Under the pieces are notes generated by a model. That model was given only the letters and a program-made list of their open reading frames with translations. It did no database searches and had not been told where the DNA came from. This document shows, in pieces, positions 1 through 64,000 of a stretch of DNA of 64,000 bases; position 1 is the stretch's first letter, and each line of letters starts with the position of its first letter. The translations under genes and the position numbers were made by a program. The DNA lies in IMG/VR virus record IMGVR_UViG_2857083903_000001, positions 1 to 64,000 of that record; one strand, given 5' to 3'. Source of the stretch: a virus (Duplodnaviria > Caudoviricetes).

Positions 1-619
1 TCGCATCGACTGAGCCAGCTTGGATCTTCGGTGTTGTTACGGCGTTGGCGTAGAGCTTCGGGGTCGTGACAGCGCCGTCGGAGATCATCGTGTTGATGAT
101 TTCTCCGATTCCGATGTCTCCAGCTACGGGGCGAGGCGAGTACGGGCCCACCGGGGTGGTGGCGGTGGATGCTGTACCTGAGGTGTTGCGTGCCAGCAGG
201 CATACGTAGGAGGCGCCCGTGACAGGGATGTAGCAGATGCCGCCCTGCGGGGTTTCGATTGTGGCCCGCAGCGTTGCCGTGGTGGGGGTGAACCCCGCGG
301 TTGGGGAGACGTGGACTTCGACTCGTGACCAGTCCATGGGCGCTATGGAGCCGTCGGCGGAGGTGCCGTCCCAGCCAACTGCCAGCCCGCCCAGCCCGGA
401 CGACACTGTGGGTGTGGAGGGTGTGGGAGGCGGGCCACCGTTGACGATGTTTACGGCGGTCGTGCCGTCCCCTTGGACGCCTACGATGGCGCGGAGGCTG
501 CCGTTGCCGTCGTTGACCTGGATCGCCGTGTTCTCGATCGAGGCGTGGGAGAGGCGGGAGGCCCGTTCCAGGCGGTCCAGGCGCTGGCTGTGCAGGTTGA
601 GTTCGCGGCCGAGGTCCAT
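1..619 (-). CDS. Minor tail / tail-tip protein, N-terminal part (runs off the window edge)
   Basis: ATG at 619 overlaps the stop of the upstream tail gene; reads MDLGRELNLHSQRLDRLERASRL...GLAVGWDG with no stop to position 1; last gene of the tail cluster. Confidence 0.7.
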   Translation of the reverse strand, partial: MDLGRELNLHSQRLDRLERASRLSHASIENTAIQVNDGNGSLRAIVGVQGDGTTAVNIVNGGPPPTPSTPTVSSGLGGLAVGWDGTSADGSIAPMDWSRVEVHVSPTAGFTPTTATLRATIETPQGGICYIPVTGASYVCLLARNTSGTASTATTPVGPYSPRPVAGDIGIGEIINTMISDGAVTTPKLYANAVTTPKIQAGSVDA

Positions 620-1731
620 CAGACACCTCCGTACTGGTAGGAGTCGGCGGGCTTCAGGCTGAGCACGGTCTGGGGGCCGCCCTGGGCTTGCGGTTTCCGG
701 GTCCAGCCTGTGATCCGGCACCAGCCCGCATAGGAGGTCCACGGGTTGTTGACCCGGACCATCACGTCGTCACCGACCTGGTAGGAACCGAACGGCGCGG
801 ACGGGGTGTCGCGGACGGTGATCTGGTCGACGCTGCCGCGGACCGTGGTCTGCCGCCACGTCCGCTCCCGGTCCGCGCGGGCCCGGAGGATGTCGATGCC
901 GTTGACGTCGGGGAGGTCGAGAACGTACTCCATGCGGAGCCGGCCGTTGCGGACGGCGGAGGTCTGCCGGAGCCGGGAGCGTCCCTCGCCCGCGCCTGCA
1001 GCGACGACGACCTGGGCGTAGTCGTCTCCGGTGAGGGCGTCTTCGGGTTCGTCGATGATGTTGACGCCGCTGGCGAAGGAAAGGTCGGTGCGGCGTGCGC
1101 CGAGGCGGGGCCAGCCCAGCCGGATGCGTTTCACCACTCCGGTCTTGGCGGTGTTCCAGGCGGTGCTGCACGTGTAGTCGGGGGTGGAGTCCCCGGAGAC
1201 GAGGTCGTCGATCTGGTCACCCAGGCAGGGCGTCTCCCACCAGTTGGACTGGTAGGGATCAGCGGGGGTGCCGATGGTGGATGTGGATGTGGTGGCGTCC
1301 ACGGTGACCCCGAGGTCGCCGTCTGCGGCGCTTTGGGCGTAGGCCCAGATGTTCCGGATGACCTGGCATCGGTCGGCGTAGGTGTAGGGGCCGCGGCCGC
1401 CGTGTTCATCGTCCAGGTCGTAGCGGTGCTGCAGGTACGACGACCAGGACGCGGCTTCGATGGCGTAGTCGGAGCCGCTGGCCCGGATGTCCCAGACGAT
1501 GCCACCCCACTGCAGCTGACCAGCGGATTCCACGAACAGGAACGTGTTGCCGGGGTCGACCACGTTGGGGTTAGACGAGTACAGGCGGGGTGAGAGACGC
1601 CCGGTGAAGGAACCAGGGCCGCAGAGTTCGTCGCCGTATTCGGGTTCGATGACGGGCAGGGCGGTGGCCAGCCAGGCTCCGGTGACGATGTTCTGGGTGA
1701 GAATCCGGTCCGGGATGTGGGGGCCGGTCAT
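619..1731 (-). CDS. Minor tail protein (Tal/hub-like)
   Basis: 370 aa, WGGIVW motif typical of actinophage minor tail proteins, position after Dit, coupled start/stop. Confidence 0.75.
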   Translation of the reverse strand: MTGPHIPDRILTQNIVTGAWLATALPVIEPEYGDELCGPGSFTGRLSPRLYSSNPNVVDPGNTFLFVESAGQLQWGGIVWDIRASGSDYAIEAASWSSYLQHRYDLDDEHGGRGPYTYADRCQVIRNIWAYAQSAADGDLGVTVDATTSTSTIGTPADPYQSNWWETPCLGDQIDDLVSGDSTPDYTCSTAWNTAKTGVVKRIRLGWPRLGARRTDLSFASGVNIIDEPEDALTGDDYAQVVVAAGAGEGRSRLRQTSAVRNGRLRMEYVLDLPDVNGIDILRARADRERTWRQTTVRGSVDQITVRDTPSAPFGSYQVGDDVMVRVNNPWTSYAGWCRITGWTRKPQAQGGPQTVLSLKPADSYQYGGV

Positions 1732-2663
1732 CGGGGGGCCTCCTCGAACTCGACGTCGGCTATCAGCGTGGTGACGCTGGTGACGTTGATGCGGCCCGCG
1801 TTGCCGGTGCCGCCGTTTGCCTGGGCGCGCAGGAGTTGCGTGGTCGCGCGGTAGGCGGCGGGCACGGTGAGGGTGTCGGCGCAGATCGCGGGGATCTTCC
1901 GGACGACGTTGCCCTGGTTGTCGTCGAGGCCGGTGGCTTGGAGGGTGAGGGAGGCGCCGAAGGTGGCGCGGAGGTTTCCGACGTAGTCGTTGACGCTGTA
2001 GCGCAGCGGGGACACGTCGACGCGGAGGCGGACGGTGGTGGCCCAGTCGGGGATGGCGATGTTCCAGCCGGCGGCGGTGGAGAAGTAGCTGTAGCTGGTG
2101 GAGGAGCCGATGAGGGAGCTGTCGGCGGTGGGTGACTGGGTGTAGAGGCGTCGGTCTCGGCGGGGGTTGGCGACCTTGCGCAGGTCGGTGATCATGGCGT
2201 TGGTGATGGTGCCGCTGTTCGCGGGGATGTCGATCCGGGCGAGGGGGATGCCGGTGCGGCCGTCGGGGATGCTGGTGGCGCTGGAGGAGACGCCGGAGAT
2301 GATCTGCGGGAAGACGATGTCGTCGGTCTGCGGGTTGCGGCTGTACCCGTACTCGGGGTCCTCCACCCGGACGATGAGCATGTCGGAACGGGCGCTAGCC
2401 CCCGTCGCGGCGATGGGGACGTCGACGGCGCCGATGTTGCAGAACGCGTAGGTCCCTTGGAACACGTTGTCGCGGCCGCGGATGACACCGGAACCGTCCG
2501 CGAGGAGTACACCGCCGCCGGGCGTGGTGCGCTGGGTGACCTTAAGGTCGTCGCCTTGGGTGATGCCCTCGGCTCCGCGGGCGAGGTCGCGCACCAGCAT
2601 GCGGAACTGCTGCGCCGAGTGGGTGGCCCCGTTGGTGAGGATGGGCCGGGGAAAGAAGCTCAC
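1728..2663 (-). CDS. Minor tail / baseplate protein
   Basis: 311 aa, RSDMLIVRVED and IPLARIDIPAN..ITNAMITDLR motifs typical of actinophage minor tail proteins; synteny. Confidence 0.75.
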   Translation of the reverse strand: MSFFPRPILTNGATHSAQQFRMLVRDLARGAEGITQGDDLKVTQRTTPGGGVLLADGSGVIRGRDNVFQGTYAFCNIGAVDVPIAATGASARSDMLIVRVEDPEYGYSRNPQTDDIVFPQIISGVSSSATSIPDGRTGIPLARIDIPANSGTITNAMITDLRKVANPRRDRRLYTQSPTADSSLIGSSTSYSYFSTAAGWNIAIPDWATTVRLRVDVSPLRYSVNDYVGNLRATFGASLTLQATGLDDNQGNVVRKIPAICADTLTVPAAYRATTQLLRAQANGGTGNAGRINVTSVTTLIADVEFEEAPR

Positions 2664-2675
2664 GATGGGCCTTCC

Positions 2676-3575
2676 TCAGAGGGCGGTGTAGGCGTCGCGC
2701 CAGGTCAGGCGCATGCGGGCGGTGTTGGTGTTGTCGAATGCGGTCCACCGCATCTCGGACTGGCCGGGCGGCAGGGAGAACAGGTCGATCCGGGAGGCTG
2801 GCGAAAGGTAGGTGGAGGCGTTGCCGCCGTTGTCCCAGGTGACGGTGCGGGCGCCGGGCCGGGTGTCGACTTCGATCCACCGGCCGGCCGCCAGGTTCAG
2901 GGTGGGCATAGCGAGCGTGCGTCCGGAGTCGGCGTGGATGACGGTGACGTTCGCGCACGGCCCGCTGATCCGGATCACCGGCCAGGCGGGTGCCGTGCCC
3001 GCGTTCGTCACCCAGCCCGGCCGGTCTGCGGCGACTGTGCCGTCCTGCACGAAGATCGGCGCGGCGATGGGGGCGGCGAACCCTCCGCCGGTCAGCCAGC
3101 CCAGCGGGATCTCCGTCGTGCTGTCGGTGTCGGCGTAGAAGGTGGGGTCGTGAGCCAGGAACTCCATGTCCAGCGGCACATAGCCGTGGACGACCTGCTT
3201 GTACTCCGGGTCGAGCTTCCGGGCCCGCACGGTCAGCGACTTCACCGGCCGACCGGGTCGCTTGATCCGCAGCGTCATGCCCTGCCCGCCGACCAGCCGG
3301 ACCGCGGTGCCGTCGGTGGCCGCTTGGAGGGCGGCGACCACGTCATGGCAGGCGGCCGGATCACCGGGGACCCGGATCGCGGCATCGAACTGGATCTGCC
3401 TGCCAGCCCAGTAGTCGGGGCCGGCGAACTGGCCGTCTGCGGAGGGCTGGTCGACGTCGTTGTCCCGGACCGGGGGCCGTCCCAGGCCGGTGGTCTCGAT
3501 GACCTGCACAGGCGTGCCGGCGCCGATGATGACACCGCCGATGTCGTACTGCCAGTCGTTCAGGCTAAGCGGCAC
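2676..3575 (-). CDS. Distal tail protein (Dit-like)
   Basis: Directly after tape measure; AHDPTFY, NAGTAPAWPVIRISGP, LPPGQS, WRDAY motifs; GTG at 3575 after GGGAGGG RBS. Confidence 0.8.
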   Translation of the reverse strand: MPLSLNDWQYDIGGVIIGAGTPVQVIETTGLGRPPVRDNDVDQPSADGQFAGPDYWAGRQIQFDAAIRVPGDPAACHDVVAALQAATDGTAVRLVGGQGMTLRIKRPGRPVKSLTVRARKLDPEYKQVVHGYVPLDMEFLAHDPTFYADTDSTTEIPLGWLTGGGFAAPIAAPIFVQDGTVAADRPGWVTNAGTAPAWPVIRISGPCANVTVIHADSGRTLAMPTLNLAAGRWIEVDTRPGARTVTWDNGGNASTYLSPASRIDLFSLPPGQSEMRWTAFDNTNTARMRLTWRDAYTAL

Positions 3576-6500
3576 GGGCGGCCACCCCTCCCCTGCGGGC
3601 ACGGCGGTAGCTACGGCCGACCTGCGATCCGATGTCCGATGCCGTGGCTCCGGTGCGTACGGCGGTCACCGGCACATTGATGGTGTCGCCGGAGCGGACG
3701 ATGACGACCTGTCGTCCCCCGGATGCGTCGGTCAGACCGACTCCGAACCTGCGAGCCACGTCCTGGAGCACGGGCATGGCCTGGCTGCGTTTTCCGGCCC
3801 CGAGCGGCAGGTATGCCTCGCCGCCTGTGCTGGGCTCGGCGAAACGGATGATGCTGCCCTGCGCGGCGTACATGCCGGCCCGGATACCACCGTCCGCGTA
3901 CGACAGGTGTGCGTTCGCCCTGCCCAGGTCCGCGAGGAACTTGACGGCCCGCGTCCCGAGGGACTTGCTGATCTGACCCTTCGCTTTGTTGGCGACGCTG
4001 ATGATCTCGTCCTCGCCCAGGCTGGTGGCGGCCGCGACCTGATGGATGCCCGTGGTCGGGTTCTTGATCGCGGCGATGATGCTGACCAGCTCGGACACCT
4101 CATCCGCGGTGAGTGCGGTGTTCGCCGTCTTCGCTGCCTTGTTGGCCTGCCCGGCCTTCTTCGGGTCCTTCACCGCGGCGTCCGCGAGTTGCTGCGCCGC
4201 CTCGTCGTTCTGCGCGGCCAGCTGCTGCGCCAGGTCGCCGTAGCCCTCGGCTGCGAGCTTGGCCAGGTTGTCGGAGAACTTCTTGTTCAGGGTGTTGGCG
4301 CTGCCGAGCTGCCGTGTGTAGTCGGTCAGGCTGGCCTTGGCGGTCTTCTGCAGGTCCCTGAGGGCCTTGGACATGTCGTTGATGTACTTGGTGGAGCCGG
4401 TGGCCATCTTGTGGGCGATCTTCATGCCGTCCTCGCCCATCGCGGCGAGTGCCTCGGCCACATCCCCGCCGGCCCGGTCGGCGACCTTCTCGAGATCCTT
4501 GTTCCACGCGGTGGTGGCCTTCGCCGCAGACTTGATCTTTTTCTCGACGGCGCCGACATCGAAGTAGTCGACTTCCTTCGTGGTGGTCTTGCCGTGCTTC
4601 CCCTTGACCTTGACCTTCTTGGTCTTGTGCCCGGCCTGACCGGCGTCGGAAGCGGAGTAAAGGGAGCCGGTGGTGGGGTCATACCGCCAGTCGGTGACGT
4701 TGCCGTCGGCGTTCCATTGGACGGTGCGCGGGTCACCGCCCAGACGACGAATGGTCTCTTCGGCGATGGCGCGGGAGCGGCGCCGCTTGGACAGAGCGAG
4801 AGGGATGTACGCCTCGCCGCCGGTCTCGTCTTCCGCCCAGATCCGCCAGGCGCCGGCGGGAGCGATTTCGGCGAGGTGGTTCTCGGTGCCGTTGGCGAAG
4901 TGCTGGCGGTGTGCCGGGCGCCCGGTGAGTCCGCCGTCGGCGAAGTTGACGATGCCGCCGTTGGCTTTGGTGATGTCGTGGACGCTTCGGTAGGTCTTGC
5001 TGTTGGTGATGATGGTGTTGGTGATGGTGGTGCTGGCAGTGCGTCCGTTGAGGCTGGCGAGCGCGCGGGCGACGGAGTTGATGCTGCCCAGGGCCTGTCC
5101 GTTGGCTGTGTAGACCGCGGTGTGTCCGTCGGGGAGCTGCTTGGTCTTCAGGCCCACGGCATTCAGCGCTGCTATGGCCGCGCTGTTCAGTGTGCTGACC
5201 TTCACGGATTTGGCGCTGGGGGTCTTCTTGATCTGTGCCTGGACTTCATTGAGTCCGGCTACCGCCTGGACCTTGTGGACGTCCACCCGGACGTCCTTGC
5301 CAGGCGGAACCTTGGCCATCTCGCTGATGAGAAGGTCGAGCTGAGACCGGGCCGCCTTCGTCGGAGCGGTGATCTTGTACTCGCGGGTGCCGGGAATCAG
5401 CTTGATCTTGTAGCCGAGATCCTCAAGTTCCCTCTTTGCCTCCTCGCCCAGGGCATCGACCCGAATGGTCTTCGCCGTCGGCATCTTCTGGAACTCGGCC
5501 TGCACCGCGAGGAGCTCGGCGAGCGTGGAGTCGACGCCCTTGGTCTCGAGCAGGATCGACACCTGGCCGGGGATCAGGCCGAGGGAGTCGGCTACCTTCC
5601 CCGCCTGGTCGGCGCTCAGCCCGTAGCCCTGAGCGAGCTTCACCGCCGAGTCCCGCGCTGTCTGCATCTCCTTCTGGGCGGCCGCCAGGGACTGCGGGAG
5701 GCTCTTGCCCTGCGACTGCGCGAAGTCGTAGGCGGCTATCGACGCGTTCGACGCGCCGTCGGCGATCGTGTTGAACGTGGAGAACAGGGCCTGCCCGTTC
5801 TTCGTCGTGGTGTCCAGCGTGCCGTTCGCGTTGACAAGGGCCTTCCCGAAGCCGTCCGCCTTGTTGATGCCGGACTGCATGGCCTCGTTGGCCTGGGTGA
5901 TGGCCTCGTTCACGCGGGCCTGAGCGGCCTGCAGCGACACGGAACCACCAGAGAGCAAGTCAAGGGCGTCTCGCAGGGCACGCGTCCGCTGGTCGGCGTC
6001 CCCTGTCTTGTCCGCGAGCGCGGCCACGGCGTCCTTGAGCCGGCCGTAGGCCGTCTCGCCGCCCTGCGCGCCCTTCACTGCCTCGTTGTACGACTTGGCG
6101 TCCGCCGCAGCCTTACTGAAGTCCCCTGAGAGACCTCCCAGGCCCTGGCTCAGGGCTTGGGCCGCCTTACCGATCCGGTCCGGGGCTTTGACCGCCGCAC
6201 CAGATTCCAGGTCGGTCGTCCACTTGGTGTGCTCCTTGACGACCCCCGACAGTTCCCGCTGGAGCGCACTGAGGGAGGTTCCCTGCCCGGTGTAGGCGTC
6301 GACGAGCTGACTGAACGGCACCTTCGCTTCGCGGGCCAGGTCGACGAGGCGCTTCTGGTCGCCGTACCAGCTCTTGGCCTTCTGCGACATCAGGGTTTGC
6401 GCCGCTACGGCTCGCACGTTGTCGTCCACCGCGCCGTTGGACTGGCGTAGTGCCTCAGAGAGGGCGCTGACCTGCTGCCGGTGCTCTGCGGCGGCCGCGG

Positions 6501-8826
6501 CGGCGGCCTGCTGCCGGGACGCCAGGTAGCCCAGCCCGACCGTGGCCGCGGTGATGGCCAGCCCGACCGGGCCTCCCAGGGCCCCCATGAGGCCGGAGCC
6601 GATGGCGCGGGTTGCGGTCATCGACGCCGCGCCCACCCCGCGCAGTGTGCCGGCGAATCCGGCGCCCTGAGCGGAGGCAGTACGGAACGCTGCACCCATC
6701 TGCCCGAAGATCGGGACACGGGCCTGGAGCGTGGCCATGGCTGCCCCGTACCGGGACAGTGACATGCCCGCAGCGCCGGCGAGGGAGCGCTGGACGGCCA
6801 TCTGCTGGTTCAGGGACTGGAACGCCCCCCGGACCCGGCCGTTCACCGTGTTCGCCAGGCCGACCATCGGCCCTTGGATGCGGCGCACCAGCAGCGCGGC
6901 GAGGACGAACTGCTGCACCGGGCCCGGCAGACTCCCGAACGCCGACACCAGACCGCCCACGACCTGCCCGATAGGGATCAGCACCCCGGACAGGTCCTCC
7001 GCCGCCGTGGCCGCGAGATCCAGGGCGGCCACCACGATGTCCAGAGACGAGGACACCGCATCGGACTCCCCCGCCACACCGCTGAACGCCCCCAGCACTG
7101 GCTGGACGCCGGCCGCCAGGTTCTCCAGGACGTGCACGGCCGCGCCGCCTACGTTCACCAGGACGTGCAGGAAGTCCGCCAGGGCCTCCTCTCCGAGGTC
7201 CTTCAGCGGGCCGGCCAGGTTGCTTGCGGCGTCCGCGATGCCGGCGAACTCCCGGCTTGCGGCCGCCGACACCTCGGGGCCGAAGAGGGTGGCCAGGTCG
7301 TTGAAGTAGTTGAAGAAGTGCTCGATCTTCGGCGTCGCCTCCGACAGGCCAGCCGTGACACCGCGCGTCAGGAACTCAAGGCCCGGCGCCATCCCCTGAT
7401 AGATCGTGAGACCGGTCTGCTTCGCCTGTGTCCCGAGCTGGAGCATCGCACCGGCGAGGCCCTTGCCCTTGGCGGCGGCGATGTCAGTAGCGGCGCCGAC
7501 CTGGTGCGCGGCCTGCAACATGTTGTCGTACGACTCGACGCCCTGGTGGGCGAGCGCGATAGCACCCGACATGGCCGGCTTGCCCATGGACTTCTTCACG
7601 GCGGCGGCAAAGTCCTGCTGGGTCATGTGGTGCTGGGCCTTGGACAGGCCGTCGATGACGTTCCGCAAGCCCTTGAAGTTGCCTTGGGCGTCCCACGCTT
7701 CGATGCCCATGGCCTTCAGGCCCTCGATCATCTGCGGGGTGGGGGCGGCGAGGTTGGCCATCATGCCGCGCAGGGTGGTGCCGGCCGTCTGGCCGAGGAT
7801 GCCCGCCTTACCGAGCATGCCGACTGCGGCGGCGGTCTCCTGCATGGACAAACCGAGCCCGTGCGCGACCGGACCCGCATATTTCATGGCGTAATAAATG
7901 TCGATGATCTCACCAGATGCGGCGTTGGCGGTGGCGGCGAGGGTGTCGGCGGCTTTGGCGGACTGGTCGGCGCCCATACCGAACTGGTCCATCATGTCGC
8001 CCAAGTACTTCGCGGAGTCGGCTGCATTGACCTGGGCTGCCGAGGCGAGGATCACCGAGGAGCGGGTGGCGCTGATGGCCTGGTCGGTGCGGAAACCGGC
8101 CTTGGCGAGCTCCACCATGCCCTCGGCGGCGTCCGCTGCCGTGGCACCCGGCAGCTTCAGGTCGTTGCCGAGCTGGTTGGCGGTGGCGGACGCTCGCTTC
8201 ATCTGCATCTGCGTGGCACCGGTGGTGGCACCGAACGCATTCATGGCCTGCTGGTACTGGCCGCCCTCCTCAATCACCTCGTGCACACCGAGGGCCAGGC
8301 CGAGGGTGGCACCTACTCCGGCGAGGGACTTCAGCGCGCTGTGGGCCCGGCTGGCTTCATCCCGGTAGCGCCGCAAGCTGCCGGACCCTCTGAGGCCCAT
8401 GCGAGCCATTCGGGAGTCCGCACGCTGCGCGGCAGTAGCGAGCCGGGCCAGGTCACGGACAGCGGTGTCGATCTGCCCGGACATGCGAGCCAACTGCCGG
8501 CCGGTAGTGCGCGAGTTTTCACCGAGGGAGGTGACATGCCGGTGCGCGCTCTGCGCGGCATCGCCGTACCGGTTGAGGCGGCGGGTGGCGGTCTGCGCGT
8601 TGTCACCGAGGGAGTTCAGGCGGCGGGCAGCGGTACGTGCCTCGGTGCCCAGAGTCTTGATGTGCTTGCCGGCTGCCTCGGCGGCAAGACCAAGTTCCTT
8701 GACCTCGGTCTTGGCTGTCTTCGCTGCCGTCCCCAGGGACCGGGCGCGCTTCGCGGAGGACTTCAGGGCTTGGGACAGGTCGTTCCCGTTGCCCTTCAGA
8801 TCGACACTGAGGTTCCAGTTCGCCAC
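3565..8826 (-). CDS. Tape measure protein
   Basis: 1753 aa Ala/Gly-rich; TP901-type core (ELAKAG, AMKYAGPVA, AGTTLR); follows tail chaperones. Confidence 0.95.
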   Translation of the reverse strand: MANWNLSVDLKGNGNDLSQALKSSAKRARSLGTAAKTAKTEVKELGLAAEAAGKHIKTLGTEARTAARRLNSLGDNAQTATRRLNRYGDAAQSAHRHVTSLGENSRTTGRQLARMSGQIDTAVRDLARLATAAQRADSRMARMGLRGSGSLRRYRDEASRAHSALKSLAGVGATLGLALGVHEVIEEGGQYQQAMNAFGATTGATQMQMKRASATANQLGNDLKLPGATAADAAEGMVELAKAGFRTDQAISATRSSVILASAAQVNAADSAKYLGDMMDQFGMGADQSAKAADTLAATANAASGEIIDIYYAMKYAGPVAHGLGLSMQETAAAVGMLGKAGILGQTAGTTLRGMMANLAAPTPQMIEGLKAMGIEAWDAQGNFKGLRNVIDGLSKAQHHMTQQDFAAAVKKSMGKPAMSGAIALAHQGVESYDNMLQAAHQVGAATDIAAAKGKGLAGAMLQLGTQAKQTGLTIYQGMAPGLEFLTRGVTAGLSEATPKIEHFFNYFNDLATLFGPEVSAAASREFAGIADAASNLAGPLKDLGEEALADFLHVLVNVGGAAVHVLENLAAGVQPVLGAFSGVAGESDAVSSSLDIVVAALDLAATAAEDLSGVLIPIGQVVGGLVSAFGSLPGPVQQFVLAALLVRRIQGPMVGLANTVNGRVRGAFQSLNQQMAVQRSLAGAAGMSLSRYGAAMATLQARVPIFGQMGAAFRTASAQGAGFAGTLRGVGAASMTATRAIGSGLMGALGGPVGLAITAATVGLGYLASRQQAAAAAAAEHRQQVSALSEALRQSNGAVDDNVRAVAAQTLMSQKAKSWYGDQKRLVDLAREAKVPFSQLVDAYTGQGTSLSALQRELSGVVKEHTKWTTDLESGAAVKAPDRIGKAAQALSQGLGGLSGDFSKAAADAKSYNEAVKGAQGGETAYGRLKDAVAALADKTGDADQRTRALRDALDLLSGGSVSLQAAQARVNEAITQANEAMQSGINKADGFGKALVNANGTLDTTTKNGQALFSTFNTIADGASNASIAAYDFAQSQGKSLPQSLAAAQKEMQTARDSAVKLAQGYGLSADQAGKVADSLGLIPGQVSILLETKGVDSTLAELLAVQAEFQKMPTAKTIRVDALGEEAKRELEDLGYKIKLIPGTREYKITAPTKAARSQLDLLISEMAKVPPGKDVRVDVHKVQAVAGLNEVQAQIKKTPSAKSVKVSTLNSAAIAALNAVGLKTKQLPDGHTAVYTANGQALGSINSVARALASLNGRTASTTITNTIITNSKTYRSVHDITKANGGIVNFADGGLTGRPAHRQHFANGTENHLAEIAPAGAWRIWAEDETGGEAYIPLALSKRRRSRAIAEETIRRLGGDPRTVQWNADGNVTDWRYDPTTGSLYSASDAGQAGHKTKKVKVKGKHGKTTTKEVDYFDVGAVEKKIKSAAKATTAWNKDLEKVADRAGGDVAEALAAMGEDGMKIAHKMATGSTKYINDMSKALRDLQKTAKASLTDYTRQLGSANTLNKKFSDNLAKLAAEGYGDLAQQLAAQNDEAAQQLADAAVKDPKKAGQANKAAKTANTALTADEVSELVSIIAAIKNPTTGIHQVAAATSLGEDEIISVANKAKGQISKSLGTRAVKFLADLGRANAHLSYADGGIRAGMYAAQGSIIRFAEPSTGGEAYLPLGAGKRSQAMPVLQDVARRFGVGLTDASGGRQVVIVRSGDTINVPVTAVRTGATASDIGSQVGRSYRRARRGGVAARAA

Positions 8827-8859
8827 CTGAGTCCTGCCTCCCTTCCCTGGTTGTGGCCG

Positions 8860-9240
8860 CTACCGGCTGCTGGTGAGTTCTGCGAGGGCCTGCTGCGCCG
8901 CGTGTACGGAGGCGGGCAGCAGAAGGACTTTCATCCCGGCGCCGGCTTTCCCGTCCGGGATCTCTCCCTGCTTGGCTGCGATCTCCTCGCAGCCGAAGCA
9001 CTTGTGGGAGACGGCGATGTACGCCTCCTGGTATTCGCCGGCCTCGTCGGTCCAGTCCGAGTCGCGGGTTCCGCACTGGGGACAGGTGCCGCGAAGGTGG
9101 TTTTCGTAGGCGAGGGCCTTTTCCCGGTCGAGGGCCGTCCAGGTGCCGTCACCGCCACGGAAGGCGCTGTGCGGGATCTGGTACTGCCGGCACAGGGCGA
9201 GCTCGTCACGGAGGCGGGCATCCTGGGTCAGCCTTTTCCC
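8860..9240 (-). CDS. Tail assembly chaperone, -1 frameshift extension (gpGT-like)
   Basis: Frame is -1 relative to 9228-9782 and entered at slippery GGGAAAA; product GKRLTQDARLRDELALC...CPQCG...CFGC. Confidence 0.75.
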   Translation of the reverse strand, partial: GKRLTQDARLRDELALCRQYQIPHSAFRGGDGTWTALDREKALAYENHLRGTCPQCGTRDSDWTDEAGEYQEAYIAVSHKCFGCEEIAAKQGEIPDGKAGAGMKVLLLPASVHAAQQALAELTSSR

Positions 9241-9782
9241 AGGTCGGTCCGGGTGGTGTTCTGCACGCCGTATGCGGCGTTGAACATGGCGTCGGCTTCG
9301 GCGAGGGACCAGGAGTTGAGGAGTTCCTGCGCTTCGGTCTCGGTCATGCCGTCGACGCAGGCGGCGGCGATGAGTGCGGCGGGGAAGGAGTCGGCCCATC
9401 GCTTGCCGTCCTCGGTGTCGGTTTCCGACGGGGCGTGCTGCTCGTAGAGCGCTTCGAGGGCTTGGCGGGGCAGGGCGCGGAACCGGATCGGGATGGACAC
9501 CTCGTCGTACGCCTGCTTGGCGTCGTCGCGGGCCTCGGTGGCGCGCGTGAGGTCGCTGGCCGCTTCGGTGTCCTTGGGGTTGGCCTTGGCGTACTGGGCG
9601 GCGAGGTCGTAGTCCCTCTGGGCGCGCAGGTAGCGGTCTCGGACGCTCTGGTCGTCGCAGACCACGAACACGGTCTCGGCGAGCGCCCGGCTACGCAGGC
9701 GGTCCATCTTGGCGGCCCAGTGCGCGTCGGCGGCGACTGCGGCGGCGGGCGGCTGGGGCTTGGTGCGGGTGGTGCTGGTCAT
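9228..9782 (-). CDS. Tail assembly chaperone (gpG-like)
   Basis: Between major tail and tape measure; ends DLGKG* on a GGGAAAA slippery site; GGAGG RBS. Confidence 0.85.
   Translation of the reverse strand: MTSTTRTKPQPPAAAVAADAHWAAKMDRLRSRALAETVFVVCDDQSVRDRYLRAQRDYDLAAQYAKANPKDTEAASDLTRATEARDDAKQAYDEVSIPIRFRALPRQALEALYEQHAPSETDTEDGKRWADSFPAALIAAACVDGMTETEAQELLNSWSLAEADAMFNAAYGVQNTTRTDLGKG
9234..9240 (-). other. Programmed -1 ribosomal frameshift site GGGAAAA
   Basis: X XXY YYZ heptamer (CTG GGA AAA GGC TGA) at the end of the tail chaperone gene. Confidence 0.8.
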
Positions 9783-9887
9783 GGGGTTGGTCCTCCGTCA
9801 GGGGAAGGGAGACCCGGCCGGACGCCCGCAGGCGCCCCTTCCCGAACGCCAGGGGTGTCCGGCCGGGAGCTGAGAGGGTGCGGGGGG

Positions 9888-10694
9888 TCAGCCGCCGGGT
9901 GTGGTGGTGGCGACCGTGATGGCGGGGCTGGTGCCGCCGGTGAAGCTGCCGGCGGCGGTCATCTGCGGCACGTCGGTGCCGTCGTAGGCGCCGCCGCTGA
10001 AGGTGACCGTGACGGGGCTGCCGGGCAGCGGCCCGCCGGTGCACGTGATGTCGCCGGGTGCGATGTTCGACAGCGCCTCGAGCGCGGACTGCACCGCGGA
10101 CGAGGTCGCGTTGTAGACGATCGCGCTCGTCGTCTGGCCGTTGAAGGTGAGGGTGAACGTGCCGCCGGTCGGGGTGCCGGTGATGGTGACCGTCTGCACC
10201 TCGTCCGTGCCCGACGCCGGGACGGGGGCACCCTGCAGGGGGCGGGAGGTGATGGAGCAGGTCGCCATGAACTTCGCGGCCTCGTTGTCGGCCGTGTACT
10301 GCGGCGACTGAGAGGCGACCCGGATCGGGAACACGTCCATCGAGTTGTTGCCGGGGATGTCGCCCTTGCGGAGGATGACGACGTATCCGGTGGTGCCCTT
10401 GGCAAAGAGCTGCTCGAGGTCGGCGTCCTCCTCGTCCTCGTAGAAGGTGAAGGAGCTCGAGTCGGCCTTGTCGCTGCCGGGGATGGTGGCGTCGTAGGTG
10501 TCCGCCATGTCCGGGGTGTCGATCTCTTGATTGGTGACCGTCCACCCGTCCATCGCGGCGATGAAGGCGGTGAAGTCGGTGCCCGCGCCCAGTTCACTGC
10601 GGGTCGGGATCATCGTGGTGGCGGCGATGGTCGGCACGAAGTAGAACTTCGACGTGCCGCGCCTCATGTACTTTTTCGGCTTGGCGAGCAGCAT
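9888..10694 (-). CDS. Major tail (tube) protein with C-terminal accessory domain
   Basis: GTSKFYFVPTIA...FTFYED...DVFPIRV tail-tube motifs; C-terminal EVQTVTITGTPTGGTFTLTF domain. Confidence 0.85.
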   Translation of the reverse strand: MLLAKPKKYMRRGTSKFYFVPTIAATTMIPTRSELGAGTDFTAFIAAMDGWTVTNQEIDTPDMADTYDATIPGSDKADSSSFTFYEDEEDADLEQLFAKGTTGYVVILRKGDIPGNNSMDVFPIRVASQSPQYTADNEAAKFMATCSITSRPLQGAPVPASGTDEVQTVTITGTPTGGTFTLTFNGQTTSAIVYNATSSAVQSALEALSNIAPGDITCTGGPLPGSPVTVTFSGGAYDGTDVPQMTAAGSFTGGTSPAITVATTTPGG

Positions 10695-10828
10695 TGGGGC
10701 CCCTTGACGTCCGGGGCCTGCTCCGCGTGGTGCGGTCAGCCCCTGTACACGTGATGTGTGGTCGGCCACCTCTTGGTGGCGTCCGCGTGGGGTCCCGCCG
10801 CGGTGCGGTCCGTGCAGTGCCTGACAGG

Positions 10829-11278
10829 TCAGGCCGGGGTCCAGGCGATGCTGAACCGCTGCACATAGCTGATGATCCCATCTGCGGGGTCACTCGTTCC
10901 CCCCGGTTCCGTGTCCAGCGTCCGGGCCATGTCCCTGTAGCCGGGCACGGTGAGCGGATACCGCCAGCGACCCGTGACCGAGTCGCGGAGCAGGAACGCT
11001 TGCCGGGCTTTGTCCGCCATCCACTCGGCCTGGTCTTCCAGGCCGGCGGAGCTGAGGACGGTGGGGTCGGGCCCGGACACAGAGGTGACCTGGTAGACGG
11101 TGAGTGCGTCCTCATTCAGGTCGGCGAAGGGGGCGCCGGACAGGCTGGTGTCGACGCTGTACAGCAGGTAGTAGGGCGCCTGCGCCCCATTGGGTGCGTG
11201 CCCTCGCCCGACGGGCAGTCCAGTGGCCTCTGCGAGGAGAGCGGCAACCGCCCGGCTGGCGGCCAGCCTGCTGATCAC
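10829..11278 (-). CDS. Tail terminator / completion protein
   Basis: GTG overlapping upstream stop; PYYLLY and YQVTSV motifs; immediately upstream of major tail. Confidence 0.65.
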   Translation of the reverse strand: MISRLAASRAVAALLAEATGLPVGRGHAPNGAQAPYYLLYSVDTSLSGAPFADLNEDALTVYQVTSVSGPDPTVLSSAGLEDQAEWMADKARQAFLLRDSVTGRWRYPLTVPGYRDMARTLDTEPGGTSDPADGIISYVQRFSIAWTPA

Positions 11279-11661
11279 TGCAACACCTCCATGACCGCGA
11301 ACTTCATCTGCATCTTCAACGTCTGCTCGATGAACGGCAGCGCCGGCTGCACGTGGGCAAACGGAGGCTGCGCATAGGAGCGGCCCAGGCTGTCCGTGCC
11401 GGTGAAGCCGAACTCCAGCCGGCGACCATAGGGAAGTTCGGTACCGATGGTGCACAGTGCACTGTTCACCCATCGGCGGTCCACCGACTTCCACGAGTTC
11501 CGGTAGGCGCCCGTGATGACGTTCGGACCGGGCCGGCCGGACGCGTTGCCCCGGATCTTGGCTATGCCCAGGGTTCCGGTGTGTGTGACGCCGCGCTGCA
11601 CGGCGGGGCCGACTCGTTTGGCGGCTGCCTCGAGGCGTTCGGCGAGTTCGTCGGGGGTCAC
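11275..11661 (-). CDS. HK97 gp10-like neck / tail completion protein
   Basis: SGRPGPNVITGAYRNSW, YGRRLEFG, PPFAHVQPA motifs. Confidence 0.8.
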   Translation of the reverse strand: MTPDELAERLEAAAKRVGPAVQRGVTHTGTLGIAKIRGNASGRPGPNVITGAYRNSWKSVDRRWVNSALCTIGTELPYGRRLEFGFTGTDSLGRSYAQPPFAHVQPALPFIEQTLKMQMKFAVMEVLQ

Positions 11662-12110
11662 GGGAGTCTCGATCCGGCGGTCTGGTTCTGGTCCAGGGCG
11701 GTGATGCGGATGACTTCGGTGGTGGCGGCGATACCGGGGTCTTGGCACAGCCAGGACCGGCCGATGAGGTCGGCCTGCTGGGGGTTGTGGACCTGTACGA
11801 CGGTGACGATGGCGTCCTTGGGGGCGATCGGCGCGGTGAGCGGGGTCATGAGCCGGTACCGGGAGTGGGTTTCCTGCGCCCACGGCTGGCCCGCGTTGGG
11901 TATGGACGACACCTCGGACTGGGCGATACCGCCCTGCACAGCACCAGGCCCCTCGTAGAGCACGTCGCCGGGCGGGTATTCGAGATGGCCGGTGGTCTCG
12001 TTGAGGACCGCGTCCTCGGTGGGCGGGAGCGTAATCCGGACGGTGTCCACGCACAGGTTGGTTTCGATCCATCGCCGGGCGGGGGCGAGGATGTCGTCTA
12101 GCCCAGGCAT
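11658..12110 (-). CDS. Head closure / stopper protein (DUF6093-like)
   Basis: DTVRIT...LYEGPGAVQ motif; synteny in neck module. Confidence 0.7.
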   Translation of the reverse strand: MPGLDDILAPARRWIETNLCVDTVRITLPPTEDAVLNETTGHLEYPPGDVLYEGPGAVQGGIAQSEVSSIPNAGQPWAQETHSRYRLMTPLTAPIAPKDAIVTVVQVHNPQQADLIGRSWLCQDPGIAATTEVIRITALDQNQTAGSRLP

Positions 12111-12496
12111 CAGACGCCCCTCCCCTGCGCCCAGTCGGCCAGGGTGGCGAGGATCGCTTCGGTGACGGAGGTCTTGCCGTCGCCGAGGTCCGGCCGGTCG
12201 AGGGCGGCTGTTTGGACGGCGGCCGGGTTGATGCTGGCGAGGAACGCGGCGATCTCCTCGCCGATGTCCTGCTGCTGGTCGGCGACCGTGACGCGGGCGA
12301 GCCCCTCCCACGTAGCGGCGGCGGGTTCCCGGACGTGGAGGACGAGCATGGGCAGCGCGTTGGCGATGTCGTGCTCTAGCCGATAGCCAACGACCTGGCC
12401 GCGCGGGAGGGGGGTGCCGTCGATTCGGACGGTGGCGTCACCGGGCTGGGCGTCGATCCGGACACCGTGCGCAGACGGCTCGGCGGGCTTGGTCAC
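12110..12496 (-). CDS. Hypothetical protein
   Basis: 128 aa ORF translationally coupled on both sides. Confidence 0.65.
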   Translation of the reverse strand: MTKPAEPSAHGVRIDAQPGDATVRIDGTPLPRGQVVGYRLEHDIANALPMLVLHVREPAAATWEGLARVTVADQQQDIGEEIAAFLASINPAAVQTAALDRPDLGDGKTSVTEAILATLADWAQGRGV

Positions 12497-13029
12497 TCGC
12501 TCTCACCGCTTCGGTGTGCCAGGTAGGAATCCCATCCTTCCCAAGCAGGGTCGGGCTCAAGTTCGACGATCTGTGGGACGGCTCGCTCAAACCGCACAGC
12601 TTCGCAGGTCCGTTCATCGAACGCCCTATTTCCTGCCTCATCGACGTAGAACTGCGTGAAGCAAATGATCTGGTTCCCGATGTGGCCTCCTCGATCCCGC
12701 CACTCCAAGCGGATATCTCCTCGTTCAACGAGGCGGGGATCAACTCCGTTGGCTCTCAACCACTTCGCCACGCGGTCCCGTTGTTCTGCCGTCAGGGGGA
12801 CACCTTTCTGCGTGACCCTCATGGAGCAGTTCACCACCGGATGAGGCACATGCCAGTCTTCCTCCAGCATCTTGTGGGAGACCCTGGTGGAGGAGACTTC
12901 GAAGCCACTGCTTCCATCGGCTGCTCCGACCCACGTCTCCACTGATGCCCGAACCACCGACATGCCGTCTGGCACCTCTACTTCGAGTCCGAGAGCGTCT
13001 AGTTCAGAGCCGATCCTCTTCTTGCTCAT
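12493..13029 (-). CDS. Hypothetical protein, atypical codon usage (moron-like)
   Basis: ATG at 13029 overlaps upstream TGA; visibly more A/T at third positions than its neighbours. Confidence 0.6.
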   Translation of the reverse strand: MSKKRIGSELDALGLEVEVPDGMSVVRASVETWVGAADGSSGFEVSSTRVSHKMLEEDWHVPHPVVNCSMRVTQKGVPLTAEQRDRVAKWLRANGVDPRLVERGDIRLEWRDRGGHIGNQIICFTQFYVDEAGNRAFDERTCEAVRFERAVPQIVELEPDPAWEGWDSYLAHRSGESE

Positions 13030-13874
13030 GCTGGGTCTCCTGAGACAAGGCCGCGGCGGCCGTTGAGGTCGGGGCGGGGAATCAGCTCGCGTACACACCC
13101 GTGATGGGCCACGGGGTAGGCCGCGCAGTCGTCGATGGATCGGATCGTGCCGTCAGCGTGATCGGTGTCCTGATGTCCAGTCCAGCCGCATTCGTCGCCG
13201 TCCCGGACCTGCATCCACTCGGCCTCCAGCTCTAGCCGGGCGGTGTTGATGGCGCCATGGTTGGCGGTGACCGCGCCCTGATAGGTGAGCGCGGACCGTG
13301 CCCAGTCCTTCACCGGGTGCCGGGCCTGGTCGCTGTAGACCACGGTGGACAGCGGATGATCAGCAGCAAGTCGGGGGGCGTCGATCCCGGCGTGGTTGCG
13401 GCCGAGGGTGACGGTGCGGGTGGCTTCCTGCGCGGCGCGGGCGAACGCCTGCGCCCGGCGTACCGCCTCCTGGATACGGGCCACCAGATCGACGTAGAAG
13501 ATGCTGGTGAGCCCGGTGAGGGCGGCCTGGTGGTCGGCTGTCCACCGGAACAGGGTGATGTCCCGGTTGGCGCGGCGCAGGGCGCGGAGGGCGCCGTCGC
13601 GGTAGGCGGTGGGAAGGTCTTGGGCGGCCCAGCGTTCGGCGACCGCGCGGGTGAGGCGGTCGAACTCGCCGACCTCGTGGTGGAACGCGGTGATGTAGCT
13701 GTTGATGCGGGTGGTGGCGCCGAGGCCGGGCCGTATCCGTTCCAGGGTGCGCAGCAGCCTGTCCTGGGCGACGGTGAGCCGGTTCCACTGCCGGGTAAGT
13801 TCCAGGACGGCGGCGGTGATGAGTGTGGTGAGTTCGCTGCGGTCGTCGCGGGTCTGCTGGGTGGGGGTGCTCAT
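13026..13874 (-). CDS. Phage minor capsid / head morphogenesis protein
   Basis: C-terminal RDGDECGW.GH...YPVAHHGCVR metal-binding motif of minor capsid/MuF-related proteins. Confidence 0.7.
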   Translation of the reverse strand: MSTPTQQTRDDRSELTTLITAAVLELTRQWNRLTVAQDRLLRTLERIRPGLGATTRINSYITAFHHEVGEFDRLTRAVAERWAAQDLPTAYRDGALRALRRANRDITLFRWTADHQAALTGLTSIFYVDLVARIQEAVRRAQAFARAAQEATRTVTLGRNHAGIDAPRLAADHPLSTVVYSDQARHPVKDWARSALTYQGAVTANHGAINTARLELEAEWMQVRDGDECGWTGHQDTDHADGTIRSIDDCAAYPVAHHGCVRELIPRPDLNGRRGLVSGDPA

Positions 13875-14200
13875 CGGCGGGGCCGTTCCTGCAGCAGGAT
13901 GACGCCGATGTGGTCGCGTGTGTCGGACGCGGTGGGGTCGTCGGGTGCGGGGGGTTCCCCGGCCTCGAGGGCGGTGATCTTCCGTTCGAGTGCGGCCAGG
14001 TTCGCGGTGAAATTCACGGCGACGACGTTGGTGACAGTGACCCCGGTCGGCTGAGCCAGCATGTCGGCATACCGTTCCCGCAACACCTCAAGGGCTACTG
14101 CGCGGGCGGTCCCGAGTCGTAGATACCGGGTGTTCAGGTCGGAAAGGTCGGTGGCCCTGCCGAGCTGGGAGAGCAGCCACGCCTGTACTGCACTGTCCAT
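13871..14200 (-). CDS. Head-tail adaptor-like protein
   Basis: 109 aa helical protein after capsid genes; AGGAG RBS. Confidence 0.6.
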   Translation of the reverse strand: MDSAVQAWLLSQLGRATDLSDLNTRYLRLGTARAVALEVLRERYADMLAQPTGVTVTNVVAVNFTANLAALERKITALEAGEPPAPDDPTASDTRDHIGVILLQERPRR

Positions 14201-14295
14201 CAGGTGGCTCCTTCACGGGCGTGTGGGGGTGGGAAGGGGTTGGGGTGTGCGGGCCCGCTCTGGCGCCCCACCAGGGGGCGGGCCCGCACACTCCC

Positions 14296-14613
14296 TCAGT
14301 TGCCGCTGCTGCCCTCGTCAGCGGCGTCCCGGCCCCCGGACCGGCTGGTGGCCGCACTCTTGCGTGCGGCGGTCTTCTTGGCCGAATGGGCGGCCTTGGT
14401 GTCCTGACTGGCGTCGTCCTGGTCGCCGCCAGCAGGGCTGTGGTCGCTCTTAGCGGGCTTGGACGAGCTCGGGACCTCGCCGTCGACCCAGGCGGCCGGG
14501 TTCGTCACCAGGGCGGCCAGCTCCGGCTCCGGGCAGGTGCCCGCAGCCAGTTCGACCGTCTGATGGGTTTCCGGGTCGTTCACGTACACCGTGGATGCGA
14601 GCTGGGCGGCCAT
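14296..14613 (-). CDS. Small head-associated protein
   Basis: Directly follows major capsid; LVTNPAAW motif, low-complexity tail. Confidence 0.6.
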   Translation of the reverse strand: MAAQLASTVYVNDPETHQTVELAAGTCPEPELAALVTNPAAWVDGEVPSSSKPAKSDHSPAGGDQDDASQDTKAAHSAKKTAARKSAATSRSGGRDAADEGSSGN

Positions 14614-14616
14614 AGG

Positions 14617-15681
14617 TCACCACACCGTCGCGGCGATGTGGATGTCCGGGGTGTACATGACCGGCAGCGCGGCCGCGGAGCACTTCGTGTACACCTGCGG
14701 CGGGTCGTCCTGGTAGCCGCGGGTGACGACGATCCCGGGGGCCTCCTCGCGGAGGATGGCCGGGTTGGCGCCCTGGGACAGGATGAGGCCGTCGGCGGTG
14801 AGACCGTACTGGGTCTCGGCCCACTGGGACGGGTTGGGCGGCAGCAGGAAGAACATGTTCTCCGGCAGGGCCCTCACGTCGGTGCCGTTGTCCAGCTCGA
14901 TCTTCACGTCGTAGCGCTCGATCGGGGGGAGGCCGTAGCGGGCGCGGACGACGTCGACCTCGTTGGGGGCGAGGACGGCGGTGGGGATGGTGCTGGCGGA
15001 GTTGACCGAGCCGTAGTAGGCGGCGCGGTAGGAGTCGTTCGCCATCATCTGCGCCCACCCCTTGTAGGAGGTGAGGGCGCGGGCCGGGGCGGGGGCGCCG
15101 GAGGAGCGGAGGACTTCGATCCAGCGCATCTCGTCGCCGAGGATGTCGGCCGTGGGGTCGGTCCACGCGGTGGGTGCGGTCGGCATGTTCGCGGCCGGCA
15201 CCTTGTAGTCGGCCTCGAGGGTGAGGTTGTTCTCGCCGACCAGGGTGAACTTGCCGTCGGTGAGGAGGTCGCCGGCTGCGAGTTCGAGGCGCTTCTTGAT
15301 GGACAGGACGTGCGCGGCAACGTCGTCGTAGACGGCCTGGACGAGGTCGCGGCTGTCCATGCCGCGGTCGAGGTTCTCCAGGATGGTCTCGAACTCGCCG
15401 ACGATGTACTTCTGGCCGAGCGGGAGGAGCTTGCCGGAGGTGGCGAACTGCGTGATCTCACGCGTGGCCACCTTGGTCTGGGCGTCCCATGCGCGGTAGT
15501 TCGCGGCGGCGACTCGTCGCCGGTTGCCGCGGGTCTCCCAGCGGACAGAGTTGATGGTTCGCTCGGGCATCACCGACAGGGTGAGTGCGTAGTCCGACGG
15601 GGTCTGGATTTCCCGGACGAATGCCTGGATTTCCGTCGGGTTCAGGTCGCGGAGCAGGAGCTCCAGCATGTCATTGGGCAT
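14617..15681 (-). CDS. Major capsid protein (lambda gpE-like family)
   Basis: 354 aa; YRAWDA, LPLGQK, RLELAAGDLLTDGK, AAALPV motifs; after scaffold and decoration genes. Confidence 0.9.
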   Translation of the reverse strand: MPNDMLELLLRDLNPTEIQAFVREIQTPSDYALTLSVMPERTINSVRWETRGNRRRVAAANYRAWDAQTKVATREITQFATSGKLLPLGQKYIVGEFETILENLDRGMDSRDLVQAVYDDVAAHVLSIKKRLELAAGDLLTDGKFTLVGENNLTLEADYKVPAANMPTAPTAWTDPTADILGDEMRWIEVLRSSGAPAPARALTSYKGWAQMMANDSYRAAYYGSVNSASTIPTAVLAPNEVDVVRARYGLPPIERYDVKIELDNGTDVRALPENMFFLLPPNPSQWAETQYGLTADGLILSQGANPAILREEAPGIVVTRGYQDDPPQVYTKCSAAALPVMYTPDIHIAATVW

Positions 15682-15696
15682 GGCGGTGTCTCCTGA

Positions 15697-16431
15697 TCAG
15701 ACCTTGTAGACGAACTGGGTGTTGGAGCCGGCCGGGGCGTCGGCGGGGTCGAAGGCGACCGGGAGCTTGGCGACGTCGATCTGGCCGTGGACCATCAGCG
15801 GGGCGGCGACCTTGGTGGAGCCGGGGTGGAAGGCGACCTCGGTGAACAGGAACCCGCGGAAGGTCTGGGTGCCGTCGCTGGCGGTGGCGGTGCCGCCGGC
15901 GGTGGTGGTGGCCATGGTGACGCCGGGGGTGCTGCCGCCGGTGAGGGAGGCGGTGGCGGTGATGGATGCGACGTTGTCGCCGAGGTACTGGCCGCCGAAC
16001 GTGAGGGTGTAGGGGCCGCCCGCGTTGCCGGTGACCTTGATGTCGCCGGGGTTGACGTTGGACAGCGCCTCAAGTGCGGCCTGGACGGTCGCGGCGGTGG
16101 CGTTGTAGGCGATGGCGCTGGTGGTCTGCCCGGAGAACGTGAGGGTGAACGTGCCGCCGGTGGGTCCGCCGGTGATGGTGGCGGTCTGGACCTCGTTGGT
16201 GACCGGGCTGTACGGCTCGAACAGCTTGGTCGTGGCGTTCTGCGCCAGGGGGATGCCGGACTTCAGCTTCCGCTCCGGCTGGTAGGCGGACGCCTCGAGC
16301 CAGTGCAGGTTCTGGTCGAACTGGGTGAGGTCGAGGGTGACGGTCTGGTTGGCTTCGATGCCGAGCATGCTCATGAGCCACGGGCGGCCGACAGCGAGCG
16401 TCTCGGTGCTGGTGTACGGCTGGATGTCCAC
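15697..16431 (-). CDS. Head decoration protein with inserted accessory domain
   Basis: LKSGIPL...GFLFT...HGQID..KLP decoration motifs interrupted by an EVQTATITGGPTGGTFTLTF domain. Confidence 0.8.
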   Translation of the reverse strand: MDIQPYTSTETLAVGRPWLMSMLGIEANQTVTLDLTQFDQNLHWLEASAYQPERKLKSGIPLAQNATTKLFEPYSPVTNEVQTATITGGPTGGTFTLTFSGQTTSAIAYNATAATVQAALEALSNVNPGDIKVTGNAGGPYTLTFGGQYLGDNVASITATASLTGGSTPGVTMATTTAGGTATASDGTQTFRGFLFTEVAFHPGSTKVAAPLMVHGQIDVAKLPVAFDPADAPAGSNTQFVYKV

Positions 16432-16538
16432 GCCGTAGCCCCTTTCGCGATGTCACGCGGGTGTGTGGTGAGGGCACCAGGTGGTGGTGCCGTCCACGGG
16501 GGGTGCGGGCGTGGTCCCAAGTCGTTCGGTGGAGCTGG

Positions 16539-17330
16539 TCAGCTTGCGGTGCGCAGGCCCATGGCTTCGGCGCGGGCGCGGGCGGCGTCCTTGACTGCGT
16601 CCTTCCCGGCTGTGGGCGGGCGCGGGGGGCCGCCGGCGGCGGGGCCTCCGGAAGGGGCCGGGGGCAGTGCCTGGTGGACTGTGCCGCCGAAGAGTTCGGT
16701 ACGGCGTTCCTTCAGCTTGTCGGCGGCCTCACTGATCGCGGCGTCGTCGGCGTCGTCCGCTACCCGGATCAGGGCGGTGGCGTCGTCGAGGTCGTCGCCG
16801 GTCGCGCCGAGCTTGACGAGCGCGGCCCGTATGCGGGTGTCGCGGTCTCGCTTGGCGGCATCGGCTTCACGCTGGGCGGCGGCGTCGATGCGGGCCTGGA
16901 GTTCCTGCTCGCGCCGGGTGAGTTCCTCGGTGCGCCGCTGTTCCTCGGAGAGCTGGGCTTGGCGTGCCTGTTCGGCCTGCTTGAACAGGTTGCCGAACTG
17001 GGTGGGTTCGAAGGAGTCCGGGTCGAGGCCGGCGGCTTCCGCGATGGTGCGGAAGGCGGCGCGACGGCCCTCTTCCTTCTCTTCGGACATCATCTTGTTC
17101 AGCCGTCGCTGGGTGAAGGAGACCTTCTCCTCCTCCGGGTCCGCCGGGTTGACGGGAGGCACGTGGATGGCGGGGACTGCCTGCGGGCGGCCGGCGAGGT
17201 CTGCCGGGGTGGGCGCGGCCGGTGCGGGCGGGGTGCCGCCGTCGTTGTAGAACACCGCGAGACCGTCCACACCTGTGTAAGGGTGGGCCCAGGCGGTGGC
17301 GGGGCGGGGCGGCTGCGTGGGGCGACGCAT
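16539..17330 (-). CDS. Capsid scaffolding protein
   Basis: Coiled-coil, charge-rich, FTQ motif, ELFG, Pro-rich end; GGGAGG RBS; between portal and decoration. Confidence 0.8.
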   Translation of the reverse strand: MRRPTQPPRPATAWAHPYTGVDGLAVFYNDGGTPPAPAAPTPADLAGRPQAVPAIHVPPVNPADPEEEKVSFTQRRLNKMMSEEKEEGRRAAFRTIAEAAGLDPDSFEPTQFGNLFKQAEQARQAQLSEEQRRTEELTRREQELQARIDAAAQREADAAKRDRDTRIRAALVKLGATGDDLDDATALIRVADDADDAAISEAADKLKERRTELFGGTVHQALPPAPSGGPAAGGPPRPPTAGKDAVKDAARARAEAMGLRTAS

Positions 17331-17356
17331 CGGTGACAGTCCTCCCATGGACAGTT

Positions 17357-17407
17357 CAGGCCCCGCGCCTGAGATCAAGGACACCACAGAAGTCACGATG
17401 TGTTCCC
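17357..17407 (-). promoter_or_regulatory. Late-type promoter GGGAAC-N18-TGTCCT plus AGGCGCGGGGCCTG box (scaffold/capsid)
   Basis: Same motifs and identical spacing as the copies at 19303-19353 and 22552-22602. Confidence 0.7.
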
Positions 17408-19285
17408 TCCGCTCCCTCCGGGCTGCGCGTCCGGCTGGTTGGTGGGCGTGTTGTCGGAGGGCAGACCGGGGAGTTGCGGCGCCGGCGGCGGGGTGGGGTC
17501 GGGGTTGATGTCGACGCCGAGGTAGTCGGCGACGAGCTTCGTGTCACCGGTGGCGTCGGCGAGCTGCCGGGCTGCTTCGAAGGAGCGGGATTCGATCTGC
17601 TTGACCTCTGCCTGAGCGTCGCTTATGGGCCAGCCCGCGTCCTGCAGCATGCGGATCGCGGTCTCGAGGCTGATCACCTTGGCCAGGTAGGCGGTGGTGA
17701 CCTGGTCGAGGACGGCAGCCTTGTCCGTCGGCGTGTAGGGGCCGCGGGTCAGCTTGGCCGGCAGGACGGGCAGCCCGGCCCAGTCGGGGTGCTGGCCTGC
17801 GTGGAAGAGACGCTGCACGAACTTGGGTATGAGCCGGTCGGCGTGGTCGCGGGCGAGCCGCATCCCGGCAATGTTGGAGTCGAGCGGGCCGAGGGACAGT
17901 TCGAGGGCATACCCGGAGGGCACCTTGGAGGGGTCCATGGTGCCCAGGGCGACGGCGGGGAGCCGGACGACGTTGGCTGCCCGGTCGTGGAGGTCGTGGC
18001 CGTGTTCGCGGAGTTCACGGAGGGCGGCGGAAGTGTCGACGGCGGTCATCTTGCCGTTCTCGCCGAGGGTGAACAGGGCGCCGGGGCCGACGTTGAACCG
18101 CTGATTGGAGTCGTGCACACCAGAGATGGCGATCATCGGGAGGCCGGTGGTGCCGGACGCGCGGGCAGAGTCGGTGTCCGACGCGGCAAGCTCGTCGAAC
18201 ACCTGCAGCGCCTTCGCCAGCGACGACTGGCCCCAGTGCTCGCCGGCGGCGGGCACCGTGTTGGGCAGGTGGATAACCGAGATGAAGTCCTGGTAGATGT
18301 CCAGCCGGTCCAGCACTTCGCCCTGGGAGTTGCTGTTGAAGTGGGCCTTCTCCATGGGCAGGGAGTCGACGTCGATGTCACCGGTGAGGTCCTCGAGGAG
18401 CCAGATCCCGTCGGTCAGGTAGCACGTCTTGTAAGAGGGCTGTTCCGACCACGGGTACATGCGGGAGATCGCCCCAAGGTGGTCGACCCGGTCGCCGCGG
18501 CCGAGGACCGGGATGGCGGGTTCGTCGTCGGTGGCTTCGGTGAGGACTGGGGCGCGGACGGGCCGCCCTTGCCGGTCGACCCCGGAGGCGGTGGCGGGCC
18601 TAATCCAGTCCAGCTCGTAGGTGATGCGGCGCAGCCGGGCGGGCAGGCGGCGTTTCTTGTCCTCGGGGAGTTCCCACGCGAAGTGGATTCGGGTGGGGTA
18701 GTCGGTACCGTCGGAGTCCTCGTCGATGACGGGGAAGTAGAAGCCGGGGTCGTAGGTGGTGATGCGGGGGCGCTGCTTGTCGGCGTCCCACCACAGGTGG
18801 AGTACCCCGTCGCCGAGGCCGACGGCCTTGCGTTCGGCCTGGAGGAGCCGCATGGGCAGGAGTTCCTCGTCGGCCCACTCGCGGAGGAGTTCCTGCACGC
18901 GTTCGGCCTGGACGGCCTGCGGGTCGGGCTGGTCGTCGTCGGCGTGTTCGGCGCCGGGCACGGTGATGGACTGCTCGCGGCCCAGGACGTGGGAGACGAG
19001 GGTGTCGACGAACATGGCGGGGTCGCCGTACTCGCGGCGTTCGCGGGCCTCAGCCCCGTCACGGATCTCGGCGAGTTCCCCGGCCTGGTTCTGGTCGTAG
19101 GCGGCGAGGAGTTTGTAGGAGGCGAGCCGGCGTTCGTCTTCGGCGGGGACCCACATGGCGGCGGCTTCGGGGAAGGCGCGGCGTTGTGGCATGCCGGTGG
19201 TGGGGTCGGCAAACAGCGGCTTGTAGTTGAACATCGACCAGTTGTCGATGCGCAGCGCGTGCCGCAGCCCGGTCATGAGGCCCAC
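17393..19285 (-). CDS. Portal protein
   Basis: 630 aa directly after TerL; GLGDGV, HLPN...WGQS, PSGYAL, ISLETA SPP1-like portal motifs. Confidence 0.85.
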   Translation of the reverse strand: MGLMTGLRHALRIDNWSMFNYKPLFADPTTGMPQRRAFPEAAAMWVPAEDERRLASYKLLAAYDQNQAGELAEIRDGAEARERREYGDPAMFVDTLVSHVLGREQSITVPGAEHADDDQPDPQAVQAERVQELLREWADEELLPMRLLQAERKAVGLGDGVLHLWWDADKQRPRITTYDPGFYFPVIDEDSDGTDYPTRIHFAWELPEDKKRRLPARLRRITYELDWIRPATASGVDRQGRPVRAPVLTEATDDEPAIPVLGRGDRVDHLGAISRMYPWSEQPSYKTCYLTDGIWLLEDLTGDIDVDSLPMEKAHFNSNSQGEVLDRLDIYQDFISVIHLPNTVPAAGEHWGQSSLAKALQVFDELAASDTDSARASGTTGLPMIAISGVHDSNQRFNVGPGALFTLGENGKMTAVDTSAALRELREHGHDLHDRAANVVRLPAVALGTMDPSKVPSGYALELSLGPLDSNIAGMRLARDHADRLIPKFVQRLFHAGQHPDWAGLPVLPAKLTRGPYTPTDKAAVLDQVTTAYLAKVISLETAIRMLQDAGWPISDAQAEVKQIESRSFEAARQLADATGDTKLVADYLGVDINPDPTPPPAPQLPGLPSDNTPTNQPDAQPGGSGGNTS

Positions 19286-19302
19286 CGCTTCTCCTCTGCT
19301 TG

Positions 19303-19353
19303 CAGGCCCCGCGCCTGATCATCAGGGTACGGGTGTGGGGTTGGGGTGTTCCC
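19303..19353 (-). promoter_or_regulatory. Late-type promoter GGGAAC-N18-TACCCT plus AGGCGCGGGGCCTG box (portal)
   Basis: Repeated motif with conserved spacing in an intergenic position. Confidence 0.75.
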
Positions 19354-19357
19354 TCGG

Positions 19358-22000
19358 CTATCGGCGGCCGCGGAGCCGCTGGTCGCTGTAGGCGTGGCTT
19401 CCGAGTCCGTGCTGGGCGGGGTCGGCGAGTTCGGTGAGGGCGTGGACGGCGGCGTCCATGCGGTCGGGTGAGTCCATGCCGGGCAGCCAGGTCACCATCT
19501 GCCTCTCCAGGTCGGGGAACTCCCCTACGTGGTGGACGCGGCCCTGCTCATAGAGCTGAGCGATGGGTTCGGCGCGCAGCCGTTTGCCTTGTTTGGCGTT
19601 GACTTCGACGATCCGCGGCATGGGCCGCCCCTGGGTGCGCCCGGATCGTTGGAGGTCTTGCCAGGCTTGGATGAGGACCTGCCGGGTCATGTCGCCGCCG
19701 AAGTTGGTCTCCACGACGAAGGCGTCGGCGTCGAGTTCGATGGCCAGCAGGCATGCCTCGGTACCCCAGGCGTTGGCGCCGTGGCGTCCGGAGCGGTCGG
19801 CGAGAAGGTAGAGGTCTCCGTCTGCTGCACGGCCGCCGGCGACGATGCCGGTTTCGTCGTTGGCGGTGCCAGCGCCTCCCGAGGGGTCGATAGCAACGAG
19901 GGTGCGGCTGAGGTCGACGCCGCGGAACGCGACGGGGCTGCACCGGTTGCCGGTGATCCAGGCCCACTGCCAGACACCACCATCGAGGGGTCGGGGCTGC
20001 TGCTGGTAGAGGGCCCACCAGACACGTTCACCGACGCCCTTGCGGATGCGGGCGAGGTCTTCGGTGTTGTACCGCTCGGGCCACAGAGCCTCGCCATGGC
20101 TGCGGCCAAGGGGATCGTCCTCCGCCATGGCCAGGGCAGGCAGGTCCAGGACGGTCCATTCGTCGCCCTCAGTCTCGAGAAGTCGGCCGGATAGGTCGTC
20201 GGGGTTCCAGCGGGTGTTGATGACGACCAGGCTGCCGTTGGGTTCGAGGCGGGTGAGGGCGACGGACTGCCACCAGTCCCAGACTCGGTCGCGCTGGGTC
20301 TGGGACTCTGCGTCCTCGGATCCCTTGAAGGGGTCGTCGACTATGAGGCAGTTGTGGACGAGTAGACCGTCAGCAAAGAAGTTGCTGTTTCCTTCCACTT
20401 GGATGTCATGGACTCGGACGCCTGGCGCGTGTACTCGGCGAACCAGGGATACGGCGTCTCCGTGGACTTGTGGTGTACGGCGTGGCAGGTGTAGCAGAGC
20501 AAGATGAGGTTCTCGACGCGGTTGTTCGCCGGGTTCTCGTCCAGGTGATGCACGATCAGGTTCGACCGCTGAGCAGGCACGCCGTTCCGCATGAACGTGA
20601 CCGGCTTGAAGCCGGCGGAGCAGACGACGCAGCAGTCCTTGTCCCGCTCGAAGATCAGCGGACGTGTCTCCTTGAACCACTTGCTGTAGCTGGTGCCGTC
20701 CTTGTAGTGGGAGTTTCCCCAGCCGAGCATGCGTATCGAGTGGGCCTTGTCCGCGCAGACGCGGGAGCAGTACACGGTTCGGCTGCTCAGAGGTCGAAAG
20801 AACAGTCCGCACATGGTGCACGGCTTTTCCGGATGCTCCCGAGAGTCGATGCGGCATTGCATCGAGCAGAACTTGTTGTTCCTCTTGCCTGGCATTGCGA
20901 TGTCGCAGTGCTGGCACCGGCGGGCGTTCTTCACCGCATGGTGCGCCTGCGAGTGGTCCTTGCAGCAGTAGAACGAGAAGTGTCCGCGCCGAAGAGCCTT
21001 GTTGTACTCGTACCGGGGCTTCAGGAATTCCTCGTTGCACCATAGGCAGCGAAGAAGGATCTTCACGTATCGAGCCTGGTTGTAGCAGTCCTTGCATGTG
21101 GGACTGAGCGTCCCCCTGGGCTTCCCCCGATCCTTGCCGCACAGTGTGCAGTGTCGGTTCGCCCTCGAGGACGTGCGTTGTAAGCCGGTCCCTGGGCCGT
21201 AGAGACGCGGCCGGCCGGTAACCGAATCCAGGGACATAGAAGGGGTGATCTCCGGTAGCCCGTACTGTATGCCCACGAGCGCTGGTGACTTCGATGAGTC
21301 CATCGGCGGTAGTTGTCCTCGTTGCCAGAATCCGGCGCCACTCCGGTCGGCCGGTCGCATGGTTGAAGGAGAGAACTCGCGGCTTCATCTTCATGGCCAC
21401 GAGTTCTGACATGGCAATTCTACCGATTTCCGTGGTCACCAAGGTCTCATCAGGCAAACAGTTCGCTCCTTTTCCTGTGAGGCCACCGCCCACGCCGGCG
21501 GTAACCATTCCGCCTTCGCGCCCGTCGATATCGAATCGGTTCGCAGCGCGCGAGCCCTGATTGAGGGAGATGCCGAGAACGCTGGCGTAGCCGGTGATGG
21601 TGTCGCGGATCCATCGCCCGTGGTCATCGGCGAGAGTGGCGCTGTAGGAGGCGAGCATGAGCCGGTGATCGGGGTTGCGCCGCAGGTACCACACCGGGGC
21701 CCAACGTGAGGCTCGACGGCTTTTGCCATGTCTTGGAGGCATCGTCAGCATCACCTTGACCCGCTCCCCCACGGCGATGCGCTGGAACGCCTGGTCCACC
21801 AGGTCCAGGTGCCGTGCCTGCATCTCCTTACCGTTTGTGAGGACTGCCGCGAGGGCGCCTGGAGAGCGGTCCATTGCCATCTCGCGCTCAAGGTGAGCTA
21901 GCTGCGCACGCAGCTCGGGAGAGGCTGCACGGGCGATCTCCAGCCGCTGTTCTCGGGGAAGTTGCCGGTAGGCCGCCAGCAGATCGGCGTTACTTGTCAC
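19358..22000 (-). CDS. terL: Terminase large subunit, intein-containing (about 510 aa after splicing)
   Basis: Walker A MPPRHGKS, Walker B LIVDDP, NTRW coupling motif, nuclease IDPS...DETG...DRMDA; GTG at 22000 overlaps the terS end. Confidence 0.95.
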   Translation of the reverse strand: MTSNADLLAAYRQLPREQRLEIARAASPELRAQLAHLEREMAMDRSPGALAAVLTNGKEMQARHLDLVDQAFQRIAVGERVKVMLTMPPRHGKSRRASRWAPVWYLRRNPDHRLMLASYSATLADDHGRWIRDTITGYASVLGISLNQGSRAANRFDIDGREGGMVTAGVGGGLTGKGANCLPDETLVTTEIGRIAMSELVAMKMKPRVLSFNHATGRPEWRRILATRTTTADGLIEVTSARGHTVRATGDHPFYVPGFGYRPAASLRPRDRLTTHVLEGEPTLHTVRQGSGEAQGDAQSHMQGLLQPGSIREDPSSLPMVQRGIPEAPVRVQQGSSARTLLVLLLQGPLAGAPCGEERPPVPALRHRNARQEEQQVLLDAMPHRLSGASGKAVHHVRTVLSTSEQPNRVLLPRLRGQGPLDTHARLGKLPLQGRHQLQQVVQGDTSADLRAGQGLLRRLLRRLQAGHVHAERRACSAVEPDRASPGREPGEQPRREPHLALLHLPRRTPQVHGDAVSLVRRVHAPGVRVHDIQVEGNSNFFADGLLVHNCLIVDDPFKGSEDAESQTQRDRVWDWWQSVALTRLEPNGSLVVINTRWNPDDLSGRLLETEGDEWTVLDLPALAMAEDDPLGRSHGEALWPERYNTEDLARIRKGVGERVWWALYQQQPRPLDGGVWQWAWITGNRCSPVAFRGVDLSRTLVAIDPSGGAGTANDETGIVAGGRAADGDLYLLADRSGRHGANAWGTEACLLAIELDADAFVVETNFGGDMTRQVLIQAWQDLQRSGRTQGRPMPRIVEVNAKQGKRLRAEPIAQLYEQGRVHHVGEFPDLERQMVTWLPGMDSPDRMDAAVHALTELADPAQHGLGSHAYSDQRLRGRR
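20341..21237 (-). CDS. HNH homing endonuclease with multiple zinc fingers, nested in the intein in the +1 frame
   Basis: RDKDCCVVC...VHHLDENPANNRVENLILLCYTCHAVHH HNH motif, several CxxC/FCSxxC repeats; start uncertain (ATG 21237 or 21303; frame open to 21360). Confidence 0.85.
   Translation of the reverse strand: MSLDSVTGRPRLYGPGTGLQRTSSRANRHCTLCGKDRGKPRGTLSPTCKDCYNQARYVKILLRCLWCNEEFLKPRYEYNKALRRGHFSFYCCKDHSQAHHAVKNARRCQHCDIAMPGKRNNKFCSMQCRIDSREHPEKPCTMCGLFFRPLSSRTVYCSRVCADKAHSIRMLGWGNSHYKDGTSYSKWFKETRPLIFERDKDCCVVCSAGFKPVTFMRNGVPAQRSNLIVHHLDENPANNRVENLILLCYTCHAVHHKSTETPYPWFAEYTRQASESMTSKWKETATSLLTVYSSTTAS
20351..21460 (-). mobile_element. Intein (370 aa) in TerL, inserted just before Walker B
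   Basis: N-terminal CLPDETLV (block A), ATGDHPF (block B TxxH), VHDIQVEGNSNFFADGLLVHN (blocks F/G), +1 residue Cys. Confidence 0.95.
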
Positions 22001-22523
22001 TGCCGTCTTCCGCTGCGGCATTCTCGGTGTTGTCCTCGGTGGCCTTAGAAGCTCCCAGTCCCATGAGCGTCTCAAGTTCCGCGCTGGTGACGGGCCCCAT
22101 CTGGAGTGGCCCGCCGTCAGGCCCGGTGACTTCGGCCTTGGTGGGCATGTCGAGGCCGTTGAGTTTGGCCCGCCGGTCCATGAGGCGTAGGACGGTGTCG
22201 ACGGCCCGCATGTCGAGGGCGTGGTCGACGACGTTGCCTTCCTTGTCGAGGACCGGGGAAGGCTTGGTGGCGCGGGGCCAGGCGGCTTCGAGGAGGGCGT
22301 CGAGGCGTTCGTTCTCCTGCTGCCGGTAGATGCTGATCTCGGCGGCTTCTTCGTCGCGGTGGGCTTCGAGGGCGCGTTTGAGGTCGCTGCGGGCGGTGGC
22401 TGCGCTGGCGTAGCCGAGTGCGAGGATGCGTTCGTCGTCGTAGCGGACGCCTTCGCGGCGCAGCTTGAGCAGTGCGGTGCGGCGGACGGCTACTTCGTCC
22501 TGCTTGAGTCTGGACCAGGGCAT
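21990..22523 (-). CDS. terS: Terminase small subunit (putative)
   Basis: N-terminal HTH, RRAKLNGLD.P.K.EVTGPDGGP motif, overlaps the terL start. Confidence 0.8.
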   Translation of the reverse strand: MPWSRLKQDEVAVRRTALLKLRREGVRYDDERILALGYASAATARSDLKRALEAHRDEEAAEISIYRQQENERLDALLEAAWPRATKPSPVLDKEGNVVDHALDMRAVDTVLRLMDRRAKLNGLDMPTKAEVTGPDGGPLQMGPVTSAELETLMGLGASKATEDNTENAAAEDGSDK

Positions 22524-22551
22524 GGCGGTGGGGCTCCCGCTGTGTGGTTGT

Positions 22552-22602
22552 CAGGCCCCGCGCCTATCACGGATGATCGCCGATTTTTGCTGGTGTGTTC
22601 CC
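22552..22602 (-). promoter_or_regulatory. Late-type promoter GGGAAC-N18-GATCAT plus AGGCGCGGGGCCTG box (terS)
   Basis: Third copy of the motif, at the head of the virion operon. Confidence 0.75.
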
Positions 22603-22634
22603 TCGGGTGGGGGTGTGGGAGGACGATGCGCGGC

Positions 22635-23054
22635 ATGAAGCGTGCGCGTGTGGGGTGGGTTGTAGGGGCTGTGGCGGCCGCGGTGGTGCTGGCGGGCTGT
22701 GGTGACGGCGGTGGGGATGCGAAGCCGTCTTCGAGCCCGTCGGCGTCGTCGCGGGTGGTGGAGCCGCGGTCGGCGTTTGAGGTGTATCAGGGGGTGACTG
22801 CGGCCGGGTGCACTGATGCGGATGACTGTCAGGCGTTCATGACGCGGAAGCTGGCGGCCGCGGTGAAGGTGCGGGAGGCGATGCAGGCGAAGGACTCGGC
22901 CGTGTACGCGGAGCCGATCGGTGCTGTGGACGAGGCGGAACGGCAGGCGGACCACTACGGGCGGAGCAATTTGGGGGCGAAGGGCAACAGCCTCGCGGTG
23001 TCGTTGCCGTTGCAGCGGATGGTGGCGTGGTTCCGGGAGCATCCGGAGGGTTGA
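22635..23054 (+). CDS. Lipoprotein
   Basis: MKRAR + hydrophobic stretch + lipobox LAGC, Ser/Pro linker; divergent from terS. Confidence 0.8.
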   Translation: MKRARVGWVVGAVAAAVVLAGCGDGGGDAKPSSSPSASSRVVEPRSAFEVYQGVTAAGCTDADDCQAFMTRKLAAAVKVREAMQAKDSAVYAEPIGAVDEAERQADHYGRSNLGAKGNSLAVSLPLQRMVAWFREHPEG

Positions 23055-23061
23055 GGGTATG

Positions 23062-23103
23062 GGGCGGCCCCGCCTCCGTGGGGGTTTTCGGGGGCGGGGC
23101 CGG
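23062..23103. terminator. GC-rich hairpin between convergent units
   Basis: GGCCCCGCCTCCG / CGGGGGCGGGGCC inverted repeat. Confidence 0.6.
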
Positions 23104-23224
23104 GTCTTGTGGCACGGTCCCTGAGTTCGCCTTGGCGCGGGGGTGCTAAGCCGCCCCCAGGGACCGTGCTAGTTCATGGTGGCGTATGGGGCGGGGTTTG
23201 TCAGAGGTGCCTTCCCCCTGCGGG

Positions 23225-23779
23225 TTAGTCGCCTGCGGGGAGTTGGTTGCGGTTGCTGGCCCACAGGCCGCGGTTGGTGCTGTTCACGGTGCGGGTGTCC
23301 TGGTGGACGGTGCCGGTGTAGTGCTGGTGGATGACGGGCGGTGCGGCTTCCACGACCTGGCGGGCGCGGCGGAGGAAGCGGGCGAGGGCGAGGATCGGCA
23401 GCGCGATGGTGGCGGGCGCGGCCGCTGCGATGGCCAGGGCGGCCGGGTCGACTTGGCCGAGGGTGTAGACGACGAGGCTGGTCATGCCGCCGATGGGGAG
23501 TGAGGCGATGCCGGTGCAGAGGATTGTGGTGTTGAGGTCGACGGCGCGCTGGCTCATGGGGGGCCGTCCGGGCTGGGGCACGGGGGCGGTCGGCCCGGTG
23601 GTGTAGGTGGCGGGGAGGGTGTCGTCGCGGTAGGCGGTGGGCGTGGTCTTCGCGGTGTTGGTGGTGGTGAAGGCGGATTCGAGGTCGGCGAGGAATGCCT
23701 GGGCGGCGGTGTTGGTGGTGGGCTGCCCGGCCTGGGTGGCGTGGGGCTGCCGTCCGGGGGGCTCGGGCAGTCGGTTCAC
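23225..23779 (-). CDS. Membrane protein of the transfer/spread module
   Basis: GTG after AGGAG; PQPGRPPMSQRA motif followed by two hydrophobic helices; downstream of TraB. Confidence 0.7.
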   Translation of the reverse strand: MNRLPEPPGRQPHATQAGQPTTNTAAQAFLADLESAFTTTNTAKTTPTAYRDDTLPATYTTGPTAPVPQPGRPPMSQRAVDLNTTILCTGIASLPIGGMTSLVVYTLGQVDPAALAIAAAAPATIALPILALARFLRRARQVVEAAPPVIHQHYTGTVHQDTRTVNSTNRGLWASNRNQLPAGD

Positions 23780-23805
23780 GGGGATCGGTCTCCTGTCGGG
23801 GTGGG

Positions 23806-26094
23806 TTAGTCGGTGAGCTGGTAGGTGCCGCGGCTGATGGCGGTGACGTGGCCGGCGTCGCGGAGTTCGGCCATGGCGTTGTTGACGCTGCCGGCGGCGA
23901 CGTCGGAGAGGTGGCGGCGGACGTCCTTGAGGGCCATGGGGCCGTCGGTGAGGAGGTCGAGGATGCGGTCCTTGATGCTGCCGGCGCTCGGCTGGTCGTC
24001 TTCGTCGTCGAGGACGACCTGCGTGTTGGATGCCTGCTGGCCGGTTTCGGGTGTGTCGTCGTCGCATTCTCCGGCGAGGAGGGCTTCGGCGTGGTCGAGC
24101 CAGCGGGCGTAGGACTCCTGGAAGACGCGGTCCTCGTCGGGGGTGAGGCGTGGGATGGGCGCGGATTCCATGAGGGTGATAAGGCCGGGGTAGGTCTTGT
24201 TCTCCTTGTGGGCGTACCAGGTGCGGTTCAGGAAGAGGCTTCCGCCGTTGATGATGTTGGCCATGCCGGCGGTGATGGGCCCCTTGGGGGCTTCGAGGCC
24301 GTGGAAGGCTGCGTCGATACTGCTGCCGTCGCTGGTGTTGAAGTAGCGGGGGATGGGTTCGATCTGGACGCCGGGCGGGAGGACGCCGTCGCGGGCCATG
24401 CTCTGGGTGGTGGAGGAGTTGGTGCGGCCGAGCCAGACGGTGCCGTTCTTGGCGTTGGCGCGGATGCGGTCTTTGTCGCCGAGGTCGGCGAGGTGGATGG
24501 ACTGGGCGGCGAAGCGGATGCCGAGGCCGAGCTTGCGGCCGGTTGACTGGGTGTCGCCGACCAGGCCGGTGACCCACTTGCGGAAGGGGCGGGGGACGAC
24601 GGCGTCGGCGGAGAGGATGCGGTTGAGTTCGTCGAGGGTGACGTTGACCAGTGGCCAGGGGTTGCCGATGTCGAAGGAGCCCCAGCCGTTCTGGGCGCTG
24701 ACCTGTTCGCGGTACTTACTGAGGTCGTTGGCGGCGGCGAGAGTGGCGGCGGTGGCGGCGATGCCCTTGCCGAAGTGGTAGACGCGGCCGTCGACCTCGG
24801 GCAGGGACATGCCGTCCTGGGCGTCGGCGGCAATGGAGACGATGCCGCTGATGCGTTCGCCGGCGATGACGTGGAGCAGGGTGACGGACTTGCCTGCGCC
24901 GGGGGCTCCGACGTACAGGTCGGTGATGGCTCCCATCTGGGGGTCGTAGAGGGGGACGCGGCCGGTGCGGCCGTCGGGGCGTTGGCCGAGGGCGATGGTG
25001 CCGTCGGGCTGCATGGTGAGGTCTTCGATGGTGGCTTCGCGGACGTTCATCAGCGGGTGGGTTTTGTAGATGCTGATGAGGCCCTCTCCGAGTCCGTCGG
25101 TTTCGACCATGAGGAGGGTGGCGTCGGCGATGTCGAAGGCGCGGGCGAGCATCTTCTGATTGAGCTGGATGAGGTGTCCGTCGGGGGCGGTGGTGCGTAG
25201 CGCGATCCGGTTGTCTTCGATGCGGTAGTCGGTGAGGAGCATGCCGGGGGCGGCGCCGCGCGGGTGGGTGATCTTCTCGTTCCAGATGCGGTGGATGGGG
25301 TCCTGTTCGGCCTGGGCGGCGGTGTCGAGGGTGGGGCGGGCGATGAGGACTTTCCGGCCGGGTCCGGAGCCGTCCATGGGCTGGAGGGTGACGGTGCCGG
25401 CGGGGAGGTCGAAGACGGCGGCGAGGGTGGTGGGGTTGAGGTCGGGGACGGCTTCGCCTTGGGGGGCGACGACGATGCCCCAGAAGTCGGGGGCGTTGTC
25501 CTGGTAGGGGGTGACGTTGGTGAGGAGGGTGTTGCCGGTGGTTCGGGCGGTGACCCATTCCCAGGCCCGGTATTCCTCGTAGGTGCGGGGGGCGGGCAGG
25601 GCGGGCGGGGTCTGCTGGGCGGGGGTGGTGTCGGGGGTGGGCGTCTCTGTGGTCGGGGTGGGGAGGATGGCCTTGAGGTTCAGGGAGTGGGTGATGGGGG
25701 TGGTGCCGGCCATGGTGATGCCCCAGGCGGCGGGCGCGAGGTACTCCCACCAGGTGGTGCCGGGGTGGAGGAGGTCGGTGAGGTAGACGCTGGCGCCGGT
25801 CAGCCAGGGCAGGGCGCGCTGGGTGGCCTGGAGGAAGCCGAGGGTGTGACCGGTGGTGTCGTCGTCGCGGCGGTCGAGTTTCTTCCACAGCCAGCAGAAC
25901 GCGCCGACGGCGATCCCGCCTGCGGTGAGGTGGGCTGCCGTCCAGTCGGGCTGGGTGGGGGCGATGGTGATGCCGAGGGTGGCGGCGCCGTAGGTGAGGC
26001 GCTCGAGCTGGATTCGACGGCGCAGACTGTGTGCGGGTACGAGCCGGGGGCCGTCGGTGGCGGCTTCGATAGCGGGGGTCTGGTCGGTGGCCAC
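23806..26094 (-). CDS. traB: FtsK/SpoIIIE-like conjugative DNA translocase (Streptomyces TraB type)
   Basis: N-terminal TM segments, Walker A GAPGAGKS, Walker B VTLDE, FAAQS motif, C-terminal winged helix. Confidence 0.85.
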   Translation of the reverse strand: MATDQTPAIEAATDGPRLVPAHSLRRRIQLERLTYGAATLGITIAPTQPDWTAAHLTAGGIAVGAFCWLWKKLDRRDDDTTGHTLGFLQATQRALPWLTGASVYLTDLLHPGTTWWEYLAPAAWGITMAGTTPITHSLNLKAILPTPTTETPTPDTTPAQQTPPALPAPRTYEEYRAWEWVTARTTGNTLLTNVTPYQDNAPDFWGIVVAPQGEAVPDLNPTTLAAVFDLPAGTVTLQPMDGSGPGRKVLIARPTLDTAAQAEQDPIHRIWNEKITHPRGAAPGMLLTDYRIEDNRIALRTTAPDGHLIQLNQKMLARAFDIADATLLMVETDGLGEGLISIYKTHPLMNVREATIEDLTMQPDGTIALGQRPDGRTGRVPLYDPQMGAITDLYVGAPGAGKSVTLLHVIAGERISGIVSIAADAQDGMSLPEVDGRVYHFGKGIAATAATLAAANDLSKYREQVSAQNGWGSFDIGNPWPLVNVTLDELNRILSADAVVPRPFRKWVTGLVGDTQSTGRKLGLGIRFAAQSIHLADLGDKDRIRANAKNGTVWLGRTNSSTTQSMARDGVLPPGVQIEPIPRYFNTSDGSSIDAAFHGLEAPKGPITAGMANIINGGSLFLNRTWYAHKENKTYPGLITLMESAPIPRLTPDEDRVFQESYARWLDHAEALLAGECDDDTPETGQQASNTQVVLDDEDDQPSAGSIKDRILDLLTDGPMALKDVRRHLSDVAAGSVNNAMAELRDAGHVTAISRGTYQLTD

Positions 26095-26133
26095 AGGTGG
26101 TCCTCCTTCGCTGGCTGTCGTGGGGTGGGCGGG

Positions 26134-26622
26134 TTAGCGGACGGTATTGAAGCCGGGCTTTGGCTGCGCGTAGGGGGATGCCTGGCGGACTTCGTAGATG
26201 CCGCGGTATTCGGTTTCGTGGGCGTCGCCGACGGCGCGGGCGTTGGCTTCCATGCCGTCGGCGGCGCCGGCGAGTTCCCCGGAGGCTTCCGCGACTCGGT
26301 CGAGAGCTTGGGAGGCTTCGATGGCGAGGCCCTGGAAGTAGGGGTCGACGCCTGCTTGACCGCACATTTCGGAGATGCGTCGGGCCTGTTCGGCGTCGCG
26401 GTGCATGCGGTCCTTGAGGAGGTGCAGGTTCTCCTTGAGCCACATCGCGGCAGTGGCGAGGGCCATGAAGCGTGCGGTGAGGGTGACGAAGTTGAGGATG
26501 CCGAAGAGGAGTCCGCCGAACGTTTTGCGGGGGGCGGCCGGCTGGCTGCCGTCGGTCTGGCTGGCGGGCGGTGCGGGCGGGGTGGGGTCGGCGGGTTCGA
26601 TTTCGCTGCTCATGGCGGTCAT
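26134..26622 (-). CDS. Conjugal transfer accessory protein (helical)
   Basis: ATG overlaps upstream TGA; AHETEYRGIYE...PKPGF C-terminus; directly upstream of the translocase. Confidence 0.7.
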   Translation of the reverse strand: MTAMSSEIEPADPTPPAPPASQTDGSQPAAPRKTFGGLLFGILNFVTLTARFMALATAAMWLKENLHLLKDRMHRDAEQARRISEMCGQAGVDPYFQGLAIEASQALDRVAEASGELAGAADGMEANARAVGDAHETEYRGIYEVRQASPYAQPKPGFNTVR

Positions 26623-28694
26623 TCCTCGTTGTGGATGGGCGCGGACGGGGTGGTGAGGCCGGCGTCGGCGGTGGCCGTGTTGTAGGGCCGGTAGGCGTCG
26701 TTCATTTCGTTGCTGGCCGTCTCGGTCTTCTCTGCGGCTTCGAGGCTGGAGGTCTCCATCTCGTCGGCCATGCGGGCGACGAGGTCCATGGATTCGGCGA
26801 AGCGGGCGAGTGCGGCGGTGAACAGGGGGCCGATGAGGTTGTGGTTGACGGCCAGGTAGTCGGCGAACGTCAGGCAGGTGTCGCGGAGGCTGCGGGCTTT
26901 GGTGGCGAGGCGCTGGGATTCGTCGTGGGTGGCGAACGCGTCGGTGGTGAGTTGGTCGAGGCCGTCGCAGGCGTCGTCGAGGGTGATCTCGGTGGCGTGC
27001 TGGGCGTCCATGCCGTGGGCGACGGCCTGGCTGGCGGTGCGGGCGGCTTGGTGGCGGGCTTTGACGATGCGGGGGTCCGGGCCGGTGGTGCTGGGGGGCA
27101 TGGGGCTGGGCTCCTGGGGGCGGCTGGTTCCGGGGCGCGGGGTGTGCGGGGTGGGGGCGGCCGGGAGGGCGGTGATGCCGGTGGTGACGGCGGCCGCGGT
27201 CTGCTGACGCCTGCTGCTGCCGGGGACGTGTTCGCTGACGACGGTCCAGGTGGTGCCTTCGGTGTGGGCGGCGTTCTCGAAGGGGCTGCGCCGGCTTCCG
27301 GAGGTTCCGGAGGTTCCGGAGGTTCCGGTGGGTCCTGTAGTCGGTCCGGTGGTTCCGGTGGGGCGGTGGGTTTGGGCGTACTTCCAGGCGCGGGCGCGGG
27401 TGTTCGTCCACCAGTTGCTGTTGTGCTTGCTCCGGTTGTGGGGGCCGCGGGTGTTGTCGCGGCGCGCCTTCGGGCCGGTGCCGCCGCCTGTGCTGGTGTT
27501 GCGGGGGGTCTTGGGCTTGGGTGCCGGGCCGTGCGTGGCGTGGGGTGGGCGGTGGGTGCGCTGCTTCCAGCGGCGGGCGGCGGCCTGCTTGAGCTTCCTC
27601 CACATCTCCTGGTCCCGTTCGGTGGGCTTGGTCTTCTTGTCGGTGTGCTTGGCCGGGGGTGCGTCCTTGCGGTTCTTGCGCTTCTTCGAGCTGGTGTTGG
27701 CGTTCTTGGGGTCGGTCCAGACGGGGGGCTTGTCGCTGGTGTTCTTGCGGCGCTTCTTGAGCCGGCGGGCGGCGTTCTTGTGCACTGCGGCGCCGACGGA
27801 GTCGGCGTGGCCGGGGCGGTGCTTCTTGTTCTTGCTGCCGGGCTTGTGGGGGGTGTGCTTGCCGCCTGCGTGGTCGTTGGTGGGGCGGGGCTTGTGCTTG
27901 TTCAGGGTGTTGGCGGCGCCCTGGTGCTTGCGGTGCGGCGCCTTGGGGTGTGCGGGCTGCTTGGCGCCGCTGCCGTTGTTCTTCCGGGGGGTGGTGCTGC
28001 CCGGCTTGGGCGTCTTGGGAGTGCGGGTGGGGGTGGGCTTACGGTCCGCGGGACGGGTCTTGCCCCCGGCGGGCCTGGTACTGCGGGGGCCTGAGGTGTT
28101 GCCGGTGGACGGCTTCTTGCCGCCCTGACCGCCGCCCGCTCCCCCACTGCCGGACCCTCCGGACTTGGACCGGTTCAGGGTCTTACGGCCGTACTCCTGG
28201 CTCGACGGGATCTGCTTGGCGCGCTGCTGGGCGGCCTTGTCCTGGATGCCCTGCATGGCGAGCTGGTGCTTGAGCCGGGCCTCGCGGATCGGGTCGGCTT
28301 CGGTGAGGCGGGCCTGCCGGCGGTCCCACCAGGAGGCGCCGACGGTGTGCGCACCGCGGAGCGCGGCGACGGCGACGGCGAGGATCGCGGCGAGCGACAG
28401 GGCGCCGAGCCGGGGGCCGATCAGGTCGTCGTCGTGGGGGGTGTAGCCGTCGCTGCGGAACGTCGCGGGGACGGTGTCGCCGGCCAGGTCGGGGGTGGGG
28501 ATGGCGGGCTGCAGGAGGGCCGGGGAGGGCAGTGCGGTGAGGAGGTCGAGGGGGCTGCGCCGGCTCCCGGCGGGGGTGGTGAGGGAGGCAGGGGTGGGGG
28601 TGTCCGTGGCCGTGGTGGCGGGCCCGTCGGGGGTGTTGCCGGGGGTGAGGGTGAACCCGATCCGCGGGAAGCTGATCACGTTGTCGTCGGTCAT
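26619..28694 (-). CDS. Large Lys/Pro-rich membrane-anchored transfer-region protein
   Basis: 691 aa, one TM helix, very basic disordered middle, helical C-terminal domain; AGGAGG RBS. Confidence 0.75.
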   Translation of the reverse strand: MTDDNVISFPRIGFTLTPGNTPDGPATTATDTPTPASLTTPAGSRRSPLDLLTALPSPALLQPAIPTPDLAGDTVPATFRSDGYTPHDDDLIGPRLGALSLAAILAVAVAALRGAHTVGASWWDRRQARLTEADPIREARLKHQLAMQGIQDKAAQQRAKQIPSSQEYGRKTLNRSKSGGSGSGGAGGGQGGKKPSTGNTSGPRSTRPAGGKTRPADRKPTPTRTPKTPKPGSTTPRKNNGSGAKQPAHPKAPHRKHQGAANTLNKHKPRPTNDHAGGKHTPHKPGSKNKKHRPGHADSVGAAVHKNAARRLKKRRKNTSDKPPVWTDPKNANTSSKKRKNRKDAPPAKHTDKKTKPTERDQEMWRKLKQAAARRWKQRTHRPPHATHGPAPKPKTPRNTSTGGGTGPKARRDNTRGPHNRSKHNSNWWTNTRARAWKYAQTHRPTGTTGPTTGPTGTSGTSGTSGSRRSPFENAAHTEGTTWTVVSEHVPGSSRRQQTAAAVTTGITALPAAPTPHTPRPGTSRPQEPSPMPPSTTGPDPRIVKARHQAARTASQAVAHGMDAQHATEITLDDACDGLDQLTTDAFATHDESQRLATKARSLRDTCLTFADYLAVNHNLIGPLFTAALARFAESMDLVARMADEMETSSLEAAEKTETASNEMNDAYRPYNTATADAGLTTPSAPIHNEE

Positions 28695-28816
28695 GTCGCC
28701 TCCTTTCAGGGGTTGACAGGCTGTAGTCGGTGGGCGATCCTCGCGCGTGCGCGTTGCGCGTGCGCATTGGACGGCTCGTCACCCTCGTTTCCGGCGGGTG
28801 ATGATGATGAATTCCG

Positions 28817-29041
28817 TCACTGGCTGTGAGCGCGGTAGAAGTCGTTGAGGTGTGCCGCAAGCCCGTTGGCGACCTTCGGGTCACCGCTCTCGAGAGCGTC
28901 CTTGGCGAGCTTGCGGCACACGTTCGTCCAGAACGTGACGAGGTGCATCGGCCCGGCCGCGGCGGCCCTCGCCTGCGCCGCGTTGTAGTGCTCGGCCTGG
29001 TTGGCGCGGCGGGCCTGCTCGGCCTTCTGCGCGGCGTTCAC
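28817..29041 (-). CDS. Hypothetical protein
   Basis: 74 aa, coupled to upstream gene, GGAGG RBS. Confidence 0.65.
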   Translation of the reverse strand: MNAAQKAEQARRANQAEHYNAAQARAAAAGPMHLVTFWTNVCRKLAKDALESGDPKVANGLAAHLNDFYRAHSQ

Positions 29042-29598
29042 AGCGCCTCCTGCTGGCCGAAGAAGTCACCGATGTGCGGGACCGGGGCGGCCGTACTGCT
29101 GGGCTGGCCGGGGAACTGGAACGGCTGCGGGTTCACGTACTGCACGGCCGGCTGCCCGACCGTCGGGGGCTGGGCCGGCATGGTCGGCTGCACGCCGGTG
29201 AGGGTGTTCGTGCTGGTGGTGAGGGACTTGCCGACCTTGTCGTGGACGCTGGCCGCGGCAATCCCGAGGCGCTGCCTGCGGTCGTTCTTCTTCTCGAGTT
29301 CGCGGGCCCTGCGGGCGGGGAGTTCGACGACTTCCCGCAGGTAGACGGCGTTGACGGCTTCGGTTTCGGCGGCCGCCTTCTCGACGAGGCGGGCGACCTT
29401 GGTGAGGCGGCGGGCGACCTTGCGGGCGCGGCGGCCAGCGGAGCCGGTGCGGTCGCCGTCGATCTGGGTGTGGGCGAGGCGGGCCTGGATGATCTGGGCG
29501 AGCTGACGGAGCTGGGTGGCGTCGGTGGTGAACGTCTGCCGCTGCTCGTCGGTGAAGTCCCGCATGCCCTTCTGCGTCATCAGGGCTTCGATGTCCAT
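29038..29598 (-). CDS. Plasmid transfer protein TraA-like
   Basis: S.RRARKVARRL...AA motif recalled from Streptomyces TraA proteins; context. Confidence 0.6.
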   Translation of the reverse strand: MDIEALMTQKGMRDFTDEQRQTFTTDATQLRQLAQIIQARLAHTQIDGDRTGSAGRRARKVARRLTKVARLVEKAAAETEAVNAVYLREVVELPARRARELEKKNDRRQRLGIAAASVHDKVGKSLTTSTNTLTGVQPTMPAQPPTVGQPAVQYVNPQPFQFPGQPSSTAAPVPHIGDFFGQQEAL

Positions 29599-29618
29599 CG
29601 TTCTGGTCTCCTTCGTGT

Positions 29619-30539
29619 TTAGAGGTAGCCGCCGTCGGTGGTGGCGCGCTGCTTGCTGATGCGGGACAGGACGGTGCGCACGTATGCGGCGTCCGCTTCG
29701 ATGCCGTGATGCGCGAGGCGCTCCACGATCTGCGGCGCTGATGCGGTCGGCTCCGCGTCACGGACGATGCGCACTGCGGCGGCCTTCGACAGGCCCTCGC
29801 TGCGCAGCGCCTCACCGAGGTGCTGCGGTGCCGCATCGCGGGTGATGCGCGGCGCGCCGGTGGGGGCGGGTGTCACGCGCGACAGGGGCGCATCACGCTG
29901 CTCATCAGCGGTTTCACCGGCCGCATCGTTGCGGGCCGGGAGTTCGGGTGCGGCGGTCAGGGCCAGGGGCCGCATCCGGTGCAGCTCGCGGGCGCGGTCC
30001 TGCCGCATCACTTCGATGTCGAAGTCGGTGGACACTTCGCGCATCACGAGGTCGGCGTGCATCGTGCGGCGCCTCATCTCGATGCGGTGCTGCGCCTCTT
30101 CGAAGACCATGCCGCGTTCCATGGCGGCGAGGGTGTGGAGTTCGTCGTGGGTGAGTGCGGCGGGGTCGCGCATGTCGGCGAGGGCGAGGGCCCAGACGGC
30201 TTTGGCGCCGAGGGGGAGGAAGGGGCCGGCGGCGGCCATGGCGAGGGATTCGCGGGCCATGCCGTGCATGGCGAGGAAGGTGGCGACGATGAGGAGGGTG
30301 GCCCAGCCGAGGGTGGGGACGATCCAGGTGCGGCCGGCGATTCGGAGGCCGCGGGCTTCGGCGATGATGACGCTGCCCCAGATGATGTCGGCGCCGGCGG
30401 CGACGGTGACGCCGATGGGTCCGGTGCCGAGGAGGTCGACGAGGCTCCAGGTGGTCCAGGCCAGGGAGGCCAGGGACAGGAGTCCTGCCGGGTAGAGGAG
30501 CGGGCTGAGCCGCTTCTTGGTGGCCTGGACGGTGGTCAT
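29619..30539 (-). CDS. SpdB-like plasmid spread protein
   Basis: Four TM helices (SLAWTTWSLVDLL, AAGADIIW), coiled coil, C-terminal HTH. Confidence 0.7.
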   Translation of the reverse strand: MTTVQATKKRLSPLLYPAGLLSLASLAWTTWSLVDLLGTGPIGVTVAAGADIIWGSVIIAEARGLRIAGRTWIVPTLGWATLLIVATFLAMHGMARESLAMAAAGPFLPLGAKAVWALALADMRDPAALTHDELHTLAAMERGMVFEEAQHRIEMRRRTMHADLVMREVSTDFDIEVMRQDRARELHRMRPLALTAAPELPARNDAAGETADEQRDAPLSRVTPAPTGAPRITRDAAPQHLGEALRSEGLSKAAAVRIVRDAEPTASAPQIVERLAHHGIEADAAYVRTVLSRISKQRATTDGGYL

Positions 30540-30544
30540 GGGGT

Positions 30545-30890
30545 TCGGTGTCCTTTCGGGGGTTCAGGGGGTGGGGTCAGGTGTTGCGCCGGTTGGGGAG
30601 CCAGAGGCGACGCTTCGGCTGTGGCTCGGTCTGGGGCGCCTGGGCGGGTTCGGGCTGCTGTTCCAGGGCCTTGGCGATCCGGGAGAGGCTGTCGGCGATG
30701 CCAGTGAGGTGCCAGTTGGTGGCGCGCTGTTCCTTGACGAGGGCCATCAGCAGGTAGGGCATGGCGGCCTGGGGGGCGTCGGGGATGGGGAAGTCGTGCT
30801 TGGGGTGCTTGCCGTCGAGGGCCCTCTCGGCGCGGCGGATGAGTTCGGGGGTGTCCATCACGGGGATCGGTGTCCTTTCGGGGGTTCAGG
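30545..30890. repeat. 24-bp direct repeat TCGGTGTCCTTTCGGGGGTTCAGG (30545-30568, 30867-30890)
   Basis: Identical copies, each containing the GAAAGGA RBS on the minus strand. Confidence 0.85.
30577..30861 (-). CDS. Hypothetical protein
   Basis: 94 aa ORF with RBS, flanked by the 24-bp repeats. Confidence 0.65.
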   Translation of the reverse strand: MMDTPELIRRAERALDGKHPKHDFPIPDAPQAAMPYLLMALVKEQRATNWHLTGIADSLSRIAKALEQQPEPAQAPQTEPQPKRRLWLPNRRNT

Positions 30891-31041
30891 CGGCGAGGTC
30901 GTGGTTGTCGGTGGTGGGCGGGGTGGTGTGGGCGTCGATCTCGGCGAGGTTCTGCTCGGCCTCGAAGTCGGCGGTGGTCCAGGTGCTGGAGTCGTTGCCG
31001 TGGGCGGCGGCGAACTCGGGTCCGGTCATCGGTCGGTTCAT
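30886..31041 (-). CDS. Small hypothetical protein (51 aa)
   Basis: MNRPMTGPEFAAAHGNDSSTW...DLAA*, AGGAG RBS, coupled to upstream gene; absent from ORF track. Confidence 0.6.
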   Translation of the reverse strand: MNRPMTGPEFAAAHGNDSSTWTTADFEAEQNLAEIDAHTTPPTTDNHDLAA

Positions 31042-31235
31042 CGGTTGGTGCTCCTGTTCTGGGTGCGGTGCCAGGTGGTGACGACGTGTTCGGCGCCGGC
31101 CTTGGCGGCGTACAGGGAGAGGAGGGTGATGGCGGCGATGTCGAGGACGGGCATGTGGTGGCGGATGGCGGAGTAGATGGGGTGGCTGACGGCGAGGAGG
31201 GCGATGGCCCAGATGAGGAGCTGCTGTCGGTTCAT
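31038..31235 (-). CDS. Small membrane protein
   Basis: 65 aa, two hydrophobic helices. Confidence 0.6.
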   Translation of the reverse strand: MNRQQLLIWAIALLAVSHPIYSAIRHHMPVLDIAAITLLSLYAAKAGAEHVVTTWHRTQNRSTNR

Positions 31236-31276
31236 CGAGGTCCTGTTCGGCAGGGGGGGGCGGAGGGGGTCGGGGG

Positions 31277-31564
31277 TCAGACCATGAGGCGGTACTCGTC
31301 GACCATGTACGGCACCTCGTTCAGGTGGCGGGCTGCCCGCTGGAGGAGTGCGGTGTGGTCGTTGTGGGTGTCGTCGCCGGCTTCGGCGATGAGGGTGGCG
31401 GCGGTGTTGAGGCTGTCGGCGCCCGTGATCCCGGCCTGGTCGAGGTTGTCGGCGGCGTGGCCGAGCTGGGTGACGAACTCGGCGCTGGACGCGGCCGGGC
31501 GGGTGCCGGCGGCGGTGGCGATGTCGTCGGTGTAGGGGGTGAGGAGGGCCGGGAGGGCGCTCAT
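31277..31564 (-). CDS. Hypothetical protein
   Basis: GAAAGGA RBS, GC-rich third positions. Confidence 0.65.
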   Translation of the reverse strand: MSALPALLTPYTDDIATAAGTRPAASSAEFVTQLGHAADNLDQAGITGADSLNTAATLIAEAGDDTHNDHTALLQRAARHLNEVPYMVDEYRLMV

Positions 31565-31644
31565 GCCGGGTGTGTCCTTTCGGTTGGGCGGGTGGGGTGC
31601 TGCCGCGCGGACTGGGGGGCGACCGCGCGGCAGCGGCTGGTGGG

Positions 31645-32109
31645 TTACTGGTTCCTGCAGGCGTCGCACACGCCGCCGTTCCAGTCGGGGAACGTGCCGC
31701 CACAGACGGAGCACTGGCCGGAGTTGGCGGCCGGGGTGTCGAGGGCGGCGCAGGCGGTGGCGGGGTGGGTGCGGAGGTCGGGGTCGCGGAGCTGCCATGC
31801 GGCGAGTTCGCCCTGGTGCTGGATGTCCTTCCTAAGAGGGGCGGGCAGCGGGTTGAGGGCGGGCTGGGTGGCGGTGGTGAGGTGTTCGATGAGGGCGGCG
31901 ATGGCTCCGACGGTGTCGCAGGCGTCGGGGCTGGCCGCGAGCTGGGCGAGGAGGAGTTGGACGTCGGTGGGGGTGAGGGTGGGGTCTTCGGCGATGGTGC
32001 GGATGCCGGCGGCGATGGTGCGGACGCCGGGGTGGATGTTGCTGCCGGTGGTGAGGTCGGCGAGGCAGTCCCCGAGCTCGGTGCCGTCGAGGCGGTCGGT
32101 GGCGGCCAT
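31645..32109 (-). CDS. Hypothetical protein with C-terminal zinc ribbon
   Basis: CSVCGG...CDAC at the C-terminus; coupled start. Confidence 0.65.
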   Translation of the reverse strand: MAATDRLDGTELGDCLADLTTGSNIHPGVRTIAAGIRTIAEDPTLTPTDVQLLLAQLAASPDACDTVGAIAALIEHLTTATQPALNPLPAPLRKDIQHQGELAAWQLRDPDLRTHPATACAALDTPAANSGQCSVCGGTFPDWNGGVCDACRNQ

Positions 32110-32378
32110 CAGAGGTCCCCGTCCCACTCGCCGGTGACCATCTGCTCGTAGGCGGCGGCCGCGCCTTCCGGGTCGACGGCGGTAAGGACGTCGTCCAGGT
32201 AGGAGAGCGGGTCGATGCCCGCGTACATGGCGTCGATCTCGGCGTGGAGCAGGGGCTCGGGGTCGACGCTGTCCAGCAGGTCGACCAGGTCGGCGTACAG
32301 CTCTGGGTCGTTCTGCGCGACCGCGGCGGCCGACCACTCCCCCGACGGGATCTCCTCGAACTGGGGCTGGTCCATCAC
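32109..32378 (-). CDS. Acidic hypothetical protein
   Basis: Coupled ORF, GGAGG RBS. Confidence 0.65.
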   Translation of the reverse strand: MMDQPQFEEIPSGEWSAAAVAQNDPELYADLVDLLDSVDPEPLLHAEIDAMYAGIDPLSYLDDVLTAVDPEGAAAAYEQMVTGEWDGDL

Positions 32379-32650
32379 CGGTCACCTCCGACCACGTGCA
32401 GAGCCGGACGGCCGGCGGGCGCGACGGGGGCGGGGGCGGTGTCGTTGCGGACCAGGTCCCGCAGGGCACGCAGCCCAGCCAGACCCAAGTCGACGTGCCC
32501 GAGCCGCTCGTTGCCGTCCAGGCGGGTGAACGTGACCCGGATGACCGGCTGCTCCTGCATCCGGTTCTTGCGGGCAGCCCAGGCGCGGACGATGTCGGTG
32601 AGGTGGTAGCCGACCGTGTTCACGACGGCGGTCAGGTCGCGGGCCATCAC
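32375..32650 (-). CDS. Hypothetical protein
   Basis: Coupled ORF in the transfer operon. Confidence 0.6.
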   Translation of the reverse strand: MMARDLTAVVNTVGYHLTDIVRAWAARKNRMQEQPVIRVTFTRLDGNERLGHVDLGLAGLRALRDLVRNDTAPAPVAPAGRPALHVVGGDR

Positions 32651-32949
32651 ACGTTCACCGTCTTGAGGACGCGGTCACTGCCGGTCCAGGTGGCGCCGGT
32701 GTAGTGGGTGGCGTTGGTGTGCAGGTCCTGGACGAGGACCGCGAACCGGGCGGCGTTGCGGCGGAGGATGCGGCGGGCTTCGGAGGGGTCGGTGACGACG
32801 GCGATGACCTGGAACAGGCCGGTCGCGTTGTCGTACACCGTGCCCGGCCTGCGCGGGCCGATCTGCTGCGCGGTGACCCGGCGCAGGGCCTCGTCGGCCG
32901 GGTTGGTGTCGGTGCGGCTGGTGGCCGCGAGTCCGCTACGGTTTTCCAT
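32647..32949 (-). CDS. Hypothetical protein, first gene of the transfer operon
   Basis: AGGAG RBS, downstream of a strong promoter. Confidence 0.7.
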   Translation of the reverse strand: MENRSGLAATSRTDTNPADEALRRVTAQQIGPRRPGTVYDNATGLFQVIAVVTDPSEARRILRRNAARFAVLVQDLHTNATHYTGATWTGSDRVLKTVNV

Positions 32950-33072
32950 GGGTCGCTCCTGGTTGAGGCTGGTAGCGATCTGCCGGGTCCTTCGGGGCCC
33001 CCGAGAGGCCTGGGTGGTAGGACACCTGGGCCTCTTCGGCTTCCTGAGCCGCCGTCATCTCCGACAACTGAC

Positions 33073-33134
33073 ACGTTATTAGGTACCTCTTGGACGTGTC
33101 AAGTAACTTGCAAATGAGATAGGCTCTACTTGAC
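33073..33134. promoter_or_regulatory. Divergent promoters and putative Kor operator
   Basis: Minus strand TTGACA-N18-TAACGT (33102-33073); plus strand -10 TAGGCT at 33120; inverted repeats CAAGT-A-ACTTG and GTCAAGTA...TACTTGAC. Confidence 0.7.
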
Positions 33135-33158
33135 GGAACATCAGAGAGGAAGGATGCG

Positions 33159-33932
33159 ATGCCTCAGGCAGAGATCATCAAGGCGCTCACCGACGCGATC
33201 GACTCAGGCATCTACAAGTACGGCGACAGCTTGCCGTCCACCAGGAAGCTGGCTGACGAGTACGGCACCAGCCAGCAGACGGTGGCCTCGGCGCTCGCGG
33301 TCATGGCCGGCATGGGCATGGTGCAGGTGCAGCGCGGCGCCGGTACGAAGGTCATCACGGGTCGGCGCGGGCACATCAAGCTGGGCACGTACCGGTCCGC
33401 CAACCGCACGGTGCCGACAGGAATGACCGCCTGGGCGAGGGACGCTGGCGAAGGCGCTAAGGAGGGACCGACTCAGGTCAGTCAGACCATCTCTACGGAC
33501 GCCGATGTCGACACTGGTATCCCGGCCGGGACGGAGGTTGTTGAGCGAGCGCGCACGCGATTCGCTGCGGACGGCGCCCCGATGCAGCACAAGCGGACCC
33601 TGGTGACCGTCGAGGCAGCCACGCTGACTCCGCAGGGCTGGACGGGACTTCCGCCGATGATGAGTCCGGGCGATGTCATCCCGCCTGACGGTATGAGCAT
33701 TGCCAAGTGGCTCGGCATGGGGGTGGAGCGTGTCGTCTACGACATCTGCACGTCGCCGGTGTCAGGCGCCGCTGCAGTAGCGCTGACTCTGCCCGAAGGA
33801 ACGCCCTGCTTGCGGATCGTGTCTCGCGGGATCAGGGGTGATGGGCAGGTCGCCTACGCAACCGTGACCACGGCGCCACTGCGCAGTTCGATCTCGCTGG
33901 AGATCCGTGACGACGAGGGAGGATCCGCCTGA
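33159..33932 (+). CDS. GntR-family regulator with UTRA-like domain (KorSA/TraR-like)
   Basis: LPSTRKLADEYGTSQQTV..AL...G.GT GntR HTH; divergent from the transfer operon. Confidence 0.85.
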   Translation: MPQAEIIKALTDAIDSGIYKYGDSLPSTRKLADEYGTSQQTVASALAVMAGMGMVQVQRGAGTKVITGRRGHIKLGTYRSANRTVPTGMTAWARDAGEGAKEGPTQVSQTISTDADVDTGIPAGTEVVERARTRFAADGAPMQHKRTLVTVEAATLTPQGWTGLPPMMSPGDVIPPDGMSIAKWLGMGVERVVYDICTSPVSGAAAVALTLPEGTPCLRIVSRGIRGDGQVAYATVTTAPLRSSISLEIRDDEGGSA

Positions 33933-34102
33933 ATTTACGAACGGCCGACCGGTGGTCTAGACCGGCCGACCGTCCTGAGCCGCTGCCCTGCGAAGACAAA
34001 GCGGCCCCGCACAGAACCCCCTGCTTAAGGAAGGATCCATACGTTGCCCACCCTAGCGACAACTCCGAGAACATCGAAGTTCACGGTCTTCGGTGATGCC
34101 CG

Positions 34103-34387
34103 ATGACACGCAACGAACCCCCTTTTGTCACCTTCACGACAGGCGCACAACTCCTGATCGACAAGGGCTTGGTCGAGAGCATCACCCCCGATGGCCTCAG
34201 GTACATCGCCCGCACCGCGAAGGACTGGCCGTTCGGCGACAAAGCCAGCCAGCGTCCGTACGTGAAGGTCGGCAACGCCCGAACCATGGAGACGAAGGCG
34301 TTCATGAGGTACTTCGCATCAGGGCCGACGCGCGGCGGCCGAGGTCCGAACGAGGGGCAACACATGCGGACGAAGGCGGAAGAATGA
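34103..34387 (+). CDS. Small DNA-binding-like protein
   Basis: 94 aa upstream of rep; GLRYIAR...WPFG; function inferred from context. Confidence 0.6.
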   Translation: MTRNEPPFVTFTTGAQLLIDKGLVESITPDGLRYIARTAKDWPFGDKASQRPYVKVGNARTMETKAFMRYFASGPTRGGRGPNEGQHMRTKAEE

Positions 34388-34609
34388 CCGCGTTACCGGT
34401 TCCTGAGATAGCAGCCTCAGCCCGGAAACGCAGAACGGCCGGGTCATCAGGGTCGCAGCAACCCCTAGCCGGCCGTCCTAGTAAGTCACAGCGGGTTGCA
34501 CCCCGCTGGTTCTCCGAGTCCCACCTAGCGAAAGGGTCCTCGCAGTGAGGGTACCCAAGGTTGTTGGTGTAGCAAGCACTCCCCCGGCCACTCGGACGCT
34601 GGGGGAAGC

Positions 34610-35641
34610 ATGAGCGATCAGTTCAGCGGTGCTGCTTTTGGGCGTGGCGACGAGGCTCCTGAGGAGGTCATCGTTGGTCGCGGCATTGCTGAGACCCACG
34701 GACTTCAGCCAGAGGACCTGGGTGTACTCATCCATCTGCTTCTCCTCCCTCCCGGCCAGTTGACTGCCGGCAAGGAACTTGCGGCCGGAATGCGCGCACT
34801 CGGCTGGAAGATGAGCGTCGACCGGTTCGAAGTGATCTCGAAGCGACTGATGGCTGCTGGCCACCTGCACCGCAAGTCGGTGTACGACCAGTCCTCGAAG
34901 CGCCCTCAGTGGCGGTACTGGGCGTACCGGAACCCGGCGAACAACCCTGGGTACGTCACGGCAGGCACTGCCGCGTTGTCACAGGTCAGTGGCGAAGTAG
35001 GGGAAAACCCGGTTTCGCATGAGCAGGGCCCGAGGGAAGTCGGGGAACCCCCTGTTTCGCAAGGTCAGAGCCGGAATCGGGGAATCCCCGACTTCGGGAA
35101 ATCCCGATCGGCCGATTCGCACGTTGATGCAGGTCAGAGCCGGGATCGGGAAATCGCCGGTTTCGGCGTTCACCCCCCACACCCCCCGGAGGAGGTGGAT
35201 ACCTCCTCCCCCTACCCCCTCACTACGGTCTCGCGGCCCCATCCGCCACAGACGGAGGAGGGGCCGGAGTTCCTCCCAGAAGAGATCCGGCAAGCCGAGG
35301 TCTTCCTGCAGCAGATGAAGCGCTGGCAAGCAGGAGCTGCGACCGCCCGGAAGTGCGCGCCGCGGCTGCTGCGGGTGATGCGCACTCAGGGGTGGCCGGC
35401 GCTGGCCGACTTGGATGATGAGGCGCGCTCCAAGCTCGAGGCGGAGATCTTCCGCAACACCGGTGGCGCACGGTCCTGGGTGAAGTGTCTTCCCGGATGG
35501 ATCGAAGACCTGAGGCTCTACGACCGCGTGCGGGCCCGGAAGGGCGCTGAGCCGGGCTCTGACGGCCGTGAGCGCTGCCCGGAGCATCCCAGCCGCTACC
35601 GGGTCAGCTGTGTCATCTGCGCCATGGCTGTGCCCGTCTGA
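34610..35641 (+). CDS. Replication initiator (winged-helix N-terminus), putative
   Basis: Upstream of DnaB; wHTH-like N-terminus, central iteron-encoding linker, C-terminal CPEH...CVIC. Confidence 0.7.
   Translation: MSDQFSGAAFGRGDEAPEEVIVGRGIAETHGLQPEDLGVLIHLLLLPPGQLTAGKELAAGMRALGWKMSVDRFEVISKRLMAAGHLHRKSVYDQSSKRPQWRYWAYRNPANNPGYVTAGTAALSQVSGEVGENPVSHEQGPREVGEPPVSQGQSRNRGIPDFGKSRSADSHVDAGQSRDREIAGFGVHPPHPPEEVDTSSPYPLTTVSRPHPPQTEEGPEFLPEEIRQAEVFLQQMKRWQAGAATARKCAPRLLRVMRTQGWPALADLDDEARSKLEAEIFRNTGGARSWVKCLPGWIEDLRLYDRVRARKGAEPGSDGRERCPEHPSRYRVSCVICAMAVPV
34982..35165 (+). repeat. Iteron-like repeats (putative origin) inside the initiator gene
   Basis: Four ~24-bp imperfect repeats G(A/G)(A/G)(G/A)T(C/A)GGG(G/A)AA..C.....TTCG near 34994, 35036, 35073, 35142, plus three AGGTCAG boxes. 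Confidence 0.65.
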
Positions 35642-35719
35642 CAGCACAGTGCGGGCCGCTCCCATGCCGGGGAGCGGCCCGCGTTACCCCTGCCTCTTTG
35701 ACCGAACAGGAGACCTCCA

Positions 35720-37108
35720 GTGTCCCCCAGCATCCCCGCACAGCAACACGACCCTGCCGATGACACCGAACCGTGGGACGCCAAGCCCGACGGATGGAGC
35801 CGTACGCCCCCGCGAGACCTGGACGCCGAGCAGTCCGTCCTCGGGTCCCTGCTGCTGTCCGGGAGCCCCGGCAGCGCGTCGTCCCGGTACTTTGCCGAGG
35901 TCCTCGAGACCGGTCTCGTTGCCGAGGAGTACTACCGGCCCGCGCACCAGACCATCCACCGCGCGATCTGTGACCTCCACCAGGCCGGCGAGGCCGTGGA
36001 CCCGGTCACGGTCGCCGACAAGCTCACCGAACGCGGCGAGATCACCCGTGCCGGCGGGCGTGCCTACCTGCATGCCTGCGTGCAGGCCGCTCCGACGGTC
36101 GCCAACGGCCCGTACTACGCCGAGATCGTCCGGGCCAAGGCGTACCGGCGGGCGGTCATCGACGCGGCGCAGCGCGTCCTGGAGTACGCGTACAGCGAGG
36201 AAGGCGACGAGAACGAAGTCCGGGACCTGGTCGAGCGGCAGCTCACCGAAATCATCTCGGGCATCTCCGGACTGCACGAGGCGCCCCCCACCGTCGGTGA
36301 CCTCTACCTCGACTTCGTGTCTGACCTCGAGGACATCCAGAACGGGCAGCAGATCGGCCTGCCCTACGGCTTCGAGGACCTGGACACCCTGACCTCGGGC
36401 ATGCGGCCGGGCAACGTGAGCGTGGTGGCGGCACAGTCCGGCGTGGGCAAGTCCACGTTCGCCCTGAACGCCGCGGTCGCCGCCGCAAAGACAGGCGCGC
36501 GGGTGATGTTCTCCTCGCTGGAAATGAGCAGCACCGAACTCATGCAGAAGATCGCCGCCGCGGAGGGGAAGATCGCCCTGCACCACCTGACGCACCAGGG
36601 CGGGCTTACAGCCGAGGGCTGGGAGACGGTGAGGCGTCTTGGTCCGGAGCTGTTCCAGACGCTGCCGTTGCGGGTCTACCGGCCCGACGGCGCGTCCCTT
36701 GGCGACATCGCTTCAGCGGCACGGGCCTGCGCCCGCGACGGCGGCCTGGAACTCCTCGTCGTGGACTACCTCCAGCTCGTCGAGGTCGAGCAGTCCCGCA
36801 GCATCACCCGCGAGCAGGCCGTGGCGTCCGTGTCCCGCGGTCTGAAGAACCTGTCGGTGGAGCTGGGCTGCCACGTCATCGCCCTGTCGCAGCTCAACGA
36901 CGACGGCTTGATGCGCGAGTCTCGGGCGATCAAGAACGATGCCTCGGTTGTCATCAAGGTCGAGCGGCCGGACGCGGACGAGCCGGAGTCAGCGCGGGCC
37001 GGCGAAGTCGACCTGGTGGTCGAGAAGAACAGGTTCGGGCCCACTGCCTGTGTCACCGTGGCTGCGCAGCTCCACTACTCGCGCTTCGTGGACATGACGC
37101 AGACCTGA
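35720..37108 (+). CDS. dnaB: Replicative DNA helicase, DnaB family
   Basis: AEQSVLGSLL N-domain, Walker A QSGVGKS, SLEMS, VVDYLQL, LSQLN, KNRFGP. Confidence 0.95.
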   Translation: MSPSIPAQQHDPADDTEPWDAKPDGWSRTPPRDLDAEQSVLGSLLLSGSPGSASSRYFAEVLETGLVAEEYYRPAHQTIHRAICDLHQAGEAVDPVTVADKLTERGEITRAGGRAYLHACVQAAPTVANGPYYAEIVRAKAYRRAVIDAAQRVLEYAYSEEGDENEVRDLVERQLTEIISGISGLHEAPPTVGDLYLDFVSDLEDIQNGQQIGLPYGFEDLDTLTSGMRPGNVSVVAAQSGVGKSTFALNAAVAAAKTGARVMFSSLEMSSTELMQKIAAAEGKIALHHLTHQGGLTAEGWETVRRLGPELFQTLPLRVYRPDGASLGDIASAARACARDGGLELLVVDYLQLVEVEQSRSITREQAVASVSRGLKNLSVELGCHVIALSQLNDDGLMRESRAIKNDASVVIKVERPDADEPESARAGEVDLVVEKNRFGPTACVTVAAQLHYSRFVDMTQT

Positions 37109-37170
37109 CCGCCCTCGCGGCGCCCCTGCACTCCGGTCTGGGGGTGCCGGTCTGCAACTCACCCCGTCGT

Positions 37171-37204
37171 AAGCATTGCGGCCCCATGCCTACACGGGTA
37201 TGGT
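37171..37204 (+). promoter_or_regulatory. Sigma70-type promoter TTGCGG-N17-TATGGT with GCAT-N9-ATGC operator
   Basis: One of four near-identical copies. Confidence 0.75.
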
Positions 37205-37239
37205 CAGTGTTGCAGGTCCCGCCGGAAGGGGAGTCGGAA

Positions 37240-37785
37240 ATGCACACCACGGTTCACGAACAGACGCAGGCCACGGAAATCCCGTGCCTCGCCTACGACA
37301 TCAAGAACCAAGCCCCGACCCAGCGACTCGAAGCAGACGAGGCCGGAGACGCCGTCGTCAAGCACTTCCGCCGTGGCGCCACCATCCACGAGTACGACAC
37401 CACCGACCGTGATGGCATCCCCCTACACGTCGTCATCGCCACCACGGCCGATCAAGGCACCGTCTACGAGTTCCCCGAGACCCCCGCCACCGTCTCGACC
37501 GCATCCTCGCCGCAAGCCGCCACACCGGAGCCTCAGATCGCGCGGCCCGCCCCCACTGGCGCCTATGCTGCCGCCCTCAAGACGTGCCGCGCCAAGGGCG
37601 CCACTCACGCCCCCGGCGATGCCCTCATGGCCGGACTGTGCCAGGACGTCGTCCAGATCCTCGCCGGCGCCGTCTCCCCGCAGCTCGTGTGGGAAGGCGC
37701 CGTCAAGAAGGGCCTGACTGCGAAGCAACTCCTGATCCTGTGCCATGCCGACTACGCGGCTGTCGATGACCTTCAGTGGGTCTGA
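37240..37785 (+). CDS. Hypothetical protein
   Basis: ATG after GGGGAG RBS, downstream of promoter. Confidence 0.7.
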   Translation: MHTTVHEQTQATEIPCLAYDIKNQAPTQRLEADEAGDAVVKHFRRGATIHEYDTTDRDGIPLHVVIATTADQGTVYEFPETPATVSTASSPQAATPEPQIARPAPTGAYAAALKTCRAKGATHAPGDALMAGLCQDVVQILAGAVSPQLVWEGAVKKGLTAKQLLILCHADYAAVDDLQWV

Positions 37786-37872
37786 TCCACCCGCCAGCCT
37801 TCACCACCGTCACCGAAGCACTCGCCCTCCTCGCAACCATCCGGCAACTCCGCTAGCCGAAAGGAACCCGCC

Positions 37873-38058
37873 ATGAGCACCGGCCGCATCCACGAGACCG
37901 ACGCAGTGCAGCGAGGCGGCATCGGCCGCACTCTCCCCGTCACCGTCCTCACCGACGACGGCACCCACGCCGTCGTACGCGTCCAGGACAGCGGCCTGTA
38001 CTTGAAGGCGGGTGACACCCGCACCGTTCCGTCCAGCATCATCACGCCGCAGCACTGA
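37873..38058 (+). CDS. Small hypothetical protein
   Basis: GAAGGA RBS; followed by a hairpin terminator. Confidence 0.6.
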   Translation: MSTGRIHETDAVQRGGIGRTLPVTVLTDDGTHAVVRVQDSGLYLKAGDTRTVPSSIITPQH

Positions 38059-38134
38059 CCCCCACACCCCCCGATCCGGCCCCGGCCGCCGTCCCCCTCG
38101 GCAGCCGGGGTCCTTCGTTTGTTCGAGGCACAGT

Positions 38135-38317
38135 TCAGTCGGCCGGCGTCCACGGCGGTGCGGGGCTGGTGCTTTCCCCACCACAGAACCAGCAGGTGAA
38201 CGTGTCCGGCGCCTGATACTTCTGTGTCCACCAGGACATCACCGGCTCGCACCAGACGGCACACTCTTCCCCGCACCAGCCGCACACGAAGACGAAGTCC
38301 ACCCGACAGTCCCCCAC
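38135..38317 (-). CDS. Small Cys-rich (zinc-binding) protein
   Basis: CGWC...CWFC, 60 aa. Confidence 0.45.
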   Translation of the reverse strand: MGDCRVDFVFVCGWCGEECAVWCEPVMSWWTQKYQAPDTFTCWFCGGESTSPAPPWTPAD

Positions 38318-38396
38318 TTCGTACCGTCATGTCCTCGAGGCCATGGTCCCCCATCGCCTAGGGAACGACCGGCGGAAACAGCGGGACCCTGAGGAC

Positions 38397-38651
38397 ATGA
38401 CCCCACCGATCCTCGCTTGCAAGGGCTGCGGCGCTACGAAGCCCGAACCTGACGGCACTCCCACCGACCTTTTCCCATCCGAGCACTGCGGCGACTGCCC
38501 GCCCTGGACGTGCGAAGACTGCGGAGCGACCTGCTCCGCTACGGCCCTCTGCTCCTGCTGGACAAGCCTCAACGACATGACCACCGCAGACATCAAGGCA
38601 ATCTTCGCCACAGACGGAACCTTCAACCTGCGGCCGGTGATCGAACCATGA
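38397..38651 (+). CDS. Small Cys-rich protein, probably leaderless
   Basis: CKGC, CGDC, CEDC, CSC; ATG 6 nt after GGGAAC-N18-GACCCT promoter. Confidence 0.6.
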   Translation: MTPPILACKGCGATKPEPDGTPTDLFPSEHCGDCPPWTCEDCGATCSATALCSCWTSLNDMTTADIKAIFATDGTFNLRPVIEP

Positions 38652-39016
38652 CCAGCCGCCCCATGGTGGGCGTCGGCATGCCGGCTGCCCTCCACCTCGA
38701 AGCGTTCGGCCGGGAGATCGACGCCGCGTTCGGGCACCTCCCGTACCTCGTCGGCACTGCAGCCGTCGGCAAGCAGTGGCGCGACGTAGACGTCCGCCTC
38801 ATCCTCCCCGACGAGGAGTTCGACACTCTGTTCCCGGCCGTTGATCCGGAACAGCCTGACGGCCGGTGGGGCCTACTGTGCGCGGCCCTGTCCGAACTCG
38901 CCCGCCAGCGCACCGGCCTCCCTGTCGACTTCCAGATCCAGCGCATGAGCGTCGCCAACGACCGCTACCCAGGTCCGCGTCTCGCCCTCGGCATCCACGA
39001 CAGGAATGGCCAGTAG
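38648..39016 (+). CDS. Minimal nucleotidyltransferase (Pol-beta fold)
   Basis: YLVGT.......RDVDVRLIL (G[S/T]..DxD) and a third Asp in PVDFQ. Confidence 0.7.
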   Translation: MTSRPMVGVGMPAALHLEAFGREIDAAFGHLPYLVGTAAVGKQWRDVDVRLILPDEEFDTLFPAVDPEQPDGRWGLLCAALSELARQRTGLPVDFQIQRMSVANDRYPGPRLALGIHDRNGQ

Positions 39017-39051
39017 GAACGGCACGGAGCGATCGGGCTGGCCCGCACGCT

Positions 39052-39267
39052 CTACGCCGCGGTGCCTGGTCCGGCTTCGCGTGGGTCTCCGATGGGCCGG
39101 GTGAGTGCGTCGTCTGTGAGCAGCCGGCGTTCGGGTGCGGTGGCGTCCAGCTCGAAGTAGTGGAGGCATTCTTCGCAGCGGACGCCGTCGATGAGGACCT
39201 CGTCCTCGGCGTTGGGGCAGTCGGTGCCGTCTCCGCGTCCGGGGCATCGTTCGCGTGTGTCTGCCAT
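39052..39267 (-). CDS. Small hypothetical protein
   Basis: 71 aa with four Cys. Confidence 0.4.
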   Translation of the reverse strand: MADTRERCPGRGDGTDCPNAEDEVLIDGVRCEECLHYFELDATAPERRLLTDDALTRPIGDPREAGPGTAA

Positions 39268-39447
39268 GGGTTGACGGTGCGTCGCCTGCCGGGGGTGTGG
39301 GAGTGGGCGTGGTGGGGCGCACGGGTGTGCGGGTCGGGCAGGGCGGCACTTTGGTGGTCTGGAGTCTCACTGGCCTGGTGTGAGGGCCTGTCTGGTGGGT
39401 GTTGGTGGTTGGGCGGTGAGGGTTCCTGCCCACTCATCCCCGCATGG

Positions 39448-39479
39448 GCATTGTGGCCCCATGCTTAGAGCGGTATGGT
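39448..39479 (+). promoter_or_regulatory. Sigma70-type promoter TTGTGG-N17-TATGGT with GCAT-N9-ATGC operator
   Basis: Second copy of the motif. Confidence 0.75.
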
Positions 39480-39601
39480 TGCAGTCCCTCCCCCACCACC
39501 CAACCCCACCTGCGGCCACCCGCAATCAGGCGGAGGGAACAAACCCACACCCCCACGGCACGATCAAAGCCAACGCCCCCACCCACACCGGGAGGCCACC
39601 C

Positions 39602-39898
39602 ATGAAGGTCCGCGCCGACGTCGCCGAACTCATCTACCAAGGCTTCAACAACGCCGAGATCCGTGAACGCACCGGACTCTCCGGACAGGCCATAGGCGCC
39701 GCACGCCGCCGCCTCCAGCGCCCCAACGCCCCCACCCGCCGCGACACCACCGCCCTCGAGCGGCTGTACGCCGAAGCCCTGCCGACCGGCCGGGTCAAGG
39801 ACTGGAAGCCCGCCACCGGCCGCACCCCGCTCTCCCCCGCCCAGCAGCGCGCCAACCGGGAACGGCTCCTCGCCGCCCTACGCGAACCCGCCGCCTAG
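39602..39898 (+). CDS. HTH domain protein
   Basis: GFNNAEIRERTGLS...IGAARRRL HTH; GGGAGG RBS. Confidence 0.7.
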   Translation: MKVRADVAELIYQGFNNAEIRERTGLSGQAIGAARRRLQRPNAPTRRDTTALERLYAEALPTGRVKDWKPATGRTPLSPAQQRANRERLLAALREPAA

Positions 39899-39929
39899 CC
39901 CGCCACGACCCGACACCGCGGAGACGTAC

Positions 39930-40475
39930 ATGACCGCCACACCTCCCACCACCCAAGCCATCGAAGGCCGCCGCGTCACCCTCAACTACACCAACAACCC
40001 CAAAACACACCCCGGTGTCATCACCCGAACCGAGACCACCACCAACGGGGTCCTGCTCACCCTCGTCCGCCTCGACGGCCACCGGTCCAGCATCGCAATC
40101 CCCGCCGACCACGACGGCCTCCGCTACCTCAACGAGGTCGGCCCGATCCCCGACCTGCCCATGGGCCGCTTCCAGCCCAGCACACGGCATCCCGCCATGG
40201 ACTGGGAGTACGACGGCGTCATCGTCCTCGAGTTCGAAGACGGTGACATCGCCGCGATCACCGGAGACCGCATCAAGGCCGTCGCCGCGGTCGCCACCTA
40301 CCTCCGCGAGCGACACGACCTCGACGAGACCGCCATCGGCAAGGAACTGGTCGAGCTGAAGTTGAAGGAGGTCGTTTTCGAGTGGGAGCCCGAGGGCGCC
40401 GAGTGTGCCTGGCTCATGCAGTGGGCTGACCGCGACCCCGAGGCCCTGCCGGTCCACTACCTGCCCTCGTTGTGA
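39930..40475 (+). CDS. Hypothetical protein
   Basis: 181 aa, GGAG RBS, GC-rich third positions. Confidence 0.7.
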   Translation: MTATPPTTQAIEGRRVTLNYTNNPKTHPGVITRTETTTNGVLLTLVRLDGHRSSIAIPADHDGLRYLNEVGPIPDLPMGRFQPSTRHPAMDWEYDGVIVLEFEDGDIAAITGDRIKAVAAVATYLRERHDLDETAIGKELVELKLKEVVFEWEPEGAECAWLMQWADRDPEALPVHYLPSL

Positions 40476-40666
40476 CTCGCTGCCGTGGGTGTGGTCGTCG
40501 TCTGTCCCGCCCGTCCCCGACCGGATTCGGGCCCGTCTGCGCCCGCCGCCAAGGCATCACCCGACGCCGGCCAGCACCCGTGCGCCTGCCACCCGCACCC
40601 GACACCGTGCCCGGCCAGACCGAGATACCGCTCTACGTCCACCAGCCCACCCTCTGGTCAGCCTGA
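40472..40666 (+). CDS. Zinc-ribbon protein (DUF6011-like)
   Basis: CRGCGRRL.....GFGPVC motif. Confidence 0.7.
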   Translation: MTRCRGCGRRLSRPSPTGFGPVCARRQGITRRRPAPVRLPPAPDTVPGQTEIPLYVHQPTLWSA

Positions 40667-40765
40667 CCGACCCGCAGACGCCCGCACAGCCCCACCCCCG
40701 ACCCAGACACCACCCCACCCCGTGAACACGCCCCACACAGGCGCACAGACCCGAAAGGCAGACAC

Positions 40766-41245
40766 GTGACCGACATCGCCAACCCCACCGACTGGTCCGA
40801 CTACGACTTCCTGGAGTTCGAAGGCTTCGTCTCCAAGGTCGAGAACGAAGGCTTCACCTACGCCGCCGAGGAGTACAGCCCCAAGTTCGAAAGCCCCGAA
40901 CTCCAGGCCATCGCCAACGACTTCGGCAAGCTGCGCGCCTTCTACCTGGAGCACGAGCCGAAGATCGACGCCTGGTACCAGCAGGTCGGCCCGGAGCGCG
41001 CTTGCGACCTCCACAACGCCCACGTCGACGAGGAGCGCCAGCGCCGCGAGGACGCCTGCCTGTTCGGCATCCGCTGCACCGACGGCCAAGTGATCACCTG
41101 CGGTAGCGAGCAGTACCGGGATCAGCTCTCCGCCGACCTGCTAGCCCGAGAAGGCAACGGCTGGCGCGTTCCCGAAGCCCTCCTCCGCCGCGACACCCCC
41201 GGCGGCCAGTGGACCGACGAACGCCCCGCCCGCCCCGCCGCCTGA
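40766..41245 (+). CDS. Hypothetical protein
   Basis: 159 aa, GAAAGG RBS. Confidence 0.7.
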   Translation: MTDIANPTDWSDYDFLEFEGFVSKVENEGFTYAAEEYSPKFESPELQAIANDFGKLRAFYLEHEPKIDAWYQQVGPERACDLHNAHVDEERQRREDACLFGIRCTDGQVITCGSEQYRDQLSADLLAREGNGWRVPEALLRRDTPGGQWTDERPARPAA

Positions 41246-41293
41246 CCTGCGGTTCCGCGCCCGCACCCCACCCCAACACACCCGGAGGAAACC

Positions 41294-42295
41294 GTGAAGA
41301 TCCCGCCCGCGCTCCTCGCCACACTGAAGGACCGCGCCCACACCGACGGCAACCGGCTCACCCTCACCGGCCCCCGCCTGGACCCGCGCACCTACCAGCA
41401 GATCAACGAGATCCTTGAAGCCGTCGGCGGCCGATGGACCTCCAGCGAGGGCGCCCACCTGTTCCCCACCGACGCCGACACCGCCCTGGCCCCCGTGTAC
41501 GCCACCGGCAGCGTCGTCACCCTGCGGGAGAAGCGGCAGTCCGCCCAGTACTTCCCCACCCCGAAGCCCGTCGTCCAGCGGCTCATCGACCTCGCCAAGC
41601 TCACGCCGGGCGTGCGGGTGCTGGAGCCGTCCGCCGGCTCGGGCGCCATAGCCGGTGCCGTGACCGAGGCAGGCGCAACCGTGGACTGCATCGAGCGCGA
41701 CCCTGGCTACGCCGCCGTCCTCGCCGACGCCGGACACCAGGTGCACGCCGCCGACTTCCTCACCGTGCCCGCCGAAGCTGCCTACGACCGGGTGGTGATG
41801 AACCCGCCCTTCACCAAGGGCGCCGACATGCAGCACGTCGAGCACGCGCTCAGGTTCCTCAAGCCCGACGGGCTGCTGGTGTCGGTCATGTCATGGACAG
41901 TGACCACCGAGTCCCGCGCCACCGCGAAGTTCCGGACGCTCGTCGAAGCCCGAGGCGGCACGGTCGAGGCGGTCGGCAAGGGCGCGTTCCGGGAGTCCGG
42001 CACCGACGTGCCCACCGTCATCGTCACCATTCCCGCCACCCGGCCGGCCGATGCGCAGCCCACCACCTGGCCCACCCGCAAGACGCCGCCGGCCACGGAG
42101 TCAGAGTTCGAGGACCCGGCCGCTATCGCTGCCGAGATCATCGCCAGCCTGAAGGAAGCCACCGCCCAGTTCGAGAAGGTGGCCGCCGCCCTCGAACGGC
42201 CCGCACCGCCAACCCCGGCCCGCCCGGTGGACGTTGTGCCGCTTCCCCAGCGCACGCAGGACCAGCTGTTCTTCGACTTCGACGGCGCCGCGTAG
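41294..42295 (+). CDS. Orphan amino (N6-adenine type) DNA methyltransferase
   Basis: YFPTP, VLEPSAGSG (motif I), VMNPPF (motif IV), FRESGT. Confidence 0.85.
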   Translation: MKIPPALLATLKDRAHTDGNRLTLTGPRLDPRTYQQINEILEAVGGRWTSSEGAHLFPTDADTALAPVYATGSVVTLREKRQSAQYFPTPKPVVQRLIDLAKLTPGVRVLEPSAGSGAIAGAVTEAGATVDCIERDPGYAAVLADAGHQVHAADFLTVPAEAAYDRVVMNPPFTKGADMQHVEHALRFLKPDGLLVSVMSWTVTTESRATAKFRTLVEARGGTVEAVGKGAFRESGTDVPTVIVTIPATRPADAQPTTWPTRKTPPATESEFEDPAAIAAEIIASLKEATAQFEKVAAALERPAPPTPARPVDVVPLPQRTQDQLFFDFDGAA

Positions 42296-42392
42296 TCGCG
42301 CCCCGGGGACTGCACCCCATGACCCGCGCACGGCTCGGCGGTGGAGCTATCACCGCCGAGCCGGCAGCCGAAACCCTACGACTGGAGACCAC

Positions 42393-43679
42393 GTGAACCA
42401 CACCGACCCGACCGCCCGGCCGCCGCTTCTCGCTGCTGCCCTCGCCCTGGAGTTGGACCGGGATGCTGCGTCCACCGGGGAAAGCGCTGATTACTGGCGC
42501 GGTATGACGCGAGCCGTGGAGCTGCTGCGCATCCTGAACCAGGACGAGCCTGCCGCGCCTGTGCTGGTGTCCCCGCCGCCGGACCACGCCCCCCTCCGAG
42601 ACCGTGTGGCTGCGGCTGCGCGCACGGTGTCGCTGCGCCTGGGCCCGAACGCGCTGGCTATGGCCGAGCGTGGGGAACCGATCATCCTGTCTGGCGGCGA
42701 GGCCGACATGGTGGCCGACGCGGTCCTGGCGGTGCTGCCCGAGTCGGGCCGGGCCGCCACCCTGCTCGACGCAGCCGAGGCGATCGACGCCGAGACCCGA
42801 CAGTTGAAGGCCGATGGTGTGCTGGAGCCGGACAAGTTCCGTCCGTGCCGGGACGTAGCCGAGCAGCTGCGCCGTCTGGCCGCCGAGGCGCCCACCTGCA
42901 CGCCTGGCCAGCCGTGCAACGCCGCCGTGATGCATCGCCTCGGCAACCTGGCCACAACCCACGGCCCGCACCTGTGGGTCGTGCAGCCGGGCATGGACCC
43001 CGTCCGCTGCCCCGGTACACCGATGCCGCAGTCTGAGGCGGGGGAGGCGCCCACTGTCACCTCCAACACTGATGGTGGTGTGATCCTGCACCTGCCGGAG
43101 ATCACGCACCTGGACACCCAGGTGTGGTCCGTCGACATCGGCCTCACCCCCGAGGGGCTGGCCGCGCTCCGGGCCGTGCTGAACGGAGCCGAGGCACCCC
43201 AGCCCGACACCGAGGCGCGGCCCCGGCAGGCGTCGTGGCGTGTCGAGACCTATGACCCCGATGCGGGCGAGTGGGCGCCTGGGAGCCACTTCCTGTGCCG
43301 GGAGGCTGCTGTCGAGCGGCGGGACACCGCGACTGAGCGCGCCCCCCGGTGGGCGGACGACACCCCGGTTCAGCGGCGGATCGTCCGGGAGACGACCACC
43401 TACAGCGTGGAGCCGCCCAGCACTGGCGTGCCGACGTTGCTGCAGCTCGCTGATGCCGACCCCGAATACAGGGAGGTGCTGCTGAAGCGCGGCGACGAGA
43501 TGACCGCCGTGTCCCAGCCTGCGGCAGACGGCGGCGAGGAGACGCCGCTCACGGTCACCACCCACCCGACCCGCTGCTGGCCGTGCATGACCGACGACTG
43601 CCCCACCGGGCCGCACCAGGTCGACGACATGCCGGACGTGGCCTGCGGCTGCGGATGCGTCAGCGAGGGGACGCGATGA
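42393..43679 (+). CDS. Hypothetical mosaic phage protein
   Basis: GTG after GGAG; [10 protein letters not shown] motif common in Streptomyces phage accessory genes. Confidence 0.65.
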
Positions 43680-44056
43680 CCCCCTACCGCGTCCTCGTCA
43701 CCGGCTCGCGCACGTGGACCGATGTGGGCGCCGTCCAGCGGGCGCTCGCTCGAGCCGCCGAAGGTGTGCCCGCCGGCCGGGAGCTGGTCGTGGTTCACGG
43801 TGACTGTCCGCGTGGTGCTGACGCGATGGCCGATCTGTGGGCTCGCCAGTGCGGCGCCACCATCGAGCGGCATGCTGCGGACTGGCGACCCAACGGTGTC
43901 TTCGACCGAGCGGCTGGCCCGCGCCGCAACGCCCGCATGGTCAGCCTCGGTGCCGACCTGTGCCTGGCGTTCATCCGTGACGGCAGCCGGGGCGCCACAC
44001 ACTGCGCCGACCTCGCCGAGAAGGCGGGCATCCCCGTCCGCCGCTACACCGCCTGA
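43676..44056 (+). CDS. SLOG-family protein (DUF2493/YspA-like)
   Basis: [29 protein letters not shown] motifs. Confidence 0.85.
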
Positions 44057-44102
44057 CCACCCACACCTCCAGCGCGCGGCGCTCCGACAGATAGGAAACC
44101 TT

Positions 44103-44435
44103 ATGAAAGGTCCCCGCAGCGACAACCTCGCCGTCTCCCGGGCCGTCGGCGCCAACGTTGCCGCACTACGCAGAACGCGCGGCATCTCCCAGCGCACGCT
44201 CGCCAGCACCACGGAACAGACAGGCAAGTCAGTCGGGTTCAGCACCATCTGCCGCATGGAGAAGGCCGCCGCACCCGGTGCCGCCCCCGTAGCGGTCTAC
44301 GTTGACGATGTCGTCTCCCTAGCCGCCGCCCTCGGCGTCACCGTTCAGCAGCTCATCACCACGCCCAATTGCAACGCCTGCATGGACAGCCCGCCGCCCG
44401 GATTCGCCTGTCGCACCTGCGGAGCCACCGCCTAA
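44103..44435 (+). CDS. XRE-family HTH protein with C-terminal zinc ribbon
   Basis: LRRTRGISQRTLA...TICRME; CNAC...CRTC. Confidence 0.8.
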   Translation: MKGPRSDNLAVSRAVGANVAALRRTRGISQRTLASTTEQTGKSVGFSTICRMEKAAAPGAAPVAVYVDDVVSLAAALGVTVQQLITTPNCNACMDSPPPGFACRTCGATA

Positions 44436-44698
44436 CCCCGCCCCTGTGGCCGCCTCCTTGTGCTCGGGGGCGGCCCCTGACCGGAAGGACTCCGATGACC
44501 CCCGCCGACTACGACTGTGACCCCCCAAGCCCTCGCATGGGCGTTCGCCAAAGTGCAGGCGTACATCGACCGGCTTGCCGACTTCGAACAGCAAGCCAAA
44601 GCAACACGTGACCACGGTCACGCCCGTTGTGGGCCTGCGGACCAGACGAAACCCCCCACCCCCGAGACAGTAGAAGCAACACACCCAAGGAGAACCCC

Positions 44699-44905
44699 AT
44701 GAGCAAGGACATGACCATCGCCGAGATCGTCGCCATGGCCAAGGCTGAGGCCGCCAAGCACCCCAACCGTGACACCGACAGCCCCCGCAACATCAACATC
44801 GGAGTCCTCCACGGCGGGCAGCACGTCAGCAACGTCACCATCACCGGCGACTACATCCCCAACAACAAGACCGGCAAGAGCAGCAAGAAGGGGAAGAAGG
44901 CATGA
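44699..44905 (+). CDS. Small hypothetical protein
   Basis: AAGGAG RBS, coupled to next gene. Confidence 0.6.
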   Translation: MSKDMTIAEIVAMAKAEAAKHPNRDTDSPRNINIGVLHGGQHVSNVTITGDYIPNNKTGKSSKKGKKA

Positions 44906-45351
44906 CCGCTGCCGCGTTCGCCGCCACCTACGCCGCCCTCACCGCCGCCCACGAAGTCGGCGACCATTGGACTCAAGTCGACGCCCAGGCTGCCGCCAAG
45001 GGACTACCGAACCGTGACGGCGCCCTCGCCTGCACCGAGCACGTCCTCACCTACACAGCCACCCAGGCCGCCGCCCTGTACGCCATCCACCGGGCCACCG
45101 GATTAAGACTGTCGTGGAGGCGGGCCGCCCTCGGGCTTGCCGTGTCCGCGGTCACGCACTACATCGCGGACCGGCAGGGCGGCCACTGGCAGGACAAACA
45201 GCCGCGCGGCATCGTCCGCCTCGCCGCCGCCACCGGGCACGCAGAATGGCTAGAGCGAGACCCGAACGCCGGGTACCTGATGGACCAGGCATGGCATAAG
45301 GGCTGGATCTTCATGGCCGCCCTGGTTGTCGCGGGCGGGCGTGAGCAGTGA
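44902..45351 (+). CDS. DUF3307-like membrane protein
   Basis: AHEVGDHWTQ, H..TY, HYIAD, DQAWH motifs; in-frame TTA at 45103. Confidence 0.75.
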   Translation: MTAAAFAATYAALTAAHEVGDHWTQVDAQAAAKGLPNRDGALACTEHVLTYTATQAAALYAIHRATGLRLSWRRAALGLAVSAVTHYIADRQGGHWQDKQPRGIVRLAAATGHAEWLERDPNAGYLMDQAWHKGWIFMAALVVAGGREQ

Positions 45352-45587
45352 ACGAGCCGACCGAGGAGGACCCGCACGCCTACCTCTCCTACCTCATGAC
45401 CGACGGGCAAGAGCAGGCGTGGGCCCGGCTCTACCGAGAGGCTGCCGAGTGGAAGCATGACAGGCGGTGGGAGCCGCCCAAGAAGTACGGGCTGCGGGCG
45501 GACGACTGGCCGCTCCCCGGCAAGGTCGTAGAGCCGGAGCCCTTCCGCCTCCGCCTCATCGCATCGGGCGGCGAGAGGCTCATCTGA
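45348..45587 (+). CDS. Hypothetical protein
   Basis: Coupled ORF before terminator. Confidence 0.55.
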   Translation: MNEPTEEDPHAYLSYLMTDGQEQAWARLYREAAEWKHDRRWEPPKKYGLRADDWPLPGKVVEPEPFRLRLIASGGERLI

Positions 45588-45600
45588 GGGCAACACACCA

Positions 45601-45637
45601 CGGTGCCCCCGCCTGACGGAAACAGGCGGGGGCACCG
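45601..45637. terminator. Intrinsic terminator hairpin
   Basis: Perfect stem CGGTGCCCCCGCCTG / CAGGCGGGGGCACCG. Confidence 0.75.
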
Positions 45638-46097
45638 TCATGCAGACTACCCGGCACGCGCAGGCAGGCCGGAAAGGCATCAGGCGGGCCGGGATGGCGC
45701 GGGTGTGCTGGCGGCCGGTGTCGGGGCCCCTGGTGTAGGGCGGGAGGACACCGGCCGCAGTCAGACACGTTGCGAAGCAACCAGTAGGGGGCCGGTCCGA
45801 TTGCCGCGCTGCGATTCCCCATAGGGAAACGGCTACCGAAACCGGTTACCCACCCGGTTTACCCGCAGACCCCCACCCGAGAAGCACCCCGACAGTAATT
45901 CGAACACCGCCACAGCACCCACAACCCCAGACAAGAGCCAGCACACGATCCCCAACAACCTGGCAGGCCAGGACCGCGCACACCGATGATGCACCGGACA
46001 ACTACCCGTTTTCCACGGAAGATTTTGAGGGGTAAACCTATGCTCACTACCTACACTTGACTCTTAGTCAACTCGCCTATCGGGGGGATACCGCAAA

Positions 46098-46913
46098 GTG
46101 AACAAGGACGCACTTAAAAAGTTCCTCAAGGAACGGCGCGACGGTATAGCACCCGAATCCCTCGGCCTTACCCGGCCCGCCGCACGACAGGGACGCCGCT
46201 CCCTCGGCCTCGCCCAGGACCAGGTCGACGAACTCCTGAACCGGGCCCGCAACACCTACCAGAAGCTCGAAGCCGGCCGGTACAAGAACCCGCCCGTCGA
46301 CCTGCTCCGCGACATCGCCTGCCTCTACCAGCTCAACGAGCAGGAGTGGACCGCGCTGTGCCGGTACGCCCGCGGCGAGGACCCGCCCACACCCCTCTAC
46401 GACACCACCGGCTATGCCGTACCCGCGGCCTGGGAGGACGCCGTCACCCGGGTCGTCGCCCCCGCCTACGTCACCGACGCCTCCTGGACCGTCCTCGCCC
46501 ACAACCAGCCGTTTGAGGACCTGTTCATCAGGGAGCCGCCAGCGAACACCATGCGGTGGATGCTCGTCTCTGGGAGGGAGCAACTCATCGACTGGGAAGG
46601 CGCGTGGGCGCCGCTCGTCATGCCCCAGCTCAAAGCGGCTCTCGCCCAACGCCCCCAGGATCAGGTCCTCCGCGGGATCGAAACCGACGTCTGCGCCGAC
46701 CCGGCATCCAGAGCCCTGTACGAGAAGGGTGGGGCGTCGATTCACCCGGACGGGCATGAACGGCCGATCCGGCACGCCGTGGAGGGCGATGGCTGGGTGA
46801 CGATGTGCGCGGCGCAGCCCATGGCCTCCCCCGGCGCCCGGTTCATGATCCTCATTTTTCGGCCGGACACCCAGCCCCCCATGGACCGGCCGCCGCTCCT
46901 GAAAGCCCCCTGA
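46098..46913 (+). CDS. MmyB-family transcriptional regulator (XRE HTH + PAS-like ligand-binding domain)
   Basis: LKKFLKERR..I.PESLGL...RR..GL.Q...Y.KLE.GR and PAYVTD.SW.VLAHN motifs. Confidence 0.85.
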   Translation: MNKDALKKFLKERRDGIAPESLGLTRPAARQGRRSLGLAQDQVDELLNRARNTYQKLEAGRYKNPPVDLLRDIACLYQLNEQEWTALCRYARGEDPPTPLYDTTGYAVPAAWEDAVTRVVAPAYVTDASWTVLAHNQPFEDLFIREPPANTMRWMLVSGREQLIDWEGAWAPLVMPQLKAALAQRPQDQVLRGIETDVCADPASRALYEKGGASIHPDGHERPIRHAVEGDGWVTMCAAQPMASPGARFMILIFRPDTQPPMDRPPLLKAP

Positions 46914-47044
46914 GCAGCCAGTCCACCCATCTATGCCCCGATTCGACGGGCAGTCGGGCACCATGCCAGTACGGCAGAGGGAAACGTTCAAGCCATCTGC
47001 CGTACTTTGACCGGACCAGGTCACGTGTGTCCAAGGGGGGACCC

Positions 47045-48091
47045 ATGCCCGTCCGTATCAGCCAGCCCGTCACCATCCTCGCCGCCCACAAAGTCACGAC
47101 CGCGGAGATAGCCGACGACATCCGCGCCCACCACCCGGACCATCCGCGGCTCGGCGCGATCCTCCGCGTCATCGACAACTGCGGCGTCGACTCCCGCTAC
47201 TTCACGCAGCCGCTCACCGCGGACACCATCACCGGCACCGCCCCCATCGCCGACCGTGTCCGCCGCGCGTTCGCCGACGGCCTGGCCATGGCCGAGCAGG
47301 CCGCCCGCCGCATCCTCGACGAGCAGGGCCTCCAACCCGCAGACGTCACCGGGCTCATCACCACACACGCCACCGGCTGGGCCGTCCCCAACCTGGACGT
47401 CCACCTGGTGCACCGGCTCGGCCTCAGCCCGACCATCCGCCGCACCGCCCTCACCACCACAGCCTGCGCCGGCGGAGCCCACGCCCTCATCCGCGCCACC
47501 GAGCAAGCCCTCCTGCACCCCGGCTCCCACGTCCTCGTCGTCGCCGCCGAAGTCCTCTCCACCTCCTACAACCATGCCGACACCGGCATCGAGCACATGA
47601 TCTACAAAGCCCTGTTCGGGGACTCCGCGGCCGCGACCATCGTGTCCTCCGACCCGCACGGCCCCGGCCTCCAGGTCGACGCTGACGGCTTGTTCGAGTA
47701 CGCCATGCCAGGCTCACTGGACTACTACGCCGGCCGCATCGACAGCACCGGCCTCCACTTCGACTCCACGAAGCAAGCCTCCGGCGGCGCGAAGCAGGCG
47801 ATGCCCGCCGTCATCGACTGGCTCGACGGCCGCACCGTCGACACACCCGTCATCCACCCCGGCTCCCGGCCGATCATCCTCGACACCGCGACCGCGCTCG
47901 GCATGACCGAGCACGATGCACGGCACTCCCTGGACACCCTCACCACCGAAGGCAACCTGGGTGGGGTAGCCGTACTCCGGGTCCTGGAACGCACCCACGA
48001 CGACCCGCCCGCCGCCGGGGCGCAGGCACTGGTGGTGGCGTACGGGCCAGGATTCACCGTGTCCGCCCTCCACGGCGCCTGGACCAACTGA
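47045..48091 (+). CDS. Type III polyketide synthase (germicidin synthase/PhlD-like)
   Basis: Catalytic triad Cys (TACAGG), His (IHPG), Asn (EGNLG); ALFGDSAAA and YGPGFT signatures; AAGGGGG RBS. Confidence 0.93.
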   Translation: MPVRISQPVTILAAHKVTTAEIADDIRAHHPDHPRLGAILRVIDNCGVDSRYFTQPLTADTITGTAPIADRVRRAFADGLAMAEQAARRILDEQGLQPADVTGLITTHATGWAVPNLDVHLVHRLGLSPTIRRTALTTTACAGGAHALIRATEQALLHPGSHVLVVAAEVLSTSYNHADTGIEHMIYKALFGDSAAATIVSSDPHGPGLQVDADGLFEYAMPGSLDYYAGRIDSTGLHFDSTKQASGGAKQAMPAVIDWLDGRTVDTPVIHPGSRPIILDTATALGMTEHDARHSLDTLTTEGNLGGVAVLRVLERTHDDPPAAGAQALVVAYGPGFTVSALHGAWTN

Positions 48092-48179
48092 GGTAGCCAG
48101 CCTGGCGCGCTGCCTGGCGGCATGCGCGCCGGCATCCAGCGGAGGGAACAACCGGCCGGATCAGCGGCACCGTAGAGGC

Positions 48180-48602
48180 ATGACCACGCCCCCGCCCCAG
48201 GCCATCATCCACCGCATAGAACTTCCCATCGACGACCGCCCCCACGGCATCGACCTCACCGGCGAGATCCTCCACACCGCCATCCGCCGCCCCAACGTCG
48301 TGGACGTCTGGTACCAGGCCCGCCCAGCCGGCATGGACCCGATGCGGCGCAGCTTCCAAGTCGTCGGCACCGGCCAGCCCATCCCCACCCACCTCGGCTT
48401 CTACATCCATGCCGGCTACAAGGGCACCGCGATCACTCCCGACGGGCAACTGGTGTGGCACGTCCTCGAGAACTGGTGCCCGCACCCGAACATCGTCGAG
48501 ACCACCGAACTGCGGGACAAGCCCGGCTATGGCACTGGCATCTGCGAGTGCTGCCCTGTCGTCCTCCGTGGTGATGGCAACGGCGGCTGGCTGCCGATCT
48601 GA
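48180..48602 (+). CDS. Hypothetical phage protein, probably leaderless
   Basis: FQVVGTGQP...GT...LVWHV motif; ATG 6 nt after the -10 of a GGGAAC promoter. Confidence 0.7.
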   Translation: MTTPPPQAIIHRIELPIDDRPHGIDLTGEILHTAIRRPNVVDVWYQARPAGMDPMRRSFQVVGTGQPIPTHLGFYIHAGYKGTAITPDGQLVWHVLENWCPHPNIVETTELRDKPGYGTGICECCPVVLRGDGNGGWLPI

Positions 48603-48644
48603 GCAGAGGGAACACGGCGGCGTTTCGTGCCCACACTGAAGGGC

Positions 48645-49409
48645 ATGCCTCAGCCCAAACCCGCACGAATACGCCGCACCCTCACCGCCCTCACGGCAGC
48701 CGACCTCACCGCGGCCGCGCTGCTCCTCGCCTCCGCCACCGACACCCGCGCCGCCACCACCACACCCGTCTACAAGGGCACCGGCTGGAAAGCGGAGACC
48801 GGCAGCGGCATCTTCAGCCTCTCGCCCGACCCATACACGATCGTCTTCGCCGACACCACAGCCCGGACCAAGCTCACCAGCTACCTGACAGCGCCGGCCG
48901 CGCAGGTCACCGGCAGCGTCGGTGTCCCCGTCACCGTGTCGACCAGCCTCGACACCACACCCACCAGCGCCTGTCCGGCCCGGCACCGCATCGTCGTCCA
49001 CTACCTGTACCGGCCCATGAACGTGAGCGGCATGAGCCAGGCCCTGCCCTGCCACAACACCGGTGACGGCTCCGCGTGGGGCGGCCACATCCTGATGGAC
49101 TCGGAGTACTGGACGTCCAGCACGTGGTTCTCCACGAACGTCACCACGAACGAAGCCCGCCGCAAGGACGCCGTCACCCACGAACTCGGGCACATCCTCG
49201 GCTTGGACCACCCCAACACCGACCTGGACAAGGACGGAGTGGTGGAGAACGGCGAGTGCGTGAAGTCCACGGCCGGCCGCAAGCCGATCCTGTGCTCACC
49301 GAACCGTGGAGTCCCGGCCGCCACGGACGGCGGCAGGTTCACCACGGAGTACGACCTACCCGGCCTGCGGCAGATGCTCGCCAACTACTACCTACGGCAG
49401 ACCACGTAA
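48645..49409 (+). CDS. Secreted zinc metalloprotease (metzincin/matrixin-like)
   Basis: HELGHILGLDH = HExxHxxGxxH; N-terminal signal-like sequence. Confidence 0.85.
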   Translation: MPQPKPARIRRTLTALTAADLTAAALLLASATDTRAATTTPVYKGTGWKAETGSGIFSLSPDPYTIVFADTTARTKLTSYLTAPAAQVTGSVGVPVTVSTSLDTTPTSACPARHRIVVHYLYRPMNVSGMSQALPCHNTGDGSAWGGHILMDSEYWTSSTWFSTNVTTNEARRKDAVTHELGHILGLDHPNTDLDKDGVVENGECVKSTAGRKPILCSPNRGVPAATDGGRFTTEYDLPGLRQMLANYYLRQTT

Positions 49410-49626
49410 CCCAAGGAGCGTTGTCAGACCGGCATGCCACACTGGATACGCGCGCTGATCCCGGCCTCCTTGCCGGAGGTAGGCGTGAGATCAACCCGGT
49501 GGGGGTGGCCCCGGCCACCCACCGATCGGCACCGGGCCTTCGCTGGCCTAGCTAGCCAGTGTTCGCCTTCCGCCCTGCCACGCACGTCCCCCGTCGTGGC
49601 AGGGCGGACGTACGTTCCGGCCCGGT

Positions 49627-49971
49627 CTACTGCTCCAGCATCCCCAGCTCGGTGTCCGGACGGCACACCGTGCACGCCGACACCCCCGCCGCCAACGCCT
49701 GCCGGGCCACGTCGGCGTCGATGCCCTTCGACCGCTGCCCGGCCATCCGGCAGTCCCCCACATGCACCCCGACCGGCGGCCGGTCACGATTCAGCCCGTA
49801 GTCCAGCAGCCACGCCGGCCGCTCTGCCTCCCGTACGGCTGCGGCGCGGGCCTGCTCGGCTTCTCGCTGGCGGGCCTGGGTGAGCTTGGCGTCGATCCGG
49901 GTGACCCACATGGCGTGCCAGGTCCGCAGGGTTTCGAGGCGGGGCACATCCTCCGGCAGGTCGTCGAACAC
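49627..49971 (-). CDS. DUF6233-like protein
   Basis: VHVGDC...ARQALA.GV.AC.VCRPDTELG motif. Confidence 0.8.
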   Translation of the reverse strand: MFDDLPEDVPRLETLRTWHAMWVTRIDAKLTQARQREAEQARAAAVREAERPAWLLDYGLNRDRPPVGVHVGDCRMAGQRSKGIDADVARQALAAGVSACTVCRPDTELGMLEQ

Positions 49972-49984
49972 ATGACCGATTGTA
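49964..49984 (-). promoter_or_regulatory. Putative LexA (SOS) box overlapping a leaderless start, with -10 TACAAT
   Basis: TCGAAC-ACAT-GACCGA versus actinobacterial consensus TCGAAC-N4-GTTCGA. Confidence 0.55.
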
Positions 49985-49992
49985 TGGGTGTG

Positions 49993-50038
49993 AAAAAAGA
50001 GCCCGCCACCTGGGACGAACGCCAGGACGGCAGGCTCT
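49993..50038 (-). terminator. Intrinsic terminator with U-tract
   Basis: AGAGCC(C/T)GCC stem followed by TTTTTT on the minus strand. Confidence 0.65.
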
Positions 50039-50049
50039 CGAGAGCACGC

Positions 50050-50682
50050 TCAGTACGACGGGAGGACTACGGTTGCGCGCCGGGCCAGGGCGGCAGCTTC
50101 CCGCCGGGCGGGCGGGCCGTCGTTCACCCGCAGCACCTCCACCAGCCGGTCGGTAGGCACGACGGGCACCTCCCGCACCGTGAACCCGGACCCGGCCACC
50201 GGAGCGTTGTGCACGGCGATGACCGGCTGCACCGGCACCCCAAGAGCACGGGCGATCAGATCCGTCTCGTACAGGACGCTCCGCAGGTCCCTGCTGCGGT
50301 TCGCCGGCTTGTGACCGGCCTCCCCATGCCACAGCGTGCCGCCCGCAGCGTGGACGAGGTACCGGCTGGACCACAGCTTCGAGTCGACCAGGAACACACG
50401 GGCACCGGGGCTGACGAGGACGTGGTCGGCGTTGGCGCTGCGGGCGCCGGGTATCGCCCGGTCGTGCAGCACTTTCCACCCCACGGCCTCCAGCGGCTGG
50501 AGCAGGGCGGCGGTGCGCCGCTCCCCCTCGGCCCCGGCGTTACAGGCGGCAGCGTGGGCGTCCGCGCGCCGTGCGGCGGGGCTGAGCCCCAGGGCGGCGA
50601 GGAAACGCCTCCACACGCCTCTGCGGGCGGCCTGGCGCTGCTCCTCACCCCACCGGGACACTGACCCACCAGCCGCACTCAC
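50050..50682 (-). CDS. NERD-domain nuclease
   Basis: GAEGERRTA..L, LHDR.IP...ANADHVLV...VDSK. Confidence 0.85.
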   Translation of the reverse strand: MSAAGGSVSRWGEEQRQAARRGVWRRFLAALGLSPAARRADAHAAACNAGAEGERRTAALLQPLEAVGWKVLHDRAIPGARSANADHVLVSPGARVFLVDSKLWSSRYLVHAAGGTLWHGEAGHKPANRSRDLRSVLYETDLIARALGVPVQPVIAVHNAPVAGSGFTVREVPVVPTDRLVEVLRVNDGPPARREAAALARRATVVLPSY

Positions 50683-50981
50683 GCGGCACTCGGAGCGGTA
50701 CGGCGGACGCCCTGGAAGCGGCGTGCCCAGGTCCGGAGCCGCCGCTTCGTGTCATCGCCTCCCCCGCCCTTCCACCACAGCCAGCCGCTCACCGCAGCGA
50801 AGCCAGCCGACATGGATGCGGACACTGGACTCCCGTCCACGACACCGCCTAGCGCGATGACACTGTTAGCCAGGCACATCAGGCCGTTGATCTTGTGCAA
50901 GGGAAGGCGTCGGGTAAACAGCGAGGCCAGGCCGCATACGACGACAGCTATACCGATTCCCCAGAGGACGAACGACAGCAT
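50679..50981 (-). CDS. Small membrane protein
   Basis: Three hydrophobic helices, WW.GGGGDDTKRRL motif. Confidence 0.7.
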   Translation of the reverse strand: MLSFVLWGIGIAVVVCGLASLFTRRLPLHKINGLMCLANSVIALGGVVDGSPVSASMSAGFAAVSGWLWWKGGGGDDTKRRLRTWARRFQGVRRTAPSAA

Positions 50982-51213
50982 CAGAGTGCCTTCCTTGTCT
51001 TAACGGTTCGGGCGTGGGCGCGGCGGCGCCGGTGGTAGCGGACAGCCCGCCATCCCGCCTCCACAGCCATGGCGAGAGCGACGGCGACGATCGTGCAGAC
51101 GATGACCGCACCCGGCGACAACACACGGGCGCCGATCAGAGTCAGCCATCCCCAGGCAGTACCCACGGCTATGACGCCGACGAGGACGCTCTGGGCGAGG
51201 AGCGGGGGTATTC
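50981..51213 (-). CDS. Small membrane protein (start approximate)
   Basis: Two TM helices with a basic tail, AGGAGG RBS. Confidence 0.55.
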
Positions 51214-51242
51214 GCACGGGCCCTCCTGGGCGTTGTTCGGTG

Positions 51243-51899
51243 TCAGGACGCCCGGCTTTGCGGGGCTGGGCTGTCGGGAACGCTGGAGAGCGCGGCAAGG
51301 ACCTGCTGGCCCGCGGCCCGCTTCGCAGGAATGTGCAGCCACCGTTTCGCCAGCTCCGTCACCCGACGCACCCCACCCGCATCCACCGGCACGGTCCCGG
51401 CCTGCAAGGCGCGCTGCTTCCACCGCTGCCTAGACGTGCGGAGGTTGGTGCACTGTCGGCGTTCCTCGTCCAGCAGCGCTTCCGTCTCCAAGTGAGCGGC
51501 GATCAGCCCGCGGAGTCCTTCCCGCAGCCGGTCGCCCTCGCTGTAGTCGAGGCCGCCTTTGCGTTCGGCCCGGCCGATCAGGTTGAACATCTGCTCCAGC
51601 GTGGGCTGCCCGCCGGCCGGGCTGCTGGGTTCGCGGTAGGTGGTGACGGTGACGATCCCGGCCTGGCTGGCGACACCGACGGCTTGGGCGCGGTCGTTGA
51701 CGTGGAGCCGTTTGAAGACTTCGGCCATCTGGGTTTTGACGGTGTTTTCACTGGTGTTGAGGTGGTGGGCGATGAGCCGGTTGGAGTGGCCGTTGGCGGC
51801 GAGTTGGAGGACTTGGAGTTGTCGGGGTGTGAGTGTGTCGGGGTGTGGGCGGGGCCCGTCACTGGACTGCGACGGGCCCACCTGAACGGGTGCGGTCAC
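51243..51899 (-). CDS. LuxR-type HTH protein
   Basis: LTPRQLQVLQLAANGHSNRLIA..L..SENTVK. Confidence 0.85.
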   Translation of the reverse strand: MTAPVQVGPSQSSDGPRPHPDTLTPRQLQVLQLAANGHSNRLIAHHLNTSENTVKTQMAEVFKRLHVNDRAQAVGVASQAGIVTVTTYREPSSPAGGQPTLEQMFNLIGRAERKGGLDYSEGDRLREGLRGLIAAHLETEALLDEERRQCTNLRTSRQRWKQRALQAGTVPVDAGGVRRVTELAKRWLHIPAKRAAGQQVLAALSSVPDSPAPQSRAS

Positions 51900-52297
51900 T
51901 CGCTACTCCCCTCGTTGGCGAGGGCGAGCAGGACTGCGGCGTGGCAGGGCAGTGACTCGGCGCACCAGCACATGAGGTCCCGACCCGCGAGCTGCTTAGG
52001 GACCGCCACCCACAGTTGCGGGCGGTGGTTGACGTAGATCTCGAACAACTCGACCGCCAGGGTGTGGGCGTCACGCTGGTCGTTGGCGAGAATGAAGTCC
52101 CGCAGTCCCTTAGGTCGCTGCTGCTGCGTGTGGCCTGCCCAGTTCACGGCCCACCCGGTGCCGGTGTCCGTCTTGATGACGACCCAGGGGTTACCCCACT
52201 GACTGCCACGTCCGACGTAGACCGGCTTGCGGCCCTGAGCGTCGAGGGGCGCCGTCCACCCGGCCGTACGGCGGCGCTGGATACGGGTCGGGCTCAT
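51896..52297 (-). CDS. DUF4326-like protein
   Basis: YVGRGSQWGNP, LAGRDLMCWC, CHAAVL. Confidence 0.85.
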   Translation of the reverse strand: MSPTRIQRRRTAGWTAPLDAQGRKPVYVGRGSQWGNPWVVIKTDTGTGWAVNWAGHTQQQRPKGLRDFILANDQRDAHTLAVELFEIYVNHRPQLWVAVPKQLAGRDLMCWCAESLPCHAAVLLALANEGSSE

Positions 52298-52752
52298 GCG
52301 GTGGTCTCCTTGCGGCTGCGGCGGGTGAACGGGAGCCGGGCACCAGGACGACCCAGCGGGCGCCGCACAGACACCGGCCGTAGCACGGCCTGTACGGGCC
52401 CGTGAGCCGTCGGGGCCGGGTCGGGGTGCCACACCTCCACCCACACCCCGTCCAGCCGCCACACCGCCGCCGTACGCCCCGGCACCGTGAAGTCCAGGAC
52501 GGGCAGCAGATCCTCCCCGCACGGGTTCGCACGGATCGTCAGGAACGAAGCCTGCCGGGCCGCGAACGCGGTCAACGCGGCTGCCGGGTCGGGGCCGGAG
52601 AGTTGGGCGGACACGTGGAGCAGTCCGTCCTGGGCGCGGGTGATGGTCCAGCCGGTGAGGGTTTCGGGTCGCTGGCTCTGGCTGTCCCGCCAGGCTTTGA
52701 TGGTGGCGTGCTTGGCGGCGAGGGCGTCGGGATGCAGGGTGAGGGCGGTCAC
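52294..52752 (-). CDS. Hypothetical protein
   Basis: Coupled ORF. Confidence 0.65.
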   Translation of the reverse strand: MTALTLHPDALAAKHATIKAWRDSQSQRPETLTGWTITRAQDGLLHVSAQLSGPDPAAALTAFAARQASFLTIRANPCGEDLLPVLDFTVPGRTAAVWRLDGVWVEVWHPDPAPTAHGPVQAVLRPVSVRRPLGRPGARLPFTRRSRKETTA

Positions 52753-53204
52753 AGGGCGCCACCCTCGGAAGCGACGGACGTCGGAACGAGGGCACGGCGG
52801 CGCATGTCGGCGGCGACGTCGCAGTGGCAGTTCATCCAGACGGTGTCGCGGCTCCCGTGCTCGGGGCAGTGCGCGACAAGTTCGTCAGCCTCGGTGGTGA
52901 GGGAGTTCGTTCGAGTAGCGGCCAGCTCGGCACGGAGGCGACGGGCTTCGGTGACAAGGATCTTCGCCACCTCGGGGCGCATCGCGGCGATGTACTCGGC
53001 GTCAGCCATTCGCCAGGGCGCATCCGCGACGGTCTGGCGGGTGGTGCAGCCGTCTTCGTCGATGTACTCGGTTTTCACCCAGTAGACGGGGCGAGGATCG
53101 TGCTCGTTGGGCGGGAGTTCGACGGCTGTCCAGGTGCCGGGGGTGGCGGCGTCCGCGCGGGCTTCGATGCCGTCGAGCTGCTGGTCGGTGAGCGGGCTGG
53201 TCAC
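52749..53204 (-). CDS. Ead/Ea22-like protein
   Basis: IEARADAATPGTW...DAEYIAAMRPE motif. Confidence 0.7.
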   Translation of the reverse strand: MTSPLTDQQLDGIEARADAATPGTWTAVELPPNEHDPRPVYWVKTEYIDEDGCTTRQTVADAPWRMADAEYIAAMRPEVAKILVTEARRLRAELAATRTNSLTTEADELVAHCPEHGSRDTVWMNCHCDVAADMRRRALVPTSVASEGGAL

Positions 53205-53453
53205 AGGTCTCCTCGGGGTGTGGGTGGGGCCGTGCAGCGGTGGGGGTGTGCTGCACGGCCCCGAGGAAGCCCCCGTGGGGGAAGGGGCGGCGGGTCTACT
53301 GGCCGTAGTGGTCGGACGGGTCGTCTGCGGGGAGGGTGTGGTGGATGCAGTCGGGGCCGTGGATGCCTGCCGCCCGCTCTTCGGGGGTGGCGTCGCAGTC
53401 GCAGGTGAGCATGGGTGTCCCCGGTGGGTTGGTGGGGGTGTGCCTGAGGTTCC

Positions 53454-53487
53454 ACCATACCGGTTTAGGCATGGGGTCACAATGCTT
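53454..53487 (-). promoter_or_regulatory. Sigma70-type promoter TTGTGA-N17-TATGGT with GCAT-N9-ATGC operator
   Basis: Third copy of the motif. Confidence 0.75.
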
Positions 53488-53558
53488 GAGACGGATTGGG
53501 TGCAGACACACAAGAGGGGCCCGACCACACGGCCAGACCCCTCACACAACACCGCAGG

Positions 53559-54095
53559 CTAGAAAGGCGGACTATCCCAACTACCGTCCTGCTGACCCCC
53601 AGCCGGCGCCGACGACGCCCACGGGTCCTCCGACTGCCCACCACCCTGCTGCCGGCCACCAGACGACCAGCCGCCACCACCCTGACCCTGGCCCTGGCCG
53701 CCGCCCTGACCACCACGGGAGCCACCCGACGCCTTCGTCACCTTCGCCGTCGCGCTGCGAAGGCTGGGACCGACTTCCTCGCAATCCACCTCGTAGACCG
53801 TGCGTCGGACTCCCTGATTGTCGTCGTACGACCGCTGCTTCAGACGGCCCTGCACGATCACCCGCATGCCCTTCTGCAAGGTCTCCGCACAATTTTCTGC
53901 CGCCTGACGCCACACCGAGCAGGTCAGGAACAGGCTGCCGTCCTTGTCGTCTTCCCAGGTGTTCGTGTCCCGGTTGAACTTCCGCGGCGTCGACGCCACC
54001 CGGAACTTCGCAACCGCCGCACCCCCCGGCGTAAAACGCAGCTCAACTTCGTCGACGAGGTTCCCGATCAGTGTGATCTCGGTGCCGTTACTCAT
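53559..54095 (-). CDS. ssb: Single-stranded DNA-binding protein
   Basis: IGNL...[19 protein letters not shown], Gly-rich tail ending PPF. Confidence 0.95.
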
Positions 54096-55018
54096 GCTGC
54101 TTCCTCCATCTCGTTCTGCTTCAGGGTTCGTTCACGCGGCTGGTACACACGCCGCCACATCCGCCGGCCTTCCAGAGCGGCCGCTTTCTTCGCCCGCTCC
54201 CACCGCTTCTCCGCGGCCACTGGGGACAGGTCGAGCTTCTCTGCGATCTCGGCTGCTGTGTCGTTGGTCCACTCGAACAGGTGGAGCAGCACCTCACGCT
54301 TGGCGTCCTCGGTGAGGACCACGGACTCACCCATCAGCCAGCGGGCGGCCAGGTTGTCGCCATCCGTAGCTACCGGCTCGGGGCCCTCGGTGACTGGTAC
54401 CGCCGTAGGGTCGTCGATGGTGTCGTCATCCCAGGCCAGCGGAGGAGCCCATCCGTGGCGCTCGGCCACAGTCCGGGTCTTCCACGACGTCCCAGTTCGC
54501 ATCGACATGCGGTCGTACGCTGCACGGACTTGCTCATCCATACCGACCTTGATGGTGGGCCACCGGCCAGCAGCCAGCGCGCTTACGGCATCCCGTGAGA
54601 TTCCGGCGGCGGATGCTATCTCGTGGTTGAAGTGCCCCAGCGCGTACAGGGCACGAACCCGGCGGACAGCACCGACCGCCGGAACGTCGCCCAGAGAGAC
54701 TCGGACATCGAGCGGAACGGCCAGGACCTTCGTAGCGGTACGCGACCATGTTGTTTTCTGCTTGCCGTCCATCAGGCGGCGCACGGTCGACGGTTCGATT
54801 CCTGCTTCGCGGGCGATCTGCAAGGAGGTGAGTCCGCGGGCGGTCAGCGCTTTGACGTGAGTCACTACGGGGTCAGCCGGGACACTTCGCGGCTTGCCGG
54901 CGAGACGGTCCAGTTTGCGTTCGGCGTCCGCGCGGGTGGCAGCGACGGTGCACGGCCGGCACCGGCATCCGTAGGCGTACCGGTTCGCCGTGGCGTGCGG
55001 GGCGATCTGTCGACTCAT
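54092..55018 (-). CDS. Multi-HTH DNA-binding protein with N-terminal Cys motif
   Basis: [26 protein letters not shown]. Confidence 0.75.
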
Positions 55019-55680
55019 GCCGCCAGTTCCTGTCCTGCTCGTTCCGCAGCCCGCTTCCACGCCTGCCTCGCCGCCTGCACCTGCTCCGGCGACACCCCCA
55101 GGTGGAGGGCGATGTTCGTCCGGGACACACCCATGGCCGTCAGCTTCTGCACCAACTGCTGGTGGTCGTCGTGGATCTGAACGGACATCAGGCGGCCGTC
55201 ACCAGACCACGGCTGCGCCACCAGCGCGGCACGGCAGCCCAGCCACCACATCGCCACCCGGATCGTCACCGCCGACGCGGTCACCCCTTGTCCACGGAAC
55301 TCGGTGACGACCGCGGCGAGCGACCAGTCCCGCAGCTTCCACAGCAGATCCCCGAACGTCTGCGGCAGCACCAGCATCCCGGCCTGCTTCAGGTCAGGGT
55401 GCTCGCCGAGGAGGGCGTGGACACGCAGGGCCTGTCGCTGCAGGTGGGTGAGACCGCCGGCGACACCCCACGGCTGGTAGGGGCCTTCCTCCCAGCGGGT
55501 GGCGTCGGCCAGGCAGAGGGTGCGGACGGGGCAGCGAAGGCAGGCGGCCTGTACTTCGGCCTGGTCGCCGCGTTCGTCGGAGTAGATGGTGTCGATGTCG
55601 AGGTTCTGGCAGGCGGCTCGGGTGCGCCAGTCGGCAGACCGGGTGGCGGGAGTTGTGTCGTGGCGGGTCGCGGTGGTCAT
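55015..55680 (-). CDS. WhiB-family Fe-S transcription factor with C-terminal HTH extension
   Basis: WRTRAAC...CLRCPVRTLC...WGVAGG. Confidence 0.85.
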   Translation of the reverse strand: MTTATRHDTTPATRSADWRTRAACQNLDIDTIYSDERGDQAEVQAACLRCPVRTLCLADATRWEEGPYQPWGVAGGLTHLQRQALRVHALLGEHPDLKQAGMLVLPQTFGDLLWKLRDWSLAAVVTEFRGQGVTASAVTIRVAMWWLGCRAALVAQPWSGDGRLMSVQIHDDHQQLVQKLTAMGVSRTNIALHLGVSPEQVQAARQAWKRAAERAGQELAA

Positions 55681-56348
55681 CGGTGGTCTCCGGTGAGGGT
55701 GTACAGGCGGATGATCGCGCCGGGCTCGGGCAGGGCGTCGGGGTGCTCGTCGGGGTAGACCTTGCGGTTGTGGTTCTCGATGACGCGTCCGTCGTCTTCC
55801 CAGGCTTTGGCTGTGGTGATGGCGTCGTAGGTGGAGCGTTCGAGCTTGTCGATGTCGGGGCTGACTGCGGGGTAGGTGCGGCGGCGTTTGGGGGCGCGGC
55901 CGGGCTTGGGCATGGTGAAGGTGATGTCGGCTCGTACGGGTCCGACGAGGGGCTGGGCGCCGTCGAGGGCTTCGGTGATGGCTGCGGTGACCTTGTCGCG
56001 CCAGGGCTTGACCTTGGCGGATGACTCCCGCATGAGGGGGATGGCTTTGCCGGTCTTGCGGCTGCGGCCCCAGCCGACGGGGGACTTGCTGCCCTGAGGT
56101 CCGGCGAGCCCGTACACGGTGACGGTGAGAGCTGGCTCGGGTTCCCAGTCGTAGGTGCTCTGGGGGGTGTGGTCGTAGAGGGCTGCGTGCTGGAGGGTGG
56201 CGGCGAGCTGCTGGGCTTCTTCGGTGGTCATGCGGAGGTCGCCTATGGGGGTGGCGACGCGGATGTAGGTGATGCCGAGGTTGGTGCCTTCGATCTGTTC
56301 GCCGGCGAGGTAGACGCTGAAGGATTCGTCGGGGGTCGTGGTGGTCAT
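55677..56348 (-). CDS. RusA-like Holliday junction resolvase
   Basis: PQGSK, PDIDKLERST.DA, WEDD.RV. Confidence 0.85.
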   Translation of the reverse strand: MTTTTPDESFSVYLAGEQIEGTNLGITYIRVATPIGDLRMTTEEAQQLAATLQHAALYDHTPQSTYDWEPEPALTVTVYGLAGPQGSKSPVGWGRSRKTGKAIPLMRESSAKVKPWRDKVTAAITEALDGAQPLVGPVRADITFTMPKPGRAPKRRRTYPAVSPDIDKLERSTYDAITTAKAWEDDGRVIENHNRKVYPDEHPDALPEPGAIIRLYTLTGDHR

Positions 56349-56557
56349 GGTTGGGTCTCCTGGAGTGGGATGCCGTGCCGCATGTACGTGGCTTGGCCGG
56401 GGCGGTGCCCTACGTGGAAGTGCGGGCAGAAGTCGCAGTCGTAGGGGCGCATGGCCGGTCCGCCTTCGCGGCGTATCTGGTTGGCGCGTCTCTTCGCGGC
56501 CCGGCGGGTGAGGAAGCGGGTCTTGCCGAGGCAGGCGACTTCTTCCTCGGTCATCAC
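56345..56557 (-). CDS. Small zinc-binding protein
   Basis: C.GK.RF...Y.C.FC..FHVGH. Confidence 0.7.
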   Translation of the reverse strand: MMTEEEVACLGKTRFLTRRAAKRRANQIRREGGPAMRPYDCDFCPHFHVGHRPGQATYMRHGIPLQETQP

Positions 56558-56766
56558 TGGGGTCCGGGTTCGGGGAGTTGAAGGCGTCGGGCGAGGTTGG
56601 TGCGGGCGTCGCGGTCTTGGGTGGGGTCGTGGATGAAGGCGACGGTGAGGGCGATGCGGCTGCGGAGGACGGCGAGGTCGTTCTCGGCGGTGGCGAGGAG
56701 TGCGGTGTGCCGCCGGCAGAGTTCGGTGGCGAGGGTGTCGACGTAGGCCGGGTCGTGGTCAGCCAT
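56554..56766 (-). CDS. Hypothetical protein
   Basis: GAGG RBS, coupled ORF. Confidence 0.6.
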   Translation of the reverse strand: MADHDPAYVDTLATELCRRHTALLATAENDLAVLRSRIALTVAFIHDPTQDRDARTNLARRLQLPEPGPQ

Positions 56767-57235
56767 CGGTGTCACCTCGCAGCCGGCGCAGCTCGGCTTC
56801 CAGCTCGGCGACGCGGGCTTCGGCCTTCTGCCGGGCCTCGTGCGGGGTGAGGGCGCCGGGGGCGTGCCGCTGGATGACGATGGTGTACAGCTCGGGGGAC
56901 TCGGCGACCTTGATGTCCCACTCCAGCTTGGTCTCGCTGTAGTTCGGGGCGTCGCCGAGCATGGTGCGGGCGGCGGCGACCTGGTGGGCGAGGAGTTCGC
57001 GGGCGGCTTGCAGGTCCATGTGCATGCCGTTGCGGAAGTCGATGGAGCGGATGGCGGTCTCGTCGAGTTGCTTCTGAATCCATCGCTGGGTGGCCGCTTC
57101 GGCGAGGACGGTGGAGAGCACGGGGCGGAGGATGTCGGTGTCGTGGCCGAAGAGGGGGGCGACACGGGGGTCCTCGTCGTGGAGGGCGTTGTACAGGACG
57201 CGGGCCAGTTCGCTGACGGGGTCGTGGTTGGTCAC
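56759..57235 (-). CDS. Hypothetical protein
   Basis: GTG after AAGGAG; APNY.E and TPHEAR motifs. Confidence 0.7.
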   Translation of the reverse strand: MTNHDPVSELARVLYNALHDEDPRVAPLFGHDTDILRPVLSTVLAEAATQRWIQKQLDETAIRSIDFRNGMHMDLQAARELLAHQVAAARTMLGDAPNYSETKLEWDIKVAESPELYTIVIQRHAPGALTPHEARQKAEARVAELEAELRRLRGDTDG

Positions 57236-57948
57236 GGCTGGGGGTGCTCCTTGGGTGCGTCGTCGGTGGCGGGGTGGATGGCGGGGATGGGCTGGGTGTC
57301 GTCGGTGCCGGCGGCCGAGTGGGTGAGCTGGTCGCCGAGGGCCCGCGGCCGGGTGGGGAGGGGGATGGTGATGCTGCGGGTGTCCGGGGCGCCGGGCAGG
57401 GGCCGGGTGAGGGTGACCGCCGGGTCGATGCCGACTTCCTGCCACTCGATGGGGCTGAGGCCCTGGATGTGGCTGAGGTCGGTGTGGGGGGTGGTGCAGG
57501 TGGCGGTCTGGACGCGGGCGGCGGTGGTGTCGGAGGGGTTGGCTATCTCGTACTGGTGGAGGGCGCCCATGGGGCAGTGGCCCTGCCAGGTGAGGGTGCG
57601 GGTGTTGAGGGTGTAGTGGAGGACGGCGTTGTCGGGGAGTCGGCGGGTGGTGGTGCCGTTGCGGTGGTCGTGCCAGTCGCGGATGTGGGGGGTGTGGATG
57701 CCGGCGATGCGGGCGGCGAGGGTGGCGTAGCCCTGGAGGTCGGTCATCCAGGGGGTGTGGCGTGTGGGGAGGTTGGTGGTGGGGGGGTTGACGAGGGAGA
57801 GGCGGGGGGCCGGCGTCTTCTTGGCGGCGGTGGTCTTGCGGGCGGCCGCGGTCTTGGCGGGGGTGGCCTTCTTCGCCGTCTTCTTCGCGGGCTGCGCGCT
57901 GCTGGTGGTCTTCTTCGCCGTGCTGGCCGTGGTGCGGGTGCGGGTCAT
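57232..57948 (-). CDS. Protein with histone H1-like Lys/Ala/Thr N-terminus
   Basis: AKKTT, PAKKTAKKATPAKTAAARKTTAAKKTP repeats. Confidence 0.7.
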   Translation of the reverse strand: MTRTRTTASTAKKTTSSAQPAKKTAKKATPAKTAAARKTTAAKKTPAPRLSLVNPPTTNLPTRHTPWMTDLQGYATLAARIAGIHTPHIRDWHDHRNGTTTRRLPDNAVLHYTLNTRTLTWQGHCPMGALHQYEIANPSDTTAARVQTATCTTPHTDLSHIQGLSPIEWQEVGIDPAVTLTRPLPGAPDTRSITIPLPTRPRALGDQLTHSAAGTDDTQPIPAIHPATDDAPKEHPQP

Positions 57949-58062
57949 GGCCTTGCTCCCTGTCGGTGCGGGGTGTGGTGGTGCTCCGTCGGGCGTGGGG
58001 GGTGTGGTTGAGGAGGGCGATGGTGGTGAGGCCGACGGCGAGGGCGATGCCGTCGGGCCAGG

Positions 58063-58299
58063 TCACTGGTCGATGTCGAGAAACAGGCGGATGGCGCCGC
58101 GGTCGACCTTCGAGGCAAGAACGCCAATGTCTTCGCCCTCACGGGCCTTCTTGGCCAACCAGGCGACGACCTCAGCCTTCGCCTCTCGCAGGACCTCGTC
58201 TCGGTAGTCGTCGAGATCGCCGATGGCTTCCTCCAGTTCCACCTCGTCGGAGGACGCGCGGGCCAGCCAGGACTCGACCTGGTCGCGGGCGGCGCTCAT
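58063..58299 (-). CDS. Hypothetical protein
   Basis: AGGAG RBS, coupled ORF. Confidence 0.65.
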   Translation of the reverse strand: MSAARDQVESWLARASSDEVELEEAIGDLDDYRDEVLREAKAEVVAWLAKKAREGEDIGVLASKVDRGAIRLFLDIDQ

Positions 58300-58592
58300 G
58301 CGGCGCGCTCCTGCTCGGTGAGCCAGCGGTGGGCGACCTCGGTCTGGGCGCCGATCTGTGCGATGTGCCCGTTGAGGAGACCGGCGATGGCGGTGGCGTA
58401 GCCGCATACGTACAGGTTGGCGGGGACGAGGCCGGTGGGGGCGGCGTCGAGCATCTCCTCGGCGCGCTGCTTCAAGGCGTGGATGTCCTCGCCAGCGGTG
58501 TACTCGTCGTAGGCGTCGGCGATGCCGAGGCAGTAGAACGGGTCGCGGGCGAAGGGGCTGGGCGTGGTCGCCTCGCTGGTCATGGTGGTCAT
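58296..58592 (-). CDS. Hypothetical protein
   Basis: 98 aa, GAAAGGG RBS. Confidence 0.65.
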   Translation of the reverse strand: MTTMTSEATTPSPFARDPFYCLGIADAYDEYTAGEDIHALKQRAEEMLDAAPTGLVPANLYVCGYATAIAGLLNGHIAQIGAQTEVAHRWLTEQERAA

Positions 58593-58605
58593 GGGGGTGG
58601 CCCTT

Positions 58606-58932
58606 TCAGGCGGTGGGGTGGGTGATGGCGGGGCGGCAGTAGTCGTCGATGAGGTCGGTGTCCAGGGCGAGGGCGTGGACGTAGAGGGGGGTGCCGGTGC
58701 CGTGGTTGACGGTGGTGGTGAGGGTCCACTTGGTGACGCCGTCTCCGGCGGGCTGGTGGGTGATGGTGCCGCCGGCAGCCAGGTACCAGGCTTCGAGTTC
58801 GGTGAGGCTGGCGGTGAAGATGTGTGCGGCGTCGTGGTGGCTGGTGATGCGGGCGTGGGGGAGGTCGTTCCACTCGGCGAAGACTTCGGCCTGCTGGGCG
58901 GGGGTGAGGGGGCGGAGCCGAGTGGTGTGCAT
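58606..58932 (-). CDS. Hypothetical protein
   Basis: GGGAG RBS before MHTTRL. Confidence 0.6.
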   Translation of the reverse strand: MHTTRLRPLTPAQQAEVFAEWNDLPHARITSHHDAAHIFTASLTELEAWYLAAGGTITHQPAGDGVTKWTLTTTVNHGTGTPLYVHALALDTDLIDDYCRPAITHPTA

Positions 58933-59015
58933 GTGGTTCTCCCTGTGGTCGTGCGGGGGGTGGGTCACCCGGCCGTGCAGCGTGAACGTGCACGGCCGGG
59001 GAGTCGGCGGAGGGA

Positions 59016-59225
59016 TCAGAAGCAGAGGTCACAGGTGCAGTGCACGCGGGTGACCCGGTCGGTGCCCTCGTCGTCGGGCCGGAAGCTGCTGCGGCAGAAC
59101 CTGCTAGGCCAGTGCTGGACGGGGAAGCCGGGGCGGCACTCGGGGCACTCGCTCGGACGCCGGTTACTGCGGGCCTCCTGAGAGGCCTCATCCCGCGTGA
59201 GGGAAGGGATTGTGTAGCCAGCCAT
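59016..59225 (-). CDS. Small Cys-rich protein
   Basis: CPEC...HCTCDLCF, GAGGAG RBS. Confidence 0.65.
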   Translation of the reverse strand: MAGYTIPSLTRDEASQEARSNRRPSECPECRPGFPVQHWPSRFCRSSFRPDDEGTDRVTRVHCTCDLCF

Positions 59226-59243
59226 AGGGCGCTCTCCTCTGAG

Positions 59244-59573
59244 TTAGGCGGTTTCGCGGTGGTGGTCGGCGCAGGTGGGGCACTGGACGCGGCCGAGGTT
59301 GTAGCCGCCGGTCCACTCGATGACGTGGGCGTCGGGGTGTTCGGCGTCGAAGACGAGGCCGCAGACGCAGGAGCAGGCGCAGCGCCGTATGTCGCCGCTC
59401 GGGGGGAGGGTCATGCCGATGGTGGCGGCGGCGCGGGCCATGAGGGTGAGGAAGTGGTCGTTTGTGCCCGCTTCGTCGGCCTGCTCCATCAGCTCGTCGA
59501 AGGTGTCCTGGATGTCCGTGGGGAGGTCGCGGTAGTCGACGGTGTCGATTCGGGCGTGCGTCATCACGGCCAC
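59244..59573 (-). CDS. Zinc-binding hypothetical protein
   Basis: CACSCVC...CPTC; first gene after promoter. Confidence 0.65.
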   Translation of the reverse strand: MAVMTHARIDTVDYRDLPTDIQDTFDELMEQADEAGTNDHFLTLMARAAATIGMTLPPSGDIRRCACSCVCGLVFDAEHPDAHVIEWTGGYNLGRVQCPTCADHHRETA

Positions 59574-59643
59574 GGTGGCTCCAGGGGGTGCGAGAGAGGG
59601 GCAACAGGCTGTCGCTGATGCGGTGTTGCCTTGCTACGCCTCC

Positions 59644-59677
59644 ACCATACCCCTCTAAGCATGGAGTCACAATGCTT
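59644..59677 (-). promoter_or_regulatory. Sigma70-type promoter TTGTGA-N17-TATGGT with AAGCAT-N9-ATGCTT operator
   Basis: Fourth copy, most symmetric palindrome. Confidence 0.75.
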
Positions 59678-59749
59678 TCTCGGGGTTGGGTATGAGAAAG
59701 GGGCCCCCGCCCGTCACAGGCGAAGGCCCCACTTGAACTCAGCAGCAGG

Positions 59750-59977
59750 TCAGCGGGAGTCCACCCACCGCGCATGCACCACCAGCAGATCCGACCACGA
59801 CGCCTTCACGGGCCTGCCCCGGCCGGCCTGGTTGAGCTCCACACCCTGGAGCTTGCACTGCCGGACGAGCGTCTCCCGCGCGATGGGGTGCCCGGTCTCG
59901 GCGAACAGAAGGAGAGCCTCCGGCACGCTGATTTCGTCAGCGGCAGGCTCGTAGGGGGTGAGCATGCTTGCGGCCAT
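59750..59977 (-). CDS. Small DNA-binding-like protein (Xis/MerR-like)
   Basis: ISVPEA...ETGHPI..TL; GGGAGG RBS. Confidence 0.55.
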   Translation of the reverse strand: MAASMLTPYEPAADEISVPEALLLFAETGHPIARETLVRQCKLQGVELNQAGRGRPVKASWSDLLVVHARWVDSR

Positions 59978-60115
59978 AGCGGCCTCCCGTTCTCAGGCGG
60001 CCATCGTTCGCAGCTCCGGCGGCCGAGACTCGGACACGCAACCCCTTGTGGGGGTGTGCGCTGGTGAGGGTTATGAGGTTGTTGAACCTACAGTCTTTGA
60101 CACGCGAACCATCAG

Positions 60116-60658
60116 TCAGGTTGCACGGGCCTGACGGAAAGTTTCCTGGGACATCACCCAGGCGTGCGCGAGGTGGGCGACGGTGAAGCGTCGGCTGGCG
60201 CCGTCACGTGCGGTGCAGCGCCGGTTGGTGCAGATAGCCCGCTGGTCCGATCGCAGCCACTCCAGGCCGAACGTGCGGCATTTGGGGCAGCGTTCCTTGC
60301 GGATGACGAGCCGGTCCCCGGCGCGCAGGGAGTGTTCGAGGTAGTGGCGGCGTTCGATGACGGCGAGACGCAGCCGGGCCTCTTCGGGGGCGTGCGCGGT
60401 GTGTTCCCGGCACCAGTCGTAGACGGCATCGACCGTGGCGGGTGCGGGGCCGGCGTCGGGGTTGACGGCGCGGGTGTGATCGGTGACTTCGTGGACGGAG
60501 GCGGTGATGTGGTCGTGGGTGCTGAGGTTCAGCGGGGTGCCGGCCTCGGTGGTGGTGCGGTGGCCTTCGACGGGTCCGGTGACGGGGTGTTCGCGGAAGT
60601 ACTGGTGGAGGACGGCTAGGCGTGAGGCTGCGTCGTCTTCGTCGGTTCTGGTGCCCAT
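60116..60658 (-). CDS. Hypothetical zinc-ribbon protein
   Basis: CPKC.TFGL.W...CTN..C. Confidence 0.7.
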   Translation of the reverse strand: MGTRTDEDDAASRLAVLHQYFREHPVTGPVEGHRTTTEAGTPLNLSTHDHITASVHEVTDHTRAVNPDAGPAPATVDAVYDWCREHTAHAPEEARLRLAVIERRHYLEHSLRAGDRLVIRKERCPKCRTFGLEWLRSDQRAICTNRRCTARDGASRRFTVAHLAHAWVMSQETFRQARAT

Positions 60659-60876
60659 GGGTTGTGTCCCCGTCCCCTAGGCGGCCGGTGGCGCGTGCAC
60701 CGGGCTGTGGGTGTGCGGGGCGCGCGCCGGAGGCCGGATGGTGTGACTCCGGTGGTCCGGACGCCCATCATGGCATGGGTGGGGCGGGTGTTGAACTCAT
60801 CGTCAAAAATGATCAACAGAGTGTGTTGGTGGGTAGTCAAGACCCTTTGGAGAGACGGCACATCAGAGAGGCATAT

Positions 60877-61143
60877 TCAGATGAGGCCCGGTGCCTGTTC
60901 CATCCCCCGGACCATGGCGAGGAGTTCGGCGAGCTCGCTGTCCTCTACGTGAATGAGGCCGGTCGCCTGGGAGCCCTCTATGGCCTGCGCGCAGATCTGG
61001 AGTGTGAGCCGGAAGGCGGCTGCGGTGTCCTCGTCGGCGAGGGTGAGACCCAGGCCGGTGAACCGGGTCTCAAGGGTTTCCGCCCAGGCTTTCATGGCGG
61101 GCGTGGCGGGGGGTTGGGGAGCGGGTGGTTCTGGTGTGGTCAT
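60877..61143 (-). CDS. Hypothetical protein
   Basis: MTTPEPP...APGLI*; start chosen by codon usage. Confidence 0.55.
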   Translation of the reverse strand: MTTPEPPAPQPPATPAMKAWAETLETRFTGLGLTLADEDTAAAFRLTLQICAQAIEGSQATGLIHVEDSELAELLAMVRGMEQAPGLI

Positions 61144-61700
61144 GTGCCACCGTCCCTGGGCTGTGGTCCGTGCGCGGCGCCGTGCGAGGTCGATTACGGC
61201 GGGGCGGGTGGGATTGTTCAGGGGGCGGGGGTTGGCCGGCTCTGCTGCGGACATAGGTCCGGCTCCACATCCTCCGGCAGCTGGGAAGGGTCCCGTGGGG
61301 TTGGTCGAGCCCTGGCGGGTTGGTGTGTGGCTGCCAGTCCACTGCACCGGTAGGTCACTGTGGCATGGCTGGGTGTGGGTGTGGGTGGTCGGGTCGTGTT
61401 TTAACGCTGTTGTGACCGGATGTGGCTACTCGTGTGGCTCGTTCCACTACCGCGAGTGAAGCTCTGGGGTGATATAGGGATATCTCTGCTTCGGGGTGGC
61501 GGCTGGGGGGCGGCGGGAAGTCGTGGGACCTGAACGCTTCGGGGGCCGCTACACGCGGGGGTGGTGTGTGGGCGTGCCCGTCAGGTGACGGCAGTCTAGT
61601 CCGGCAGTTCACCACCCGGTAGGGGTTGATTCCCTTCCGCTTGCCCGCCGTTGGCCGGGGCGGGTCTGGCGTGCGGCGAAGGCCCGCTGAGACGACGAAA

Positions 61701-61745
61701 GCGGCCCCGGCCGCCACCCGTCAGGGCAGGCAGGCCGGGGCCGCG
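61701..61745 (-). terminator. Terminator after parB
   Basis: GCGGCCCCGGCC / GGCCGGGGCCGC stem followed by TTT on the minus strand. Confidence 0.65.
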
Positions 61746-61746
61746 G

Positions 61747-62889
61747 TCATGCTTGTCGAGCCTTGACTGCCGCCTGAGTCTCCTCATCACGGCCGAGGCC
61801 AAGGAAGACGGTCGCCCGATCTTCGGCGGCCATCTTCCGCAAGAGCAAGAAGAGAGCCTCGCCGCCATGCTCGTAGGGGAAGCGCGGTGCCTGATTCTCC
61901 GCTTCCGCCGCAGTGGTGTCACGCGGCTCCGGAATCGACTCCGCGGTGCGGGTCTTGCCCAGTTCCGGCCCGCCGTCGCTGGGGTTGGGGTGTGCCGGTA
62001 CGGCCGGCTTGGGAGCCGGTGCCGCCTCCGCTGGCGGGTATACCGCGGTATACGCGTCGGCCTCCTGCTGGGCTGGTACCTCCACTTGGGCCGGCGCCTC
62101 CACCTCAGGTCTGCTGGCAACCGCAGGCTCCACGGGAGGCGTCTCGGGCACCGTGTATACCGCGGTATACGCCGCCGGGGTCTCGGCGACGCCCGGCCGC
62201 TGCTGCTTGGTGGGGCGGGGCTGCTCCTGGTCCAGCTTCCAGGTGGCGTACTGCTCCTCCGGCGGCATCGCCGCATAGCGGCGCATCTCCCGGAACGCAG
62301 TCAGCTGGCCGTCGAGAACAAGCTGCACCATCTCGTCGGTGAGCCGAAGCAGGCCGATGCGCTGGTTGAACCACTGCTTCGACTTGCCCATGGCCTTGGC
62401 CGCGGCGGACTGGTTGCCGTCGTGGAGGGTGAGCATGGCGTGCAGGCCGTTGGCTTCCTCGATGGGGTTGAAGTTGGCGCGCTGCACGTTCTCGGACAGC
62501 ACCGCGGCGAGGAACCGGATACGGGACTCGGTGAGGTCGTGCCGGATCAGAAGATCCAGACTCTCCAGGCCGACGTTCACGGCCGCGCGCCAGCGGCGTT
62601 CACCAGCAGCCATCACGTACCGGCAGGTGTCCGGGAGCTCGTCGGCGTGCTCCGGATAGAGCTTGAGGTAGCTGGCTTTGGGGACGGCTACGCAGGGCTG
62701 GAGCTGCCCGGCCCGCATGTCTTCGCCGAGCTCGGTGAGTTCGGTTTCGTCGAAGTTCCGTCGCGGGTTCAGCGGGGTGGGGGCGACGGTGTTCGGGTGT
62801 ACGTGGAGCAGGTCGGGTCGGCTGGCGCCGGGCACGGTCTCGACTTTGCTGGTGGCGAGGGAGGCGAGGGAGATGCGCTTGCCGGACAT
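61747..62889 (-). CDS. parB: ParB/Spo0J partition protein
   Basis: NPRRNF, GQLQP, AGERRWRAA (CTP-binding box), ENVQR, HTH; ATG overlaps parA TAA. Confidence 0.92.
   Translation of the reverse strand: MSGKRISLASLATSKVETVPGASRPDLLHVHPNTVAPTPLNPRRNFDETELTELGEDMRAGQLQPCVAVPKASYLKLYPEHADELPDTCRYVMAAGERRWRAAVNVGLESLDLLIRHDLTESRIRFLAAVLSENVQRANFNPIEEANGLHAMLTLHDGNQSAAAKAMGKSKQWFNQRIGLLRLTDEMVQLVLDGQLTAFREMRRYAAMPPEEQYATWKLDQEQPRPTKQQRPGVAETPAAYTAVYTVPETPPVEPAVASRPEVEAPAQVEVPAQQEADAYTAVYPPAEAAPAPKPAVPAHPNPSDGGPELGKTRTAESIPEPRDTTAAEAENQAPRFPYEHGGEALFLLLRKMAAEDRATVFLGLGRDEETQAAVKARQA
62038..62053. promoter_or_regulatory. parS-like perfect palindrome GTATACCGCGGTATAC (copy 1)
   Basis: 16-bp palindrome inside parB. 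Confidence 0.75.
62155..62170. promoter_or_regulatory. parS-like perfect palindrome (copy 2)
   Basis: Identical 16-bp palindrome inside parB. Confidence 0.75.
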
Positions 62890-63551
62890 TAGCGTCGGCC
62901 TCCGTAGCCGCGCTCGAGGGCCAGGCGGAAGTAGTCCTCGCGGGCGCGGAGGGTGGTGCCGTTGTCGGCGTACTGGGTGACGACCTTCCCTTCGGACGCC
63001 GCACGGGTGTGGATCTTGTATCGGCGGATGACGGTCTTCGCGCGGGGCCAGCCCATGGCGTCGATGTAGGCGATGGTGTCGTTGAGGTCGGCAACACCGT
63101 CGCGGGGGTCCCAGGCGTTGATGACGACGGTGTAGGGCAGGCCACGGGGCACGATGACCCGCTCGATGGTGCGGGCGGTCGGGTCGAACGCGAGGGGCTC
63201 GGGGGGCATGGGGACCAGAACGTCGTCGGCGACGTCGAGGGCGGCGGCGAGGATGTGTTCGTTCTCGAGGCTGCCGGGGGTGTCGATGAAGACGTGCTGC
63301 CGGCTGTCGGTGTCGCCGAGGACGTCGTGGGCGACGGCGGCGAGGTTGACGGCGGTGGTGGTCTTGCCGACTCCGCCCTTCTGGTTGCAGATGACGTGGA
63401 TCTGCGCGCCGAGGTTTTTCAGTTCGGCGAGGCTGGCGGGGTCTTCGTGGGCGGCGGCGAAGTCGAAGGGGAGGTCGTCGCCGACGCGGTCGGCCCACCA
63501 GATGGTTGACCCTTGGGGGTCGGTGGACACGACGAGGATGCTGGAAGGCAT
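62889..63551 (-). CDS. parA: ParA partition ATPase with permuted motif order
   Basis: NQKGGVGKTT (deviant Walker A), FIDTPG (Walker B); the VVSTDPQGS (A') segment lies N-terminal to Walker A. Confidence 0.9.
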   Translation of the reverse strand: MPSSILVVSTDPQGSTIWWADRVGDDLPFDFAAAHEDPASLAELKNLGAQIHVICNQKGGVGKTTTAVNLAAVAHDVLGDTDSRQHVFIDTPGSLENEHILAAALDVADDVLVPMPPEPLAFDPTARTIERVIVPRGLPYTVVINAWDPRDGVADLNDTIAYIDAMGWPRAKTVIRRYKIHTRAASEGKVVTQYADNGTTLRAREDYFRLALERGYGGRR

Positions 63552-63675
63552 GGTGCTCCGTTCCGTGTGCTTCCCGGAGGGTTTCCGGTACTCGGACGGG
63601 CCATAGCTTCTCAGATCGGGTGGGTGGGGCTGCTGATTGGGAGGCGGTTTCGGGTTGGGATTTCTGTGCGGGCGT

Positions 63676-63691
63676 GTATACCGCGGTATAC
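63676..63691. promoter_or_regulatory. parS-like perfect palindrome (copy 3) upstream of parA
   Basis: Identical 16-bp palindrome, intergenic. Confidence 0.75.
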
Positions 63692-63712
63692 GCCTGAGCC
63701 GGGAGGGCGGGC

Positions 63713-63880
63713 TCAGTCGTCGTCTTCGTCGTCCTCGTCGTCGTAGGGCTGCCCGTCCTCGTAGGCGGGTTCGAGGAACAGGGTGCGGTGGTCGTGGACG
63801 AGGGTGGGCCGCGGCCAGGCGGGGGCGGTTCGCGGGGTGTTGATGCGGGTGGCCGGCGGGCGAGGCGGGGCGGTGGTCAT
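63713..63880 (-). CDS. Small protein with acidic tail
   Basis: MTTAPPRPP...YDDEDDEDDD*, GGAG RBS. Confidence 0.5.
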   Translation of the reverse strand: MTTAPPRPPATRINTPRTAPAWPRPTLVHDHRTLFLEPAYEDGQPYDDEDDEDDD

Positions 63881-64000
63881 CGGATGCTCCGGACGGTCAG
63901 GGCTGGTTCGGGTGTGGGGGTGCCGGGTTGGAGGGTGGCGGGGTTGATGTGGCCGCGTGCCCACTGGTCGAGCCACGCCCGTTCTTGGTCGGTTTCGGCA

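Follow-up and report, generated by a model that had tools for sequence, protein, structure and literature searches.

A terminase intein of an actinobacterial plasmid-phage that probably shares its DNA with a separately started HNH nuclease in the +1 frame

In the 64,000 nucleotides of viral DNA analysed here (the window), the terminase gene terL carries an intein whose DNA is also open in the +1 frame of the same strand. We consider it probable that this DNA is translated in both frames, as a cis-splicing TerL intein and as a separately started HNH protein. In the TerL frame, ribosomes would read straight through the intein, in which two Hint halves of mini-intein size (about 104 and 41 residues) would be bridged by about 225 residues of out-of-frame reading of the HNH gene, a linker that would be tolerated and is probably disordered. 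The Hint domain would excise itself in cis, restoring Walker B of the packaging ATPase. In the +1 frame, a 320-aa zinc-ribbon HNH nuclease would be started independently inside the intein, most likely from ATG 21303 behind a GAGGA, and would borrow its stop from the first extein codons. It would most likely be a homing endonuclease cutting intein-less terL alleles, and as such a separate enzyme, so that homing and splicing would be performed by separate polypeptides. Splicing, translation and start of the HNH, nuclease activity and homing are all inferred from sequence. The parts of the locus are as follows.

19358..22075, minus strand: TerL precursor open frame of 905 codons (from the ORF list), overlapping an ORF at 21990-22523
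21461..22075, minus strand: N-extein, the N-part of the ATPase with Walker A PPRHGKS, ending in ...GKGAN
20351..21460, minus strand: class-1 intein in the TerL frame, 370 aa (C1 ... HN), from motifs and alignment
21149..21460, minus strand: Hint N-lobe, intein residues 1-104, blocks A and B, from mini-intein matches
20474..21148, minus strand: TerL-frame 'shadow' linker, intein residues 105-329, stop-free, with neither apparent amino-acid constraint nor PDB match
20351..20473, minus strand: Hint C-lobe, intein residues 330-370, blocks F and G, ending in ...VHDIQVEGNSNFFADGLLVHN
19358..20350, minus strand: C-extein, with Cys+1, then LIVDDP (Walker B), nuclease domain and stop
20341..21303, minus strand: predicted HNH nuclease CDS in the +1 frame, 320 aa from the best-supported start, ATG 21303
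21316..21320, minus strand: GAGGA, Shine-Dalgarno-like, 12 nt upstream of ATG 21303
21235..21237, minus strand: alternative HNH start ATG, the RefSeq-annotated start in plasmid pCQ3
20750..21150 (approximate), minus strand: CxxC zinc-ribbon-like motif array of the HNH protein, from invariant or nearly invariant Cys columns in the alignment
20470..20631, minus strand: HNH catalytic core and flanking CxxC pairs, from alignment and profile
20341..20343, minus strand: HNH stop codon TAG, within the first C-extein codons

Every element claimed in a preliminary description of this DNA was present at its place, and the 370-aa intein (20351-21460) indeed lies in frame with TerL within the 905 open codons. 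It runs from Cys at 21460 to His-Asn at 20351, with Cys+1 at 20350-20348, and is inserted three residues ahead of the Walker B Asp-Asp of TerL; Terminase_6N and Terminase_6C matched the C-extein in Pfam. The intein has the marks of class 1, namely Cys at position 1, block B TxxH, a C-terminal His-Asn and a +1 nucleophile. Residues C1, T69, H72, H369 and N370 were invariant in 18/18 aligned inteins, and the Cys+1 nucleophile was found in the window and in 17/17 relatives. In a PDB profile search, residues 1-104 and about 330-370 matched solved mini-inteins, the N-lobe matching the NrdJ-1 intein (8ubs) and the Spl DnaX and Mtu RecA mini-inteins; with the family profile, NrdJ-1 was the best match (4e-24), and Spl DnaX scored 2.4e-18. 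The window sequence alone scored 32.8 bits against Pfam Intein_splicing, under the curated cut-off of 35.8. Residues 105-329, which make up the middle of the intein, gave no match in the PDB search when read in the TerL frame. Disorder-promoting residues made up 0.63 of this linker vs 0.46 of the Hint part, and its composition suggests that the roughly 225 residues are probably disordered.

The +1 frame is open from stop to stop between 21384 and 20341, with ATGs at 21360, 21303 and 21237. As had been noticed, it encodes a zinc-finger-rich HNH protein that ends just beyond the intein, its TAG (20343-20341) sitting 8-10 nt downstream of the intein. GC3 of the HNH frame was 0.81, while the GC peak of the intein in the TerL frame was moved to codon position 1 (0.78/0.50/0.52); G+C was 0.65-0.72 in the flanks vs 0.58-0.62 within the intein. 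The protein matched PHROG phrog_1271 'HNH endonuclease' (E=2e-23). Taken alone, the window protein scored 22.6-23.0 bits against Pfam HNH_3 (curated cut-off 24.8) and 18.2-18.4 bits against Pfam HNH (cut-off 21.4), and at E<=0.01 HNH_3 and HNH were matched by 19/23 and 17/23 family members. Counted from ATG 21237, residues C203, C206, H230, H231, N243, C248, H252 and H256 were invariant, and C251 nearly so, in 23 sequences with identities down to 29%; these include catalytic and zinc-binding residues. The HNH profile also matched the HNH domains of IscB (1e-5) and McrA. HNH and HNH_3 were the best Pfam families, and Endonuclease_7 was absent among those listed for the protein.

The proposed dual coding was compared with a null model of 20000 synonymous-codon shuffles of the HNH ORF. 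No TerL-frame stop occurred across this ORF vs a mean of 4.8 expected (P(no stop)=0.0036), whereas the third frame contained 8 stops vs 8.7 expected and eight other genes of the replicon showed no depletion, with stops in the same frame at the shuffle expectation (P 0.13-0.98). No T occupies the HNH wobble position before codons beginning with AA, AG or GA, and this is what keeps the TerL frame open: T-ending codons preceded 0/71 such at-risk codons in the HNH ORF vs 26/268 elsewhere. The absence of stops was conserved in homologues. Among 31 family rows with a TerL anchor (29 distinct sequences), 30 had zero TerL-frame stops where shuffles expect 1-19, with P<=0.013 for each HNH open frame of at least 235 aa and with third-frame stops at expectation; the same stop-free pattern was seen in L078, L107, L108, L109, L120 and L122. 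For the short or partial HNH frames of L006, L015 and L068, stop avoidance was not significant (P 0.08-0.33). Among pyrimidine-ending codons pooled from 25 nested loci, the counts before at-risk codons were T 0 and C 769 vs T 1072 and C 1922 elsewhere. In 13 free-standing or fractured homologues they were T 299 and C 139 before at-risk codons vs T 641 and C 318 elsewhere (p=0.62). We conclude from these patterns that the overlap is true dual coding, not an error.

Eleven independently assembled close relatives all share the two frames. The 8 that were aligned contained gaps of 6 nt and 3 nt only, without a frameshifting indel, and the remaining 3/11 (L078, L107, L108) had the +1 HNH and an uninterrupted TerL frame. 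The HNH frame is under purifying selection, with a median dN/dS of 0.18 (28 non-independent pairs) vs 0.054 in the N-extein and 0.11 in the C-extein; over the HNH bases the median was 2.0 in the TerL frame and 1.6 in the third frame. On both points, indels and purifying selection, the relatives bear out the preliminary description. In the exteins, 435/545 and 421/675 substitutions fell at TerL codon position 3. In the HNH body they were distributed over TerL positions 1/2/3 as 548/265/209, TerL position 1 being HNH position 3. Judged by these substitutions, purifying selection within the HNH body acts on the HNH frame only, and the TerL reading of this body is an unconstrained linker of about 225 residues that only needs to stay open.

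For the start of the HNH, ATG 21237 had been preferred and ATG 21303 named as the alternative, and it is the alternative that is better supported. In the 11 relatives, synonymous change in TerL collapsed near 21310, with minimum changes at TerL positions 1/2/3 of 30/20/81 ahead of ATG 21303 and 16/10/7 between 21303 and 21238. Read from ATG 21303, the HNH-frame peptide had a mean identity of 80%, vs 53% for the 22 codons upstream. ATG 21303 was present in 11/11 relatives, as was the rare TerL Arg codon AGG, which gives AGGA and accounts for 10/301 Arg codons in 8 genes of the replicon. In the distant loci L008, L002/L022, L025 and L015, the HNH frame has a stop a few codons ahead of a start codon. 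The 12 nt between GAGGA and ATG 21303 are long for Shine-Dalgarno spacing. A scan of 19300-22600, which includes the whole element, detected no sigma-70-like promoter on the minus strand, and folding of the RNA at 21190-21310 gave no unusual structure (z=+1.15). ATG 21360 was rejected as a start, being missing in several relatives and followed (21360-21304) by periodicity of the TerL type only. The conserved ATGs and the AGG codon coincide with TerL residues that are themselves conserved, and the 11 sequences are closely related, so the assignment of the start to ATG 21303 rather than 21237 is only suggestive.

The same arrangement, an HNH in +1 and a TerL frame without stops, was found at 34 loci, which come from Streptomyces plasmid-phages, Gordonia phage Clown, Brucella phages and metagenomes, and at least 83 of the best 150 representative clusters have the nested form. 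Wherever flanks were found, the HNH was +1 to both intein halves, except in L028. In this fractured locus, the N-piece ORF stops after IntN and is followed by a free-standing homologous HNH and then by an ORF for IntC and C-extein, which overlaps the HNH end by 64 nt; in the HNH tree used to place L028, only 3/41 branches were well supported. No in-frame HNH variant was seen among the loci compared. A word-based search of proteins of 523-2000 aa returned 0/541 candidates at E<=1e-5, which is weak evidence on in-frame variants. Hint and HNH identities co-varied over 18 loci (r=0.93, Mantel 0/2000). A TerL C-extein homologue was found in 34/400 other genomes sampled from the genus; of 29 genus terL loci fetched, 1 carried the intein, 26 had contiguous exteins and 2 were partial without an N-extein match, and empty insertion sites read GAH|[VLI]A.VDDP. 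Clown has the element and Portcullis lacks it; such patchy occurrence among alleles, within a predicted self-splicing element, is what a homing endonuclease would show. The extein tree requires at least 4 gains or losses, in a sample biased by the gathering of intein-bearing rows via the feature itself. Intein and HNH identities were about as low as extein identities, with no sign of recent transfer between distant exteins, a pattern that long vertical descent with losses would also fit.

Several other explanations were weighed against these results. The chance that two compensating indels from sequencing or assembly conceal a canonical in-frame HNH intein, a concern raised in the preliminary description, is negligible: the aligned relatives come from different assemblies and have no gaps besides the 6-nt and 3-nt ones, the other three keep both frames, the +1 relation is common to 34 loci, and a stop-free TerL frame would be pointless if unread. 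Among public sequencing runs, none shared more than 0.10 of the words of the window, and no RNA run was listed as sharing them. Programmed frameshifting had also been offered, and would consist either of a +1 shift after block B and a return before block F, giving an in-frame HNH, or of a single +1 shift giving an N-extein-IntN-HNH fusion. The two frames do share a strand, in the Streptomyces group the HNH frame is open upstream into the N-lobe, and in the profile search 4 of the best 150 database proteins (P0035, P0057, P0058 and P0136) join N-extein, IntN and HNH in a single chain. Such shifting would not require a stop-free TerL frame through the whole HNH body, yet this is kept in all nested loci, and in the distant loci mentioned above the HNH frame is closed just upstream of its start codon. 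P0035 (contigs L119, L120, L121), the only fused protein checked in its own DNA, is a chimeric gene call whose DNA has the normal two-frame layout, as has L109, a 43% relative of the fused P0136. A TerL frame kept clear of stops well beyond chance at 34 loci makes frameshifting very unlikely. Joining in trans of a TerL made in two pieces (a fractured gene with a split intein) occurs in exactly this form in L028, but is barely credible for the window, whose TerL frame is without a stop and actively kept open; L028, which does not need read-through, has 32 stops vs 30.7 expected and shows no stop avoidance.

The HNH ORF might instead be a silent relic, leaving in effect a vertically inherited mini-intein with a long junk linker. 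Intein divergence does parallel extein divergence, L006 and L016 carry one nonsense codon each in the HNH frame with TerL open, and L053 has only a minimal HNH of 133 aa. We nevertheless regard a relic as unlikely, given the HNH-frame dN/dS of 0.18, the invariant catalytic and zinc-binding residues, the HNH frame intact in 25/29 distinct sequences (all but L006, L016, L053 and the fragment L068) and in all 6 later loci, and the wide occurrence of the nested form among the representative clusters. It is quite improbable that the HNH has been domesticated to help the terminase in packaging, either in place of homing or in addition to it, in the manner of the HNH proteins encoded beside terminase genes in other phages. 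Its location inside terL and its long-lasting integrity would agree with that role, which the accessible text of PMC4422536 raised for the brucellaphages with reference to work on HNH proteins in packaging. Against it, a search of the phage collection gave no match to the window HNH at E<=1e-5 in the related plasmid-phage pZL12, whose genes are ordered alike and whose 486-aa TerL has no intein; the 26/29 contiguous terL loci of the genus have no insert; and the other PF01844 matches in the genome are chromosomal only. The preferred reading, that the HNH is made in the +1 frame separately from the TerL precursor, is the core of the preliminary description and is supported by the above, expression itself being predicted.

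It is also conceivable, and we put it forward tentatively, that the +1 nested layout, rather than being a passing intermediate, has remained stable as an end point ever since a mini-intein captured a free-standing HNH gene, once and long ago, and that it persists through a property of the genetic code. The layout would by now have spread over phages of Actinobacteria, Proteobacteria and uncultured hosts. The host gene would be kept open at no cost to the nuclease, because each host-frame stop has its T at the wobble position of an endonuclease codon, and a change from T to C there never alters the amino acid. If true, this rule would explain the nested +1 HNH genes of L058 (within a DNA-polymerase intein) and of L033 and L051 (within methyltransferases), and a by-product would be natural trials of cis-splicing Hint domains tolerating 190-370 arbitrary linker residues. 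For protein engineering, Hint domains that may splice across inserts of this length are attractive. As an example from nature, the family shows selected dual coding cleanly over a long stretch (about 0.7-1 kb), one frame needing only to be free of stops. It supports the view that in the origin of inteins the splicing domain came first and an endonuclease invaded later, and one homologous HNH connects its contiguous and fractured (split-intein) forms. Automated annotation fragments such terminase genes: RefSeq records of related plasmids show only the HNH CDS and a C-extein fragment, and protein databases contain chimeric, frame-jumping gene calls for the TerL-intein/HNH family.

Compared with known systems, the window shares class-1 splicing blocks and an insertion in a TerL ATPase motif with canonical inteins (LAGLIDADG or in-frame HNH). 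There the endonuclease and the splicing domain belong to one polypeptide, whereas in the window the endonuclease is a separate predicted product and the in-frame middle is non-homologous filler. The Walker B site is known from mycobacteriophage TerL inteins as TerL1-e, and according to the accessible text a representative was spliced in a reporter (PMC5050341). In fractured genes, as described in the accessible part of PMC2677866, the two parts of a split intein are separated by an endonuclease gene standing on its own, of the GIY-YIG and Vsr-like types and not HNH. In that description as in the window, the endonuclease gene lies at the canonical endonuclease/split site of the Hint domain and its 3' end overlaps the downstream intein part, and the best PDB match of the window intein, NrdJ-1, is a likeness to this group. 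L028 is a fractured-gene case with an HNH homologous to the window's. A split intein was rejected for the window, whose TerL frame has no stop, the feature being present only in L028; the host frame is unbroken, and splicing would therefore have to be in cis.

In the ShiLan type (PMC11855218), an HNH is nested out of frame in phage DNA methylase genes with the host frame stop-free. An independent start inside the insert was proposed, as for the window; no splicing domain is detectable there and the insert is presumed to remain in the host protein, whereas the window HNH is flanked by a complete class-1 Hint. Loci L033 and L051 resemble this type.

The suspicion that similar architectures had been reported proved right: the basic architecture is already published for brucellaphages (PMC4422536, 2015), with analogues in a 2025 preprint (bioRxiv 10.1101/2025.01.02.630785). 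We found no family-wide description in the literature beyond the papers cited, subscription journals and preprint supplements lying outside the scope of the search. The main text of the preprint describes actinophage inteins with the endonuclease in another frame or strand, many of them in TerL, and its authors propose that a free-standing endonuclease invaded the intein. As in the window, the splicing domain there shares the frame of the exteins, with the endonuclease encoded by an ORF of its own between the splicing blocks, and the 385-aa TerL intein of Clown that it lists is a member of the window's family. The types named in that main text are in-frame HNH, antisense LAGLIDADG, antisense VSR-like and endonuclease VII-like 'frame 3', from which the window differs by its zinc-ribbon nuclease of HNH/HNH_3 type in the +1 frame. 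Assignment to the 'frame 3' type (IPR004211) was rejected, the window ORF being offset by +1 (frame 2) with HNH and HNH_3 as best Pfam families.

The TerL intein of the brucellaphages (Tb, Pr and others; NC_019447 gp07 and gp08) belongs to the same family, with a homologous Hint and the same insertion site (...HN/C-[VIL]-I-[IV]-DDP). Its zinc-ribbon HNH is homologous to the window's (33% identity, E=9e-21) and also +1, within a TerL frame that is stop-free where 10 stops are expected; the record note labels it 'intron-encoded', and the accessible text of PMC4422536 offers no test of dual coding. The brucellaphages differ in being podoviruses of Alphaproteobacteria, while the window is an actinobacterial plasmid-phage, and in having a shorter HNH (228 aa, with a GTG start right after the N-lobe and a stop inside block G). 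Like the brucellaphage type, the window has an endonuclease ORF in another frame of the same strand between the splicing blocks, an open host frame and a homologous HNH.

The window carries a genuine, selected case of dual coding, which adds a member to a family observed earlier in brucellaphages. An intein lies in the frame of the large terminase (TerL), and an HNH nuclease ORF lies in the +1 frame inside it, each found where the preliminary description had placed it. The locus belongs to a siphovirus-like late module, with the following features:

21990-22523, minus strand: ORF upstream of terL, 177-aa
19358-22075, minus strand: TerL precursor frame, 905 codons open, with Pfam Terminase_6N and Terminase_6C matching its C-terminal part
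20351-21460, minus strand: intein of 370 residues, from Cys (21460) to His-Asn (20351)
21384 to TAG 20341-20343, minus strand: open HNH frame, +1, that is, one base downstream of the TerL frame
17393-19285, minus strand: portal
3565-8826, minus strand: tape-measure-like ORF, 1753-aa

The N-extein ends in ...GKGAN directly before the intein Cys, and the Walker B motif, Cys-Leu-Ile-Val-Asp-Asp-Pro, comes right after the intein His-Asn. G+C was 0.58-0.62 inside the intein compared with 0.65-0.72 outside; third-codon-position G+C of the +1 frame was 0.81, and the TerL-frame reading of the insert peaked at position 1.

The window covers bases 1-64000 of a second replicon of 86.9 kb (contig C2 of genome G000, 86,882 bases), which is similar to the Streptomyces plasmid-phage pZL12, whose TerL lacks an intein and has a 68.6% identical C-extein. 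It also resembles 85-93-kb Streptomyces plasmids bearing intein and HNH, such as pCQ3. The 177-aa ORF matched phrog_645, labelled 'Rnase E' (5e-27), and judged by its position may be the small terminase subunit; 86 nt of it overlap the listed TerL start, which is therefore provisional.

In an alignment of 18 TerL-frame inteins, C1, T69, H72, H369, and N370 were invariant, and Cys+1 was present in all. The intein profile matched solved mini-inteins, best NrdJ-1 (4e-24), Spl DnaX (2.4e-18), and Mtu RecA, only over residues 1-104 and about 330-370, and residues 105-329 gave no match in the profile search against solved structures. The Hint part measured 128-139 residues in 18/18 inteins while the middle ranged from 189 to 368, and disorder-promoting residues made up 0.53-0.66 of the middle compared with 0.37-0.50 of the Hint part, examined by composition in the 18 inteins.

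The +1 frame encodes a protein in which CxxC motifs recur and which has an HNH core, and CxxC...HH...N...CxxCH...H was invariant in 23 aligned HNH-frame proteins. At E<=0.01, Pfam HNH was matched by 19/23 family proteins and HNH_3 by 17/23, with Endonuclease_7 absent among the Pfam families listed for them. The family profile matched the HNH domains of IscB and McrA, and phrog_1271 'HNH endonuclease' was matched at 2e-23. Searching 1.84 billion representatives with the profile yielded 287 clusters at E<=1e-30. Among the best 150 clusters, 83 are nested the same way, because their C-terminal tail corresponds to intein blocks F and G read in the +1 frame; the rest are truncated or have their end directly behind the HNH motif, and seem to be free-standing.

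Stop avoidance in the TerL frame was measured by permuting the synonymous codons of the HNH ORF. As the result of 20000 permutations, the window's ORF would be expected to hold a mean of 4.8 TerL-frame stops and was stop-free in 0.36% of cases, while its third frame had 8 stops against 8.7 expected. The null was calibrated on the equivalent frame of 8 other genes of the replicon, which showed 2-19 stops against 1.3-24 expected (P 0.13-0.98). Across loci, the TerL-anchored set comprised 31 rows (29 distinct sequences once the duplicates L009 and L020 were dropped), and no TerL-frame stop occurred across the HNH ORF in 30/31 rows; six more loci (L078, L107, L108, L109, L120, and L122) agreed. 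For HNH frames of full length, shuffling predicted 4-19 stops, also where G+C is as low as 40-47% (L010, L012, L018, and L027), and P was <=0.013 in every HNH frame >=235 aa. Stop avoidance was not significant in three short or partial frames (L006, P 0.18; L015, 0.08; L068, 0.33). The third frame always contained about the expected number of stops.

The way in which the TerL frame is kept open was shown by the wobble positions. In the window's HNH ORF, a T-ending codon preceded an AA-, AG- or GA-initial codon in 0/71 cases, compared with 26/268 elsewhere. Pooled over 25 nested loci, pyrimidine-ending HNH codons in that context ended 0 times in T and 769 times in C (T 1072, C 1922 elsewhere), and 13 homologues that are free-standing or fractured gave T 299 and C 139 (T 641, C 318 elsewhere), the loci being related so that nominal P values are too strong. 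We infer from the standard genetic code that the +1 relation would have an advantage of its own, as a host-frame stop would put its T on the nuclease wobble position, where NNT and NNC always encode the same amino acid; the absence of T there fits.

Selection on the two frames was examined in 8 Streptomyces-group sequences, 75-97% identical by segment and with gaps of only 6 nt and 3 nt. Extein differences from the window were mostly at TerL codon position 3 (435/545 and 421/675), and those of the HNH body were mostly at TerL position 1, equivalent to HNH position 3 (548/265/209 at TerL positions 1/2/3). Nei-Gojobori median dN/dS, taken over 28 non-independent pairs, was 0.054 for the N-extein, 0.28 for the intein N-lobe, and 0.11 for the C-extein; the same bases of the HNH body gave 0.18 in the HNH frame, 2.0 in the TerL frame, and 1.6 in the third frame. 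It follows that the HNH protein is conserved. In its TerL-frame reading, the HNH body is under no greater constraint than in a non-coding frame, and the absence of stops is the sole detectable constraint on this reading.

We analyzed the HNH start in 11 Streptomyces-group sequences, which are close kin. TerL third positions varied strongly across the N-extein and up to intein codon 52 (minimum changes 30/20/81 at positions 1/2/3), and this variability collapsed from about 21310, with 16/10/7 minimum changes in the 22 codons 21303-21238. The HNH-frame peptide from ATG 21303 (MDSSKSPALVGIQYGLPEITPS) showed a mean identity of 80%, and the 22 codons upstream of this ATG were 53% identical in the HNH frame compared with 80% in the TerL frame. 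ATG 21303 was kept in 11/11 sequences, as was the TerL AGG arginine codon that makes a GAGGA 12 bases upstream of it; AGG accounts for 10/301 arginine codons in 8 replicon genes. ATG 21237, the start preferred in the preliminary description, thus gives way to ATG 21303, which had been its alternative, on conservation of the ATG, the drop in variability and peptide identity, but the evidence is suggestive only, because the sequences are close kin and the sites lie within conserved TerL residues. ATG 21360 was rejected as a start, its ATG not being conserved across relatives. In the distant members L008, Brucella phage Pr, L025, and L015, a stop closes the HNH frame a few codons before the start codon following the N-lobe, which favours independent initiation over frameshifting. 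GGGAG or AGGAG was found upstream of the HNH start in L008 and Pr.

Relatives were collected from phage records by tblastn with the HNH protein as query, which hit 41 records of Brucella phages as well as Gordonia phage Clown, and by pattern scans with an alignment of three HNH proteins, which gave 61 viral and 12 genomic loci. In Pr, TerL (2347-4893) is noted 'intein present' and the annotation places an HNH CDS (3170-3856) within it, at offset +1; in Clown, the HNH match lies within a single 920-aa terminase CDS, likewise +1. When the N-extein, N-intein, HNH, and C-intein/C-extein parts of the window's element were used as tblastn queries, the HNH was +1 to both intein halves wherever flanks were detectable, even for the minimal 133-aa HNH of L053, and no locus had HNH in frame with TerL. 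The sole exception to the +1 relation was L028, with a fractured terL:

1233-2048: N-extein and N-intein, then a stop
2039-2899: free-standing homologous HNH, 36% identity over the core, E=2e-16
2836-3924: ORF starting with C-intein and running on into C-extein, overlapping the HNH end by 64 nt

The TerL-equivalent frame of L028 had 32 stops against 30.7 expected, and the HNH tree was too poorly resolved to place it.

Apparent TerL-HNH fusions were seen in 4 of the best 150 database proteins (P0035, P0057, P0058, and P0136). P0035 was rejected as a true fusion and is a chimeric gene call, because the DNA of three contigs has the ordinary two-frame layout without frameshift; a 43% relative of P0136 has the same layout. 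In public protein collections, P0035, P0057, P0058, P0111, and P0136 appear to be chimeric gene calls that pass from the TerL to the HNH frame or back, as the DNA shows for P0035. The gene tables of L107 (NZ_CP108353) and L108 (NC_013449, pCQ3), which are incomplete, list an HNH CDS and a C-extein-only 'hypothetical protein' starting inside the intein, and they lack the full TerL frame of 905-938 codons.

Several variants were also observed. L006:2333-3400 and L016:2294-3300 each carry one nonsense codon in an otherwise intact HNH frame with TerL open, possibly early endonuclease decay. L019 has a second intein further downstream in the same terL (…NFIANGLVSHN/TRWHEDDL), and P0058 begins with an upstream LAGLIDADG-type intein fragment. 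In L058:436-3339, a family-A DNA polymerase contains an intein (…SGRLSC/… …YSHN/SSNPNLQNLP) and a +1 HNH ORF (2351-2908), with 0 host-frame stops against 10.2 expected. DNA cytosine-methyltransferase-like frames with a nested +1 HNH ORF were found in L033:1201-2964 and L051:1312-2970 (0 host-frame stops against 4.6 and 4.1 expected); with no obvious Hint blocks, they look like ShiLan-type hidden HNH, and Staphylococcus phage hit H100, under a methyltransferase CDS, may be a further case.

Among a sample of 400 further genomes of the same genus, 34 had a C-extein homologue, and comparison of 29 of those loci showed 1 with intein and HNH, 26 with contiguous exteins (empty site GAH|[VLI]A.VDDP), and 2 partial without an N-extein match. 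The nearest intein-less allele was 75-77% identical. Clown carries the element, and the 535-aa TerL of phage Portcullis does not. The extein tree (56 rows) requires at least 4 gains or losses, in a sample biased by gathering carriers through the element itself; nine Streptomyces carriers formed one clade among intein-less alleles, and the Streptosporangium carrier was sister to two intein-less Streptomyces alleles. Hint and HNH identities co-varied over 18 loci (means 0.48 and 0.47; r=0.93, Mantel 0/2000); the two have diverged jointly as one unit. There was no sign of recent long-range transfer, because intein identities were not above extein identities.

The simplest account of all these observations would be that ribosomes make a TerL precursor spanning the entire insert, that the Hint halves fold round a long linker of indifferent sequence and splice in cis, and that the +1 frame is translated on its own into the HNH, which serves as the element's homing nuclease.

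The basic architecture is not new. The preprint 10.1101/2025.01.02.630785 describes actinophage inteins with endonucleases in a different frame or on the other strand, proposes that free-standing endonucleases invaded them, and lists the Clown intein as the largest class-1 intein, its endonuclease unnamed in the main text; PMC11855218 describes out-of-frame HNH genes inside methylases. Our literature search, with most subscription journals outside its scope, found no family-wide analysis of the TerL element. L028 has the same arrangement as the fractured genes of PMC2677866, although the cases there involve other endonuclease types. Compared with these reports, the possible additions are how strong and widespread the stop-avoidance signal is, the assignment of the start to ATG 21303, the relative L028 with its fractured terL, and the explanation from wobble positions.

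What the first reader, a model, noticed from the sequence alone, without database searches (positions are those of the whole stretch)
46098..48091. Phage-borne type III polyketide synthase paired with an MmyB-type ligand sensor: candidate small-molecule signalling or host-manipulation system
Seen: an intact type III PKS (Cys-His-Asn triad, ALFGD, GPGF) directly downstream of an MmyB-family regulator, embedded among phage genes with no tailoring enzymes or transporters. Established: MmyB-family proteins have an XRE HTH plus a PAS-like pocket for hydrophobic ligands; stand-alone Streptomyces type III PKSs such as germicidin synthase make alkyl-pyrones affecting spore germination. Inference: the element makes a diffusible polyketide and senses it, either as a non-peptide analogue of arbitrium (choosing lysis, plasmid state or conjugation) or to alter host development. 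The resemblance to germicidin synthase is from memory, not from an alignment.
Basis: partly seen in the sequence, partly recalled or inferred. Interest (0 to 1): 0.88.

Follow-up and report, generated by a model that had tools for sequence, protein, structure and literature searches.

The report
Regulator–polyketide synthase cassette on a phage-plasmid
A Streptomyces phage-plasmid carries a small two-gene unit, a ligand-sensing regulator next to a stand-alone polyketide synthase, that recurs in most related phage-plasmids but also sits in many chromosomes, so it looks like portable cargo of unknown product and not a phage-only signalling device.

Summary
Window 46098-46913 encodes an MmyB-family regulator (XRE HTH plus PAS-like ligand domain). 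Window 47045-48091 encodes an intact type III PKS with Cys141/His271/Asn304. Both lie on a separate 86.9-kb contig with siphovirus structural genes, related to the plasmid-phage ZL12.

The pair is a discrete cassette of about 2.4 kb. The regulator lies directly upstream in 12 of 12 and 29 of 29 homologous loci fetched, and the identities of the two proteins co-vary (r = 0.88).

The cassette is in phiZL12 itself (pZL12.99/100), in pSLE1, and in 25 of 33 capsid-related Streptomycetaceae plasmids. It is also in 34 of 400 other Streptomyces species genomes. There, 23 of 27 contexts examined hold no other phage-plasmid gene, and at least 11 chromosomal loci are involved.

The PKS tree interleaves phage-plasmid and chromosomal copies (AU test p 1e-49 against a single split). 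The enzyme belongs to an uncharacterised clade, 30% identical to the host's own RppA and no closer to germicidin synthase.

Best reading: a self-regulated cargo module that makes a small untailored polyketide. An arbitrium-like phage signal is not excluded but has no support. The PKS on pZL12 and pSLE1 is already in print; the tight pairing with the regulator was not found in print.

The parts
45710..45758 (+). GC-rich hairpin (arms GGCCGGTGTC / GACACCGGCC) at the left edge of the region conserved between contexts. It may be an insulating terminator or the cassette boundary.
   Evidence: It is the first alignable block upstream of the regulator in 7 of the 8 loci aligned. The window carries a compensatory change in both arms relative to GGTGCC/GGCACC in the others. 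It folds as a 12-bp stem. No Rfam family reaches its gathering score.
45813..45830 (+). Second small conserved inverted repeat (TTCCC-N-GGGAA) in the cassette's 5' region.
46025..46053 (+). Promoter-like stretch for the regulator gene (TTGAGG-N17-TACCTA; relatives have TTTACA-N17-TAATTA).
   Evidence: Read from the alignment of 8 loci. The strict sigma-70 consensus scan did not call it. This is inference.
46057..46071 (+). Dyad TTGACT-CTT-AGTCAA between the promoter-like stretch and the ribosome-binding site of the regulator gene; candidate operator.
   Evidence: The right half, CAGTCAAC, is conserved in the subclade. The pattern was derived from these sites, so its count is not an independent test.
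46098..46913 (+). MmyB-family transcription regulator, 271 aa: XRE-type HTH plus PAS-like ligand-binding domain.
   Evidence: Pfam. Profile hit to 3pxp, E 3.7e-4. AlphaFold2 model with pLDDT 92.8, whose best Foldseek PDB hit is 3pxp, E 2.1e-9.
46969..47005 (+). Inverted repeat GTACGGCAG-N19-CTGCCGTAC in the regulator-PKS spacer. Its loop holds the conserved GGGAAAC motif at the -35 position of the PKS promoter-like site.
   Evidence: The arms change between clades but stay complementary in several loci (for example 11 bp in L012). This was read by eye and not tested statistically.
47003..47008 (+). -10-like hexamer TACTTT, about 40 nt upstream of the PKS start. The family consensus is GTA(C/G)(G/C)TT.
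   Evidence: Seen at the same distance in most of the 53 loci listed. Inference.
47007..47023 (+). Dyad TTGACC-N6-GGTCA overlapping the -10-like hexamer; candidate operator at the PKS promoter.
47045..48091 (+). Stand-alone type III polyketide synthase, 348 aa, with Cys141/His271/Asn304.
619..19285 (-). Context: siphovirus structural module. Minor tails 619-3602, tape measure 3565-8826, major tail 9888-10769, major capsid 14617-15681, head decoration 15697-16431, portal 17393-19285.
   Evidence: PHROGs and Pfam.
23806..26094 (-). Context: TraB/FtsK-like Streptomyces conjugative DNA translocase.
   Evidence: tblastn hits on features annotated as transfer protein or DNA translocase FtsK, including TraA of record AL645771 (48.6% identity over 66% of the query). 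No Pfam or PHROG hit.

Best explanation
The finding is a self-contained, horizontally mobile two-gene module of about 2.4 kb, carried as accessory cargo by a pZL12-like conjugative phage-plasmid.

Shown here:
- The MmyB-family regulator and the type III PKS are always adjacent and co-oriented, and they co-evolve.
- The PKS has an intact catalytic triad.
- Both genes evolve under purifying selection.
- The same unit sits in most plasmid-borne relatives and at many chromosomal sites.

Inferred:
- The regulator binds a lipid-like small molecule in its PAS-like pocket. This could be the acyl starter or the PKS product.
- It acts at dyad-bearing promoter-like regions in front of its own gene and of the PKS gene, and so switches the PKS on or off.
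- The PKS condenses a host acyl-CoA or acyl-ACP starter with malonyl-CoA into a small untailored polyketide, of the pyrone, resorcinol or phloroglucinol type.
- That compound benefits the carrier cell, for example through the envelope, stress tolerance, competition or superinfection. The element benefits through its host (lysogenic conversion) rather than through a lysis-lysogeny decision.
For: Domains, triad and fold.

Pair constancy. The regulator is directly upstream in 12 of 12 loci that have upstream sequence and in 29 of 29 loci from the genus survey, one of them only a partial match. It is also directly upstream in phiZL12 and in 31 plasmid records, by coordinates. Pairwise identities of the PKS and the regulator correlate at r = 0.88 over 49 loci.

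Discrete unit. Between different contexts, DNA similarity runs only from about 390 bp upstream of the regulator to just past the PKS stop.

Cargo. The window's nearest capsid relatives (86-92% identity) lack the cassette, while its nearest PKS relatives have capsids 64-67% identical. Of 34 capsid-related plasmids, 25 carry it.

Works without phage genes. In 23 of 27 contexts from species genomes there is no other phage-plasmid gene within about 20 kb or to the contig end. Four further species and L011 have ordinary metabolic neighbours.

Repeated exchange. The tree needs at least 6 changes of context, and a single split is rejected (delta lnL 421, p-AU 1e-49).

Selection. dN/dS is 0.18-0.63 for the PKS over 16 pairs and 0.12-0.48 for the regulator over 15 pairs.

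Own promoter-like region for the PKS.

Family background. MmyB-family proteins have an Xre HTH plus a PAS-like domain, one was crystallised with a fatty acid, and the family is linked to secondary and fatty-acid metabolism (PMC3406030, abstract and passages).
Against: No product, ligand or DNA target has been shown.

The promoter and operator assignments are readings of alignments. The consensus promoter scan found nothing in 45500-48700. The dyad pattern was derived from the two sites it then 'finds': 4 matches in the window against a chance mean of 2.09.

Orthologous regulators (51-53% identity) occur without any PKS, next to parAB, on linear plasmids. The regulator could therefore have other targets.

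Prevalence of 76% in capsid-related plasmids, against about 8% of species genomes, hints at a benefit tied to the plasmid-phage lifestyle, which plain cargo does not explain.

dN/dS values up to 0.6 are high for an enzyme under strong constraint.

No PADLOC defence family matched either protein or 8 neighbours, so a defence role has no homology support.
Confidence: 0.6

Rival explanations
1. Synthase-receptor signalling pair used by the phage-plasmid. The PKS makes a diffusible polyketide autoinducer. The MmyB-type protein is its receptor, and through it the element measures the density of carriers and sets lytic induction, copy state or conjugation. This would be a non-peptide analogue of arbitrium.
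For: The architecture resembles signal synthase-receptor pairs. It is two tightly linked, co-evolving genes with no tailoring or export genes. Both proteins diverge quickly (identities down to 40-50%, dN/dS about 0.2-0.6), as would be expected if specificities diversify. Prevalence is high in plasmid-state relatives, 25 of 33. Phage-plasmid copies span the whole depth of the tree. A more distant PKS homologue (39%) lies beside a ScbR-family autoregulator receptor.
Against: The cassette sits at 11 or more chromosomal loci with no phage gene nearby, and it is retained across related species (groups of 9, 4, 4, 3 and 2 genomes). In the window, the candidate operator dyad occurs only at the cassette's own two promoters plus one site inside a coding frame. 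Of 37 species genomes with a related capsid, only 4 have the cassette, and in one of those it is unlinked. No secretion or uptake function is linked to the pair.
Confidence: 0.12
2. The product acts on host development, like germicidin, which is a germination autoinhibitor. The element would use it to hold spores or neighbours in a state that favours its own spread.
For: Germicidin synthase (PDB 3v7i; the name is recalled) is the second-best solved relative, E 5.2e-38. The element also carries a WhiB-like developmental regulator.
Against: 1u0m is the closer solved relative (E 1.4e-42). Both are distant, and the PKS is only 30% identical to the host's own RppA. No named germicidin synthase appears among the best 120 of 445 homologues. 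Nothing in the cassette points to acyl-ACP use or to methylmalonyl or ethylmalonyl extender use.
Confidence: 0.07
3. The two genes are neighbours but are not a regulatory pair. The regulator controls other plasmid or host genes, and the PKS is expressed independently.
For: Orthologous regulators (51-53% identity) lie next to parA/parB with no PKS on 92-223 kb linear plasmids. The best sequence-profile PDB hit of the HTH part is a phage immunity repressor (8bny, E 6.8e-7). The PKS has its own promoter-like region. Small ORFs are inserted between the two genes in pCQ4 and in the NBC_01259 plasmid.
Against: Adjacency and orientation are kept in every one of the 41 loci checked (12 and 29). They are kept across at least 6 context changes and down to about 40% identity. 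The divergence of the two proteins is correlated (r = 0.88). Similar dyads stand at both promoters in the window's subclade.
Confidence: 0.1

Closest known systems
pZL12.99 / pZL12.100 of Streptomyces plasmid-phage ZL12 (GQ919031)
   Same: Same gene pair in the same order and orientation. The regulator is 53.1% and the PKS 57.9% identical. It sits on a 90.4-kb circular element with a related capsid, 49.6% identical. The deposited record annotates them as 'transcriptional regulator' and 'type III polyketide synthase'.
   Different: The window's element is a mosaic. Its capsid is closest to plasmids that lack the cassette, and its TraB-like gene is shared with few relatives. The function of the pair in pZL12 is not described in anything I could read. 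Zhong et al. 2010 is not held; I know it only from the reference list of PMC4487206.
Type III PKS of pSLE1, Streptomyces leeuwenhoekii (LN831788)
   Same: The PKS is 75.5% and the regulator 71.9% identical, and the two are adjacent. The paper notes the PKS as RppA-like, 59% identical to pZL12-100, with neighbours that do not form a natural-product cluster (PMC4487206, passages).
   Different: In the passages read, the paper does not mention the regulator pairing or the wider distribution.
1,3,6,8-tetrahydroxynaphthalene synthase RppA (PDB 1u0m; the enzyme name is recalled, the entry is titled 'putative polyketide synthase')
   Same: Best solved relative, E 1.4e-42 over residues 7-347, with the same Cys-His-Asn triad.
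   Different: The host chromosome has a true orthologue (E 3.8e-212 to 1u0m) that is only 30% identical to the plasmid PKS. The residue aligned to chain position Y232 of 1u0m (Tyr224 of RppA by recall, needed for malonyl priming) is Gly230 here, and is Gly in 50 of 53 homologues.
Germicidin synthase Gcs (PDB 3v7i; name recalled)
   Same: Stand-alone Streptomyces type III PKS, and the second-best solved relative, E 5.2e-38.
   Different: It is no closer than RppA, and nothing supports a shared product.
MmyB / MltR family of regulators (PDB 3pxp)
   Same: Xre-type HTH plus PAS-like ligand domain, shown by Pfam and by fold. The family is tied to secondary and fatty-acid metabolism (PMC3406030).
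   Different: Sequence likeness to 3pxp is weak: 16-17% identity in the fold alignment, and profile E 3.7e-4. The conserved TTA codon known for mmyB is absent here: 1 of 51 regulator genes and 1 of 53 PKS genes have one. Ligand and operator are unknown.
Arbitrium (AimP/AimR) and other phage communication systems
   Same: Only the proposed logic is shared: an element-encoded signal maker plus a receptor.
   Different: There is no homology, no peptide, and no link to a lysis-lysogeny regulator. The cassette also lives in chromosomes without phage genes.

Membership tests
Type III polyketide synthase (chalcone/stilbene synthase superfamily) | Thiolase-fold domains of the family | tested here: met
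   Chal_sti_synt_N scores 81.2 bits (cut-off 27) and ACP_syn_III_C 27.7 bits (cut-off 26.6). Chal_sti_synt_C scores only 18.3 bits, below its cut-off of 27. 102 PDB type III PKS chains match at E<=1e-5.
Type III polyketide synthase (chalcone/stilbene synthase superfamily) | Cys-His-Asn catalytic triad | tested here: met
   Cys141, His271 and Asn304 align to the triad positions of 1u0m and are invariant in 53 of 53 homologues.
Type III polyketide synthase (chalcone/stilbene synthase superfamily) | Iterative condensation of malonyl-CoA on a starter to give a polyketide | not testable with these tools
   This needs an enzyme assay or heterologous expression with LC-MS.
RppA / THN synthase | Orthology to characterised THN synthase | tested here: not met
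   The host's own orthologue matches 1u0m at E 3.8e-212. The plasmid PKS is 30% identical to that orthologue.
RppA / THN synthase | Tyr at the malonyl-priming position (Tyr224; its role is recalled from the literature) | tested here: not met
   Gly230 aligns there. It is Gly in 50 of 53 homologues.
Germicidin synthase | Closer to Gcs than to other type III PKS clades | tested here: not met
   3v7i scores E 5.2e-38 against 1u0m at E 1.4e-42. I could not build a tree with named Gcs, SrsA or PhlD sequences, because no such sequences were available from the tools.
PhlD / DpgA (names given by automatic annotation) | Score above the curated family cut-off | tested here: not met
   The best NCBIfam hit is DpgA at 97.6 bits against a cut-off of 425, and no PhlD model was listed. 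'PhlD' in related records is an automatic name.
MmyB-family regulator | N-terminal Xre-type HTH plus C-terminal MmyB-like ligand-binding domain | tested here: met
   HTH_31 and HTH_3 at residues 30-87, and MLTR_LBD at residues 116-258 with 46.3 bits (cut-off 26.3).
MmyB-family regulator | Fold like MltR (3pxp): HTH joined to a PAS-like domain | tested here: met
   The model has pLDDT 92.8. The top Foldseek hits are 3pxp_B and 3pxp_A, E 2.1e-9 and 5.7e-9 over 277-280 columns, followed by PAS domains. Global TM is only 0.45, so the domain orientation differs or is uncertain.
MmyB-family regulator | Binds a small hydrophobic ligand that changes DNA binding | not testable with these tools
   This needs binding assays.
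pZL12-like phage-plasmid | Extrachromosomal replicon of about 85-95 kb with a full tailed-phage structural module | tested here: met
   Separate 86,882-bp contig. Capsid, portal, tape measure and tail genes are present. The capsid is 49.6% identical to phiZL12 and 40-92% identical to 33 plasmids. Circularity was not shown: the contig ends do not overlap in the simple check.
pZL12-like phage-plasmid | Plasmid maintenance and transfer genes | tested here: inconclusive
   Found: a replication-initiator-like protein, DnaB, DciA, a tyrosine integrase and a TraB-like translocase. ParA/ParB were not found among the ORFs I scanned.
pZL12-like phage-plasmid | Switch between plasmid state and lytic growth | not testable with these tools
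   This needs induction and plaque assays.
Phage communication system (arbitrium-like) | The receptor controls a lysis-lysogeny regulator of the element | tested here: inconclusive
   The candidate dyad occurs only at the cassette's own promoters and once inside a coding frame in the 64-kb window. The true operator is unknown.

The most novel reading that the evidence does not exclude
The cassette is a polyketide-based synthase-receptor signalling unit. pZL12-like phage-plasmids use it to sense carriers of the same 'pherotype' and to set induction, copy state or conjugation. The rapid co-divergence of PKS and regulator would create private channels. The chromosomal copies would be captured listeners or relics of integrated elements.
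Probability: 0.12. Interest if true: 0.9.

Novelty: new member of a known kind. Interest (0 to 1): 0.5.

Why it matters
Biosynthetic genes are rare on phages, and phage-plasmids are only now being catalogued. Here one family of Streptomyces phage-plasmids carries the same regulated polyketide synthase in about three quarters of its plasmid-borne members, and has exchanged it with chromosomes repeatedly.

The enzyme belongs to a clade of several hundred sequences with no characterised member. The cassette is only 2.4 kb and self-contained, so product, ligand and phenotype can be tested directly by moving it into a clean host.

If the product proves to be a signal or a superinfection or competition factor, it would be a small-molecule form of lysogenic conversion in antibiotic-producing bacteria. 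If it is a plain metabolite, the finding still defines a new, widely distributed regulator-synthase pair.

Tried and rejected
Nearby DNA matches. A megablast of window 40000-52000 against phages found nothing. Against plasmids it found only patches, mainly the cassette. This region is therefore variable, and I did not pursue synteny by DNA.

Backbone marker. I tried the 762-aa protein at 23806-26094 as a marker to enumerate the family independently of the capsid. It turned out to be a TraB-like transfer protein shared mostly with ordinary conjugative plasmids, so it was useless for that count.

Contig size as a proxy. I first took 85-95 kb contig size as a sign of phage-plasmid context. G006:C39 (89,101 bp) disproved this: it carries urea carboxylase, ROK, ABC-transporter and sugar-metabolism genes, and shares only the pair with the window's contig. 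Contig lengths are therefore given only as a rough split: about 30 of the best 120 are at 85-102 kb and about 32 are above 110 kb.

Named reference enzymes for a tree. The 14 control genomes of the genome search gave no Streptomyces reference, and none of the best 120 homologues carries an experimental name. The outgroup is only the host's RppA orthologue.

Other searches with no useful result:
- PADLOC: 0 families for 10 proteins.
- Rfam: nothing above gathering. M23 RNA at 45601-45677 scored E 0.053, 24.7 bits against 41.2, and I took it as chance on a terminator-like hairpin.
- Consensus promoter scan: 0 sites. The one terminator-like site is at chance level.
- TTA (bldA) control: no conserved TTA codon.
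- RNA evidence: no RNA holder was listed.

Papers. No paper in the library holds both 'MmyB' and 'type III polyketide synthase'. Searches for pZL12, phage-plasmid plus polyketide synthase, phage-plasmids plus BGC, T3PKS plus prophage, and plasmid-phage gave only two relevant statements, in PMC4487206 and PMC10023795. PMC13659240 was read in passages and is irrelevant. Supplements were not opened; Supplementary Table S9 of PMC10023795 may list these same plasmids.

Rows dropped. L009 (cut at the contig end) and L014 (28% identity, unrelated MAG) were left out of the pair count. L059 (partial) and L130 (my extraction had stops) were left out of the regulator correlation, and the L129/L130 regulator value was left out of the dN/dS range. 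G196 and G041 were not re-fetched, because they belong to the chromosomal group already examined.
Full report
OBSERVATION

ORF listing shows two co-oriented genes at the stated place: 46098-46913 (271 aa) and an open frame at 46805-48091.

The first gene has an Xre-type HTH (HTH_31 27.0 bits, HTH_3 26.4 bits, residues 30-87). It also has the MmyB-like ligand-binding domain (PF17765, 46.3 bits against a cut-off of 26.3, residues 116-258).

The second gene is a type III PKS: Chal_sti_synt_N 81.2 bits, ACP_syn_III 33.9 bits, ACP_syn_III_C 27.7 bits. Chal_sti_synt_C scores 18.3 bits, below its cut-off. Its likely start is ATG 47045. That start lies behind AAGGGGGG and gives 348 aa, as annotated in relatives. 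The longer frame would overlap the regulator.

Against solved structures the best matches are 1u0m (E 1.4e-42, residues 7-347) and 3v7i (E 5.2e-38). Cys141, His271 and Asn304 align to the catalytic positions. All four features are kept in 52-53 of 53 homologues.

THE ELEMENT

The window is the first 64 kb of a separate 86,882-bp contig with GC 68.7%. The other contig is a 6.34-Mb chromosome with GC 71.9%.

The window holds these phage genes:
- minor tail proteins, a 1753-aa tape measure and a major tail protein;
- an E-type major capsid protein, a head decoration protein and a portal.

It also holds DnaB, and the rest of the contig holds a replication-initiator-like protein, two DNA methyltransferases, a Rad52-like recombinase, DciA and a tyrosine integrase. 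A WhiB-like and a LuxR-type regulator are present too. A 762-aa protein resembles Streptomyces TraB/FtsK-type transfer proteins.

The capsid protein is 49.6% identical to that of Streptomyces phage ZL12, and 40-92% identical to proteins of 33 Streptomycetaceae plasmids. All but one of those plasmids are 85-94 kb. pZL12 is cited as a characterised plasmid-phage in PMC4487206 (passages read). The original paper is not held. I therefore call the element a pZL12-like, probably conjugative, phage-plasmid. Its lytic competence is untested.

THE PAIR IS A UNIT

phiZL12 itself has the same two genes side by side. They are pZL12.99, 'transcriptional regulator' (53.1% identity), and pZL12.100, 'type III polyketide synthase' (57.9% identity).

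In PLSDB, 31 records hold a PKS at least 47% identical. In all 31 the regulator lies upstream on the same strand, by coordinates. The gaps are 81-536 bp, with one of 955 bp in pCQ4, where two small ORFs intervene.

In species-representative genomes:
- the regulator is directly upstream in 12 of 12 loci that have upstream sequence;
- it is directly upstream in 29 of 29 loci from a survey of 400 congeners, one of them only a partial match.

Pairwise identities of the two proteins correlate at r = 0.88 over 49 loci.

Between unrelated contexts, DNA similarity is confined to about 2.4 kb. It begins at a conserved GC-rich hairpin about 390 bp upstream of the regulator (window 45710-45758, with a compensatory change in the window's copy). 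It ends within a few bases of the PKS stop.

WHERE THE CASSETTE LIVES

Plasmids. Of the 34 PLSDB records with a related capsid, 25 are also in the PKS and regulator lists. That is 25 of 33 if the one Actinoalloteichus record is left out. The other 9 are not among the 60 best of 86 PKS-matching records, so any PKS they have is below about 30% identity.

The window's nearest capsid relatives (86-92%: S. janthinus, S. chartreusis, JCM17656, pSAM1) lack the cassette. Its nearest PKS relatives (81% and 75.5%: NEAU-sy36 plasmid and pSLE1) have capsids only 64-67% identical. The element is therefore a mosaic.

A 91.7-kb contig (G007:C23) shares non-structural genes and the cassette with the window's contig, but not the structural module. 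The capsid-based count therefore misses some relatives.

In phage-plasmids the cassette usually lies a few kb from DUF6233 and NERD genes. This suggests long residence at one place in the family.

Species genomes. Of 400 other Streptomyces species genomes, 34 have an orthologue at E<=1e-60. I fetched up to 20 kb on each side for 27 of them and searched with all ORFs of the window's contig, of G007:C23, and of the flanks of three plasmid and phage records.
- Three contexts (G035, G148, G378) are clearly phage-plasmid-like.
- One (G355) is ambiguous.
- Twenty-three have no other phage-plasmid gene.

Several of the 23 lie in multi-megabase contigs: G324 at 248 kb of 7.39 Mb, G183 at 421 kb of 7.87 Mb, G174 at 247 kb of 7.88 Mb, and G089 at 5.20 Mb of 7.57 Mb.

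The 23 fall into synteny groups of 9, 4, 3 and 2 genomes plus five singletons. A further group of four species (L004-L007, 94% identical over 13 kb) and L011 have urea carboxylase, ROK, ABC-transporter, GH65, TauD, P450 and CHAT-domain neighbours, and no related capsid anywhere in their genomes (positive control). That makes at least 11 distinct chromosomal loci.

Conversely, 37 of the 400 genomes have a related capsid gene, many inside chromosomes. Only 4 of those also have the cassette, and in one of the 4 it is unlinked.

So the cassette is common in plasmid-state relatives, absent from most integrated relatives, and by species count mostly chromosomal.

TREE AND SELECTION

The tree holds 53 PKS sequences: 21 labelled phage-plasmid, 28 chromosomal and 4 other, with labels fixed from context beforehand. 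It is rooted on the host's RppA orthologue and was built with IQ-TREE, LG+G4, quick search.

It needs at least 6 changes between the two contexts. Phage-plasmid copies occur from the base to the tips, and chromosomal groups are nested among them. A tree that separates the two contexts by one branch is rejected (delta lnL 421, p-AU 1e-49). The direction of transfer is not established, because the outgroup branch is long.

Nei-Gojobori dN/dS is 0.18-0.63 for the PKS over 16 pairs and 0.12-0.48 for the regulator over 15 pairs. Both genes are under purifying but not strict selection. Strong GC3 bias may inflate these ratios.

WHAT THE PROTEINS ARE

The regulator model (28-sequence alignment, pLDDT 92.8) has MltR (3pxp) as its best PDB match, E 2.1e-9 over 277 columns, followed by PAS domains. 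The sequence profile also reaches 3pxp (E 3.7e-4). For the HTH part alone, it reaches a phage immunity repressor (8bny, E 6.8e-7).

Xu et al. 2012 (PMC3406030, abstract and passages) describe the family as Xre HTH plus PAS-like domain, crystallised with a fatty acid, and linked to antibiotic and fatty-acid metabolism. They say MmyB is thought to bind pseudo-palindromic 'B-boxes'.

The PKS clade has 445 members at E<=1e-20 among the candidates scored. The best 120 carry only automatic names, such as PhlD, naringenin-chalcone synthase and type III PKS. NCBIfam gives no family above its cut-off; the best is DpgA at 97.6 bits against 425.

The host has its own RppA orthologue (E 3.8e-212 to 1u0m), only 30% identical to the plasmid enzyme. 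The residue aligned to Tyr224 of RppA is Gly230, and it is Gly in 50 of 53 homologues. The numbering and the role of Tyr224 are recalled, not from a call. This argues against a THN synthase and for a roomier starter pocket. The product cannot be named from sequence.

CIS ELEMENTS (all inference)

About 40 nt upstream of the PKS start, most loci share a -10-like GTA(C/G)(G/C)TT (window TACTTT, 47003-47008). A CAGGGGnAA-like motif stands at the -35 position, and the whole is embedded in inverted repeats whose arms differ between clades.

In the window's subclade both genes have a TTGAC-N-GTCA dyad just after the -10-like hexamer (46057-46071 and 47007-47023). The only other match in the 64 kb lies inside a coding frame. 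The pattern was derived from these sites, so the count (4 matches against a chance mean of 2.09) is no test.

The consensus scan found no sigma-70 promoter. Expression data were not available.

READING

The constant pairing, the co-divergence, the clean cassette edges and survival in chromosomes without phage genes all point one way. The cassette is best read as a self-sufficient regulator-enzyme module whose benefit is felt by the carrier cell. Phage-plasmids pick it up, keep it and pass it on as cargo.

The signalling reading keeps some appeal. The architecture is synthase plus receptor, divergence is fast, and 76% of capsid-related plasmids carry the cassette against about 8% of species genomes. 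But it has no direct support, and it must explain the long-retained chromosomal copies.

The germicidin analogy has no sequence support beyond family membership.

Variants seen elsewhere may help future work:
- an MBL-fold hydrolase between regulator and PKS, with a divergent fabG, on a 939-kb linear plasmid;
- a 39% PKS homologue beside a ScbR-family receptor;
- regulator orthologues without a PKS next to parAB.

WHAT IS KNOWN

The PKS on pZL12 and pSLE1 is annotated and mentioned in print. It is described as RppA-like and not part of a cluster (PMC4487206, passages). A survey of actinobacterial prophages states that T3PKS were found only in prophages on plasmids (PMC10023795, passage; supplements not seen).

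I found no paper that holds both 'MmyB' and 'type III polyketide synthase'. None of the searches turned up a product or a role for this enzyme.

The window's cassette is thus a new member of a known, annotated but unstudied kind.

Noticed in passing
window 23806-26094 (-): A 762-aa protein with no Pfam or PHROG hit matches Streptomyces plasmid transfer proteins: TraA of record AL645771 (48.6% identity over 66% of the query), and many features annotated 'transfer protein' or 'DNA translocase FtsK'. The phage-plasmid probably also conjugates. Among capsid-related plasmids, only NZ_CP107756 shares it closely (71%).
   Followed up: partly
window 48180-49409 (+): DUF7352 (48180-48602) and a metalloprotease-like protein with weak M10/M12 hits (48627-49409) follow the PKS on the same strand. 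A DUF7352 gene (69% identity) also follows the PKS in G007:C23 but not in other loci, so it is not part of the cassette.
   Followed up: partly
window 43673-44056, 49627-49971, 50050-50682, 51243-51899, 55015-55680: The variable region around the cassette holds a SLOG/YspA protein, DUF6233, a NERD nuclease-related protein, a LuxR-type regulator and a WhiB-like regulator. DUF6233 and NERD recur near the cassette in most phage-plasmid relatives. None of the proteins tested matched PADLOC; the LuxR-type and WhiB-like proteins were not tested.
   Followed up: partly
L136 (NZ_CP108296.1) and L137 (NZ_CP109039.1): Orthologues of the regulator (51-53% identity) sit on 92-223 kb linear plasmids without any PKS. 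Each is followed by a 76-aa ORF and lies near parA/parB, with a divergent DUF4344 metallopeptidase. The regulator clade may have a second, plasmid-related role.
   Followed up: no
L132 (NZ_CP108821.1) and L133 (NZ_CP109342.1): There are more distant variants of the pair. One is HTH - MBL-fold hydrolase - PKS with a divergent fabG, on a 939-kb linear plasmid. The other is a 39% PKS homologue convergent with a ScbR-family autoregulator receptor, on a 161-kb linear plasmid.
   Followed up: no
window 45599-45639: A strong GC-rich hairpin lies right after the ORF that ends at 45587; it is probably that ORF's terminator. It gives a sub-threshold Rfam hit to M23 RNA (E 0.053), which I took as chance.
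   Followed up: partly
G000:C1:672214-673242: The host chromosome has its own RppA/THN synthase orthologue (E 3.8e-212 to 1u0m). A second chalcone-synthase-like domain lies inside a 1029-aa open frame at C1:5751945-5752535.
   Followed up: partly
G006:C39 (L015-L019): This 89,101-bp contig carries the cassette and is the size of a phage-plasmid, but it holds ordinary chromosomal genes (urea carboxylase, allophanate hydrolase, ROK, ABC transporter, ThuA). Contig length alone misleads when classing these loci.
   Followed up: yes
genus survey: Capsid genes related to the window's are found in 37 of 400 Streptomyces species genomes, many deep inside chromosomes. The same capsid type therefore serves both integrated prophages and plasmid-state elements.
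   Followed up: no

Follow-up and report, generated by a model that had tools for sequence, protein, structure and literature searches.

A ParA family protein with its Walker A block between the A' and Walker B blocks on a phage-plasmid-like replicon

P-loop NTPases are usually regarded as fixed in the order of their motifs. In GTPases of the YlqF/YjeQ type, which are P-loop NTPases, the motifs have been circularly permuted in nature; to our knowledge, such circularly permuted TRAFAC GTPases are the natural exceptions, and non-circular permutations of a catalytic core are rarities in any family. Within the ParA/MinD class, the linear order is Walker A, A', Walker B, written here as blocks A-B-C. 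The small type-Ib ParAs, proteins of ~210-220 aa encoded in an operon with a centromere-binding partner, have this order, and the canonical ParAs of actinobacterial plasmids (Micromonospora, Salinispora, Actinoplanes, and Pseudonocardia loci) carry the Walker A cassette at the N terminus. The closest known relatives of the protein described here are ParF of TP228 (4dzz, 5u1g), Synechocystis ParA (3cwq), and Soj (2bek), of which ParF pairs with the ribbon-helix-helix protein ParG, as stated in PMC3130281.

The ParA encoded in the present window has in common with ParF, Synechocystis ParA, and Soj the deviant Walker A, A', and Walker B motifs, and shares the size, operon arrangement, and predicted fold of the small type-Ib ParAs. 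It belongs to the same clade as the canonical actinobacterial plasmid ParAs. However, its blocks run B-A-C rather than A-B-C, and its partner is a ParB_N/HTH ParB whereas that of ParF is ribbon-helix-helix.

The replicon, the parAB operon, and the order of the ParA blocks

The window, i.e., the whole stretch of DNA analyzed, comprises bases 1-64000 of the 86,882-bp second contig of the source genome, which has a GC content of 68.7% compared to 71.9% for the chromosome. Searches against PHROGs identified a siphovirus-type structural module with genes for minor tail proteins, Dit, tape measure, major tail, major head, head decoration, scaffold, and portal, in addition to several other genes (Table 1). 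Considering this siphovirus-like module, we regard the 86.9-kb contig as a phage-plasmid like pZL12 and pSAM1 and not as a plain plasmid. Its gene content agrees with the pZL12/pSLE1 type of plasmid-prophage as set out in the available text of PMC4487206.

Table 1. Features of the window referred to in the text; positions are counted from its first base.
Feature	Position	Strand	Description or basis
Siphovirus-type structural module	622-19285	-	PHROGs
Tape measure, 1753 aa	3568-8826	-	PHROGs
DnaB-like helicase	35720-37105	+	PHROGs
DNA methyltransferase	41294-42292	+	PHROGs
WhiB-like and RusA-like genes, adjacent	55018-56348	-	PHROGs
parB, 380 aa plus stop	61747..62889	-	Pfam ParB_N and HTH_ParB
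Palindrome GTATACCGCGGTATAC, 16 bp	62038..62053	.	Inside 3' half of parB
Palindrome GTATACCGCGGTATAC, 16 bp	62155..62170	.	Inside 3' half of parB
Palindrome GTATACCGCGGTATAC, 16 bp	63676..63691	.	Upstream of parA; putative parS/operator
parA ORF, block order B-A-C	62889..63551 including stop (coding 62892-63551)	-	ATG start, 220 aa
Block C, residues 84-220	62892..63302	-	Walker B strand HVFIDTPG and remainder of ParA domain
Walker B, D90-G93	63273-63284	-	Start of block C
Block A, residues 50-83	63303..63404	-	beta1, deviant Walker A, helix alpha1, short linker
Deviant Walker A, K58GGVGKTT65	63357-63380	-	Inside block A
Block B, residues 1-49	63405..63551	-	A' strand ILVVSTDPQ, helix, LPFDF strand, helix
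A' motif, D11 P12 Q13	63513-63521	-	Inside block B
GGAG	63556..63559	-	Candidate ribosome-binding site 4 nt upstream of parA ATG, read from the sequence

As predicted originally, the parA ORF is intact and coupled to parB: the stop codon of parA overlaps the start of parB as TAATG, and the parB product carries ParB_N and HTH_ParB domains, so that parA has directly beside it the gene for a centromere-binding protein found in plasmid parABS systems. A promoter scan upstream of parA found nothing. The 16-bp palindrome GTATACCGCGGTATAC has three exact copies in the whole 6.4-Mb genome, all of them at the parAB operon, and in pSAM1 it is likewise present three times at parAB (two copies ahead of parA and a third within parB). 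These palindromes are candidate ParB sites that would act as parS or as operator. The two copies inside parB encode a repeated YTAVY motif in the low-complexity, C-terminal half of ParB.

Reading the ParA from its N terminus, the A' motif (VVSTDPQ) comes first, followed by Walker A and then Walker B, i.e., the linear order of the ParA/MinD class is not followed. Block B (ILVVSTDPQGSTIWWADRVG...LPFDF, opening with ILVVSTDPQGSTIWWADRVGDDLPFDF), which lies after Walker A in canonical ParAs, here lies before it; block A (IHVICNQKGGVGKTTTAVNLA, opening with QIHVICNQKGGVGKTTTAVNLAAVAHDVL) contains the Walker A sequence NQKGGVGKTT. When the protein was compared by phmmer to the canonical, 209-aa chain of PDB 3cwq, it matched in three stretches that were out of order: residues 53-73 to chain positions 4-24, residues 84-200 to positions 68-182, and residues 5-31 to positions 31-55, the last not significant on its own (-1.3 bits). 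A profile of block B built from the family matched the block that follows Walker A in canonical ParAs, with E-values from 4e-13 to 1e-24. BLASTP against a canonical relative (P0273) aligned blocks A and C colinearly, with a gap of 48 aa falling precisely at the A' block of P0273. Together with the splitting of an NCBIfam match described below, these results bear out the original prediction that A' precedes Walker A and that Walker A precedes HVFIDTPG, and where the proposed check by alignment to ParA profiles had been expected to give two out-of-order local hits, the matches fell into three stretches. The exchange of two adjacent blocks also held, although their sizes were not the ~40-48 aa each that had been estimated but 49 and 34 aa. 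Moreover, a circular permutation arises when the two ends of a chain are joined and the chain is opened at another point; since B-A-C is no rotation of A-B-C, whereas B-C-A is one, the permutation is indeed not a simple circular one.

At the level of family profiles, the protein scored above threshold with Pfam AAA_31 (PF13614; 39.5 bits, threshold 27) and CbiA (PF01656; 34.3 bits, threshold 25.4). In contrast, it scored 72.2 bits against the cut-off of 180 for the equivalog model ParA_partition (NCBIfam NF041546), with the match divided into three stretches because the block order is permuted. This has a practical side, since permuted parA genes that miss this specific profile are given only a generic name, "ParA family protein," by annotation pipelines.

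The motifs themselves are complete. The deviant Walker A motif KGGxGK[ST] is present as K58GGVGKTT65, the A' motif as ILVVSTD11PQ, and the Walker B motif as HVFID90TPG; we take K58 to be the signature lysine, K63/T64 the P-loop residues, D11 the A' aspartate, and D90 the Walker B aspartate. An alignment of 130 B-A-C proteins showed invariant residues in all three blocks: S9, D11, Q13, S15, W19, A20, L27, and F29 in block B; K58, G59, G60, G62, K63, T64, T65, and N69 in block A; and D90, P92, G93, and further positions in block C. For the whole parA gene, dN/dS relative to pSAM1 was 0.17; differences within single blocks (e.g., 2.8 synonymous and 6.2 non-synonymous in block B) were too few for a per-block dN/dS to be interpreted. 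Its score far under the ParA_partition cut-off might suggest a degenerate or regulatory-only ParA, e.g., a co-repressor or adaptor acting with ParB, in which the permutation impairs hydrolysis. We consider this very unlikely, since the low score and its three-stretch split are explained by the order itself, 130 sequences from several genera all retain the signature lysine, P-loop Lys/Thr, A' Asp, and Walker B Asp, and the overall dN/dS is low. Rather, this conservation suggests that the protein is an active ATPase, and catalysis, dimerization, and interplay with ParB/parS presumably proceed as well.

Distribution of the block order and its relatives

Homologues with the same order had been proposed as a check, and they proved to be numerous. 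A block-HMM scan found B-A-C in 119 of the 120 homologues listed (64-96% identical), the exception being P0048, an N-terminally truncated fragment; the source names of the homologues include Streptomyces, Kitasatospora, Actinomadura, Actinoallomurus, Actinocorallia, Embleya, and Yinghuangia. When block orders were assigned by the block HMMs over 356 fetched proteins, 161 were A-B-C, 132 B-A-C, and seven B-C-A, and one was a C-A fragment; the remaining 55 consisted of fragments, proteins in which one of the blocks stayed under the threshold, and a single protein with a split B hit. The best 80 loci on genome contigs comprised 53 B-A-C loci from many species, 26 A-B-C loci, and one cut by a contig end, while 80 metagenome loci included 17 B-A-C and 56 A-B-C. 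A parB homologue lay directly downstream of parA in all 53 of the B-A-C genome loci and in 25 of the 26 A-B-C loci. A search of the source genome found no second ParA of this kind elsewhere in it.

Across a sample of 401 genomes of Streptomycetaceae species, a colinear full-length match of at least 63% identity, judged by match geometry only, was present in 31 (G000 included). "Colinear" matches at 47-58% identity had also been considered as further B-A-C genes, but all four that were fetched proved to be canonical A-B-C, and for this reason only matches of at least 63% were counted. Two of the matches among the 31 genomes (G245:C30:83179-83832 and G272:C43:30834-31487) contain one in-frame TGA each, which may point to pseudogenes or to errors in sequencing. 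Searching 1.84 billion representatives with a profile yielded 3738 proteins at an E-value of 0.001 or better. Among the 150 of these that were listed, only two near-full-length proteins, P0046 and P0137, matched in a single colinear stretch, and most of the others matched in three stretches. P0137 is a divergent B-A-C protein (48% identical overall, 46% in block C) that stands apart from the main B-A-C group in free trees, while an AU test does not reject a single clade; its position may reflect either an old origin of the B-A-C order or a second one.

An artefact, be it a misassembled junction between blocks, an incorrectly assigned start, or a gene that is broken, has to be weighed against these data, and the original prediction had itself named misassembly, or a true upstream start supplying a canonical Walker A, as what would overturn it. 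That more than 100 independent sequences have the same order rules out misassembly; they include the 53 genome loci from many species and two complete records, pSAM1 (a 220-aa gene, 94% identical) and phage-plasmid ZL12 (a 219-aa gene, 65% identical), in both of which the gene is annotated simply as ParA. As for the start, the frame upstream of the parA ATG contains no ATG, GTG, or TTG before the next stop codon, its Pro/Arg-rich translation contains no Walker A or P-loop, and homologues start at the same Met. We therefore give an artefact next to no chance; the B-A-C order is confirmed as real and is due neither to misassembly nor to a wrong start.

Relatives with other orders are close. Canonical A-B-C proteins include P0123, P0125-P0128, P0272, and P0273, and in seven proteins (P0122, P0124, P0140, P0201, P0271, P0274, and P0282) the Walker A cassette comes last, at the extreme C terminus, which gives the order B-C-A. 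All seven of the latter are metagenome-derived and show no variation in their A', Walker B, and Walker A residues, and none was found among the best 80 genome-contig loci or the 80 metagenome loci. Identities of the window ParA in blocks B, A, and C are 67, 82, and 73%, respectively, to canonical P0273, and 56, 76, and 68% to B-C-A P0122. The boundaries of the cassette, (R/Q)IHVI...DVL, are identical in all three forms, and the three orders fall into one clade with an SH-aLRT support of 100 (41 sequences: 24 A-B-C, 10 B-A-C, and 7 B-C-A). Judged from these sequences, one clade of actinobacterial plasmid ParAs carries a single ~30-aa beta1/P-loop/alpha1 cassette at any of three places in the chain.

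Within this clade, the permuted forms were scattered. FastTree distributed B-A-C over six changes and B-C-A over three, and a quick IQ-TREE run gave three and four, respectively. In AU tests, a single clade was rejected neither for B-C-A (p = 0.71) nor for B-A-C (p = 0.88) nor for the two combined (p = 0.80), and the likelihoods of the constrained trees exceeded that of the free quick tree. Since the trees scatter these forms and the AU tests do not reject their unity, we make no claim on the number or order of permutation events.

Predicted structure and a proposed mode of action

Structure prediction, likewise proposed as a check, gave a confident result: with an alignment of 130 sequences, AlphaFold2 modeled the protein as a single ParF/Soj-like domain (pLDDT 93.4, pTM 0.91), in which residues 1-50 had pLDDT values of 86-94. 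The model consists of strand 5-9, helix 15-26, strand 30-33, helix 38-47, strand 50-54, helix 63-78, strand 86-90, and onward. In a sequential alignment, model residues 49-220 were placed on ParF 1-206 (Z 18.4, rmsd 2.1, 161 aligned), a path that omits the A' block of the target and the first 48 residues of the model. Further fold matches were found to Soj (Z 16.4), 3cwq (Z 16.2), and MinD (Z 15.1), as well as to MipZ, and the protein is thus predicted to have the three-dimensional fold of ParA/Soj/MinD. The original prediction had suggested a functional rewiring of the P-loop fold; this appears apt for the connectivity of the chain but not for the fold, which is predicted to be that of a normal ParF/Soj-like domain.

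A single alignment ran through blocks B and C, placing model residues 1-220 on Vibrio cholerae ParA2 141-400 (180 aligned, Z 11.7, rmsd 3.5), as would be expected if block B also occupies its canonical place; in the remaining ParA alignments, the path always went through A and C, and residues 1-48 stayed unaligned. For a B-C-A relative, the model was based on an alignment of only seven sequences and had a pLDDT of 77.1; its residues 4-191 (blocks B and C) aligned to ParF 28-206 (Z 15.7, rmsd 3.0, 174 aligned). The one sequential alignment to ParA2, at a modest Z, and transitivity by way of the B-C-A model suggest that block B lies beside the P-loop, which would bring D11 near it. In the ParA fold, the Walker B strand adjoins the P-loop strand. 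Because of this adjacency, alpha1 would be linked to Walker B by a simple beta-alpha-beta crossover, and the neighboring strand is all that the end of block B would have to reach.

Permuted proteins are prone to segment swapping. Conceivably, then, the ParA is active but its block B works in trans, the 49 N-terminal residues completing the site of the partner in a domain-swapped dimer, with a changed quaternary mechanism; that residues 1-48 were left unaligned in nearly all of the sequential comparisons would fit such an arrangement. However, the monomer model packs residues 1-50 with good confidence, the ParA2 alignment passes through B and C in a single chain, and the B-C-A model has B and C placed as in ParF. 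Hence, we consider an exchange of this kind quite unlikely.

Taken together, the protein is likely to function as the partition ATPase of a Streptomyces phage-plasmid of the pZL12/pSAM1 type, with a chain whose connectivity is permuted. As a member of the ParA class, it would serve as the small, type-Ib-like partition ATPase of the 86.9-kb replicon, with the ~30-aa beta1/P-loop/alpha1 cassette, normally N-terminal, inserted after the A' block and ahead of the Walker B strand. In the predicted ParF/Soj-like alpha/beta domain, each of the three blocks would occupy its customary place, so that the active site would be assembled as usual from K58, K63/T64, D11 (contributed by the N-terminal strand), and D90. 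The protein would then act as any ParA, forming an ATP-dependent sandwich dimer that binds the nucleoid non-specifically and whose ATPase may be stimulated by ParB bound to the 16-bp palindromes flanking and within the operon. As to origin, we favor a scheme in which the Walker A cassette was partly duplicated to give A-B-A-C, after which the N-terminal copy would have been lost by way of a new start codon; the B-C-A sister form may have arisen by duplication-fusion and truncation. No intermediate with two Walker A cassettes occurred among the 356 fetched proteins.

Comparison with known permuted proteins and related plasmids

By its motifs, predicted fold, and operon the protein is a ParA, yet it stands outside the linear order that defines the class. 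As such, it would be a rare example from nature of an enzyme core whose segments are rearranged, with the ATP-binding loop in mid-chain and a fold predicted to be normal. We lean slightly toward the broader view that the beta1/P-loop/alpha1 unit is a relocatable cassette, found N-terminally, in the middle (more than 100 members), and C-terminally in one clade with its catalytic residues intact. If all three forms are active, the ParA/MinD class would have its first described natural series of permutations, a non-circular one among them. The clade would then provide a natural test bed for the limits on connectivity of the P-loop core and for effects on folding, cross-talk between ParAs, and plasmid incompatibility. 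A widespread family of presumably working ParAs is permuted, and its close canonical and circularly permuted relatives are built-in controls, so that three connectivities of one fold could be compared with regard to folding, ATPase kinetics, stimulation by ParB, and the incompatibility of co-resident plasmids.

Full-text literature searches, whose coverage left out most subscription journals, found no description of a permuted ParA. In the available text of a 2026 preprint that surveys the ParA clade, the word "permuted" is applied to FHA domains, and that of PMC4487206 just names the ParAs of the related plasmids. The YlqF/YjeQ GTPases differ from the present protein on two counts, being TRAFAC proteins with a circular permutation, whereas the window ParA is of the SIMIBI/ParA type and its B-A-C order is non-circular. 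Closer at hand, the B-C-A permutants also start with the A' block and have the same cassette boundaries (IHVI...DVLG), but carry the cassette at the C terminus, unlike the window ParA. Among the closest known counterparts are the ParAs of pZL12 (pZL12.17c), pSAM1, and pSLE1, which are annotated only as "ParA" but belong to the same B-A-C family, with identities of 65%, 94%, and about 67%, respectively, and are likewise encoded on replicons of 86-90 kb.
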